Positions 1 through 64,000 of a DNA stretch of 64,000 nucleotides are shown here, in pieces. The notes beneath the pieces were generated by a model. It ran no database searches and was not told the origin of the DNA. It was given only the letters and a program-made list of their open reading frames with translations. Position 1 is the first letter of the stretch, and every line of letters begins with the position of its first letter. Origin of the DNA: Gnetum montanum (Eukaryota; Plantae; Gnetophyta). The stretch spans positions 716,355-780,354 of the forward strand of contig MNCI01002682.1 of NCBI GenBank assembly GCA_015680685.1. Reading direction: 5' to 3'. Made by a program: the position numbers and the translations under genes.

Positions 1-1089
1 ACCAAATTAATAAAATGATAAAAGAATGACTTAATTATATTATTTCGAATTTTATTGTTCTAATGATATTAGTATTTTGGATTAAAAAGCTTGAGAGCAC
101 TTGCATGTATATGGCTAACGATACAAGTTATTTGAACAAAATGAAATGTTTCATTAAAATGGAATTACAAAGGTTATGCTAAAATGGAAAACTATAATAT
201 TTGTGTACATAATTAAAATATGCTACTAGTACAGAGATTTGTACAAATTATATCATGTTTAAATACAAATAAACTCCTTACCATATTTATGCCTACTTAG
301 CTGTATTTTCTACTTTTATTTAGTACTCTATAATTTGTTGTCAAAAATCTTTTAAAGTTTTCATTTTCTATATTGTAATTTTTTTCAAACAACTTTTTCA
401 AGCTTCAGCTGGAAAAACCATTTTACCAACTTTTTAATCTTTGTGTTTTACCCAATGTCAAAATTACTCAAGCAAAGCATTCATCATTATCATCATCCTA
501 GCTTCATCACAACTCCATGGGGTTGGTTATATGAGTTCTTTCACACCATTTGCTTCTATTAAAAACCAAATAAACATTAATATCCAATTTTTGAAAGTTT
601 TTCTTTATGCAAAAAAACCATATATGTTTTCATCTACCTCTTTGTTGGTTCCCCTCTACTTAAATAAAGCAACCTCTTCTAACAGGAGCATTCTGAAGTC
701 CACTTAACACATGATGAAACCATCTAAGACAATTTTCCTTAGACTTCTCATATATGGGTGCTACTCCCAAACTTCCCTTAATAGAAGTGTTTGTTACTTT
801 AATCTTCCCTTGTTATGTGCAACATCCATGTTAGCATATGCATCTCTATTACATGCCTGCCATGAGCCTAATGCTTTGAACAAGCTAGTATTCTACACCA
901 TAAAGTAATGCATATCTGATAGTTGTTCTGTAGAAATTTCCCTTCAACCGAGTGGCAATTCTTCTATCATAAAGCACACCACCAACTTCCACCCATTTCC
1001 TCTACCCTATTTCAATTATGTTTGTCACATCCTTATTAATCTCACCATCTACTTGAACCAAAGACCCCAAGTATCTGAATTGCTTACAT

Positions 1090-1740
1090 TGAGAAGCTTC
1101 TATTATAATCAGATCTGAAAACAATTAGATCTAAAAACACACTACAAATGCTCTAGAGAAATTATTAGAACCCTACAGATCTGAATAAATCATTAGAGGC
1201 AAAATATTGCGCTGTAGCAGGTCAAGAAACACTATAAATCACTCTCAAAACGTTCTAAACTCTAGCAAACATTTGTTGTGATAACAAAATGAAAGCAGAA
1301 TGAAAACAGTAAAAATAGCACAAGAACACAGAGAGTTATGTGGTTCGGGCCCTTTTTACCCTACTTCCACAACAATGCTGATCTGCCTTCTATTCTTCTC
1401 AAATCTTCAGGACACAAGCCGTCCTTGTAACTTTTCCAAACACCCAATCTATTATTCCAACAGATCTCAAATCAACACCAACAAGACTCACATCTCCAAG
1501 GTAAAACCTTGATACAATGCTTTCACTTAAAAGCACGCACTAAAGGCTACCCCAAGCCTTCTATTTATGAAGAAACATGAGGACCAAACCCCAATCCTAA
1601 TACATGTGGGATAAAACACCAAGGCTCCTATTTATGAGGAAACATGAGGACCAAACCCCAATCCTAATACATGTGAGATAAAACACATCCCCACATCAAA
1701 TGCAACATAAAAGGAAATACAACAATTAATGTTGTCTTCA
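1090..1740 (-). mobile_element. Probable Ty1/copia solo LTR inserted in the RTE
   Basis: Splits the RTE frame between ETVGK and CKQFRYLG. Minus strand has a copia-LTR-like GTGGAAGTAG...CCGAACCACATAAC..TGTGT motif and TATA-like boxes. Exact ends and TSD are not resolved. Confidence 0.6.
1560..1686. repeat. Tandem duplication, about 67-bp period, inside the solo LTR
   Basis: ctatttatga(a/g)gaaacatgaggaccaaaccccaatcctaatacatgtg(g/a)gataaaacac present twice. Confidence 0.95.
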
Positions 1741-2269
1741 TTTTTCCAACAGTTTCTTGGTTTTGGATTTTAATTTCTGTATCTTCATTACTCACTTTCC
1801 AAGTAAAAGTGCACTCCAAGTATTCCATCTTACTTCTACCAATGCTCAACCTTTTTAATTCTAGGGTCCTTCTCTAAGCCTCCATTTTCGCAGCCAAAAC
1901 ATCCTTACATTCATCCACTAAAATAATATTATCAACAACGAGCATACACCAATGGATATCATCTTGAATATCATTGGTTAGCTCATTCATAATAATGACA
2001 AAAAATAAGGGCTTAGACATATCTTTGGCAGAACCCAACCTTTACAAAAAATTATAAAGTCTGAATATCTCAAGGAACTCTATTATAAGCTTTCTCCAAA
2101 TCAATGAAAATCATGTGCAGATTCCTTCTCCTACAACTAAATTTTTCCATCAAATTCTAAGTCTTTGCATCAAAAGATTTTAGATATACCCCAAATCAGC
2201 ATCAATTGTGAAGTTAGATGACAAATGAATGCTTTACATTTTTGTTGGATATAGTTAGATTTACATATA

Positions 2270-2440
2270 AGGACCTTCATTTGGAGTGATAGTAAGGTTT
2301 TTGTTTCTCAAGTCGTAAGATCTGGGTTCAAGCTTGGGTGGAGCCACTCAACAAAGGTTAGGCTTTCTTTCATCCACCAACCCTCCTAGGACCCTGTCTT
2401 GGCAAGATGAACATTGAGCCTGTAGGTGATGATCATTTAT
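2270..2440 (+). mobile_element. tRNA-derived SINE, Au-like, decayed
   Basis: B-box GGGTTCAAGC, body motifs aggctt..ccctcc..ggaccctg resembling plant Au SINEs, T-rich end. Confidence 0.5.
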
Positions 2441-2699
2441 AGTTAGATCTACAAATCTTATAGACCATATAATCTAAAACTAAAATAATTATTATCCATT
2501 GTGAAGTTCATTTTGATGAAATTCCACAATCCCCTGACCTTTTCATTGTTTTTGAAGAATCCCCATCTTCACCTAAATCTCAAACTTCTGTTTTTGCTTC
2601 TGAAATTCAGTTTTCAAAAGGAGTGAAGACAACAACGTGGTTAACCATGCCTTAGAAGATACTAAATTAAAGCAAAAGTCAATTATGCTCTTATTGATC

Positions 2700-3035
2700 G
2701 ATCACTATGAGGCTTCAAATGCTCAACAAGCCTTGAAAATAAGAAAATGAAAGCAAGGAATGATTGCAAAGTACTTGTCCCCAACAAAGAATCAACATTG
2801 GAATCTTGTTGATCTTCCGCCAGAAAGGAAACATAATAAATGCAAATAAATTTACACAACCAAATTTAAATTTGATGGTTCAAAAAAACAAAAATAAAGC
2901 ATTATTGATTGTCAACGGATATGCACAAAAGGAAGGCCTTTATTTCAATAAAAATTTTACTCTAACTAAAATGAAAACGATACAGATGATGTCAGCCAAA
3001 GCCACTCAATATGGTCGAACAAATGGATATCAAGA
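2700..3035 (+). mobile_element. Ty1/copia reverse transcriptase fragment
   Basis: KNQHWNLVDLPPERKHNKCK*IY.TK.KFDGS...GYAQKEGLYF...KMKTIQMM...QMDIK matches the N-terminal RVT_2 motifs. Confidence 0.85.
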
Positions 3036-3699
3036 ATGTAAATGATCAAAACCGTAATTCAATTCTCTCAAGTCTCTTCCAAACCAAAGATACATAAATA
3101 ATTCTTGAGGTATCATGGTAAAACAGTCCACCAATGATTCTGCCGCAAACCTGAACCCAAGGCTTATCTGTTGTGTGAAAACAGCAGACAACATTGGCCA
3201 ATAAAGCAACATCAAACGCTCCCAACTGTTTACATCTTGAAGCAACTTCATTGGCTGACAAACCGCATCCTAATTAACAGTATACTTAGTTCTCTTTCAC
3301 TTTGTAGACTATAAGAAAGTAAAATCCAAACCCCGTTTTCCCTGGAGAAGTTGCCACTACTAACAGAGTCCCGGTTGATTGTCATTCCTCTAGCTACTTA
3401 GATGTTTCAGTTTGATCTTTTCATTGTGACCCATAATGGATTTTGGACATAGAGATAAGACATGAAGTTAGTTGATCCCATTTTGTTTGGGACAAGTCTT
3501 GGATGATGATAATGAGATAAGAAATTAAGCAAAGGGACAAAGAAATAAAGTTAAAATAGAAATTGTTCAGGATGGATGCCTAATGCTGTTAGGCTACATC
3601 GAATTTGTCATTTGATTCTGCAACTTTAATACCACTATTACGGCTCATCAACAATAACAAATTCTGCAATTGGAAACAAACTTAGCACAACATAAACAA

Positions 3700-4060
3700 A
3701 ACCAACCACACATTTAAATCCATACTGAAAACTAAGAACTTGAAAGTAAGTCCCAAGCCCCTACAAAACCAAGCAAATGCTTAAGTGATCAATTCCATTG
3801 CCCTTAATCTCAATTTATATATGTGATTGCTTTCAAGCTAACCCAAGGTTCATTGAACCTAGACATATTCTCCAATCAACTAAAAGCTTATATTAAAGTC
3901 TATTGGCTAATAATAGTGGCGTTGCTATCAATTCCAACAATCACCCCCTTAATGCCCACATGAGGAACAAACATGGAAATGTTCATGGTAGTGTGAAATT
4001 GCAAGTCATGGATTTTGTCCATTGCAGAGTTCTTCAGTTAAATAATAATCTTTTCTCAAA
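3700..4060 (-). mobile_element. Possible copia 3' end (PPT plus LTR start) remnant
   Basis: Minus strand TTAAGGGGGTGAT followed by TGTTGGAAT near 3937-3950. Confidence 0.35.
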
Positions 4061-4104
4061 ACAAAATGTTATGTATTATTTAATGTCACATGAGCTTACT
4101 AGTT

Positions 4105-4180
4105 GAATTGTTAGTTGCATGCACAATCAAGGATTGAATCCTAACCTCATAACTAGAGGTCCTCTACCAATGAGCCATTG
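4105..4180 (-). mobile_element. tRNA-derived SINE head
   Basis: Minus-strand A-box TGGCTCATTGG and B-box GGATTCAATCC at tRNA-like spacing; no intact cloverleaf. Confidence 0.5.
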
Positions 4181-4468
4181 TATATTATTATTCCTAAAAA
4201 GAAGACTTCAAAAAGAAACAATACAATTCCAAGTTACATCTTGCATTGAAATGGATAAAAAGACTTGAATTCTTTCCCATAACTTACAATAAGATTGAGC
4301 TAAAGTTTTACCCATATTAATGTCCATGCTAATTCCTTAATCAATAATGTTATCATTGCAAAAATCTTTTCCTATGGAATAGCACAGTATGTCCTCGGTT
4401 TCCTCTTCTATATAGTTAATTACACTGTTTAGTTCATAATTTAGAAAAGAAAAAAGTTAGCAACTTAC

Positions 4469-4556
4469 TACATGTGTCACAGCGCACAGGTACATTGAAC
4501 GAGAGGCGCTTACTGCAACCCTCAACTGCTTCAAAAAAAGTCAATTCAAGATCCAC
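4469..4556 (-). CDS. DnaJ exon 9 (C-terminal domain start and first CxxC)
   Basis: [29 protein letters not shown]; acceptor aatag, donor GTAAG. Confidence 0.95.
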
Positions 4557-7500
4557 CTATTAAGAAATTCAACAAGGTATCAAAACCCGGCCAAAAATAA
4601 AATTAATAAAATAATATTCATAGAAATTGATGTCATATCTTAAAAATCTGTGAATACAAATAATTGATTCATACCTCTATGTCAGGTGCAGGTCCTCTCA
4701 TTTCACTTTGGAAAAACTGTCAAAATATTAGAAAAGATGTTAAGATGCCAGAATACCTGGCTCAAGTTTGGCAATCATGCTTGTGCATACAAACAAAAAT
4801 CAACCTCATGGAAAACTTTATGAATTTCTTCGGCAAAAGGATCATGATAACTATAGTCAAATCCAGGATTTGATGCATCTTGATTAGCCCATGATGACTC
4901 CTTCTCAGAACCTGTAGATGTATTCTGCATACAGAATATGTATAAGAGATTACAAAAACCATTTTTGTATATGATTTCAAAAGATATAAGACCAGATAAA
5001 GCCCTAATTAGTGAGTTGTTCTCTTTTCATTGAGGATGCTTCATTTCAGTAGTTGTGCATTTTACAGGCAACTTCTTGATCGTCTGTTTGGTATCCTAGT
5101 TTATATTGGTTCATTGTAACTTCTTATTCTATGCTGAAGTGGTTATAAGTTATGATAATGGCATGATTTTATGTATGAACATCTGTGAGGCATTATATAT
5201 GTTCACATAGAAATCTCTGAAGGACTGTTTGGTTATGTAAATCTGTGGATATTGAATCTGCAGAGATGTCAAGTTCACAGATTCACGACTCAAAGGAGAT
5301 TATACCTTAAATGGTGAAATCCAAATAGAATCAAAAATAATTAAAAAAGAAAAAATAGAAATGCTGGGCCCGACGAAGATTCATCTGCATAAACCTCTAC
5401 AGAATTAATGGAAAGCAAACGATTTTCTAAATATGATGGCTGGAATCTGTAGACACAGCACCCCAAGAATCGGGCATCCAAACACGCCCTAAGATGTGCA
5501 CTTCTTATGTGATTTCAGACTATGTAATAACAAAGCTATGACCTTATCCCCAGAGCATAGACTTGGAAGTGCTCTTTCAGCATCAACTTCATCCATTATT
5601 GAGCTCTGATTGTGGTGTTATACATATTTAAGATCCTGGTAGCCACGTATTTCTGGGATTGCTTTCTTTCAATAATAGTAAACTTCTAGATGCACCTGCA
5701 ATACTAGAACAAAACTTATTCTCTTCCATACCCCAGTGCCAGCAAATTGGTGGCCTTGATTACAGAAGCAACTTTTAGACAGACATTCTAGTTCATCCAT
5801 CATCTACCTTATCCAAAATTGGTGAATTTTAGATTTCTGGTACCTTGCTAGCACACATCATCTATGAACTTTGGAAAGAAAAAAAATGGTTGAATTTTAG
5901 GGATTGAAAAACAACAATATAGTGTTCAGTCATTAACAATAAAAGTTGAAAAGAGAATGCAATATATAGTGGGACTAAACTCTATAAATCCTTGGAACAC
6001 AAAACACTAAAAATTTTGACGTGCATTGCTCACAAATGTGATGTGAAAACTTTAAAAGGAATGAAATGTCTGCACTTTTTAGGAAACTAAAAGCTTCAAA
6101 AGAGAATATGGCATCCAGAATTAAATTAAGCACCTGAGTCTCTGAAACTTGCAGACTAAACTATTATTTTTCCCTATTCAACAAAAAAATATCTTCCAGA
6201 GTGTGCATTGTATTAGTATATATCTGAAGAAATTATTACAGAATTGTTCCACCTAGACTTCCTAAAAATGTTGAAAAGGCTAATTACTCTTGTTCTCCTT
6301 TTGGCATTGGTAAGAAACAATGGTACCGTGTGCAGTGCTTTCCAATGGAAAGCTTTCTGCTGCATGGTTTTAATTTTTAGTCATCCTTGCCTGCATGCAT
6401 CTTAGATACATGCCATTCAAACAGGGTGTAGAGCCTCTATACACAACAAAGCAAGAGTTATAATAGACAGCACGGGGATCTTTAATTTTATTTCTTAATT
6501 GATATCTAGAGATCAAAAATTGCGTGGAGCATTTGGAATGTGCAGCAAAGTGTGATATCATGGTCAGATACATAAAACAAAATTTTGTGTATGAATATAT
6601 GCACCTCATATGGTGGAAACAAGGCTAGGATGGTGGTGGTGGTGGAGAAAACAAAAGAACCATATAATATTATCACATGCAACGAAATATCAATATTCAA
6701 CACATTGAAATTTTTCTATATCATTATTCATTGCTTATTTTTGAACTGTTAAAAAGAAGAGTTCATTATCATTAGTTATTTGCACATTATAATCATAGTT
6801 TGTTGCTTATAATTCAGAATTAACCTGAAACAACAAAATAAAATTAAACACTCCTGGGTAAAATATATTGCAATCGATGGATACACATGAGCTTTATTTA
6901 AATAGACCTCTTCAAACAAGGTTTGAAGTTTAGAGCAAAAAGCAGAAGCATTCATAACATAAATGATAACAGTATATGAAAAGTTTACTTGACAACTATA
7001 TATTTGCTCGAAATTCAACGTGATGCATACGGCATAATAATGACCTATATTTTTATATAAAATTAACTGAACAGAGACATAGCAATCTATTAAAAATCAA
7101 GTAAATTCAATCTGCTAAACATCTTTGTTTAACTAAATTTGATGAGATCAACAAAAAGAGCATGCAAAAAGAAACCATTGTAAGATCATAATATGTTTCC
7201 ATAATTAAGAAAATACTTAAGAGCAACAATTTTGAATCTAAAAACTTGGAGCCATTCATTTACTTATGTCTAGAGGTTAAAAGTATCTCTTGATAAACAA
7301 AATGATGTGCCTGTAGTTATGACACATTTGCTGATGACACTAGGAAGTAGGAACAAAAACAAAATCAGTGCCCTGAGGGAATAATAGACTCCACCAATAC
7401 GCTTTGTAAGAGCATCATGGGGAAGATTATACTGAGCAAGATGTAAGTAGCAGCTTAATAAATGTAGCACAATCTCCATTTTATTAATGAAGGGAATATG

Positions 7501-10500
7501 GTTATTAAATCAAATGTATCAATGTAAATTTAAAAATATTTAAACAATATTATTGTTATACATTTGCAATTTTATACTGATTTTCTTTTCTAAAAAATTG
7601 TGCTCTGAAAACTGGTTACCATTTTTCAGCAAGTGACTAATTGGTAAAATTTCACAAACATCTTTTTAAAAATTTAGTCATTACTCAGAAACAGGTTCCA
7701 AAAATAGTAAGGAAAAACACAGAGTGGTGCAGGATTATCACCTGGTCATACTCTGCTCTCTTATTCCTGTCTTTTAAAATCTGCAGCACCCCTTCCAAAA
7801 AATACAAAAAGAAAATGACAATCATGCTAATAAATTAACAAAAAACATAAATTATGGATATTAATTGTTGACTGGGAATAAAGTATCAAAAATCAATATA
7901 ATAACATTTAAAATGCAAAATCTCCAAAATAAACTATAAACCTCGTAGGCATCCTGAACTTCCTGAAATTTGATCTTTGCGTCCTCACTGCCCTTATTTG
8001 TATCTGGATGATATTTTTTGGCCAGCTGCAGCATCAATAAAATTTTATTTCAAGGAGCATTTAAACTAACTAAAATAATGTATTATTAATGAAAATAGTA
8101 AGTTTTTGATGAGTATAAACTGATAACTAAACAATTGAAGGTTACAATCGTTTGCCATAAACATTAAAACAATTAAGAGAACTATGAGTATATGCATTCC
8201 TAAATTATTCCATACTATAATGCTAGGCTGTTGCAAACACATAGAAGATTTCACAGATACCATATGGAAAGATTTAGTAGTAAAGAAGCATCATTCATAA
8301 AATAATAATAATAATAATAAATGAATTGAAGGCAGGCAAAAAGAGCCTGCAATTAGCAAAAAGGTTTCACAATTTGCTTGGGATCCAAATGCATCCTTGA
8401 AGTTTAATTGTGGTGTAAGCAACATAGTTCTATGAGTGATCAATAGATGGCATAGGATACAAATTCTTTCATTTCTCTACTTATATCACTTTTGATTGCC
8501 TTAGTAACCATTTGATGACAGTATGAACACATACACAAGAACCATCTTCACTTACCTTAGAAGTGATCCTTTCATGCTAACTTTTCTCTAACAAATCAAA
8601 AGATGAAAAAAAAATTTCACAGATACACAAAAAAAGACATGCAACTACTGCATAAATTTACATTATATGGTCAAAGGGACCTACTTCATGAGAAAAGCAA
8701 TGCAGAGTTCTTCTTCTGCTGAAGGGTTCCTACTGTACTTATGGAATGCAGATTGGAATCTCAATTCTTGTGATCGAAATCAATGATGGAATTGTAATTC
8801 CAAATGATTCTATATCACGATTCTGAGCAAATTTTGAGTGATTACAAGTGATTCTAGACAATTTCAACTTGTTTGTTACATTGTTAACAGAAATATACAA
8901 GTCTTTTTTCAAAATTCTTAGAAATTGGATAATCTTTTATGTTATCTCAATATCACAATTCTGGACCATTCTGAATCACAATTATAAGCAACCCACAATC
9001 TGGAATCTCTTAATGAAAAAATGATCTACAATCCAATCAAATGATCTACAATCCAATCGGCATGCCAGAAGTATTGTTCCTACAAATCTCTCAAATCACT
9101 CCTACCCTAATATTCAAACTAGACTAGAGGAGTGATATGGTATAAAAGTTAGAGTCAGAGAACCCTAAATCTATTCCCCTAATTTTATCTAAGGTTTGAT
9201 ATATAAAACAACTAAAAATTACAAAGGAGGTTTACAAATTCAGGATACCAAAACAACATCCCACTTGAAGACAAAAAGTGCTGCTACCTTGAATCAGCTG
9301 CCAGCTATGCATCCTTCATGATGTAAATCACACACCACAGCAACATCACACTGGTAAACAAACATTCAACATGAACCCATTCTGTCCATGCACAGTATGC
9401 TTTATTCCTTACTAGATCAATCGTTGTTTGACTGCAAACATGTATTATGTAGTTCAAATCAGTCAAAACCTCTAAAAATGTGTTGATGCCTGATCAATTC
9501 TTTAGCTGCTTGTCCAGTGAATGTGTTTCACTTTCAAAGACAATGTCAGATCTAACTGAAGCTGTAACATCCAGCTGATGACTCTTTGATAAGTGAAAAT
9601 ATTACCAATGTATAAATTGTAGAATCCCTATACCCTGCATGATAGAGAATTCAAATTCCAGTTTACAGTGGCCAATGGGCAGCTCACTACACCAACATTA
9701 AAGTGTATTTCTCAAACGTTGCATCATAATAACTTATTGCCTCAGAATTCTTACACCAGAAACATAAGGAAGCATCTTGTGTTCCCATCAAGTAGCACAA
9801 AATACAATTTACAATACCCAAATGAACTTTTCCAAAATTCAGCAGGTGTAGACCATGACATTGATTAAACTTCCAGCCGATATCTATAATGTACCTTCAT
9901 CTCATCTTTGTACTACCACGCTTTAAAATAGTCTTTTCTCAACAAAAACGGTTTGCTAGTGTAGTAAAAATAGGGATGCAACCATATTAACATGCTCAGC
10001 TACATTACTAATATAATACTTGTGTCAGCCACAAGTTTCTCGTAAGCCTTTCTAAAGGAGTTCCTAAGTAATCTCTTTTAATAAGCATTAACAGACTTTA
10101 AACATAAAAGTTATATGCAAATATCTTTTCCTCTACATGTGTTCTCAGTCTTTCATAAACATTGTCCTATGTCTTATCGTCAGCTTTCATATGTCTTTTA
10201 CCATATTATCATCAATTCTAGTTGCATGAATTTCCTCTTTTTTCTCATTGAAGATAATACTTGACCTCATCATTACATTACAGCATTCTGCATGAAACTG
10301 TTAGATTGAAAGTCTAATCCCACTGAAATGACCACCTGGTAATCACTCCAAATGATAGTCCCTTAAACTCTTCCCATATATGATTTCACTATACTTACAG
10401 GTATTTGACTACTAGGAAATTCTAAATTTTGTTCTTCCTTTTCATTTCTCCAAAATCCAGATTTCCTATTAATTCTGTTTTATTCTTTAATATTTTTCCT

Positions 10501-11907
10501 TACATCGTCATTAAGAATTCCAGCAATTATTTGTAGCCAACCCCATTTTGATGGGACAAGGCTAGGATGATGATGAGGATGACCTTCTAGTAGATTTCTG
10601 AAAGCTTGCATTTAATGCATTCCAAAGCTCTTCCTCAATGTTTTCATCTAGTCCAACCTGAACTGTGTATGAAAAATGGTATTTATAATGTCTTTCTCGA
10701 ACACAAATTTAGTGTCGTTATCATACATATTTATGTGCAACCCTAGCAATATGCTCTGAAGGCCTTTCCAACTACAGCTACCATGATTGAACTATACTCT
10801 AACCTAACTGAAAAGGCTTATATATTTGTTGAATTGCTCTAACATTCTCTCTTTCCCATTCATGCTAGTTGATTCTTTTACTTCTCATAAAAAATTTCCA
10901 ACTTCCAATACTTTTGCAACATACCATAAATTTTGCGAATCAGATCAACATCAAAGCATCAAGTCAAAAGCAAGTGTTAAGCCAAATCTTCATAAGATGA
11001 GGTGAAAACCATTATAGCTCATTTATTTCCCCTATTCTGGATTGTTCCTCAGAAAAGACACGCGTTTCTATGTAATGAAACATGAAACTCAAATTTTAGT
11101 TGGCAGGAAAAATATATGAAGCATTGGGTGTGGCTGCAGTTGCTGTGTACAGGTAATACAACAAAGCTTGATTCAAAGTAAATAATCAGAATGGCCTGTG
11201 GTTGGCAAATTTTTTTAATGGAAGGACGCATTTCCTAAGCGTTTAAAATGTTACCTTACGAAATGCATCCTTGATTTCATCTTGGCTAGCATCCCTGCGA
11301 ACTCCAAGAATTTCGTATAAATCTCGTGCTGGCATGCAACAAAAGCCTGTAACAGAAATATAAAATGACAAGCCAACAGGACTACTATCAATTCATGTAA
11401 GCATACTGCCCTAAAACACTGTAACGACATTTTGTAAAACAAATGCTGCAATTTCGAAGCGGTCTTGTATATATCCCATAAATACAATACGTGTAGCATG
11501 GTACTTCTGATTGATCACATTAAGAACAGGAAATGTAATTCTCCGTAGACCTCGCTCATTCGAATCTAATCCAAAAAGAGTACCTGCAACCGACACAGAC
11601 GATTTCAGGTTCAAGAAAAAAACAGGCAACAATATCACTGTAGTTTCATACAAGTTCGACAGGCATAATCACCGAATGAAAGTTACTATACCATACAATA
11701 CTCCTTGGAGCTGAAGCTGCCTGGTTTGCTGCCATACAAAAAAACGCAGACAACTATGTTTAGGTGCCTGAAAGCAGAAAAATATGTTTTAATGGCGTTC
11801 AAAGGAAGTGATGTAGTGTGGATCATGATTAGCATTACATGAGCATTTGCAGGGAATCGTTTTGCGGTTTCTCGGGCAAGAAGGGCAAGCCTGCGCTGCA
11901 GAAGCAT
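4469..11907 (-). CDS. dnaJ: Class I DnaJ/Hsp40 co-chaperone, mitochondrial type (ATJ1-like); 9 exons in window, 3' part beyond left edge
   Basis: Spliced translation [53 protein letters not shown]...[81 protein letters not shown]...[57 protein letters not shown]. It has a J-domain with HPD and the start of the CxxC zinc-finger region. All eight introns are GT-AG with matching phases. Confidence 0.93.
4675..4716 (-). CDS. DnaJ exon 8
   Basis: [14 protein letters not shown]; acceptor gacag, donor GTATG. Confidence 0.88.
4805..4924 (-). CDS. DnaJ exon 7 (linker)
   Basis: 120 nt, NTSTG...[13 protein letters not shown]; acceptor atgcag, donor GTTGA. Confidence 0.88.
5221..5489. mobile_element. 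PIF/Harbinger (Tourist-like) MITE
   Basis: Imperfect TIRs AGGACTGTTTGG ... CCAAACACGCCC; flanks TGA and TAA; non-coding, about 270 bp. Confidence 0.6.
5640..5950 (+). mobile_element. L1-type LINE 3' remnant (zf-RVT region)
   Basis: [18 protein letters not shown] resembles the L1 ORF2 C-terminal W.ERN.R.F motif. Confidence 0.4.
7742..7780 (-). CDS. DnaJ exon 6 (end of J-domain)
   Basis: [13 protein letters not shown]; acceptor ctgcag, donor GTGAT. Confidence 0.95.
7942..8025 (-). CDS. DnaJ exon 5 (HPD motif)
   Basis: [28 protein letters not shown]; acceptor tgcag, donor GT. Confidence 0.97.
9990..10720 (-). mobile_element. Decayed RTE LINE endonuclease/linker fragment
   Basis: [20 protein letters not shown] (compare AYAPQVGLDE..K..FW..L) and [15 protein letters not shown] (compare LYQRLGTKEGEKDI). 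Confidence 0.65.
10535..10585 (+). mobile_element. 5'-truncated RTE 3' end (hairpin plus GAT tail)
   Basis: gccaaccccattttgatgggacaaggctaggatgatgatgag; the same module occurs at about 3470, 6600, 17430 and 480 (minus). Confidence 0.75.
11255..11346 (-). CDS. DnaJ exon 4 (J-domain helices I-II)
   Basis: [24 protein letters not shown]; acceptor ttacag, donor GTAAC. Confidence 0.95.
11491..11583 (-). CDS. DnaJ exon 3
   Basis: Acceptor gttgcag; ends ...QKYHAT, like the HAT motif preceding the J-domain in plant mitochondrial DnaJs; donor GTATTG. Confidence 0.8.
11692..11767 (-). CDS. DnaJ exon 2
   Basis: Acceptor tttctgctttcag, 76 nt, donor GTATAG; phase 0 in, phase 1 out, fits both neighbours. 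Confidence 0.75.
11839..11907 (-). CDS. DnaJ exon 1 (Arg/Leu/Ala-rich, mitochondrial presequence-like)
   Basis: ATG at 11907; [23 protein letters not shown], then donor GTAATG, phase 0. Confidence 0.8.
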
Positions 11908-14900
11908 ATTGTTAATGAATTTACAGGACGATCATGAGCATACTCATGGCAATAGCAATTTAACCGTAGAAACCCTCCAAATTTTTGTGACTGCGAATTC
12001 GATTCCTCTATTGTTTACCGAAATGCCATATTGTGCACATTTGATCAGGATTTATCAACGGACTTGTATTTCAACGTTTGCTAGCAGGCATGTCACTCGT
12101 TTCGCATACCTTGGTGATTACGCAAATTGGCGATATTTGAATATATTTACGAAATCGAAAGTTCAATAAAGGCATAGGGCTTGTGGAAAGAGAGCTTCAA
12201 GGAACAACGAACCTTATGTCATACCCCTCCCTTGGGCCGTTGTTGTATTATGATGGCTGGTTATGTGTTAGCACGTAATAATGACATATGTTTTATGATG
12301 TTTTATGATATTGAGATATGATTTTGATGTTCCTATATGATTATACGACATGATTATACACATTAATTTTGTGAGATGTGCTACATAGGTATTATGATTA
12401 TGAAAGAGAATTAGCGATAGGAGTGGTATGTGATTGTGATTTATGCATAGTGTTTTGCATTTATGCATTTGAGCTATGTGGCTATGCTTAGTGATACTTG
12501 CACTAGTTTTTTGTAGCACATGGATGTGTAGTATGTGTGATGTATTTATCATGGGTTGGATCAATTTTAGATTTGGAGTTCACATGCATGAGTTATGGAG
12601 TGTTGGAGCCCTAAAATAATTGTAATATAGGTACATCCTAAGATATATAGTGCAATTAGAACTTTATAACTTAGTATTGCTCACCAAAATCGAACCCATG
12701 AGTTGAAGCTATCAAGAGTTTTACCAAATGCATGAGTTATGTATCTTTGTATCTTAGGCATTTAGTTCCATCAGAGGAAAATGTTTAGGACTTATGAGAA
12801 TGCTTTTGGTATTGTATGATATATATATATATTAGATAAAACATACATTAATACAAATGTATTTCTTTATCAATCATTTGAGTTCATTGCTTGAAGCATT
12901 TTCAACTAAAACTTGAAACTATCACGGTTGTTTTTGATTGTGTGTCATGAGCTTTTGGGTTTGTTTGGGATCATTTGGGAGCTAGATCTAGCCTTCATGT
13001 TATCTTCTATTAATGGGTTTGGAGCCTAGTTGGATCAAAAAAAAGTTCTATCCATGTTGTGGATTTTCTATGGTTTTCTTGCGCTTTTGTGAGATTTTAG
13101 TTGTGAATGGTGGATTTCCTTTGCTTTCCCTCTATTTCTTCTAATGAGATTGGAGTGTGTGTATTCATGTGCATGGGTGTTTGGGATGTATAGAGGCTTG
13201 AAAGGTTTGTATTTTTGTTTGTTTGTTTGGATTCAATATGTCATGAGATAGTATCATCAATTTGCATGCATGATGTTCTATGTGTTTGCTTAGAATCAAC
13301 CATTATTGATATTGTCTAAGGACCCCAAGGATCTATTGTTGTGAGTCATAGGATTGCCAAACCAAGATTTTATATGTTTTTGTACTATTTATGTTTTCAA
13401 CATTTTCAAGTTGAAACTTTACACAAACCACAAGTCACAATCAACTTTCAATCTAGTTGCAATGCAAGTTAGTAAGGAATGCAAGTTGTAATTGTCACAC
13501 TGTTCAGTTTTAATGCATTGCGTATGTAATATGACCTGAGGTACGAGTCGCAGCCCACTTATGATGTTGATCACAACCCCATCAAGAGTTATAATGAGGG
13601 ATTTTGAAATTTTATTACTCGTTTGGACATAGAACAATCTACAAGGTGCTTCACAATGAAAAGTCACGTGTTGTAATCTAAAGAAAATGAACTCATAACA
13701 AGTCATGGTTTAGTGGTGGCCAAGTTGCAATTTGATGTAAATGAATGTATGGTTAGTTAAAGCTTTGAATTGTTTGTAAATGCTTATGTGTGTGTTGGCT
13801 ATCTACAATATGTGTTCATGGGGCACTTTAACCCATGTATGCTTGGTATTGTGTGTGTATGTTGGACTTGTGCTTAGTACATGATTATGAGTATGCATTG
13901 TTGAGGTCATGTATGTGGTATTGTAATGTGTTTGATGTGATGTGGATAATCTTGATACCCTCACCACTAATCATGTTTATGATGGTATGTGTTACTATGT
14001 GATGTGCAGGCTTGTAAGCAAGGTCATAGCACTAGTTGCTTATAATTATTATTTCTTGATGCATGTGTGATATTGATATGTGTTGATGATACATGTGGCA
14101 TAAGTTGCCAATGTATGTTTGTTTTGGCTTAAGCAAGCCTAATGAGACATCTTGAAGGATATGTATAGACCCCCATTATGATGCATCAATGAGGTAGCAT
14201 GGAGATGTTAGCTTAGCAATAAGACTCTTGATTTGAAAACTCTAAGTTACAGGTTCAATTTTGGTAAGAAATGTTGAGTTATAAAGTTCTATTTGGACTA
14301 TATATCTTGGTGTGTACCTATATTACAATCATTTTAGGGTTCCAACACCTCCACCACCACCCTCCCCCTCTAAAATCCTAATGCATCACTGAGGCTCAAG
14401 CCTCATCTTGAAAGTGGAAGAGTGTAGACATGTTTATTCTTATAGTTGGTATTTGGTACAGGCAAGGCTTAGTAGTGCCTATGACCAAACCTCCAAAAGG
14501 CTAATGGCTGCAAGTCATAGGTCACAAGTCCTAGCACTAGTTGAAATTGATAATGAAACTAATAAAATATTTGTAAGAACTTGATTTATGAGTACTTATG
14601 TCTATTGATCACATGCTACACTAAGTATGAATAAACTAGCAATCACATACATTTGGTATTTGGCTAATATTTAGTACTTGTCTAGTCTTAGTAGTGATGA
14701 ATGTGTCAATGTTGTGTATGTTGTGCTTTTGTGATGATTTGGAGTAGTAAGATGTAAGGCTTAGTAGTGGATCAATGTTGTCTTATGTGATGATGTAATT
14801 ATACGTTGTGACTTGAGACTTAGTAGCAAGTTTTTATGAATGGTTTGGATTTATGCATATGATTACTATGGGATATAGGTTATCATGTATGTTAGGTTTG

Positions 14901-16170
14901 ATTGTCATGGGATACAGGTTTTGATTAGAGTCTATATGATTAGTGAGGATCATAAGTTATCATATGAGTCTACATATATGACATTGGGATAATGATTGTT
15001 GTGTATGTACTATGTGTGTATGTCTAATGTGATGAATGCTCCTCCTCTAGTGTGATGTTTGTTAGCCATCTAATAGGGGAAGTGCAAAGGATTTCCACTT
15101 AGTGTATTCTAATCTTGTGTTTTTCAAGTCATGGAACTAGTGGTTAAAGAGGACATCAAGGCTAATATTGTACATATTTGTGTATTTGAAGTACATGTAT
15201 CTTTGGTTTTAATATGATAAACTAATGGGTTGATTATTTTGAGTTTATGGTTGAGACTTAGGTATATGATATTTTGAGGATGTGGATAGCAAGCTTAATG
15301 TGTTAAGAAAATGCAATGGCTAAAAAAATGGAATATCTCTTGTGAGGAAGTGTAGAAAAATCCTAAGAATATTCACCAATTAATTAAGCAAAATGTTTTA
15401 ACATAAATGTATTCTAATGTAGAAAGTAAGAAACAATTTTATTTGCATCACATGATATCTAATAAACTAGATGCAAAAGCTCACTATCTATCAATTGCTA
15501 TTTTAATGAAGTATCAAAGTGTTATTAGTAAGCTTGCTTAAGTTCATATCATCTTAGAATTAAAAGTAGAAGATGGATTCAACTACCCTGAGAAGAGCAT
15601 ACTTATAGGTTGTGCAAGTTAGGAGCCTTTGAAGACAAATTGCATGTGTTTCTTTTTGTGCTACAACTACCCATTTGAGATAGCATTATAATGTTATAGC
15701 AAAACACTTGTGTGATTTGTTTTTGTTTTTCTCATTAGTGCTTCATCAATATGTAGAGTTTGTCTTTATTTTAAATAAAAATGCAATATCTATCCAATAA
15801 ATCCTATGGGTTTTCAAACATAATAAAGCCTTAGTTTTATTTTTAGTTTTAACTTCATTAGTAATATACTATGATTAGTGATTTGGTTATGCTCAGTGAG
15901 CATATCATGTGATTTTAATTTTTAGTGATTGCTTCCACATTGAATACCTTGATCCATCACATGTGTTATGTTCATTTAGCATTGATTCTCTAATTTTTGA
16001 TGTGATTTTGGGCATACCATTATCTTTGCTTAGATGTGATAGAAGGGTAATAATTATGATACTGAAACAAGGGTTTATACAAGTCATGTGGTACTTGTGA
16101 TGCTTACTTGTTTGTGATTTTAAACCATAGAGATGATAGATAGAAGGAGTTTTTGTATTGGTAGAGCACA

Positions 16171-18892
16171 TGGTCCTAACGAGGCAAAGCCATCCGAGCA
16201 ACATGTATAGCCAAAGTGGTTATAATAGTTAAATGGTAGTGGATTAAAGAGTGGTCAAGTTGAGATTGCCCAACACTTATTGTAGTTTTTACGTCAACAT
16301 GCAATAAGTGATACATCCACTATAATTGTAAGAGAGATGGGGAGTGGTAATTATAAAGGTGATGTTGAGAGGAACAGGTAACCAATTAGCAAGGAGTTAG
16401 TGAAGCAAGCCTACAAGTTAGGATCTTCAACATATACTAACACTAAAAATCGTAAGATGGTGACCTAGTGGCTTGAGAAACTAGGGAAGGTATTTGATTT
16501 GATGGATTGTACATGACCACGATAGACTAAATTAGTAATATATCAACTAGTGGACACTACAAGGTGCTAGTGGAAAAACAAACATTAGGCAAAGGGATGG
16601 ATAGATTAGAAGGTTTAGTGGATAGATTTCTTGATAACCTTTCAAATGAGATATGTGTCTATTGAGTATGATCAAGCAAAGGAGGACACATTCTATTAAT
16701 TATTTTAGGGCAACTAGTTAGTAGCAGAGTATGATACTCAATTCTTCAAGTTGAGTAGTTATATTCTACAAACAAGGATAAATAGTATGGCTAGTATGAA
16801 AATATTTACTGGGGGATTGAGGCCTTCATTAAAGAACTACATTATACCACTCAAGCCAACATTCCACAATGATGTTAAAGTTATGATCATGGATTTAGAG
16901 AGGAGTTAGTATCTAGATGTAGCATATTGGAATACAAGGCATGCCTATAAGAGAGGACTACCACCCAAAGATAGGCTAAGAGGGATCAAGTAGGCTCATG
17001 GATAGCATGGTGAATGGTAGTGGTAGCTAGCTAGTGGTTCTACACCTATTGCTAGTCATAGAGCTCTAATGTGCTTTAGATGAGGATATCCTAGACATTT
17101 ATAAAGATATTACCAAATTTGTTTTGCATGTGATTAACCAATTAGCACTATGCATTGGACATAGTCCTAAGACATGAAAACTTAGTTAAAACTCCACTAA
17201 TAACAATTCCAAGCCTGGATACAAAAGGATATGGTTTAGCACCAAGTTGGCAGTTGGTTGTAAAACCTTGCCAAATCTAATGGATGGGTTTCTTTTTCAG
17301 GTTTTGCGAATGCTAGGGCATTCCCCATATGCAATGTGCAGTAGTTACATTATTGAATATAATTTGAAGAAACTACAAATAAACAAAGATAGAGTTTTCA
17401 TAGAGGCAAATGGTGAAAAAAAAAACTCATATAGTTGACCCCATTTTATTGGGATAAGGCTAGGATGATGATGATGATGTGATCGATCACGGCATCAAGC
17501 TAGAGGTTATTAAAGTATGTAGAAGATGGTAAGGAGGTGGTTAAGGCCAGAGAGCACCTAAGGCACATCCAAGATAAGGTGAATGAGATGCATTTGTAAC
17601 ACAACTAGGTGGAGCATGAAAAAGAATCTATGATTGGATATTCACTCTACTAAACCATTCAATGGATATGTAGTCCAATACTATGATAGAAATAGAAGGT
17701 ACAATTTCACACCTTTAAATGTTGATTTTATTTGATCTTGACACTCTACATTCATTTATAGATACTAGTATTATGCATCAATTATACCTAAGTGTTGCTC
17801 TCTCCATATTAGATTACTGGTATCCTCTATTGGGGATCATGAGACTTGAGTTAATTAGGTATGCAAAGATGTGCCAATAGGTTTTTTGGATGTTTAGAGG
17901 CTAGTGATTTTCATGTCATGAAACTCATGGAGTGCAATGTGATATTAGGCATGGACTAATTGTCAAAGTACAATGCTAGTCTATATTGTTGATAGAAGCT
18001 CGTGAAGTTATAAATAGCAAATGATGCATATATTGAGGTGCAAGTCAATCATAGTCAATGAGGTTTGATTTGATATCCTTGATAGTGTTTCACAAGATGC
18101 TTTGGAAGGGGCATTAGTGTTATGTATTCTCAATGTATAGACTAGAGATAGTTGAGATTGAGTAGATTTTTGTGGTCCAAGAGTTCCTAGATATGTTTTG
18201 AACAGAACTACAAGGTTTATAGCTAAGGCTTAAGGTTGAGTTTAAGATTAAGCTAAAGCCAAGTACAAAGCCCATTTCAAAGGTTTCATATAACACATCT
18301 CTAGTGAAGTTAGCGAAGTTGTAAATATAGTTGTAGGAGTTAGAGATAAATGTTTTATTTGGCCTAGTGTATTAGCATGGACTACACTAGTCCTACTTCT
18401 TAGGAAGAAGGATGATAGTTTGCAATCATGCATTGATTATAGGTAGCTTAACCAAGTTATTATAAAGAACAAGTATCCATTTTTGTGCATTGATAACTTA
18501 TTTGATTAGCTTTGGAATGCCCAAGTGTTTTCTAAGATTCAATTCAAGTCTAATTACCATTAGGTGAAGGTTTGAGAATAAGAATAAAAGATAATATTCT
18601 AGATGTATTATGATCATTACAAGCTTTTGGTGCTTTCATGTGAACTCATGAACACATCAATAGTCTTCATGCATCTTAGGAATAGTGTGTTGCGGTCATA
18701 TTTGGATTAATTTATGAATGTCTTTATAGATGATATTCTAGTATAGTTACCTAATGAGAAGTCATATGTAGAGCACTTGTAGATAGTGTTATAGACTCGG
18801 AGAAAAGTATTAGTTGTATGCTTAATTTTTTAAGCATTTGTTTTGGCATATACAGATCTAGTTCTTAGGGCATGTGGTATTAAGGGCTAGCA
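16171..18892 (+). pseudogene. Element A gag-PR-RT (5' part), heavily degenerate
   Basis: Remnants VAEYDTQFFKLS, CFR.GY..H, LFD..TLHSFI, CIDYR*LNQVIIKNKYP, VFIDDILV, FLGHVV. Confidence 0.85.
17350..17480 (+). mobile_element. RTE 3' fragment inserted in element A
   Basis: RTE C-terminus-like LKKLQINKDRV followed by gttgaccccattttattgggataaggctag(gat)n. Confidence 0.7.
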
Positions 18893-21800
18893 TGTAACAC
18901 CTTGGTGATTAGACATAGAACTTATGCTTTATTAGCTATTATTTTATGCTCAGTTTTATCATAAGTTTGTATTTTAATTATAACATTGTCTATGATATAA
19001 TAATATTTTTTAGTATTAGCTTATACTAGTAATGGCTAATGCAATTTCTCTTTATGCTTGATGGGATTTGAACTTGAGATCTTTGTAATGATTGTAATGC
19101 ATCTTGAGGTTTCAACACTTGACCCTTACTTACATGTGATACACTAGTATTTTATTAATCTTTTGATTTAGTAATTCTTTTATTCTTTTTACTTTTTGAT
19201 TAATCTTTTATAATGTCTTGATGAGCGGCAAGTACCCCCTACTCCCAACCATACGAATTACAACCATTCACATGCAATCTAGTTGAATTCCATGGATGGG
19301 ACAAGTTTGATATCTAGATCATTAAGCATTGATCGTAGGACATTATCTTCCCACTTGGACTAGTGGTAACTTTGTCATGTATGGTTTAGTCTAAAGCGAG
19401 ACATATGATAGTTGATGTTGTTGCGGCCTTATGATACTCTTAATAATAATAGAGAAAATAGTTATTTAATCTAATTAACAACTAGAAGATAAATTCTAAA
19501 CCAGCCTAAGGGCAATGAATGTTTATTCCCAACTTTTTGTACATGTCCTAAACTCATGTATCCACTACTAGGATTGCCAAGCATTATTCTACTAGGCGAA
19601 CCAAGCAATAGTGCTACTGGGATTACCAAGTGAATACATGTTTACAGTTGAAGCTCATCATGCTCATTCCGTTGATTGATTGATGAGTGGCGAGGTACCC
19701 CTACACTAAACCATACAAAACGAGCATAGCACAAGCGATCCGGATGAACTCCGCAGACTAAATGCCTACACGTCCCATGGAACACTTCAGGTTAATCATT
19801 CGTTGTCTTCCCAGACTTACTTGTAGTTGTCACGGTGTATGGTTAAGTAAGTCCGAGGTATATGATTTTTATAGCTTTTCTGTTTTTCTCCTATGCTATC
19901 GAGGTGAAAGGTTGAGAAACTAACTAGCTCTAACTAATGAACTAAGTCTAAGTTAACTAGCGTCAGCATCCGTTCCCACTNNNNNNNNNNNNNNNNNNNN
20001 NNNNNNNNNNNNNNNNNNNNNNNNNNNNNNNNNNNNNNNNNNNNNNNNNNNNNNNNNNNNNNNNNNNNNNCCTATTCCATGCACTGCAAGGTTTATCCAC
20101 AAAGCTCGTCTTTATTGCCGTACACAACTTGTGTTCAGGTACAAAGCTGCTCGAATAAAGATCCGTTCACTTGGGAACTCCTACTGCGGTCACATGGAAA
20201 ATATTCTATCTCTGGAGTGATCAATCTGCTAGAGTTTTTCTACTTCTAGCCTAGGATTGGAAATAAGGGGAGTGCCGCCTCTTATTTATAGATATGGCGA
20301 CGGACCGTGATATCACGTACGCAACATCGCAGGGGACAACGTGATATTGCGTACGCAATATCGCAACTCATGCGAATCGCGTCTCATCATACCCCCATGA
20401 TTGAATGAAAACTCGTCCTCGAGTTCCTTACAATAATATCAGGAAGGTATGGAATTATTGAGGGGAATGAAACTAATGGGATGACATGTGAATGAATCAT
20501 CATTACAAGACTTGACAAAACTGGTGTTCATGACAACAAGGGTGAACACCTTATTACAATGACATCAGGCCTTAGTTGGCAGCTGAGAAGAAAGAGAGAG
20601 AAAGAAGTGTTGCTGCTGCCAACACCAAGATTGCACCTTTGTTGTCCATCCATAAGTGCACCATCGATCTTGCTCCTTGCATAGCTACTTCAGCGCTGCT
20701 CCATTCCAAATGTTTGCTCCAGATCCGATCCGTTGTTGTATGAGCGCCATCTACACACACAACACAATCTTATATTAGCAAGGGTAAATGAATCATCACG
20801 TAATTGATACCTTGCTTTGGTGTAAGTTCATTGGCTAGGTTGTGGTATGGCTGATATGGATATGGGAATATATTAATGAGGACTACCGAAGGTGTAGGGG
20901 TTAGGAAGAAAATCAAAAATTTCGGGGCTAAGAGAAAATCGAAAAAATCGGGCCCCGTACTCCTATGACTAATCGCAAACCTCCGATAGCGTTAGAATGG
21001 AGAAAGAAAAGGAGGAAGAAAGATAGATAAAAAGGGACAACTGAAAACATCAGTGAAATGGATGTCAAGATGGAAATGAACAAAAGAAAATTAATTGCAA
21101 AAATGTTAGGGAAAAGAAGTTAACTGGTGCATCAAATAGGAATGTCAGTGGGTCCTCCCCAAAGCAGGCTCATGCCCTTAATGCCCTGACAGACCCACAT
21201 TCAAAGAGTCCGTAGGCTTTGGGAATGTCCTTTGGAACAAGAGTTAAAGTCTTAACCGCAAGCGTTTACCAAAAAGAAAACAATGCATCAACCAAAATAT
21301 ATACACTAATGATACAACCGGTAATGAGGTGAACAATGGAGAGAAGGATGGAGGGAAGAGAATGGAATGGAATCCCAAGAACAAAGTGGTGTACAGCGCC
21401 TTTTGTGTTTTATGATTAATGTGACTTGGCAAGTCTCATTCCAACTCTGGCCTCAAACCAACCACATCCAGTGACTTCGCATCAATGCATTCGACCAAAC
21501 CATCCACTTGGATAACAAGGATGCATCTCCAATGAGCCACCACCATTTCAACGAAACAAATGAGAGAATGGGAAGCGAGAAGGGCCTTAGTTAGAGGGAA
21601 CACTTTTGGTTCTATAACCAATGCTTGTAGCCCAAGTTTATTTCGTCTAAGGGGTGTGCTTTGAATTCTCACTCTTTTTTTTTGTGTTTTGTGTTTTTAT
21701 GTGTGGGAACCACACCATGCAAAGACTTTTTATTTTTGTTGTCTCAGCTTCCGATAATTGGGGTAACATCGGAACGGTAAGAAAACTCAAGAAGAAAAAC

Positions 21801-22075
21801 ATCCAAGCACCCAAGAGAATGGCCAACACAAAAGCATCAAGTTCCCTTGAAGCCATACCCTTTGCAATCCTTAAGTCCTTCCTTAGTTTGAGAAATGCCC
21901 AGTCACTGATTCATTTAAGTTCTTATTANNNNNNNNNNNNNNNNNNNNNNNNNNNNNNNNNNNNNNNNNNNNNNNNNNNNNNNNNNNNNNNNNNNNNNNN
22001 NNNNNNNNNNNNNNNNNNNNNNNNNNNNNNNNNNNNNNNNNNNNNNNNNNNNNNNNNNNNNNNNNNNNNNNNNNN

Positions 22076-22295
22076 AAAAGTATAACGATGTTGTAAAACA
22101 AAAAATAAAAAAAGTTAAAGAAAGTTGTAAAACAAAAATTAGAAAAGTTAAAGAAATTGTAAAACAAAAACATGTAAAACAAAAACTTGAAAAACAAAAA
22201 TGTGTAAAACAAAAACGTTGTAAAACAAAAACGTGTAAGACAAAAACGTTGTAAAACAAAAACTTGTAAAACAAAAACGTGTAAAACAAAAATCG
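22076..22295. repeat. Tandem array of a 16-17 bp unit (GTAAAACAAAAACGTT-like) in D
   Basis: Roughly a dozen visible units, abutting the N gap at 21929-22075. Confidence 0.9.
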
Positions 22296-22395
22296 AAAAA
22301 GAATTGAGGGCCCCATATGATTAGCATAGGTGGCCATCTCCCCCATGACTGAGTTGTAAGGGAGAGATCCGAAATAATGAGCGTCTATTTGAATT

Positions 22396-25300
22396 TCATA
22401 GAAGTGCCCAACTTCTCCCAACTGATGTTCTTAGGTTGAGGGGTGGAAGTTGGCGACGCTCATATTTCAATGTGTCTATGCCTTCGTTGTTGGCATGGGT
22501 TTCCTCAGTTCGTTCCATGCATATTTGGTTGCTCCTTCGAGTAGCTGTCAACCATGGGGTGTCTACTACTTCTTGTGTGGTTGCTACATACAGACATCTT
22601 TGTTGCAAAGTTTCAAGGGCACACCTATTACGTGGAGGCATTTCCTCCATGTCATCTCCCGATGAATCACTATATGTGATGCATGGAACTTTCCTCTTCT
22701 TGATCTTTCCACAAATGTTTATCTTAGAGATTTCCAAGGAAAGATCGCAGATCCTAAGGCATGTGTCCACTATACTTAGCCATGCCCTTCCCATTATAAT
22801 TGGGAAGTCCCCCTCGTTGTTGTTCACTTCAATCACCAGAAAATCAGCTGGGTAGGACCAACCACACATAATGGTAATGATGTCCTCCACCAATCCCAAG
22901 GGAATGGTGATGGACTGGTCTACCAGCTCTAGTTGAATGTTGCTCTTCTTAAGTTGGGGTAGGTTCCAGGCATGATACATCTCTCGTGAAATTAAGTTGA
23001 CTCCAGAACCTGAGTTAAGAAGAGCCCTATGTGGTTTATCTCCGGTGACTTGAAGGTAGATTAAGGGACTCCCAGGGTCAGTTAGTTTCCTGGGAAGGTG
23101 GCCTACCTTGATCCAGTCAGTTATGGTGTGTGTTAACATAACCGTATGTGTTACGCTCTGATTTTGGACTGAAGGATGCTTTGAAGTGTTAGATGGTGGA
23201 GGCGTGTACAAGGGCTCAACCGCCTGTTGTTGCGAGAGTTTGTCTAGGCTTTTGGTTCTAAAGTAGGGTCTTCTCTTTTTACAGTTTTTAGAACCAGCAG
23301 CAGGTTGAATATTTACAGCTCTCGTAGCGTGACGTTGCTGCGGTTGAGGAGGAAGTTCCCCTTGCATTGTTGAAGTAGGAGGTGTTGTGGGAACTACAAG
23401 TGGAAGAGGTGCGGATGGATTTGGAGGATGGGATGAGTGTGAGATGTCTCCCAGAGGAGAAGGAGTCCTCTTGAAGTACTCTCGAACTTGGTAATGATGG
23501 TTGGGGGTTGTGTGACTCATAGAGTCACCTGGAGAAATCGACTGCTACACATAATAACCATAAGGATTGGGCTGCTGGTAAGGGTACTTTTGTGTTGGTG
23601 GTGGCATCCCCCATGACTGTGGGTATTGCCACTGCTAATGCTGTCCGATGGGCTGTGGTGGAGTTCCACTTGGATAATATGTTAATGTTTGGTGGAATTG
23701 CCTTGGGTTACCTTGTGGATAAGGTAACCTGCGGGGTGTTTACCGTTGGTTGAGTCTTGGATTTAGTGCATACACCCTAGACTCCTGTAGATGTGAGATG
23801 ATGGGGCAACATCCCTTAGGATGGTCATAATGACAGATCTTACATCCACCATCATCATCTGTGTCAGAGTCCACAGCCTCATCGGAGATAAGAATTTTTC
23901 TCTTACCCTTGTTATGTGCAGGGCTTGAATTTCTCTTCTTTGTCTTACCTTTGTCACTACTTTGTTCCTCCTTAGACTCTTCTACGATTTTCAAGACTGT
24001 TTCAATTCTCGAGTCTACGGAATCCCACATTTGGTCTACCTTGGCCGATACCTCGGTTGTTAATTTTTGGATTGGCAAAGTTTTTCGATTCACCAACTCT
24101 TCGAGTGGTGACTCATCCTCCGCATCACAAAATTTTACTCCCTTCTTGCGAAGGGAGGGATCGTGGTTGTATTCTTCTGCACTTTCCCTTTTACGTAGTT
24201 CACCCTCTTCTTGCGCTACTTGTTCCAACAAGCTATGTACTTCATGGGCTCTAAGTTGTGAGAGTCTCCCTTGGGCATAAGTTCCAAGGGTTCTCCTAGT
24301 TTCATGCTTTAGCCCATCCACAATGTGGTGAAGTTGATTCGGCTGAGCGTACCCATGGCCCGGGCAACGATGTAACAATGTGTAGTAGTGGGCCATGGTA
24401 GCATCAAAGGGTTCATATGTACCTTGTTTCTAGCCTTGGATTTGCTTACACAAATTGGACACTCTGGAGTACGTCTGATACTTATCGTTGAAGAGTTCTA
24501 GCATCGTACTCCACCTCCTGATGGTTTTCGGTTCTAAGGACCGATACCAACTCTCTGCTTCCTTGGTGAGTGTCCTTGGGAACAACTTAAGTTTTTGCCA
24601 CTCATTTTCTATATTCTGCAAGGCATAGGCATCGTGGAATTCGTATAAATGATTTTTTAGATTAGCATTGTATCCCCCTTCAAATCATGGGATGTTGTTC
24701 ATGTCTAAACACCTGATCCGACTATCTTTTAAATGCCTTGTGGGAATCCTAACAGCCTCTGTTATGTTAAGCATACTTCGGGTTGCGAGTAGGGGCTCGT
24801 CATGATCATCTCTTTCATGATGCCTGTGATTACTGCGTTGTTCCCTACTCTCCCTACGTCCTTGCCCTTGTCCTCTCTCTCGACTTTCCCGTCAAGGTCT
24901 TTCATCCTTCTACCTTTATACTCACCTTTATGTTCATGATGGTTGTGCCTAGATGTGGAAGGAGAGGGTGAGTGATGGGATGAAGGAGAAGAAGAAGAGG
25001 AACCATCGCCATGACGATGTTTCTTGCCTTCTCTTCGGTTGCTACGGCCCCGATCATGGTGACGATCTAAGTGCTCATCCTTAGCATGAGTGGTTGTTCC
25101 CTCTGTGAACCGTTGGTACTCACGGGCATCAGAACCATGGTTATGTATCGTTGATCGTAGATTCTGATACCCAACCTCCTCACCATCGTTAGGAGGGGGA
25201 ACATCATTTGCTAAAGAACCCGTGATAAGGGGTTTCTCATCTCCTATTTCGCTAAGGACGTGTGAGGCTTTGCCCTTCAGAAAAGTATGTTGACTCTCTT

Positions 25301-25481
25301 GCCTTAAGTCTCTCATACATTGGGCATCTGTGGGATAATAATCCCTCATGTCAAAATCTTCCAGAACGTATTCAGCAAATAGTTCTTGTATGCCTATTTG
25401 TGCCAAGGCACGGAAAAGCATGCGAGAGACTGATCGATCTGGGCGTAACACGATGTTACCTTGCAAATCTCTCCATCGCAA
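22396..25481 (-). pseudogene. Element D gag-protease polyprotein (interrupted)
   Basis: LKLFPRTLTKEAESWY (retrotransposon gag), LPRKLTDPGSP, ALLNSGSGVNL (protease site with D>N), LELVDQS...GLVED, PIIMGRAWL. Confidence 0.9.
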
Positions 25482-25776
25482 CTGTTCGTCTTGATGGAGG
25501 ATAAAAGTAAAGTCTGGAATATACTCATCGGGATGAGTATAAACTATCTTGTATTGTTTAGGACTTGGCTGATTTCGGCTATGTGTTTTATGTTGCTGAC
25601 TATCTCGTGTATGGTCCTTAGGTGGTTAGTTGCTCTTATGAGAAGAAGACATTTTTATTGGTGTGCTATTTCACCGTTATATAATTTTTTATCTTTTGAT
25701 TAACCTGAAGGTTCTTTTAGGCTCACAACGATGTGAGTGATATCCTTTATGTTCTATTCAGTGCACAAACACTTAG

Positions 25777-25795
25777 TCCCCGGCAACGGTGCCAA
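25777..25795 (-). promoter_or_regulatory. Primer binding site (tRNA-Asp) of element D
   Basis: Minus strand TTGGCACCGTTGCCGGGGA directly after the LTR; matches the Athila PBS. Confidence 0.9.
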
Positions 25796-26213
25796 TGATG
25801 AGTGGCGAGGTACCCCTACACTCAACCATACGAAATGAGCGTAGCACATGCGATCTGGTCGAACTCCACAGACTAAATGCCTACACGCCCCATGGAACAC
25901 TTCGGGTTAATCATTTTTTGTCTTCCTAGACTTACTTGTAGTTGTCACGGTGTATGGTTAAGTAAGTCCGAGGCATATGATTTTTATAGCTTTTCTATTT
26001 TTTCTCCTATGCTATCAAGGTGAAGGGTTGAGAAACTAACTAGCTCTAACTAATGAACTAAGTCTAAGTTAACTAGCGTCAGCATCTGTTTCCACTTACC
26101 GTACACACCCTGAACTATGCAACTGCGGCTACCAAACGCTCATCATTACTGGGATCACCACACGTAATGCACGTGCTCGAAGTGGTCGTACTGAGGCACT
26201 TAACTAGCCTAAA

Positions 26214-26392
26214 CGTAATGAGCAGCCGATTCCTTGACTAGCCGTACACATCCGTAAATGCTCGTAATCAAGTCGTACTCATTCCGCATTCTAGGAGTTG
26301 AGGGTGAGATAGACTAATCGTGATGAGCAGCCGATTCCTTAATTAGCTGTACACATTCATCAATGCTCGTAATCAAGTCATACTCATGCCGC
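26214..26392. repeat. Internal duplication in the D LTR, about 105-bp period
   Basis: cgt(a/g)atgagcagccgattcctt...aatgctcgtaatcaagtc.tactcat present twice; falls within the segment that is an N gap in the partner LTR. Confidence 0.85.
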
Positions 26393-29119
26393 GCTAATGC
26401 AGGTAATAAATAACATGTAAGAAATAATAGGTAATAAAATCCTTTTCCATGCACTGCAAGGTTTATCCACAAAGCTCGTCTTTATTGTCGTACACAACTT
26501 GCGTTCAGGTACAAAGCTGCTTGAATAAAGATCCATTCACTTGGGGACTCCTACTGCGGGCACATGGAAAATATTCTATCTCTGGAGTGATCAATCTGCT
26601 AGAGTTTCCCTACTTCTAGCCGAGGATTGGAAATAAGGGGAGTGCCGCCTCTTATTTATAGATATGGTGGCAGACCGCGATATCGCATACGCGACATCGT
26701 AGGGGACGACACGATATCGCGGCTCATGCGAATTGCGTCTCATCATTAATTAACATGCATGGAAATGTAAATATTAACTATGTACATGAAAAGTAAATTG
26801 CATGGAAAGTAAATCTAATCTAAGTCAAAGTGCTACAATAAATAGGAATCAATCTTGATCTTATTAACATTCATGGAATGTGTCCATGTACATTGCCACT
26901 CGAATAAGATGTCGTACAATTGACTCAAATCCATACTACAAGTACTCACTAATTGTTCTCTAAGACTATGGAATACAACTGCAAGGGTTTGGCTACTCTA
27001 TTGACCAAAGGTGTCAAAAACATGGTGGGTGGCCACATATTTATAGGCAAAAACAAACATTATGTTGATGCATATGCATCAACGCATGCGTTGATAGGAA
27101 CACAACGATTGGGCTACGTCAACATATACCCATTGATGCAGCTAACTAATGCTTCATCATACCCCTATGGTTGAGAAAAAACTTATCCTTGAGTTAACAG
27201 GATAGGACTAAGCTTTCTTTACAAAAAATTGGGAATGTATAGAATTATTAACTAATGCTAACTACTGACTAACTTTGAGTGCTACATTAGAAAATTATAT
27301 TTGAGTGGATGTATTACAAAATGACTAGATGGACATTAAAGTTTACAAAATTTGCAGAGGTCTTCAAAAATATGTTGAAGGTAAATCTTCTTGTTGTTGC
27401 TAGCGGTGGCAGACTTCCAACCTTGATTGTTATGTTGATGCTTCTTTTTTTATGTAGAGCATTCTTGAAGGATGAATTGAAATTTCTTCTCATCGTCCTA
27501 TGGATGTAGCAAATCAATGATGTTTGAGATTTAATCTTTGTATATGCTACTATTTGTCCATGGGCATATCCTTTGTTGTCCCTCTCTTGGCTTTGTTTCC
27601 ATGCCTGGCAAAAGACCTTCTTCCTTAGGTGTTTCTTTTAGCATGACCTGCAATCACCAAAGGATCAACATTAGTTTTGGTAAATATTCCTTAATAATTA
27701 ACCCTTTTTGGATCCCTTGGTTAACTTAAAATGTTAGAATTTAAGCACAAGATGATGACGAAGTACTATTTCCAAGGCTATGAGGTAACTAAAATCATCA
27801 AGCTATTCACATTATTTTAATGAAGTACTATTAGTTACCATAATGTTTGAAAATAGGATGTTTGAAAAATATCAAAAATTTCAAAGTGGACATCCCTAGC
27901 CGCCATTACTAATAAGCATAACTCCAAAAGTGCACAAATTTCTGAACAATTAAAACCAAAGTTATAATTCAAAAGAGGGCCAAGAAAATTTTGAAGTTGA
28001 AGGATGTTGAGATAGAAAAGTAGGAAAAATTAATTAAAATTGATGAGAAGTAGTCCCAAAATCATGCATAAATTCAAAGAAGCTATCAATGATGTTATGG
28101 AAGATGTGAAGATTAGTTCAAGGCCATGATTAACAAAATCTATGTAAGTGGATCCTCCCTAAAGTAGGTTCCTACCATAATGTCCTTGCTTGACCACTTT
28201 TATAGATGTTCATGAAACCCTAGAAGTTAAATGTAGACCATTCCTTTGTTCCAAACAACACACAACTACCATGGTTGGTCAATCTAGTGAGATTGCAGTT
28301 AGTAAAAGATCTTATTGAGGGTGGTAGTTGGGAGATAGGACCTAGGGTAACTATAGGGTTGATACTCACCATAACTTAACCCAATAGATGAAAATTGATA
28401 TTACATGAGGATTCTGCCCAACATTTGAACATTGTCATATGTGAGGGTTAGCCTAGATAGGTGAGGTATCACATCAGATAGTTCTTGATGACTAGTGAAG
28501 TTAGTATCAACCTTATAGTTATTCCAAACATCTAATGTTAGAAACCTCACAGGAACCCAGGGTAAATCATGAACTAATATAGGTATTAATGGCAATGTTA
28601 ATTATATTAATTAATGAATATGTTAATTGGTAATTACTACTAGTTCTATCAATGTGCTTTGTAATAGGGGCCCCATCTTCCAATCATGTTCCTTGGATCT
28701 ACAATGTGGATTTCCTCTACAATGAAGGTGTACTAATCCTTCCTGTGTGTGTTCCATGCAAATTTAGCAAGAAGTTGTAGAGGTGGTTAAGTTAGAGTAG
28801 GAAAAAGAATCAACATTGAATGAGAGTTTATTCATTTTTGTATTTCATGTTATAATTTAGCCACTTAATGGAATTGTATCCTGACCTTAAATGTGGATTT
28901 TCCATTGGACTATGATTCATGAATGTAATAAGGTCTAATTGGGCATGCACATTTTATTATGGTTTTTAAGTTATTAAGCTTCTAAATACTTAAATGCTTA
29001 TATGATTTTTAAAAGTGCTTAAACTATTAAGAATTTTTTAAGAGCACAAGTTATTCATCATGCTTCTTTAAGTGATTTTATAAATTTTCTATGAATAAAA
29101 TTTAGGATGTGACATAGCA

Positions 29120-30676
29120 TCTCTATAGATTTTTCTAAGATAACAATGATAGGTAATTGACCAATTTCACATTCAATGGTAGAAGTTCAGTGTTTTCTAA
29201 GATCGATAGGTTATTATCATAAATTTATGAAGAATTTTTCCATGAAAGCATCTTCTTTAATTCATTTGTTGAGGAAGAAGACCAAGTTTACATGGAGTTT
29301 TGCATGTTAGATTGCATTTGATGAGCTTAAGCACATATTGATAACAACTCCAATGCTAATATCATTGATGTTTGGTCATTCATATGAAATATGTATAAAT
29401 ACATTTGGTGATATTTTCATCTATGTTTTGATGTAGGAGGAGAAGTTAGTAGCCTTTACTTCTCATCAACCGGAGCCACATGAGCTACAATGTCTAGTAT
29501 ATGATTTGGAGTTGGGTGAAATGGTATCTATAATGAAGATTTGGAAACATTAGCTATATGGGGAGTAGGTGATTGTGAATTGATCACAAGAGCCTCTAGT
29601 ATCTTATGAGTCAACCAGAGTTGAATCTAGATCAGTGTGAGTGGGTTAAGTTATTAGTAGATTTTGATTTCACCATCAAATATAGGCTTGGGAAGAATAA
29701 TCAAGTGGTAGGTGCACTGAGTGGAATGTTAAGCAAGCTTAATAGCTTATTCGTTCAGTTAGATGTACATGATAAAAGTTAGGAGTAGTAGCAAGATGAT
29801 TCATGGTACCTAGTGTAGAGATAGGAGGTTACCATTGATGGACCTTTCTATATAGATAGCCAGAGTGTGTTATGACATAGTGGCTAATTTTATGTTCTAG
29901 AAGCTCTATGATCACAATTATTAGATGAGGTATATTTAAGCCATTATAAGTTACATCTATATAGTGAGAAGATATATCAAATTTTGAAATGGATGTATTA
30001 GTGTTTGAGCATGAAGAGAGATGTGGAGCATTAGATACCTAATGGATACTTGTATTCCCATGAGATTCCCATGTGATTAACATAAATTTTATTATTGGGT
30101 TTCCAAGGATTTATAGTGGTTGAGATGCTATTCTTGTTACTGTAGATTTGTTAATGAAGTTTATCCATTTTCTACATACAAGAGCATCAGTGAGTATAGA
30201 GAAGACTATATATCTATTTATTACTAAGATAGCATGGTTGCATGATGTGTCCATAAAGATTATTAGTAATCAGTATGCTCAATTCACATTGAGGTTTTGA
30301 TAAGCATGTCAGTCTATGATGGGGATGAGGTTGAATATGAGTTCAACATGCCACCCATAGATGGATGACTAGATTGAATGGATAAACCAAATGCTTGAGA
30401 ATATTTTGAGAGCTTATGCATTCAATACTAAGATAGTTATGACCAAATACTTTGATTGATTGAGTTTGCTTTTTATAGCAGTTATTTAGAGCATTTGTAG
30501 GTAGTGTCATTTAAAGTGTTATATGATAGGTCATTTCGAATGATGTTGTGCTAAGATGTCATTAAGTATTACCAATGAGTAAGTAGAGTTGTTGTCGTAC
30601 AAATCATAAAGTAGATTCATGAAATTCAACATTGATTGAAAGCTACATAGCATAGAGAAGTGATTTATATCAATTG
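29120..30676 (+). pseudogene. Element A RT end, RNase H and integrase core
   Basis: Frame resumes after the TSD as ISIDFSKI...FL..IGYYHKF; remnants DLEL...KIWKH*LYG and HP*MD..IE..NQMLE.ILRAY. Confidence 0.85.
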
Positions 30677-31799
30677 GTAACTAATGAGTGGCTAGGTACC
30701 CCTACGCCCAACCATATGAATCACGGGCGTTCACACGCAACTCAGTCGAATTCCGTAGACTGTAAGCACTTAACATACACCAAATCCTAACTAGCGAAAC
30801 CTTGGGTTAGAACGGTTGTTGCCTTCCTAATCTCACTTGTGATGTTCTGTTTGCGATGGTTAAGTGAGATTAAGGCTAATGATTTTGGTAGCTTTTTACT
30901 TATCTTTTGGCGTCTAATTAAAGTATGGAAAGTAAAGAATGAACTATTTTCTGATCTATAATTATCCTAGTTTGTATTCTAACTATTCCTAGCATAAGTA
31001 TCCGATCCCATCTTCCAAGCACGTTCTGAGCATCCCCTAAGTACTTCTGGGCTACCAGACGGTAAGTGTCACTGGGTTTACCAAGTGTTGGGTTTACGTT
31101 CGAGATGGTCATACTTATGGCCTTTACGAACTATAAAGGAGTGATAGTGATTAAAGTAACGATAATAGAAACTTAAGTAATTAACAAGTAATTAATAAAG
31201 CATAAACATATTAAACTACTGAATGCATAAAATGGCTAAGTCCAAATGCTGTAAGGAATGCTTGAAGAGTTCGTCTTTATTACCGTCATGCTAATGGGCT
31301 CAGATACATCAACGCTCGAATAAAGAGCCGATCACTTTTCTTACACATGCTACGGGCACTTGGAAAATATTCTATCTCCTGTGGGAACAAACTACAAGAG
31401 CTTTGCTACAACTAACTGAAAAGTACCTAAATGAGGCGGAAGGCCCTCTTATTTATAGGCTGAAATAGGCTTTGCGTAAACAAGGCCACGTCGATGCATA
31501 GAAGGCTACGTCGATGGGGCCACGTCGATGTGGCCCTGTATACGTGGCCTAGTCGATGCATCGACTTAATGACACTTCATCATACCCCCACGACTAAAAA
31601 CTCGTCCTCGAGTTACTCTACAATTTAGAAGGTATGAACTTTTATTAACAACGCACATGACTTGACACACACATGACACACACATGACATAACATTAATT
31701 TGACCAAGTGCCTGAGTTACAGAGAAGGATAAATTACAAAAAATGGCGGTGTTTAGAGGAAAAATTAAACACCTCACTAGTCCTGGAGCCTCTATTGTG

Positions 31800-33946
31800 T
31801 AGGATGATGCACAAAATTGTTGGAGAAGATCACACCGTCCCTGGGGGCGATGGTTCCGATGGACCTTCTCCAACCTCTGGCCCATGCGTTGGTGGTGGCA
31901 TGGATGACGGTTGCCCTGCAGTAGCTGCAACTTTTGGAGGCAACTTTTGGAGGTTGCTTCTGGGGTCATTCATAGTCCAAGTAGCTTCTCCAATGTGTGT
32001 TGGAATTGGAACTTCCCAAGGGCATGGCAGCGCCAGGAAGAGTTCTTTGAGGTTGACAAACTAGGCTGCGAACTGCTTGCATTTGATGTCAAACACTCAG
32101 ATTGATGCCTGCAGTCGCTGGTAGTTATTCATCCTATGGTCCAGGTTCTCCATGACTGTACGTTGTTCTTCAAAGCTTGTGCGGAGAACCTTGAATTTCG
32201 TGTTTGCCATTTCTAGCTTCTGCTTCATTACTATGTGCACCTGGAACTCTTCCTTGTATAGGGAATACGAGGCGGCCACTTATTTTTCCAGCTCTAACTA
32301 CGGTCTTTTGGTTGTGAGCATAACTAGGTTTGCATAGCGAAGGTTGGCAAGCTTCATATATTCTGTCATCTCCTCAATCTACAGCTCCTTAAGGTAGATT
32401 TTAGCTTGATTGTAGTCATTTAACCCATCAAAGATAGGTTGCCATACCTCGCCTCCCTGTCGGAGCTGCTGGAGTGCTTGGTTCATCTTAGCCTTGGCAA
32501 CTTGAATATGCTTTTCATTCACCTCCTTCTGCAATCCCACTTGGTCCCTTTAATGATTTTTGATGTTTTCGAATTTCAGGGCCTCATTCTTCCAAGCAGC
32601 GATTTCAATTGCAGATTTTTGTTACAATGCTCGAACCTCCTCCATTGACAGATTTCGATTTTTAGCAGTTAGCCTTCTTACGTTAGTGTTCACTCTAGGC
32701 AGTTCTTCCTACTGTTGGTGGATAAAATTTTTCATATGTTCATTTTCTGCACCAACATTGCACAAGTGATGAACCTCCGCGGTTAGTCGCACGTTCTCCT
32801 GGCGAACCTCCGCCAAGTCCTTATCTAAGTGATATGCTCAGACGTCTACCAAGGACTTGTCAAAGATTGTCATCTCTCGTACATCCTCGACGACCTAAAG
32901 TTTGAGTTGAAGCTATTGAAAAGCTTCATCTTTGGTGATTATGCGGTCGAGGATGGCTGGATTGGCAAGCTGGGCTCTTAATTGGGCTACTTTCGTTGCC
33001 AAGCATTGACAAGCGACTTGAGTAGCATCAAGTTGTCCTTCCAAAATGAGGCTCTTGCCTCTTGTTGAGAGTAGCTTTGATTGGGTTACAGTAATGTTGT
33101 CCGGAAGGTCGAAGACATCTGGAAGTGGTTGCCCGGTTTCCACCAGTTGGTCCAACAACTCCTCGTGTTGGGTTGCAGTAATCTTGCTACGCGAAGTTCT
33201 GGCAGATGACTGTACATCTAGTAGTCCATGAATGTCCAGTACAGGTGCTGCTGGTGCATTAAGGGCCGTAGCAATTGTGTCAGCAACCACTTCAGCCGTA
33301 GTCTCTTGTCCTTGGTGCTGCATCACCAAAACTGTTGCCCCTTGACCATCCTCCAAGCGTATCGAAAAGGTAGCAGCATTCCCAGAGATTTTGGAAAATA
33401 GCTGTCGGGTTGATATTGTTACCTCTTGAACACTAGGATCTATCCTTGCTGGCACTTATGTCCAGGCTGTGGAGAACATTGGCCCTACCCTTTCAAGCAA
33501 GCTAACTGATCGAGCCACTTCCTCTAGGTGGCTCATGGCAGGGCGATAGAATGAAAGATCTTCTCCTCCACCAGTCCTGCCAGATTTCTCTTGCTGGCTC
33601 AAGAGCATTTCCTAGATTTCCCTGATGTGTTCTGCTATGGTTTGCGAACTCGGCTGTGTTGTTGTCGCAAGTGGTGGAGGTGGTTGTTGCTCCTCCTCTG
33701 TCTGTGTGGTGGCAATACTTTTATCCTTCATCATTTCCTGCCAAGAGGCAATCAAGGTGTGCTGGATTACATCATTGGTATACCATGCTATCCTTGCCCG
33801 TTTGCACAAATTTTGAATTAGGCAGGGAAAGGGGAAAGCTCTTCTTCCACATTCGTTCTTAGCGAACCTCTTTTCAATCTCCAAGAATAGTAGCTGTGGA
33901 AGACTCATTGGAAATTTCCCACTCAAGGCGACACACGCACGAGCGG
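31800..33946 (-). pseudogene. Element E env-like extra ORF (3' part, coiled-coil rich)
   Basis: FPFPCLI motif followed by long heptad-rich segments; sense to the element, between pol and the PPT; homologous to the ORF in G. Confidence 0.75.
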
Positions 33947-36900
33947 AGCGGGTGAACCATTGTGTGTCCTTGAAAATTGTGGGCTAATAATACCCTACAA
34001 GTAGGATCTTAATGGCTGTGCGGCGTCTAGCATAGTGGCCCCCACAAGGGCCCTCGTGAGCATCTTGGAGGACGTGCAATGTATCACCATCAGGGACACA
34101 CCATCGAACCAAGCCATCTGCGCACACCTTGTAAAGGTGGCCATTGATTTCCATGAAATGGTTGGCCTTATGGAGAAACTGTTGTTTCTACCGATGGTTT
34201 CACTCCTTTGGCAACTCTTGAGTGGTGAGGTAGGTGAGGATGCAGTTGAACTAAGGGAATTCCTTGGGCACCTGTGGATCGACTGCACCAATGAAGAGGA
34301 GTTCATCTGGAAATTGGTCAAAGAGGGGCTCCTCCTCTTATGTGTCATCCCATTGTAACTGAGACAAGTCGTCAACGACCACATTCTCAGTCCCCTTCCG
34401 GTCTACCATGGTGAGATCAAACTCCTGAAGAATCACCAGCTACCAAATGATGTGGGGGCTCACCGTTGTATTGTTCATCAGGAACTGAATAACACTATGG
34501 TCAATATGCACGAACACCTTGTATCCGAGCACATAGTGCCGGAATTTTTCCAAGGTAAACACCACCACCATCAATTCCTTCTCGGTGGTGGTGTAGTTTA
34601 GCTAAGCACCCACAATGCTACAGCTTGCATAGTGGAGATAATATGGATGTTTTTGGTAATCACACTGTGTGAGCACGACTCCCAAGGCGTAGTTAGATGC
34701 ATCTATCATGATGTGAAAGGGCCTGGACCAATTAGGTACACATAGAACTGGAGTTTCTATGAGTTTCTATTTCAGTGCTTGGAATGTAGACTCGCACTCC
34801 TTGGTCCAGATGAACGGAGCGTCCTTCTTTGTAAGTTCTACCAACAGCTTGACGATCTTCGAGAAGTTTTCAATGAAGCGCCGGTAGTAACCAGTGTGTC
34901 CAAGGAATGACCAAACATCTTTGATGGTACTTGGTTAGCAGGTGATTCCTTGGATGACCTTGATCTTTTCAGGGTCCACACTAATCCCTGTTTGTGATAT
35001 GCGATGCCCTAGCACAATGCCTTCTTGGACCATTAAATGGCTTTTTTGCCAATTGAGCCGTAGATTAGTGTCTACACACCTTTTTAGAACTTGCTCAAGA
35101 TAGTCCAAGGCTTACTCGAATGTGGCCCCATAGGTAGAGAAGTCATCCATGAAGACTTCTACCCCATTGCCGATTTGTTGCTAGAAGATGCTTAGGACAA
35201 GGCATTGGGATGTAGTAGGTGCATTACACAGCCCAAAGGGCATCTTCTTGTATGCGAAAGTCCCCCATGAACTCATGAAAGTTGTTTTGGCTTGGTCTTC
35301 TGGTGCTATTTGGATTTGGTTATAACCACTATAACCATTGAAAAAGTTGTAATAGTGGTGCCCTGTGATGGTGTCCAACACCTGGTCCACAAATGGGAGT
35401 GGAAAGTGATCCTTGAAGGTAGCCATGTTGAGTAACCGGAAATCAATACAGACCCTCCATTTACCACCTTTCTTTGGCACGATAATGAGTGGGCTGACCC
35501 ATTCTCTATTGGCAATAGAATAGATGAACCCTGCCTTTAGCAATTGCTCAACTTCATCTTTGACGACCTGCTTCAATTTGGGGTTCAATCATCTTTGTGG
35601 TTGTCGTCGTGGCTTCATGGAGGAGTCGATATAGATCCGATGTTAGCAGACCCTAGGATCAACTCCGGTTAACTCAGGATATGACCATGTGAATGTAGCA
35701 TCCCATTTGTTTACCACCTTTAGCAACTTCTTCTTCTATTTTGGAGCAAGGGTGGCATTGATAATTATCAACTTTCCATTTTGCAAGAAAGCATATTCCA
35801 AGTGAGCTGATAAAGACTTTAGCTCTAAGGGCTCTTGTTTGAAGCTCTAAGGGATTTGTAGCTTCCCCCAATCATCATGGTCATCAATAGTGAAGACCTG
35901 TTTATGAACCTCTTTCATTTCGTCCATGCTTTCAATGTAGGCTTGTATAAGCCCCTCAGATGGTTCCATGCACAATGCGTTGCTAGTAGGATCAGCTGTC
36001 AGCCATTGGGTGCCCTCTTGGTTAGTGGCTGTTGTGTACAGGCATTGTTGAACAGGTGATTCCTAGGTACACCGGCTGCATGCTTGAATGGATATCTGTT
36101 TAGCGAATCATAACTACGGCACATAGTTGTGCCTTGAGTCACTGTATGCAATGCATGGAACACGCTTCTTCTCGATCTTCTTGAAAGGATTTTCCTTTGA
36201 AATTTTAAGGGATAGATCATGAAGTCCTAGTCATGCATCCACCATGCTTAGATAGGCTCTTCCCATGATGATTGGGAAGTTCCCCTTGCAGTTCTCCACA
36301 CGGACGACTAGGAAATCAGTAGGATAGGACCACCCACAAATGATGGTCACAATGTCCTCTACTAATTCTAAGGGAACAGTGATGGACTGGTCTACTAACT
36401 CGAGCCGAATGTTGCTCTTCTTTAGCCGGGGTAAGTTCTAGTTCTTGTACATGTAATGAGAGATCAAATTTATCCCTGACTCCGAGTCTAGAAGAGCTTT
36501 GCATGGCTCATTCCCTACCACCTGAAGATAGATGAGGGGGCTTCCAGAATCAGTCAATTTCTGGGGAAGGTGACCTACCTTGATCCAATCGGTCACAGAA
36601 TGCATGAGCATGACTGTCTGGACATTGGAGTGTGGTTGGCTTAAAGGCTGCTCAGGCAATGGAATAGTGGAGGTGCTTGAAGGTTTAGAGGCACTGGCCA
36701 CAGGTGTATGTGAGAGTATGTTCAGATTATTGGGTCGGAAGAAAGGACGTTTTCATGGTTTGGGTTCTGGTCCACTTGGCTAAGGTGCCGGTTGTAAGTT
36801 AACAACCCTCGTAGCATTTCGTTGCTGCGGCTATGGCGATATCTCTCCTTGCATCGGAGGGGTAAGTGGAAGCTGAGTGGGATGTTGTGGAGGAGTGGCA

Positions 36901-38890
36901 GAAGAAGGTGATGGAGATTGATGTCAGAAATATTCTGGGGGTTGGTAATGACTTTGAAAGGCCGCATGACTGGAAGAGTCCTATGGAGAGACCGGTTGCT
37001 GAACGTAGTACCCATAGGGATCTAGCTATTTGTAAGGGTACTACTACCTTGGAGGTGGCATCCCCCATGCTTGTGGGTGCTGCCACTATTGGAAGTATTC
37101 TTACGGTTGCTGTGGCGCTCCACTTGGATAGTATCCTTACTGCTGGTGGAACTGCCTTGGGTTGCCTTATGGGTAAGGTAGCCTTCGGGGTGTGTGCCTC
37201 TTCGCTAAGTGAGGATTTAGTGCATACACCCCAGACTCTTGAAGATGTGACACCACAGGACAACATCCCTTAGGATGTTCATATTGGCATATGCCACATT
37301 CATCATCCTCCTTGATGTCAGAGTCTGCAACCTGCTCAGCTACAACAACTTTGCCCTTACCCTTATATTGGGCATGTTCAGCTTCCTTCTTCCTGCGTCA
37401 ATCATGGTCATTACCTTATTCTCTGGACACTTCTGCAATCTTTAGCATACTTTGGAATTTTTTGTCCAAAGAGTCCCACATCTTATCAACCTTTGCCAAA
37501 CTTTCAGATGCAAACATTTGTAATGGCAAGGTCTTTCGGTTCACCACTGCTTCTAGTGGTGATTCCTCCTCCTCATCAAAAAATTGGACTTTCCTTTTTC
37601 TAAGGGAAGGATCCCGGTTGAATTCTTCTGCACTCTCCTTTTTTCTCAGTTCTCCTTCCTCCTTGGTCACTTATTCAATGAGGTGCTACAATTGATGGGC
37701 CCTTAGCTCCGATAGTCATCCCTTGACGTACACGTCAAGGGTCTTTCACGTTTCAAAATGGAGCCCATCAATGATGTGGTAAAGCTGGTCCTGCTGAGAG
37801 TAACCATAACTAGGGCACTAATGTAGTAGTGAATAGTATCTTCTCATGGTTGCATCCAAGGGTTCATGATTGCCTTGTTTCCACCATTGGATCTGATGTC
37901 TCAGGTTTGCCACTCTAGAGTACATTATCTTTTGATTGATTCCAGCTCCAAGGACTGGTACCAATTTTCGGCTTCCTTGATTAGTGTGCGAGGAAACAAC
38001 TTCAGCCTCTGCCAATCATTGTCAATGTTCTGTAGGGTGTAGGCATCATGGAATGGCTGCAGGTGAGTCTGTGGATCACAATTGTATCCCCCTTCAAATC
38101 TAAGGATGTTGTTCATATCTAGATCTAGCTATCCTTCACGTGCCTATTGGGAATCTGAATCACCTACACGATCTAGAGCATGCTTTGAGTAGCCAACAAT
38201 GGCTCATCTGCATCATAGTCCTGCTGAGGACCATGATGTCTATGACGATTCTGGTGGCCCCTCTTTTCATGACAATGAGGCTTACACGATTAGTCGCGCG
38301 TTTCCTCATGCTGTTCCTTTCGAACCTTCTTACCATCGTCCTTTCACTTCTTTTTACCCCGGTTACGATCCAAGCCTAAGCTGGATGAAGGTGTAGGAGA
38401 GCAAGAGGATGGAGAAGAAGGATAGGTATTGCCACTATTCCGATGTCGATCTTCCCCTCTACCCTAATGACAACCTCGATCAGCCTGCCCATCCTTGCTA
38501 TGTGACCCTCCATCCCCTTGAGGATCTTGGTCACTTAGAGGCTTGTTCTGAATGATGGACTGCAGGATCTATTGCCCGAGGAGAAGTTCAGTCGAATGGG
38601 TATCATGAAAAATGGGATCCCTATCGTCCTGCAGCCCTTGCGAGAATAAGGGTTTATTGAATTATTTCCCCTTCTGATGTTCATATTTGTTTGCTTGCTA
38701 CTGATCTCGTGCTCATTGAGCCTTAGTGGGATGATAGTCCCGGTAGTCATGGTCCTCCATGACATACTCCACTCCACGGTCCTGGATGCCTAGTCTTCCA
38801 AGATTGTGGAATAGCATCGCAGGAGCTGATTGGTTGGGTGGTAGCACGATGTTGCCCTCCATGTCCCGCCATCATAGATGCTAATCCTGA
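33947..38890 (-). pseudogene. Element E gag-pol
   Basis: LKLFPRTL, ALLDSESGINL, WVSPLIIVPKKGGKWRVCIDFR, KDHFPLPF, YKKMPFGLCNAP, EVFMDDFS, RNase H DAS.YA.G, integrase HEGPCGGH..GYY*PTIFKD. Confidence 0.93.
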
Positions 38891-40085
38891 TGTAGGACGA
38901 AAGTGAAGTCAGGGACATAATCATCGAGATGCTTGTACACCACCCGACATTCTTGTGGCACTGGTGGGTTGGATACCTCTCTCCTGTGAGAAGACATATT
39001 GGATGTTAGATGGTCCATGTAATCGGTGTACTTTACTACTTACTCTAATCTGCCTAGTGTGCATAAATATTTCTATCCTGGGTTCGTTCCAATGACTTGA
39101 ATGATAATTTCACTAAGGTTAGATGACGCATGTAAGACTAACAATCCCCGGCAATGATGCTAAGGATGAGCGGCAAGGTACCCCTACGTCCAACCATACA
39201 AGTAATGGGCGTTCACACGTGACTTGGTCGAATTTCGTAGACTGTAAGCACTTAACATACACCAGACTCTAACCAGCGAAACCTTGGGTTAGAATAGTCG
39301 TTGCCTTCCTAATCTCACTTGTGATGTTCTGTTTGCAATGGTTAAGTGAGATTAAGGCTAATGATTTTTGTAGCTTTTTACTTATCTTTTGGCGTCTAAT
39401 TAAAGTATGGAAAGTAAAGAATGAACTATTTTCTGATCTATAATTATCCTAGTTTGTATTCTAACTATTCCTAGTAGAAGTATCCGATCCCATCTTCCGG
39501 GCACGTTCTGAGCATCCCCTAAGCACTTCTAGGCTACTAGACGGTAAGCATCACTGGGTTTACCAAGTGTTGGGTTTACGTTCGAGATGGTCGTACTTAT
39601 GGCCTTTACGAACCATAAAGGAATGATAGCGATTAAAGTAACGATAATAGAAACTTAAGTAATTAACAGGTAATTAATAAAGCATAAACATATTAAACTA
39701 ATGAATGCATAAAATGGCTAAGTCCAAATGCTGCAAGGAATGCTTGAAGAGTTCGTCTTTATTGCCATCACGCCAATGGGCTCAGATACATCAACACTCG
39801 AATAAAGAGCCAATCACTTTTCTTACACCTGCTACGGGCACTTGGAAAATATTCTATCTCTTGCGGGAACAAACTACAAGAGCTTCGCTACAACTAACTG
39901 AAAGGTACCTGAATGAGGCGAAAGGCCCTCTTATTTATAGGCAGAAATAGGCTCCGCGTAAATGGGGCCACGTCGATGCATGGAAGGCTACGTCGATGGG
40001 GCCGCGTCGATGTGGCTGCGTATATGCAGCCTAGTCAATGCATCGACTTAATGACACTTCATCAGTAACCATTGGAGTTCTCTAT

Positions 40086-41116
40086 TATTAGAAAATTGTA
40101 TGAGTGGGATGATCAATCCATTCTCATTCTTTTATTCATGTGTTTTTATTTCTTATCATTAATAGTTTTATTCTGATGTTATAATGTCATCATTAGGTCA
40201 AAAGTCATGTACCTTGTAAGAAACTTTCCTAAAATAGAAAATGCATCTAATATGTACAAAGATCATGAAATATTCCTAACATGGCATAAAAAGATCAACT
40301 AATCCTATAAATAAAGGTTCTTATCCTTACTTCATATATTAACACTCTATTTTCTTCGTTTCATTGTTTAACTTTCATTATCAAAGTGTTAGAAGACTAA
40401 GAAGAATAAGAAGTTTTTGCTTTTTCTATAATTTCTCTCAATTCTCCTATAATCTCTCACATTTCTCATTGGTTTTAAAATTACATTTATAATTTCTCAT
40501 TTCATAAATTCTCATACATATTACAATGATATTCCATCAAAGATATCATTTTCATAAACTTTTGATCTTTTATCATTTTAAGCATCATTAGATGGCTTGA
40601 TTTACATTAGTTTCAAGTTATAGATTATTTAATTACCTTAGATTTATCAAATATCAAGTTTAAAGTTGCATTTCTTGCATCTTTATTTGATTTCAAGTTG
40701 ATTTGTTTTTAATTACTTAGATTTACTTTGAACTTCATGCATTTTTATTTAATTTATATTAGATATAGCATCTTCTTAAGATTATTTGCAGATTCAATTA
40801 GATTTTAAGAGAAAGATCTTGATTTTCATGAGATCGAATCATTAAAAATTCAAGTTTATCACCTATCATATGAAGTATCTCTAATCAATATAATTTTTTT
40901 TTATCGATTCTTATAGCTCCAATGGATAACTAACAATAAGGCTTGGTGATCTACACAAATCTAGTTGATAACTAGTGATAGTATCATAAACAATTGTTGA
41001 GAAAGTTATGCGAAATTGTTGCCCAAGTAACCTCTACTAACAAGTTGGAGATTCATGATTCTTAAAGTGACAATTAGTGATAAAGCTGGATCATGTGTAA
41101 TTTGCAAGCTTCTACA
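40086..41116. mobile_element. Probable solo LTR (about 1 kb) inserted in A's integrase
   Basis: AT-rich non-coding block separating PLEFS from the GPF motif; ends TATTAG...CTACA; CCTATAAATA box; TSD not convincing. Confidence 0.5.
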
Positions 41117-41540
41117 TGTACTTTGATAGATGTTAGGATTGAGTTTTTCTTTCTGTTTAGCCTTTGAAGGATCTTATGTAGTTTGGTCAGAAGGAAAAAT
41201 TGGCTTCAAGGTGTGTTGGTCCTTTTAAGGTCTTGTAAAGAATCAGTATAATGACATACCAATTGCCATTGTCTTCATACTTGTGTGATGTATGTGATAT
41301 ACTCCATGTCTCTATGCTAAAATGATATCAACTAGATGAACATCTTGTTATTGATTGGTTGGATGTGTAGTTGTAGGTTGATGTTTCATATGCTGAGAGA
41401 CTAGTGGAGCTTGTGGAGTGCATGGTGTAGTAGTTATGAGGTAATCTCATTCCTATGGTTAAAGTATCATGAAGGCTGCATGGCTCTTATGTGATAACTT
41501 AGGAAGTGGAGGGAAATATGTAGGTTATCCACCTTAAAAT
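41117..41540 (+). pseudogene. Element A integrase C-terminus (GPF motif) and chromodomain-like region
   Basis: FGQKEKLASRCVGPFKVL, LHVSMLK and IPMVKVS immediately before the PPT. Confidence 0.75.
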
Positions 41541-42780
41541 CTTGGAGGAGGATGGGGGATAGATGTTACACCTCTCTGTAAGGTCCTTTGGCATAGTATG
41601 ATGACTACTTATGTATATACATGGGCTACAATCGATGATGTGTATGGGTTAGTTAGCATGTGATATTGATATATGTTTTATGTTGTCTTATGATATTGAG
41701 ATATGATTTTGGTGCTTCTATGATGATTACATAACATGATTATATGCATTGATCTTATGAAAGATGTTAGATAAGTATTGTAACTAGTAGTGATGGAGGA
41801 TTAGGATAAGAGAAGCAGTTTGGTATATGATTGTAATTTATGCATATTGTTTTGCATTTGTAAATTTGAGATATATGGCTATGTTTGATGAAGTTTAGAC
41901 TAGCTTATGGCATGTGGATGTGTAATATATGTGATGCAGTTGTTATGGGTTTGATCGGTTAAGGATTTGAAATTCTCATGTATAAGTTATAATGTCTTTG
42001 TTTCTCAAGTGTACTAGTTGGATCAGATGAAAATATTTAGGACTTATGAAAATGATTTTGATATTATATATAATACATAGTTTATATAAACATATTCTTA
42101 AAAATATTTTTCTATCCTAATCATTTAAGTTCACTACTTGAAGCATTTTCTGCTAAAACTTGAAATCATTATGGTTGTTTTTCTTCATGTTTTATGAGTT
42201 TGTGAGCTTGTTTAGGATTATTTGGGAATTTTATTTGGCCTTGCTATTATTTCTATACTTGGGTTTGAAGCTTGATTGTGTTGGAATGAAGTTCTATCTA
42301 TGTTATAAATGTTCTATGATTTTTTAGGTTTTAATGATATTTCAATTATGATTGGTAAGTTTACTTTATCTTTTCCATATTTCTTATTTTGAGATTCAAG
42401 TGTGTGTGTTCATGTGGATGGGAGTTTGAGACATAGAGAATTGGATGGTTTCTATGTTGAGTTTAGTTTAGTATGCCATGAGATAGAATCATCAATTTGC
42501 ATGCATGATGGTTTATCTGTGTTTGCTTGAAACTAGGCATTGTGGATTTTGTATGGGGATTGTAGGAACCTATCATAGTACTCTAGAGGATGTTTGAATG
42601 AATTTTATATGTTTATATAGTGTTTTTCTATTTACAATATTTTCATGTTGAAAACTTACATAGATCACGAGTTTTGATTAACTTGGGATCGAGTTCCAAT
42701 GCTAGTTAGTAAGGAATGCAAGTCATGATTATCACATGTCTATGTTGTAACATGTTTTGTTATATGATATTACCTAGGGA

Positions 42781-45700
42781 TGTGGATCAAATGTCACATC
42801 ATAGAGGGAAGGGGAAGGTGTGAATAGGGTCTCTCTATAAGAATTGCATCATTTAACTCAGCTCTAACAATAAATAATTTTGCAAACATTTACATAAAAT
42901 CAAAGTATAACACATCTAATTTATAATCAAGAGCAAAATGCAAGAAATAAATACACTCCAAATTTTATAGTGGTTTGTCTTGGGTCTACTTTTTCTTTAA
43001 AGGATGATTCAAATCTCTTCTACCCATGGGTTCCCTTCTAATCTTCAAATCCTTGAAGAACAACACTATTTTCAAGGTTTTCTAGTCTTTCTTTCATACA
43101 ACAAAGATTTTTAGGTAATAATCCTTAAACTAGATCTCAAAATAAAGGAAATTAAAATGATGCTTTTGAAATCTCTCAATAGCTTGAATTGCATCCAATT
43201 AAAACACAAATTATGCAAGAGATACAAATATTTTGAGCTCAAGAATACAATAAAGGCTTTTTATTTTTCAAGATTTCTTTCATGAAAATCTTTTGAAGCT
43301 ATACCACTTCTTTTTTTATTTCATTTGCTATTCTTGATACACCAATCTTCATCCAATGATCCATCTCTACCTATGCATCAATGATCATGAAAGCTACAAT
43401 GTCAATGGATGACTGTTCCACCATGAAAGATAAATGACAATTTTTGTTCTTTAAAACTTTTTTTGTCTCACAATATTATCGATGGAACCTTTCTCTTTCA
43501 TTGTTTGAAGGTACTTCAGTGCTAGCATTATATTCAAACTTATTGATGACACCTTTCTCTTTCCTCTTTTCTATCATCCTATCTTTATGATGAATGTATT
43601 AGCTAACATGTTTTTCATAGCATTTATGGCTTTTATCATCTTTTTCTATAATAGACTCATAGGTTTCTTTTTCTTCTTCTTTTGGTTGGTAGATGGTGGA
43701 GCATGTTCCTTAGTTACCTTAAGGTTGATGCACCTAAGTGTGATGCCATCATAAGGCATAGGTTGAGGATTTTTGGTTTCATTGTCTAAGAAAGGAACAT
43801 TAGCCTTTAGAATGAGAGTAGTGAATAAAACACCAAATGATAAGCTAAGATAACCATGTTCTATTACATTACTAATTGTGGTATGAAAGATGTATTCTAG
43901 GCCATCAAGTCTCTTTTTGTTAACCATGCAATATATAACAACTAACATAGATGTAGTACCTCATCATAATGATTTCTTTTGGGCAAGAAATTTATCATGA
44001 GAATTTGAGCAACCAACTTGTACTCTAGCTTAAGGTCTTTGCTTTTGATGTTGTGAAGCTAGGTGAAATCATAGCCATAAAGAAATTTCATCAAACTAGT
44101 CTTATCCACAAGATTTGCTAGAGCTAGGATAGTATTTGGAAATTTTCATTATCCTCCACTAGGCATGGTAAGAACCTTTGAAATCCTCTAAATAGTGGTT
44201 GTGATTTTATGCCCTAAAATAAATGACTATAGCTTCATGTCACTTAGGGCCTTTAAATTACAATAAAGAAGCTTAACTATGGAAGGTTATACTATCCCAT
44301 AGAGATGCAAGAGAGGAACCCAGTGTTGGTCCTTAAAAAAACTTTTCTACATCAAAGAACTTCTTAATTTGTGAGAGCACCACTTTTCTTTCTATCACCA
44401 TTAGCCTAAATTTGAAGTGTAGTTATTTCTCTTTGTAGGCATAAAAAATGAACAATTGAACTTCATTTTGATTACTCACATATAATGTTCCTTTGTTAGA
44501 ATAGGGTGCTATGGTCTAGGAAGAAGTGGGCTTAGTAGATGCTAGTGGAGATTGAATGAGTGGAGGAGTAGCATGACATAGTAGAGGGAAGAGAAGGTGA
44601 CCAAAGAACAAAGAACAAATGATTCCAAAAATTGTAATAGATCTCTTTTTAAAAATGATTTAAATGAAGGTCTAGCTCACCATACTATTGGTCAACTTAT
44701 TAGAATTGGGATTGGTTGAGGTTTGGTTATTGAAAGAAGGTTTGGTCGCCCTAAACACTAAAAACAGGCACAAGACTACATGTGGATTAATTGATCCATT
44801 GACATATATGGTTGACTCAATAATGTTTAATTACCATAAACACACAAGAGGTTTCCCTAGAAACAAATACCAAATAGTGAGTAATTCCAAGCAATTTAAT
44901 GGTAGGTAGAACTAGGTAAAAAGCAAATTTACAACTATCATTGTCTAGGAGAAAATCCTTAACCTACCTAATATAGATTGAGGTACTTACATATCTGGAT
45001 TAGTTGGGATATGACTTGGCTCCTGATCCTCTTTTCCTTTCTTGAAATTGATGGGAAGAAGATGGCTTAATTTTACTCTTCCCTTTAACATCTATCTTGT
45101 GGAATAAGCTTTTATACATTGACATCTTTCTAACATTGGGCTTTTATACCTTCTTCTTATACCTACCTTAGTTAGCTCTTGAAACTTTCATATATCATAG
45201 CTATAATAGGATTTATAAGGACAATAGTAATGAATATGCCCATAATTGTAATAGTAGTAGTATTGTGTATATGAGTTTCTAAATAAGAGTTCACACATTG
45301 GATAATAATTCCACTTAACTTTTCTCCATGTAGATTGCATAGGCTTATATCCAAGTACTAATTTGTCACCAACTTTCTTTGATTTCTCTATCATTACATT
45401 TAAAGTGATTGTTCCTTGAGTGAGTTTCTCAAGATCACTTTTGAGGTTTATAATTTCTTGAGCCTGATGCTAAATGGTGACTTGAGATTCATTGAGTTGC
45501 ATAAGGAGGTTCTTGATTTTTTCCTCCTTTTCTTGAAGTCGATTGTCTTTCTCCTTGAGACATTTTTTTTAAAAAAATCTATATCTAGCTTGTAAATCAC
45601 CATGAGGATCCTATTTTTCTTAAAGTTTAGGAGTTTGAACTTCCAACTTTGATTCTTGTTCATTAAGCTTCCTCTTCATCTTTATGCAAATACTTTAGAG

Positions 45701-46787
45701 TTTGGTTAAAGATATAAAAGTATCTTATACCTTTTTTCTTCATTCATACTTTTATCTTCTTCAACTAGCTGATCCTCTCCTTTAAGGGTTATTGTAAGAA
45801 TAAGATTACATCCTTTGTTTGTCTCCTAATTAGATGAGGACTTCTCTCATGCATTTTAAGAGCATAGAGCCTTTTTGCCTTTAGACTTGTCCTTCTTTTT
45901 CTTTTTCATATTTGGAAATTTTGATACAATGTGACCATAGCCATGATAATGATAACAATGAATGTCATTTTTCTTTTCATATTATTCATCTTTATTCAAG
46001 GGTTTTCTTCCCTTATAATTTTTATTGAGAATTCTACCAAACTTTCTTGTTTGGACAGCCAGTTTTTCATCATTAAAGTCATTTGAATTAACATATTTAG
46101 TATTCTCTAAGAAATTTAGAATAATGTTCTTCTTGGATGATCCAACATCATTATCTTCTTGAAGAGATAGTTGGCATGTTTCCAAGTTGCCTTAGAGCTC
46201 ATCAACTTTCATGAGATTGATGTCCCTTAAGCTAAGGATGGCTATCACTTTGGCATGAAATTTCTTAAAAAGGCTTTCCAAGACATGTTTAAAAATTCTA
46301 AAACTAGAGCAATCTTCACCAAGTCCTTTAAGTGCATTTGCAATTTTAGTAACTCTAAAGAGATACTCATTTATGGTTTCATCTTCTCTCATATTTAAAT
46401 TCAAAAATTTGTGATTAAGAACTTGTGTCTTGGATTACTTTATCAATTTGGTTTTCTCATGTATAGGCTTAAGGAGGTTATTGCTTGTTAGTGTTGCAAC
46501 AGACAACTAGGTTGAATTTTGCTAGGCAATGAGAATAATAGAGAGCATTCATTTCCTTAGCATTTGCCACATGTGCCTTATTTTTTTCATCAGTCCAATC
46601 TTTGATATCCTTGGGCCTTATGTAAGAATTTCCACTTAATGTTGTATGAATCTTTATGGGTTCAAAATAATCATGCTAAACCGATAATTAAATATAAAAA
46701 TCTAAGGATTGTAGAAAACACCTCATTCTTATCTTCCAAAAATTTTAGTTTGATCTATCAAAGAACAAAGGCTTGTAAGTAGATTAT
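42781..46787 (-). mobile_element. Element S: Sirevirus (SIRE/Maximus)-like copia, gag plus env-like ORF, no pol; inserted in A's 3' LTR
   Basis: LTR end reads CCTATTCACACCTTCCCCTTCCCTCT...CA on the minus strand. Copia gag remnants (KIRMRCFLQSLD; MREDETINEYLFRVTKIAN; decayed CCHC) lie at 45100-46787. A hydrophobic env-like remnant lies at about 43400-44560. Confidence 0.75.
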
Positions 46788-49700
46788 TGATGAGTAGCGA
46801 GGTACCCCTATGCCCAACCATACAAATCACAAGTGTTCACACACGATCCCATCAAATTCCATGGATGGGACTAGTTATGCATCTAAATCGTTATTCCTTG
46901 ATCGCAGTTCACTGTCTTCCCACTTAGACTAGTGGTAGCTTTGTCACGTATGGTTTAGTCCAAAGTGAGACATATGATGATTGATGTTGTTTGACCCTAA
47001 GCTATGATGAGAAAGAAATTACACATTTAATCTAATTAACAATGGAAAGTAAAGTGTAAACTAGCCTACGGATGATGAGTGTCCATTCCTAGCTTGCCAT
47101 ACACATCTTGAACTCACGTATTCACTACTAGGATTTCCAAGTGCTACGCTACTAGGCAAACCAAGCAATAACACTCCTAGGATTACCAAGCAAATATGTG
47201 TTTACACTCAAAATTGGTTGCGTTCATTCGACCAATTCATTAACATGCATGGAAATGTAAATATTAACTAACTACATGGAATATAAACTACATTAAAAGT
47301 AGATTTAATTTAAGTCAAAGTGTTTTAATGAATAAGAATCAATCTTGATCTTACTGCCATTCATGTAATATGTCCAAGGACATTGCCATTCAAATAAGAT
47401 GCCATACAACTAACTCAAATCCATACTATGGGCACTTACTGAGTGTTCTCTAAGACTATGAAATAAAATTACAAGAGCTCAACTACTCTATTGACTAATT
47501 TTTATGCCCAAACCATGCACCCAAGTGCTATATTTATAGTCGACACACATGCCACAATATCAGATATCTGACATCGCATCTTGGCCCTGATATCAGGTAT
47601 CTGATATCGAATGTTCGATATTCAATATCAAAGTTGGGCAAAATATGGTTCATCATACCCCCATAACTGAATGAAAACTCATCTTCGAGTGAAGAAAATG
47701 AGGAATAAGTTCCTTAAAAAATATTGGAAAGGCATGGGATTATTGATTAATATGTAAACTACTGATTGACTCTGAGTGCCACATTACAAAATTTTATTTT
47801 AGTGGATGCATACAAAATGATAGAGTGACAAAAAGACTAGATAAACATTGAAGATTACAAAATTTGTAGAGGTATTCAAGAATCTGCAAAAGATGATTCT
47901 TCTTGTTGCCACTAGCGGTGAGAGACTTTTAACCTTGATTGTTATGTCAATGCTTCTCTAGTTATGTGGAACATTCTTGAAGGCTAGACTGAAATTTCTT
48001 CTCATTGTCCCATGGATCTAGCAGACATGCGAATTTTGAGCTACTATCTTGTATGTGCTATGATTTATTCATGGGAATATCCTTCGTTGTTCCCCTCTTG
48101 ACTTTGTTTTTGCACCTAGTAAAAGACCTTCTTTCTTAGGTGTTTCTTGTAACATCACCTACAGTTACTGAAGGATCAACATTAGTTTTGGTAAATTTTT
48201 CCTTAATAATAAACCCTTTTCAGATTCCTTAGTTTTCGTTTAAGCATAAGGTGATGATAGCATACTATGCCCAAGGCTATGAGGTAACTAAAATCATCAA
48301 GCTATTCATCTTATTGTGGTCAATTACTATTAGTTACCACAATGTTTGAAAATCGGATGTTTGAAAAATTTCAAAAATTTTAAGTAGGTATCCTTAGCCC
48401 TCATGACTAATAAGTGTAACTCCATAAGCACATGAGTTTTTGAACAATTAAAACCAAAGGTTTGATTTAGAATATGGCCAAGAAATATTGAACTTGATGG
48501 ATATTTTAATAGAAAAGTAGGAAAAAGTAAAAAAGCAATTAAAAGGGATAAGTAGTTCCAAAATTATGCATAAATTCAGAGAAACTATCATTAATATTTT
48601 GGAAGATGTGAAGGTTAGTTCAAATCCATAATCAAAAAAAGTTATGCAAGTGGGTCCTCCCCAAAGTAGGCTCCTGCCATAATGCCCTTGCAGAAACATT
48701 TTTATAAATGTCCATGGGCACCCAAGAAGTTAAATGTAGACCATGCCTTTGTTCTAAACAACACACAACTGCTGTGGTTAGGATGTTGCACTATACTACA
48801 CAAAACAAAAAGGCTCATATTTGCATGTAGTAGTGAGGTGAATCATGGGATGAGAAGGGACTGTAGAGATAAGGATGTAAGGTACTTGACCATGTCCACA
48901 ATAGGTTCTTGTGAAGAATGTGATTAAAATGATTAGCATACCCATCCTTCCAAGTTTAGACCAAGTCCATACCATGAACAATAACCTCGCATTGTTGTGT
49001 TCCTTCCTACTGACCACCATGAGTTCACAACCACCTCAAAGAACAATCATCACTCCAAAAAGAGAAGAAGGAAGGAAGGGCCTTAGTTAGAGGGGCATCT
49101 TCAGGCATGGGTAACATGTTTTTCTAACCCCATAACCAGTGCTTGTAGCCCATTATTGTGTCTAAGGGGTGTGCTTTGAATTCCCATTATTATTGTTTGT
49201 TTTTTTTTTGTGAATGGGAACCACACCATGCAAAGACATAGCTTCCTTTTTATTGGTTGACAGGGGAGTGATGATACGTTCCAAGAGGAGTCATAAACCA
49301 CATGAAGGAAGTCAAGAAGAGAACCCAACAAGCCCCTTGAGGTCACATCCTTTGCCATTCCCACTTGTTTATTCTCTCTTTCTTCAAGGTATAATGATCA
49401 TTGATGAATTTTAGTTTCATAAAAGAAGAACCAAATTATTTCCATGATAAAGACCTTTTATTCAAAGAACTGGTAGGATGGATGAGGTGGTCTCACTACT
49501 TTACACAATTAGTTACCCAATCATCTTAATAGCATAGCATAAAAACCCAACAGGTAGCATTGACTTCTGCATCATGACTAGCAATATTATTAATAGAAGC
49601 ATAAAAAGAAAAATATTAAGAAATGAAAAACATATCAAGAATCAGAAAATTTTGGAAGAAATAGGAAAATGATAAAAAACTGTAAAACAAAAAAATTGAA

Positions 49701-50896
49701 AAACACTTATTAGTTCTTGAACTAGGATGGAGCATTTTCCCCATGACTAATCTTATGGCTACACATTCGGGAGATCAACTGCACAATCCCTTGGTTATAC
49801 ACCACTAGTTTCCTATCTCTCATCATGATTGATTTAATTAACCGTGTGGTAGCATAGTTAACATTAGTGATAGTCTCGTTTGGTTCATTTAGAGACATAT
49901 CTTCATCTATACTTGAAGGTATTTCCATTTTGGGGGATCTAGATGTGTTTGCTTATTCTTCTTGATTTTTTGTTTGAATTCCTAAGACTTCGAAGTTTAA
50001 TATCCATTTTTGGTGTATAATAAAAGTGTAAGATATTTGTGTCTAAGTTCTCTATTTGTTTTGTTTTCTTAAGTCTAGAACTAATAAGTAGATCAGTTGC
50101 CTCCATGCATCTTTGAAACAATTTTATATTTTCATTTTCAAGCCACTAGATGTCTTCTGGTTTAATGGCTACTACATAGACTAGTTTTGCTCACACACTT
50201 GTTCCTTAGCTTTATTGTGGGTTGTGTTAATATTTTGAATTTTTGGTTCACAGTTGCATCTTTTACTATTAGTGATGCATGTATTTTCTTGTCTCTCCAT
50301 AATGATAAGTTTATTATTTATGTCTTGTGTTAGAGTGGTGATGGTTGTTGGCTTTTGCGTATGATTAGGAGACATTGTTCCCGCAAGGAAGGGTGTTGCA
50401 CCATATTGGCCTTGTGCTGGTTTTGATGTGCTAGTAGGTCTACGTGTTTGTGCTTGTGTGAGGAAACTACCCTAAAGAAAGGACGTTTCCAAGGTTGTGG
50501 TTGAGATCTACTAGTGTTATCATTTCTATGTATGTTCATAGCACAAGTGACATTCTCTTGTTGATGTTGTGGTGCTTAACCAACCTATGTTGTTGGAGGT
50601 GACATATGGTTTAGGGAAGTATGAGAATATTAAGGATATGATGGAGGATGAGAGGTGTGAGATAGTGATTCTTCAGAAGATGTCGCAGGTCGATGATATT
50701 CAGGAGAGTGGTAGTAGTGATTCGAGGTAGAGGAAGTGGAACTAGTCAGGGGAATAGATTGTTGAAGATAATATCTATATGGGTTTGACTGGTAGTAAGG
50801 GTAGTGTTGGTTTGATGATGGCCTCCCCATGAATGTGGGTTTTGCCACTACGGTTGATGATTGTGTTGAGGTTGGTAAGAAGTCCCACTAGGATAG
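46788..50896 (-). mobile_element. Element F: Athila of the C family (3' LTR plus internal region lacking RT), interrupted by G
   Basis: LTR 46788-47655 (TGATGAG...TTCATCA) plus PPT; collinear with C; gag C-terminal remnants at 50400-50890 resemble those of D and E. Confidence 0.85.
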
Positions 50897-53800
50897 TGAT
50901 GAGCGGCTAGGTACCCCTACGCCCAACCATACGAATCACGAGCATTCACGAGCGACTTGGTCGAAATCCGCAGACTGTAAGCACTTAACATACACTAGAC
51001 TCTAACCAGTGAAACCTTGGGTTAGAACTGTTGTTGTCATCCTAATCTCACTTGTGAGGTTCTGTTTACGATGGTTAAGTGAGACTAAGGCTAATGATTT
51101 TTGTAACTTTTTAATTATCTTTTTGGGTAGCTAATTATCTTGGAAAGTAAGGCTAGAATATTAATTAATCTAAGATTATCTTAATCTAAATCTTAACTAT
51201 TCCTAACATAAGTATCTGGTCCCATCTTCTAAGCATGTTCTAAGCATCTCCTAACACTTCTAGGTTAACAGACGTTAAGCGTCACTGGGTTTACCAAGTG
51301 TTTGAGTTACGTTCGAGATGGTCGTACTCATGGCCTTTAAGAACTACGAATGAACAATAGCGATTAAAATCATAACAACAAAAACTTAAGTAATTAACAA
51401 GTAACTAATAAAGCATAAACATATTAAACTATTGAATGCATAAAATAGCTAAGTCCAAATGCTGCAAGGAATGCTTGAATAGTTCGTCTTTATTGCCGTC
51501 ACATTAATGGGCTCAGATACATCAATGCTTGAATAAAGAGCCAATCACTTTTCTTACACCTACTATGGGCACTTGAAAAATATTCTATCTCCTACAGGAA
51601 CAAACTACAAGAGCTTCGCTACAACTACTGAAAAGGTGCCTAAACAAGGTGGAAGGCCCTCTTATTTATAGGTCGGGATAGGTAGCTGCGTAAACGGGGC
51701 CACGTCGACACAGGAAGGCTACGTCGATGGGGCCGCGTCAGCGCGGCCACGTATACGTGGCCCCATATACGCGGACAAGTCGACATATCGACTAAATGAC
51801 ACTTCATCATACCCCCACAACTGAGTAAAAACTCATCCTCGAGTTACTTTACAATTTGGAAGGTATGGATTCTTATTTACAGCACACATAACTAAAACAT
51901 GTACATGACACATACATGTCACAACATGAATTTGACCAAGTGCCTGAGTTACAGAGGAGGACAAGTTACAAAAATGATGGTATTCAAAGACAAAATTGAA
52001 CACCTCGCTGGTCCTAGAGCCTTTGCTGTGTAGGATGATGCATAAAATTGCTGGAGATGATCACACCGTTCCTGGGGGCGGTGGTTCTGATGAACCTTCT
52101 CCAGCCTCTGGCCTATGCGTTGGTGGCAGCATGGATGACGGTTGTCCCATAGCAGCTGTAACTTCTGGAGGTAGCCGAAAAGCCTCTAAGAGAGCCCTCA
52201 TTTTTTCTTCTTTACTTCTGGGATTGTTCACTGTCTAGGCAGCTTCTCCAATATGTGCTGGAACTGGAACCTCCCAAGGGCATGGTAGCGTCGGAAGGAG
52301 TTCTTTTAGGTTGACAAACCAGGTTGCGAACTGCTTACGTTCGATGTCAAACGCTCGGATTGATGCCCACAGCTGCTAGTAGTCATTCATTCTACAGCTT
52401 AGGTCCTCTGCGACTGTACGTTGTCCTTCAAAGCTTGTGCGGAGGACCTCGAGTTTCATGTTTACCGTTGCCAGCTTTTGTTTTGTTGCCTTATGTGCCT
52501 GGAACTCATCCTCGTATAGGAAATATGAGGCGACCACTTGCTTTTCTAACTCTGACCACGGTCTCCCAGCTATGAGCATAGCCAGGTTTGCATATCAAAG
52601 GTTGGCGAGCTCCATGTATTCAGTCATCTCCTCAATTTGCAGCTCCTTAAGGTGGATTTCAGCTTGATTTTAGTCATTCAACCCATCGAAGATAGATTGC
52701 CATACATTGCCTCGCTCTTGGAGTTGCTAGAGTGCTTGGTTCATCTTGGCTTTGGCAACTTGAAGATGCTTCTCATTTACCTCCTTCTGCAATCCCACTT
52801 GGTCCGTGTAATGATTTTTAACTTTTTTGAATTTCAAGGCCTCGTTCTTCCAAGCGGAAATTTCAATTGCAGACTTTTGTCATAATGTCCGAACCTCCTC
52901 CATTGATAGATTTCAATTTTCAGTAGCCAACCTTTTTATGTCAGCGTTCACCCTGGCTAGCTCCTCCTGCTGTTGGTGGATGAAATTTTTCATGTGTTCG
53001 TTCTCTGCACCAATATTATGCAAGTGATGAACCTCCGTAGTTAGTGACACGTTTTCCTAGAGAACCTCCACCAAGTCCTTGTCTAAGCGATGTGCTCAGG
53101 CGTCTGCCATGGACTTGTCGAAGATCGTCATCTCTCGCACATCCTCAACGACCTGAAGTTTAAGTTGAAGCTATTGAAAAGCTTCATCTCTGGTGATTTT
53201 GCAGTTGAGGATGGCTGGATTAGCAAGCTGGGCTCTTAATTGGGCTACCTCAGTTGCCAAGCGCTGACAAGCGACTTGAGCAGCTTCAAGTTGCCCTTCT
53301 CAAAATGAGGCTCTTGCCCCTTGCCAAGAGCAGCTCTGACTGGGTTGCAGTAATGTTGTCTAGAAGGTCAAAGACATCTAGAAGTAGTTGCCCGATTTCC
53401 ACTAGTCGGTCCAACAACTCTTCATGTTGGGCTGCATCAATCTTGCTACGCGAAGTTCCAGTAGACACTTGTACATCTTGTAGTCCATGAATATTTTGTA
53501 CAGGTGCTGATAGTGCATTGAGAGCCATAGCAATTGTGTCAGCAACCACTTCAGCCACAACTTCCTGTCCCTGGTGCTGCATCACCAGGACCGTCGCCTC
53601 TTCACCATCTTCTAAGCGTATTGAGAAGGTAGCAGCATTCCCTGAGATTTCAGGGAATAACTGTTGGGTTGAGGTTGATACATCTCGGATGCTTGGATCT
53701 GTTCTAGTTGGAAGTTGTGCTCGAGCAGTGGAGAATATCGGTTCTGCCCTTTCAAGCAAGCTAACTGATTGAGCCACTTGCTCTAGGTGGCTCATGGCAG

Positions 53801-54118
53801 GGCAATAGACCGAAGGGTCTTCTCCTCCACTAGTCCTGTCAGATTGCTCTTGTTGGCTTAAGAGCATTTCCCGGATCTCGCAGATGTATTCTGCCGTGGT
53901 TTGCAAGCCCGGCTACATTGCTTGTGTAGGTGGTGGAGGTGGTTGCTGCTCCTCCTTTGTCTGTGTGGAGGTAGGAGTTTTATCTTTCATCATCTCTCGC
54001 CACGAGGCAATTGGGGTGCACCGGACTACATCATTGGAATATCGTGGTATCCTTGCCAGTTTGCACAACTTTCGAATTAGGCAGGGAAAAGGGAGAGCTC
54101 GTCTTCCACGTTTGTTCT
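50897..54118 (-). mobile_element. Element G: Athila of the E family (3' LTR plus env-like ORF), interrupted by H
   Basis: LTR 50897-51809 similar to the E LTRs; PPT; env-like ORF (LPFPCLI) collinear with E 31800-33860. Confidence 0.92.
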
Positions 54119-55511
54119 TGAAACACCACAAAATTCTGAGCTTAGTACTTCTCCAACAAGAATCGAACTAAAATTGTGATGCTCCCCACCATGACTAAAG
54201 CTTGACGGAGACAAACTGTGCAAGAAATGATTCCCTGAGACCAAAAGAAGACTACGGCGACATCCGGAATCAAACCTACCAAATTTTGAGCTCAACATAC
54301 TTGGTTTTCACTGAGTATGCAGCGTGCACGACCAGCGTATACGCTCAGCGTGTATGCCCAGCGTGTGATTTCAAAGACTATCCGAAACAAGCACTCCAGA
54401 GCAAGATTTTCACAAGGCATCAACTCTCAAAGACAGGGCAATTGTTAGACATCATCATGGGCTCAAGAAAATTGGGTTTCGACCTCAAAATCATGCACTT
54501 TGGGGTTCACACGCCAAGCATGTACATCCTGCACACCCAACGTGTATGCCCAGCATGTATACCCGACGTGCATCATTCAGCGTGCAGCACAACATATATC
54601 AGTGGAACTTTTCCTGAACCATGTCAGATCAAGTCGAACTAAGCTGAACATCCGCAGGCAGCATTCTCGTGGCATCTGACCCTAAATTCGAGGGGCGAAT
54701 TGGGTACTTCCTTTTGTAATAGTAGTTTGTAAAAATGAATCCTTTTGTTTAGTCAAGTTTGTACGCTGAGTTCACACGCCCAACATGTACACGCTGGCGT
54801 GCAGCAACACATGTTGACATGCAGCACGTTGCATAGTTGTAATATTCTTTGCACTCAGGCAACGCAGTTTGTCACCCAATCCGAAATTCCAGCATCCCAC
54901 AGCCAATCATCCCATCTCAGATCCAAATTTAACACCCAAACTTGTACAAAAACCTAGATTTTTGACGAGGTCAGGGTTCAAAAATTAAGAGAATCTTGGA
55001 AAAAATTTGGGCAACCCACACTAAGAACATTCAAAACACCCATCTTGTATGCTGGACTTGGACCCTACATGCTGAGCATACAGCCTCCACGTTGTGCCTG
55101 CAGTCTGAACCAGCACACTGTCACACCGCATCCACCGGGGCTCTTCGTCCACCTTGTGTCAGATTCACAACTACGTCTAGACCGCTGCATTGTAATTTTC
55201 ATTATGCAATAATATTGCTGCATTTTCAGCCAAGATTTGTTATAGTTTTCGTTTGTGTTTCTTTATCTCTTGTTTGCATTCTTGCGTGCTGGTTTACATT
55301 TTTCATACCATTTACGTATAACCTGACATATCGTATATTAGCATATGTTTGGGGAAATCCTTGTCTGACGTGCGGACCACCCAAGGTACTCTACCTTCAT
55401 CAATTCCAGCTCACCCTCAAGCGAAGGTAGGGTCTTCTGTGCTTGTCTGTAGATCTCTTGGCATATATTTCATTCCAGCTACACACTGACGATTTCAGAA
55501 AGTACAGAAAA

Positions 55512-55530
55512 TGGCGCTAGAAGGAGGGCT
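55512..55530 (+). promoter_or_regulatory. Primer binding site (tRNA-Asn) of element H
   Basis: TGGCGCTAGAAGGAGGGCT, complementary to the plant tRNA-Asn(GTT) 3' end as I recall it (...AGCCCTCCTTCTAGCG-CCA). Confidence 0.8.
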
Positions 55531-55699
55531 TGAAATTTTTTAAATCTACTCTAATCTCATATGCCCACACCCTGTGCTTTTGATCCACCGCCCCGTTTTC
55601 TTACATTTACATCGCGTCAACATCAAATCTAATTTTGAACCTCCCAAATCTGGGCCTTGTTCTGCAGCATTCTCAACATCTACACGCTGCCCATTTTTT

Positions 55700-55845
55700 G
55701 CATGTTGTAGAGTCCGTCTACACACCACCTGCCAACCTGCACACTGTAGACTCTGTCTACACACTGCTTGCCAACCTGCATGCTATAGACTCTGTCTACA
55801 TGTTGCCGAGCTCCTGCATGTTGTGGACCCTGTCTACATGCTACA
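55700..55845 (+). repeat. Tandem repeat of about 39 bp (3-4 units) in the H 5' leader, each with a GTAGAC-nnn-GTCTAC hairpin
   Basis: gtagactctgtctacacactgcttgccaacctgca-like units. Confidence 0.85.
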
Positions 55846-56339
55846 CGCTGTCCTGCGCGCTCATCACTCTACTTATACGTTGACAGTTGCAGCCTACACG
55901 CCGTGACCTCAATTTACACGCTGTGACTAGTTTTTGTATGTTGGTCGCCGAAGTCTGTCTGCTGAGACCTAGTCCATACGCTGTGCAAATAGGCCGCACG
56001 CTGCCAACTTAGGTGTACGCCGATAAGCACCTCCATTTCATACTTGGCCAAATCCTCACCTGTACGCCTTGACATTGTATCCCCTCTACCAGTTACATTT
56101 GCAACCCTTTCACCATGAATACCGCCAACACCAACATTTCAACCAAGTCCATTCCGGATACCATTGGCCCAACGACGACGCTGATGCCCATTATGCAACC
56201 CATAGGGGTCCACGGTGAGGTTAATCCCTGAGGAGGACCCCGCTGATCTCTCAGACTGCAAGGGAAGAATCCATCATTTAACGTTATCACACAGGAGCAA
56301 TACAATTTTATATGCATAAAAATCCAAGCCGGCCTGGTA

Positions 56340-59300
56340 GTGGATCGAACTGAAATGGAGGCTAAGCGAAAATATGAACTGTTTCATAGGGGAGGACATG
56401 AGTTCATCCCTTCCCCGTATGACATCATCCCTCTCCCCGAGCACTACTCTGAACTTATCTCACAGCTCCTCCTAGCCAGGAGTCAGACCCTAGACCAGCC
56501 CATACTAAATCCCCAATCAGAAGAGGAGGATGACTTTGCTGCTCAGTCCAAACACGAGGAGTCATACCATACACTTAGTCTGCACACTTACGCGAACCCG
56601 CTATTCCATCCTCTCATGGGGGAGATCATGTCCCTCCATTCATTCAAAACCACTCAAGCACATGTACCTCAACAAGAAGCATCCATGCTTATTCCCACTC
56701 CCCAAGTCACTGATACCCAACTCAATATACCTCTCACCACTATTCCTCCCATTACCACATTGCCCCCTCTCTTGCAAATACAACCCCAAAAACAACCCCC
56801 GCAAACCAATGTAGGAGCAACTTTCCCACCTCAAGTGATCGGGAAGCCATATGTGATACCTGCTTCTACATCTGTGCACTATATACCACAGATCCAAACC
56901 CAAATAACACCCTTCATCACTTCAACTCAACAAGTTCAGGGTGCTCCCTCACAAATCATGACTGGACAGTGGGCTGGGACTGGTACACAAGCACATCAAC
57001 CCCCTAACTACAATGTACCACCTCCTACAATTCCCCTCATAAACATCCCTCAAGTACAGCAACAACAATAACAACAATCCTTCCCTTACAGTATGCTACC
57101 CTTAGCAGCACCTACCATGAATATTCCACAAGCGCAACCCCCAACCACTCAACTTTCCTCTTTCCCGCCCACCATACAACAATCTAACTTGTATACTACA
57201 CAACATAATCAATCTACCATCTCACCTAGTGCCCAAGACTGGGTTGACACCAAAAAACTGATGCAAGAGCTAACTAACAAGGTTAAGCGCCTCAAAACAG
57301 CTATCGACGAAGAGCTTAAGATAGTGGATTTCTATCAAGATGACCCTATTAGCTCTTCGGTTCCACCTCTAATGTTACCTAAGGGTGTTTCCTTACCCAC
57401 GTTAACCAAATACAATGGGGAGACAGACCCCAACGCCCATCTTATAACGTTTAGATTAGAATGCGTGTTACTTCAGGTGTGGCCGCATGCCATCTTGCGA
57501 GTGTTCCCCATGTCCCTCACAGGAAGAGCACTTGACTGGTATCGGGCTTTGCCCTGAAACTCAATATCTTCTTTAGAAGATTTATTACACTAGTTTGTTA
57601 CCAGGTTCAAGTATAACTTGAAGCCTGAAGCAACACTTGGTGGCCTCATACAGGTCAAGCAAGCACCGCTTGAACCTGTTCAAAAATTTATCCAACGGTG
57701 GAGTGCCGCCCTCAATGAGCTCCATGAGCCAATCCCGGAGACTTATCTCCTCACTATTCTAAAGGGGGCCGTCAATGATTTCATGAAGTCCAAATTATAT
57801 TATCTTAATGCATGCACTCTTAGCCAAGCATTTGTACAAATAAAGAACATAGAAGAGGCAGCCCAAAATAGCCATGACCCTGCCTATTCAGCCTTTAAAA
57901 ACCAACATAATAAGAAAGAAAAAGAAAAGGCTAAGGCAACTATAGCGGTAGTAGCAGAAACACAACGAACGAGTACAGGACAACAAGGCAAACCGCCTAC
58001 TGCCCCTACCAACTATGCTAGACCTACTCCCGCTACTGCACCCGAATTGTCCACATCACAAAATCCTACGCCAGGTCATGCGAGAAACTTCGAGAAGAGA
58101 GACCCCTCTCAATACACACCGTTACCTATGAAACCCTCACAATTATTTGACCAACTCTTGAACACCGGGCTAATGAGACATAAGAAATTGTTCCCCGCAG
58201 CAATCCAAAGACATGATCGATTCTGTCAGTTGGTCGAGAACCCAAGCTTGGCAATGTCAGATGAGTCCGCAGTTCCAAGAGGCTTTAGAATAGACTGCTT
58301 TTGTGATTATCATCAACGCAAAGGACATGGCACCGACTATTGTTTCACCCTAAAACAAGATATTCAATGGATGATCGACGGAGGTGAGATCACTTTTGAT
58401 CAAGCCAACCCGGTCAAACCACAAAACCAGGCCATGGGATATATAAGGATCCATTAAATACTAAGGAAGCACCATATGTAATTAACACTATCTACTTAGA
58501 CAGTGAACAAGAAGCACCTAGGATTAACACCATTTACTCAGATAATGAACAACAAATACCTAAGAGACCATTTGTAGTTTGTATTCCTCCTACTACACAA
58601 ACGACCACACCTCAATCATCATACTCTCCATGTAACCCGCCTACCTCGGAAAGATCCTATGCCATCCAGATACCCCCCGCGGTGGCAGCCTCTACCATAC
58701 CATCAAAATCGTACGTGGTGCATGTATCTCCCGCCGCTACCACCGCAAATACGCAACCTCCGACCCGGCCCGCTCCCTATGTAGTCCGGGTGCCACCTGC
58801 GGTCGCAACTATGGAGGTACAACCCCCAGCTAGACTAGCCCCATATGTTGTTAGGATACCTGAACATCCTAATAACCACCAACCTTCCACCCCGCACACA
58901 CAAAATAAACCGAACCTATATGTTGTTAGGGTGCCCAGGCAGTGTGACACTCAACCACCTTCGACCGTCGAATCGCAATACCGTCCTACTCCATACGTCA
59001 TACAGGTTCCAAAGCAACTAGATGTTTAGAAACCAAATGTTTCCCTGCGCCACACACGGGAACGCCTGGCAGACAGGCTCACATGGGAACGATTGGAGAA
59101 AGAACATCAACAGCTTGCCTTAGGACCCCCCAAGCCCACCCCATTAAGTGCAATACCCATGGCGTCACCTACCAACCAACCGAGTACGAGCTATAAGGGA
59201 GAATCATCAGGAATGCATGATGCATCCAAATCAACAGTTACGGAAGAAAACGTTAAACTAGCCACACATGAAATAAAACTGTTGGGCCCGATGGACCAAG

Positions 59301-60430
59301 TAACCATTAACAAGCATACACCTAACAATAGAGACTTGGTAACAGCCCTAACACAGGTCACGCAAGCACTGAAATAGAAAAATACTTCACTAAGCCTATA
59401 TGACCTAATATTAAGCTCTCAAACTCATCGCGAAGCCCTAGTACACATGTTAACATCAATCCTAGTAAGCGAAAACTTACTCGCAGATGAGCCTTCCATA
59501 CATGCGGTAATGTCTAAACGACAAGGATCCAAACCCAAATCGTTAGGCTTTCACCCTGAGAACATTAAGATCGACGAGGAAATCGGAAACGTCACCCACG
59601 AACCCATGTTTATAACCATACGAGTTAATCAGTTCAAGATACATCGAGTACATGTAGATGATGGAGCAGCCACAAATGTGGTGCCTTACCCTATCATTGA
59701 ATAGTTAGGGCTTACAGACTTAATTAAACCAACGTCTACCACATGTTTAAAATCGTTTAGTAGATCACGCGTAGTAGTAAAAGGCACCATAACTCTGGAC
59801 TTTATAGCAGGGGATCGATTCCCCACATCTGCTAACTTCGTTGTCATCGACGAAATGCCAGGGTTCAACTTAATATTAGGAAGACCCTAGTTGGCCCAAC
59901 TCAAAGTAGTCTCTTCCCCTATACACCAAGAGATTCACCTGCCTTATGAAGGTGGTGAAATCATTATACACGGGGAGACTGCTACACCTACCATCTTGTC
60001 ACATACAGATACAAATCAAGGCTTGGAGGTTAAGTTTGAAGAGCCTAAACAGGATGACACAAATGAAAAACAAAGTTGCACGCAGCCAATAAACAATGAT
60101 CCATTAGACGTAAATGAAACTCTACCCAACATAGAAACACCCGGACTTGAAACTATACATACACCGCCTAACCGAGAAACTACACCAAACATCAAAACTA
60201 CTGTATGTACAGAAACACTAGAAAACCCCAACATAGAGCCTATTCCATCAGACGTCCCTTGGGCTGAGTTACCTTTCAACGTAATCAGCGAAGGAGACGC
60301 TGAGTACAGAATCACTCCTATTAGCATCACTCCTAACGTTAAATTAAGAAAAATAAAAAAATTGCTAAACTACCAACTACATTCTTCATCCGAAATGACG
60401 TTAAACTACCACATGTCCGCAATGACATAA
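56340..60430 (+). pseudogene. Element H gag-protease polyprotein (stop-interrupted)
   Basis: Consecutive ORFs 56340-57071, 57093-57557, 57618-58457, 58682-59029, 59093-59377, 59447-59704 and 59891-60430, carrying gag, CHHC zinc knuckle and aspartic protease motifs. Confidence 0.9.
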
Positions 60431-61167
60431 AACTAGCCACAGCCAGAAATGGCCAGTTTACCAAGGACCCCACCAGTATCATTTGAAACTTCTCTTGTTT
60501 ACATATGGTCCAAAATGGCCTTAAACTAGTGCATGGGGCCCGAAATGGCCCTGAACTAGAACATCGAGACTACAGTTTGTCATGACTTTAAATTAACACA
60601 CATGGCCCGAAATGGCTTTAAACTAGAGCATTTTCTTATATTTCTTTTCTCTCAATTCAAGTTTACAGTTTGAATGTATGCTTACCCTGTTGCATTGTTA
60701 CGTTATCAGCCATAGTTTTCCTTCATATCCTCCTTTTTTACCTGATTATGCTCCTACTTCTGTTCCTACCTCGTGCATTATACTTAAACAACAAAATGAA
60801 CAAAAAGACTTTACATTGCTGCATTGTGTTTACATTCATGTCCAAAAGGTTTCACTTTAAATTTATGCTTATCAGTGTTCAAACAAACGTAAAATTCAAA
60901 CAAAAAAAAGGGAATAATAGAAAACTCAAAAAAAAAATAGTATAAATGTATCAACATCAAATTACAACTTAGTGCAATGTTCCCACACGATACATAGATC
61001 ACATACATAATCACTTTAACAACAAACTACGAAAAAATATATTCCTATACAAATAGACAATTACAACGGTTAACTGATTCCGTCCATTAGTTCATATACA
61101 GTCCAGGGCAAAACATTCTGTTCGCGACTCATTAAAAACATGAGCGATCATAAGACCAAATTGAAAA

Positions 61168-64000
61168 CTAAGCATCAGGATCGGGAGGGGTGTCCCCTTT
61201 AGAGTCCTCGGCACCATGGGTCCCTGCTCCATTGGGGTCACCTTCTTGACCATCGTCGTCGCCCTGACCCTATGAAAAGGTAAAAGAAAACAATTAACAC
61301 AAAAAGAAAAGAGAAGAATTCCAAAAGTCATTTAACAAACAAAATTCACAAGTTTAAACGACTTACAGAAGAAGATCCTCCTAGACCGAATTCCAACCGA
61401 CAGAGGATTTCTTCTTCAGAGACACTTGCCCAGTCAGTCCCATCAAGGCCTAGATCAATGTTGGCCAAAGCCTTCCCTTTGTCCACTGCGGACCAAGTGG
61501 GACATTTCAGAGGAAACTCCCCCACAGAAACCTCCCCAGAAGCTGTGGTGATTACCCTCTTGGGCGATTCCATCTCCATCATAGTATGCTTAGCAAACGC
61601 ATCAAATGAAGAGCGCAGGCCTAAACCCTCAACAAACATCTCCAGCTAACGCTTCTCTATAGATACCTCCTTTAACGATTTTTTATAATGATCCTTATGG
61701 GTCTTTTCATCTTGACCCCATTTTTGCACCTTAGAAGCGAAAGCCTTCCAATTCTGACATTTGAGGTTCAATAAATCTATTTGTGCCTTATGCTCTACTA
61801 GCTCCCAAGTCAATGATACTTGGCGATTCAATAAATTCCAATATCTGTTGTAAGTAATCTTGGAAGTTCGCCAAGAACGATCACCTGTTAACCTTGCCGA
61901 GGTGAACTCATAGCGCAATTTGAGATCATCCCGTTCTACTGATAGCCTGGAAATCTCTTTTTTCCTTGCCTGACTCTGCAACCATAGCCTCTTGATGGAG
62001 CGTCTACAGGTCCAAAGAGACTTCGCATTCTACACAATGCATTCTGCCACTTCATCATAGATCTGTCGGGGTACTTGCTCAATCTCTGGTGGTAGTGCAG
62101 GCAAGCTATCGATACACGTAGCCTCAGATGGATCCCACCTCAGCTTAGTCCCTATCCACATGAGACAAACATGCATTAGACATCGGACAGTGAAAACAGA
62201 TGCAAAAAGAAAATCGAAGGATTCGAAACGCTTAAGATATATGTACCTATGTTAGGATGAGCTTGCTGGATGCGATCAACTACCTCATCAATGACACCAG
62301 TTATAAAATCCATTTTACTTGGCATTTCAATCCAAGTAAAAGGTTCATGCATAGGAGATGCGTTAACATCGGTGGTCGTTTCTGTAGGAGCCTTCATCAT
62401 AGGGACTTCTAAATGAACGTTAGGAATCGAGTTGATCTCAACATTTTCGCCTTATAGTAGTAAAAACATAAAATCAAAATTTGGAATAATGGAAAGTACA
62501 ATTCAAAAGACAAATAAACAGGAGAACATACCAGAATCTCTATCCTCTTACGGATTCGGAGGATTGCCAAGATCTAGCCTCCCTCCGAAGAAACCATCAA
62601 ACATCTCATCAACTCCATCCTGATCATCGATGTTACCCTTTTCTGTGGTATCTCCCTCCCGATCTTTCATTCCCCCCATCTCGTCTCTTCCCGTTTCATC
62701 CTCCTCATTTAAGTTCGTTGAGACCTCTTCCTCCTCGATGATCGATGCTAATCTCTCTTTTCTTACTTTAGAAGTCAACTCTAATGGCATTCATAGGTTC
62801 AACATCGGTTTTGTATAAACAGCCAAAAAACAAAGTAAAAATAACGATGACGATGATAAAACAAGGACAAATCAGTGAATCAAGCTTATCCCATGTAGGC
62901 ATCTTAAACCGTATACGTTTCACCCTTAGTTCATATGCAGTTAGAGCAACCTCTCTAGGATGTTCACGCTTCTGAACTTTTGATTTTGCTTTCTCGATCG
63001 TTTCCTTGATCACCCGATTAGCTCTCCTAGTAGTATAGGGCACACTATCTGGTTCCAACCCTATGCTGTCATGCGTATGAATTGAATGACCAGATGAACC
63101 CTCCATTGTGACAGAAACCGATTCGTCAATCCCCTCAGGAGCATCTTGAGATTTGACCACCTCAAATAAGTGACGAATCCATAGGCCAGATAGTTGGTGG
63201 CGATTCCTTAACACATACTTGTTATCTGCACGAACAACTAAAAATTCAGCCAGCCAGCGCAAGTAACCGGCAAAGAATGCAAAGGTGAAATGGGATTGCG
63301 CCTCAATGTTTGAACGTAACCTCACTAGCTTCCCGTGGAAACCTGAAAGTAAAAAATCGGCCTAATTATAACATATCCCAGTCTCGAGAATAGTGTGCAT
63401 GATACACAGAGGTTCTACCCCAACAGTTTTTACTTGAGACAGAGATTTGGGAAACACCCGCGCTCTGAACAAGGGATACAACTCATTAACCTTAGCTACT
63501 TTCAATTTTCTCTACATGGGGAACCCCTTAGCGCCTTTAAGAATGCCCAACCAGTTCTCCAACGCACGCACAACATGGAGCTCTTTTTGCGCTCTATCAA
63601 AAATCACTTTAGTCCCAGCTGTCGGTACACCAAAGAAGTCTAAGAAGAACTTCGCCGGCAGATGGAAAACCACTTTGACACCCTTGACGCGAGTGCTATA
63701 GTAGGTGACAGATTTGTTGAAAGAATCAATGATTCTAATCATCTCCATCACAGAAACATCAGGGCTCAGAGTAGTAAACAAATCCATGAGGCCCACATCA
63801 CTCAAACAACTGATGATATGCAGCGGTGCCTTAGTACGTAACCATCGCTGCATGTTATTGATTTTCCTGAACTTCATGGACAAAGTGCTCTCAGTCCGCC
63901 TGGTTGTGATAGTGGCTCCACCAGGGGGGACATCCACTGTGCACACAAGATAACCCCAGGGAGTCAATATAACCAATGATGTAGCAGAACGAACAAATTG
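61168..64000 (-). pseudogene. Antisense multi-exon extra gene in element H (PMD-like N-terminal part, acidic linker, coiled-coil C-terminus)
   Basis: Exons >64000-62890, 62810-62532, 62450-62247, 62151-61367 and 61269-61168 join in frame; three canonical GT-AG introns and one decayed intron; only point-mutation stops. Confidence 0.75.

What the first reader, a model, noticed from the sequence alone, without database searches (positions are those of the whole stretch)
61168..64000. Intron-containing antisense gene of more than 800 codons carried inside a Tat/Ogre-like retrotransposon
Seen in sequence: six minus-strand ORF-track fragments join into one frame once four short U-rich introns are removed. 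These are 61270-61366 (TCT|gtaagt...tttcatag|GGT, phase 0), 62152-62246 (G|gtacat...ggatag|GG, phase 1), 62451-62531 (G|gtatgt...ctataag|GC, phase 1) and a decayed one at about 62811-62889 (ataagc...tacaa, both ends G>A). The six internal stops can each be reverted by one transition (to CAG, CAA, CGA or TGG), and there are no frameshifts. The product has a YN(W)ADFLL-containing N-terminal domain reminiscent of the plant mobile domain, an acidic linker, a coiled coil and an acidic tail ending PPDPDA. Established: some Tat/Ogre elements carry antisense extra ORFs, and antisense introns survive retrotransposition because the genomic RNA is the other strand. Inference: this is an element-encoded accessory gene of unknown function (for example anti-silencing), transcribed from the 3' LTR side, and I do not recognise the protein family.
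Basis: partly seen in the sequence, partly recalled or inferred. Interest (0 to 1): 0.8.

Follow-up and report, generated by a model that had tools for sequence, protein, structure and literature searches.

The report
Spliced antisense gene in plant retrotransposon
A dead copy of a high-copy plant jumping gene that lacks its own copying enzymes carries, on its opposite strand, a real intron-split extra gene that related copies still transcribe; its protein likely resembles DNA-binding anti-silencing factors and would then protect the element, but that role is untested.

Summary
The gene is real. Five exons on the minus strand join in one frame of 826 codons with six stops. Three introns are canonical; the fourth has non-canonical ends and uncertain borders. 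The family is high-copy. Sibling copies differ mostly at third codon positions, read open codons at two of the stops, are polyadenylated about 250 bases past the stop, and show one of the four splice junctions in RNA. This copy is dead.

The host is a Tat-clade Gypsy element with LTR, primer site, gag and protease but no reverse transcriptase, RNase H or integrase. The 3' LTR lies beyond the window, so containment is inferred.

Pfam does not recognise the protein; PMD membership is unproven. An end-to-end profile test links it weakly to another plant extra-ORF family whose model best matches the anti-silencing protein VANC21, while three other tests did not. The LTR and leader carry arrays of one short motif.

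Antisense domain-plus-coiled-coil ORFs are known in Tat elements; introns in a plant one were not found in ten literature searches. The scan noted the same layout before in fungal Gypsy elements, not on this DNA. Verdict: new variant of a known kind.

The parts
54114..54118 (+). candidate left target-site duplication (GTTCT)
   Evidence: likeness of the interrupted Athila-like element to its sister copy stops at 54119; right-hand copy not in the window
54119..55506 (+). 5' LTR (borders inferred: TG start, CA end 5 nt before the primer site)
   Evidence: partner LTR not in the window
54313..54826 (.). three arrays of a 13-bp-period motif with core CACGCTG in the LTR (54313-54379, 54518-54575, about 54770-54826)
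55512..55529 (+). primer binding site; match to tRNA-Asn is recalled, not tested
   Evidence: same 18-mer follows LTR-like ends in most of 68 fetched loci
55699..55853 (+). four 39-bp units with the same motif in the 5' leader
56247..58457 (+). gag, broken by 3 internal stops
   Evidence: Pfam Retrotrans_gag E 7.7e-07
58400..60430 (+). frame with a protease-like region (about 59357-59930), 4 internal stops; no RT, RNase H or integrase follows
   Evidence: tblastn to L031 protease E 4.8e-11; no pol hit between protease and 61168
60389..60632 (+). array of six 27-30 bp units between protease and the antisense gene
60912..61167 (-). 3' untranslated region with poly(A) site at about 60912-60917 (seen in a related copy)
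   Evidence: poly(T) loose ends in runs X11 and X12; U-rich, 6 UGUA, longest A-run 3
61168..61269 (-). last exon, acidic tail and stop
   Evidence: RNA reads of related copies
61270..61366 (-). intron, GT-AG, 97 nt, phase 0; junction seen in RNA of a sibling copy
61367..62151 (-). exon with basic coiled-coil-like region; 2 stops in this copy
   Evidence: (APG6_N coiled coil, E 0.23, below cut-off)
62152..62246 (-). intron, GT-AG, 95 nt, phase 1; junction not seen in RNA
62247..62450 (-). exon, no stop in frame
62451..62531 (-). intron, GT-AG, 81 nt, phase 1; junction not seen in RNA
62532..62810 (-). exon, acidic linker (28% D+E); 2 stops in this copy
62811..62889 (-). probable intron, U-rich, non-canonical ends in this copy, borders uncertain
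   Evidence: DNA contigs 4 and 7 run through it without gaps, RNA depth dips
62890..64000 (-). first visible exon: basic N-terminal domain; 2 stops; frame open to the window edge; first ATG 63877; acceptor-like site at 63937

Best explanation
This is a dead copy of a real, intron-split antisense gene of a high-copy family, likely carried by a non-autonomous Tat-clade Gypsy retrotransposon and likely encoding a PMD/VANC-fold DNA-binding protein with a coiled coil that would bind the motif arrays in the element's own LTR and leader and keep them transcribable. Shown: the exon-intron layout, the high copy level, selection on the minus-strand frame, polyadenylation and one splice junction in sibling copies, the missing pol, the motif arrays. 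Inferred from established biology: the introns survive because the packaged RNA is the other strand and is never spliced at them; the element borrows RT, RNase H and integrase from an autonomous partner. Inferred, weak: the fold (about 60%). Speculative: binding to the motif and anti-silencing (about 30% overall).
For: Gene: 6 stops in 826 codons against at least 27 in simulations. Family: 6863 contigs of run X1 lie on 1746 bases, summed depth up to 26000 against 6-10 for single contigs (the tool warns that this is no copy number). Selection: of 40 listed variant rows (310 more not shown) 34 lie in exon 61367-62151; 18 of 34 are third positions (p 0.014), and 15 of 21 where the window's letter is the majority in DNA (p 4e-4). 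Stops at 61648 and 62032 are open codons in 69% and 75% of DNA depth and in 26 of 27 (X15+X16) and 12 of 12 (X11) RNA reads. Splicing: 8 reads of X16 leave the exon and continue with letters matching the start of the last exon at 18 of 24 against 6 of 24 for the intron; best offset in a 300-base scan is exactly 61269, next best 13. None of the 6 DNA joints listed is an exact intron loss. Poly(T) loose ends before 60912-60917 in 95 reads of X11 and 103 of X12. Fold: an extra-ORF family found in 8 of the 68 loci that share the primer site gave a model of pLDDT 76 whose best match among 48161 chains is VANC21 bound to DNA (9lnk_A, Z 7.2, rmsd 4.5, 209 aligned; next Z 4.5). End-to-end alignment of that family's profile to the N-terminal domain scored above 150 of 150 shuffles and 58 of 58 real-protein decoys; z 0.6-4.6 over 24 settings, 3 or more in 13 of 24. 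Tat lineages III and V carry antisense PMD or PMD-coiled-coil ORFs (PMC4408406); PMD and VANC share a fold (PMC13547354; 10.1101/2024.09.27.615353). Motif: 9 copies in 2132 bases, 0 in the other 62 kb, 0.18 expected.
Against: No Pfam family for the N-terminal exon at E up to 1. Three tests of the link to the VANC-like family failed or were marginal: pairwise z 1.4, equal to a gag control; local HMM 1.0-1.5 bits, 15-19 of 1000 shuffles as high, not among the top 8 of 876 window tiles; hhalign probability 0.42%, 24 of 150 shuffles as high. The end-to-end test was tried last, its bounds were set by eye, and the domain was not in the top 10 of 876 tiles (stops scored neutral there, which lifts non-coding frames). 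Z 7.2 is within the range the tool calls common. Only 1 of 4 junctions was seen, as a loose end; no joint table lists any of the four. Nearly all RNA reads are under 95% alike, so they come from other copies, and the poly(A) reads fit only about 110 bases of the window. No read or contig links gag-protease to the gene, and the 3' LTR is outside the window. Repeat arrays are common in Tat elements (PMC11963269, PMC6317226), so the motif need not be a binding site.
Confidence: 0.5

Rival explanations
1. The gene is element-borne and spliced, but its protein does something else: for example it guides integration or nuclear import, or acts with Gag, and the motif arrays are unrelated repeats.
For: No Pfam hit; three of four homology tests failed or were marginal. 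Reviews leave the role of antisense ORFs open and name nuclear import and regulation (PMC7264820); an env-like role was discussed for PMD-coiled-coil ORFs (PMC4408406).
Against: No clear membrane segment (best 19-residue hydropathy 1.47 and 0.64). Basic N-terminal domain (14% K+R, 7% D+E). End-to-end profile signal. An element without integrase keeping a selected gene fits a role at transcription at least as well.
Confidence: 0.3
2. The gene belongs to a separate, repeated DNA transposon (a Mutator-like VANC-type or CACTA-type accessory gene, which commonly have introns) inserted into or beside a truncated Tat element.
For: The 3' LTR is not seen; nothing links gag-protease and the gene physically across copies; the best fold lead is a DNA-transposon protein; DNA-transposon genes are typically spliced (PMC13547354).
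Against: Same stop density as gag and protease; position and direction are those of Tat 3' antisense ORFs, after a tandem array as in Retand (PMC11963269); RT-less Gypsy families with an antisense ORF are known (PMC4093653); only chance-length (10 bp) inverted matches between the spacer and the gene, though the far end is out of view.
Confidence: 0.15
3. It is a host gene or pseudogene, in place or captured once, with no role for the element.
For: Short canonical introns and a normal plant 3' end look like those of a host gene.
Against: Thousands of contigs and many diverged variants; third-position bias among copies; several different expressed variants (loose ends); four species labels hold 0.30 or more of its words.
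Confidence: 0.05

Closest known systems
Antisense 3' extra ORFs of Tat lineages III and V / Ogre (PMD or PMD plus coiled coil; PMC4408406 sections 6 and 11; PMC6317226 additional files 4 and 5: PMD in 431 Ogre 3'R ORFs, 3'R ORFs in 60% of Ogre, 18% of TatIII, 86% of Retand)
   Same: Antisense, 3' of the sense genes, globular domain followed by coiled coil, Tat-type gag.
   Different: Four introns (none mentioned in the passages read; that survey called ORFs of 250 codons or more without splicing); no Pfam PMD hit; host element lacks pol; primer site is not the usual tRNA-Arg type if my recalled tRNA-Asn match is right.
Retand antisense ORFs (TRP28; Grande gene23, RIRE2 orf, Retand ORF3/4; PMC11963269, PMC7264820)
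   Same: [quoted passage not shown]
   Different: No Transposase_28 hit; the word 'intron' does not occur in PMC11963269; gag groups with other loci.
pvRetro137 and pvRetro143 of common bean (PMC4093653)
   Same: Gypsy families without an RT domain that keep an opposite-strand ORF.
   Different: Shorter ORFs (535 and 347 aa); no introns mentioned (0 occurrences).
VANC21 of VANDAL21 (PDB 9lnk; described in PMC12844716, PMC13547354) and MAIN/MAIL PMD proteins (10.1101/2024.09.27.615353)
   Same: Possible shared fold, coiled coil, short motif arrays in non-coding parts of the element.
   Different: VANC is from a DNA transposon and is experimentally proven; here fold is indirect and binding untested.
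brtn of Boty-like elements of Botrytis cinerea (title seen in the references of PMC8365987; paper not held)
   Same: Additional antisense gene in a Gypsy element.
   Different: Fungal, unrelated lineage; that it has introns is recalled and suggested by earlier scan notes, not checked.

Membership tests
Ty3/gypsy Tat clade (non-chromovirus, OTA) | RT-RH-INT phylogeny and an extra RNase H domain | not testable with these tools
   the element has no RT, RNase H or integrase in the window (the neighbouring Athila-like pol was found at E 8e-92 as control)
Ty3/gypsy Tat clade (non-chromovirus, OTA) | gag and protease related to Tat-type elements | tested here: met
   Retrotrans_gag; best relative L031, gag 27% over 369 aa, E 5e-29, protease E 5e-11; groups with L031 and L067 at 98/95 in a 26-row tree, long end branch; no named reference in the tree
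LTR retrotransposon | two LTRs, 5-bp target-site duplication, polypurine tract | not testable with these tools
   only the left LTR and left site are in the window; no genome held; no LTR match or purine tract at the right end
LTR retrotransposon | primer binding site just after the 5' LTR | tested here: met
   TGG-starting 18-mer at 55512, shared with plant LTR elements; tRNA identity recalled
TatII | extra RNase H between protease and RT | tested here: inconclusive
   no RNase H after the protease, but pol is missing; gag falls outside the group with L022 and L009, which have that layout
Ogre / TatIII | dominant primer tRNA-Arg (89% / 64%) | not tested
   no plant tRNA set was available; my recall of the 18-mer is tRNA-Asn, which PMC6317226 file 5 lists for TatII, Athila and Retand
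Tat antisense 3' extra ORF (eORF-3'R) | opposite strand, downstream of the sense genes, conserved among copies | tested here: met
Tat antisense 3' extra ORF (eORF-3'R) | lies inside the 3' LTR boundary | not testable with these tools
   window ends inside the gene
Plant mobile domain (PF10536) | Pfam PMD match | tested here: not met
   0 families at E up to 1 for the first exon; Pfam also missed 26 of 27 members of the VANC-like family as Transposase_32 and all 27 as PMD
Transposase_28 (PF04195) / Transposase_32 (PF20167) | Pfam match | tested here: not met
   neighbours' extra ORFs did give weak Transposase_32 hits in the same call
PMD/VANC fold | structural match to VANC21 | tested here: inconclusive
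   own model unusable (pLDDT 33); indirect link through another family (for; 94, 100, 103 against)
VANC-type anti-silencing system | short motif repeated in non-coding parts of the element | tested here: met
   9 copies against 0.18 expected, none elsewhere in the window; motif picked as the top-ranked word, so the expectation is not corrected for selection
VANC-type anti-silencing system | protein binds the motif and lowers methylation | not testable with these tools
   needs binding and methylation data

The most novel reading that the evidence does not exclude
A plant LTR retrotransposon family runs a VANC-like self-recognition system: an intron-containing antisense gene makes a PMD/VANC-fold protein that binds the CACGCTG-core arrays in its own LTR and leader and lifts silencing, and the family has shed RT, RNase H and integrase while keeping this gene under selection. 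Intron-split genes of this kind would be under-counted by ORF-only surveys.
Probability: 0.25. Interest if true: 0.8.

Novelty: new variant of a known kind. Interest (0 to 1): 0.5.

Why it matters
The role of antisense extra genes in plant Gypsy elements is a stated open question, and a 2020 review asked for antisense and spliced transcripts to be looked for (PMC7264820). This case gives one with introns, a poly(A) end, selection and expressed siblings, in an element that kept it while losing pol. It also offers a concrete protein-and-motif pair to test whether retrotransposons, like VANDAL DNA transposons, encode sequence-specific anti-silencing factors. If the function fails, it remains a further example of a known layout with a protein that Pfam does not recognise.

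Tried and rejected
No genome is held for the window, so copies and the right flank could not be read. No RNA holder listed in the run index. Word-based protein searches with the first exon found nothing, but the same tool also found nothing for this element's gag, so these blanks say nothing. The search for related loci with the coiled-coil ORF found no relative in metagenome contigs. The primer-site scan of viral contigs gave one unrelated phage-like locus. tblastn and phmmer of both large exons against 69 loci and the rest of the window gave no hit. The single-sequence model was unusable (pLDDT 33) and matched nothing. Foldseek and a sequence search of solved structures found nothing for the L065 family; only the wide VIA search did. 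A 9-sequence profile of that family did not rank the N-terminal domain in its top 12. A private frameshift instead of the first intron was considered and set aside: two listed contigs run through the segment without gaps. Internal priming as the source of the poly(T) reads was considered and is unlikely for the window's sequence (no A-run over 3 in the region), but the expressed copy's own DNA was not seen. A strict intron filter found 3 segments on the whole minus strand, 2 of them these introns, but its thresholds were set from them. No sensitive large-library search (full HMMER or language-model) was run on the N-terminal domain itself, so distant named relatives remain possible.

Full report
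Observation. The minus strand of 61168-64000 holds five exons (1111, 279, 204, 785 and 102 nt) that join in one frame of 826 codons before a stop at 61170, with six internal stops at the places given. The best frame of 500 composition-matched simulations never had fewer than 27 stops. Three introns are GT-AG, 81-97 nt, U-rich, with a branch-like pentamer 27-28 nt before the end. The fourth segment (62811-62889) is equally U-rich but has non-canonical ends here, and four other canonical pairs nearby would keep the frame, so its borders are open. The frame runs off the window; the first ATG gives 785 codons, and an acceptor-like site at 63937 may end another intron.

The host element. It interrupts an Athila-like element: likeness to that element's sister copy ends at 54119, right after GTTCT. 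An LTR-like stretch runs to about 55506, a primer site follows at 55512, then gag (Pfam E 7.7e-07) and a protease-like region. No RT, RNase H or integrase lies between the protease and the antisense gene, while the neighbour's pol was found at E 8e-92. The closest, L031, has protease followed by RT with no RNase H-like ORF between them by eye. The window's gag groups with L031 and L067 (98/95, long branch), apart from loci with RNase H before RT, the TatII layout of PMC6317226. So it is Tat-like and non-autonomous, but the lineage cannot be fixed without pol. The 3' LTR is not in the window. Gag, protease and the antisense gene are equally decayed (7 of 1412 against 6 of 826 codons are stops, p 0.57).

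Copies and selection. Nine of 21 listed runs hold the stretch or part of it, four species labels at 0.30 or more. In run X1, 6863 contigs lie on 61215-62960, with summed depth far above single-contig depth. The four intron-centred bins are less covered than the other 26 (median 1400 against 5917, p 0.011), but some exon bins are as low. Forty variant rows were shown and 310 were not; I dropped 6 that lie outside exon 61367-62151. Of the 34 left, 18 are third positions; 15 of 21 where the window agrees with most DNA depth, and 3 of 13 where it does not. Two of the four stops in the laid stretch appear among the rows and are open codons in most DNA depth and nearly all RNA reads; the other two were not shown.

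RNA. Five RNA runs were laid (X11, X12, X14, X15; X15, X16, X11; X15 and X16 are one sample). Nearly all reads are under 95% alike, so they come from other copies. No joint table lists a predicted junction. One junction shows as a loose end: 8 reads of X16 continue from the long exon into letters that fit the start of the last exon (18 of 24) and not the intron (6 of 24). RNA depth is 0 over that intron in all three runs while DNA depth is 3018. X11 depth dips over 62808-62866 (4.95 between 24.2 and 17.5). In X11 and X12, 95 and 103 reads carry poly(T) before 60912-60917 on first mates of the plus strand, which I read as the poly(A) end of a minus-strand RNA about 250 bases past the stop; these reads fit only about 110 bases of the window.

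The protein. It has a basic N-terminal domain, an acidic linker, a basic coiled-coil-like region and an acidic tail. Pfam gives nothing for the first exon. By eye it resembled an extra-ORF family present in 8 of the 68 loci (which element carries that family is not established). A search with its L065 member gave 324 proteins, 150 listed; 86 were aligned and folded (pLDDT 76). The best of 48161 chains was VANC21 on its target DNA, Z 7.2, rmsd 4.5, 209 aligned, the only one at Z 5 or more; I had named this expectation from PMC13547354 before the search. The link from that family to the window's protein is weak: pairwise, local HMM and hhalign tests failed or were marginal, and a later end-to-end profile test passed against 150 shuffles and 58 decoys, with z from 0.6 to 4.6 across settings. 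The order of helices and strands in the two models is similar, but one model is unreliable. I put the PMD/VANC fold at about 60%.

The motif. The LTR and leader hold arrays with a 13-bp period and core CACGCTG: 9 copies in 2132 bases, none in the other 62 kb. VANC21 binds short motifs in tandem repeats of its own element (PMC12844716, passage). Tandem arrays are also common in Tat elements without any such proof, and an earlier scan note (e1-7572074) found similar motif loads in relatives lacking the gene.

Mechanism. [quoted passage not shown] The protein would oligomerise through its coiled coil, bind the element's motif arrays and keep the LTR active, while pol functions come from a partner. 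The first half is shown in part; the second is inference.

What is known. Antisense PMD and PMD-coiled-coil ORFs in Tat lineages III and V (PMC4408406, sections 6 and 11 and passages), their frequency (PMC6317226, passages and additional files 4 and 5; file 1 too large to read and may bear on lineage), Retand ORFs (PMC11963269, part 1 of 5 and passages; PMC7264820, parts 1 and 2 of 3), RT-less bean families with such an ORF (PMC4093653, passages), Gypsy-borne PMD-A (PMC5418596, passages), PMD-VANC likeness (PMC13547354, passages; 10.1101/2024.09.27.615353, abstract and passages, supplements closed). PMC9289625, PMC11728184, PMC13317346, PMC8365987 and PMC9804982 were read as passages and added little. 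Steinbauerova 2011, Gomez-Orte 2013 and Zhao 2011 were not read and could mention introns. Ten searches showed no report of an intron-containing antisense gene in a plant Tat element; the library lacks most subscription papers. The scan has many fungal cases of this layout and none on this DNA.

Verdict. Observation confirmed; interpretation partly supported; new variant of a known kind; interest 0.5, rising to about 0.8 if the protein proves to be a self-targeting anti-silencing factor (probability about 0.25).

Noticed in passing
window 56204-58611: In stranded-looking runs X11 and X12, reads over gag lie on the same mate orientation as the antisense gene's poly(A) reads (83.7 against 1.2 at 57408-57708), i.e. 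apparently RNA antisense to gag: read-through of the antisense gene or host pre-mRNA; unexplained.
   Followed up: no
L065:2898-5987 and relatives in L005, L010, L016, L030, L042, L052, L053: An extra-ORF family beside plant LTR elements that Pfam mostly misses (1 of 27 members with a weak Transposase_32 hit) has a confident model whose best structural match is VANC21 (Z 7.2).
   Followed up: partly
window 30684-40064 and 50899-54119: Two copies of an Athila-like element on the minus strand (LTRs of the first 92.7% alike), each with a sense extra ORF weakly matching Transposase_32; the second is interrupted by the element studied here.
   Followed up: partly
window 22396-25625: Another minus-strand Gypsy-like element with gag-like and protease-like ORFs, partly similar (68-72%) to 36135-38155; contains the assembly gap (237 N in the window).
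   Followed up: no
window 60306-60562: Expressed sibling copies have a shorter stretch after the protease and a different number of 27-30 bp units (joints and loose ends).
   Followed up: no
window 58400-59030: Proline-rich repeated peptide units between gag and protease, with a frame change relative to gag near 58400-58457.
   Followed up: no
window 12267-13499 and 41652-42736; 26745-28276 and 47235-48779: Further diverged repeat pairs (72-76% alike) not identified.
   Followed up: no
L001: The one viral-contig match to the primer-site pattern is a GC-rich phage-like contig with terminase- and portal-like ORFs by eye; a chance match.
   Followed up: no
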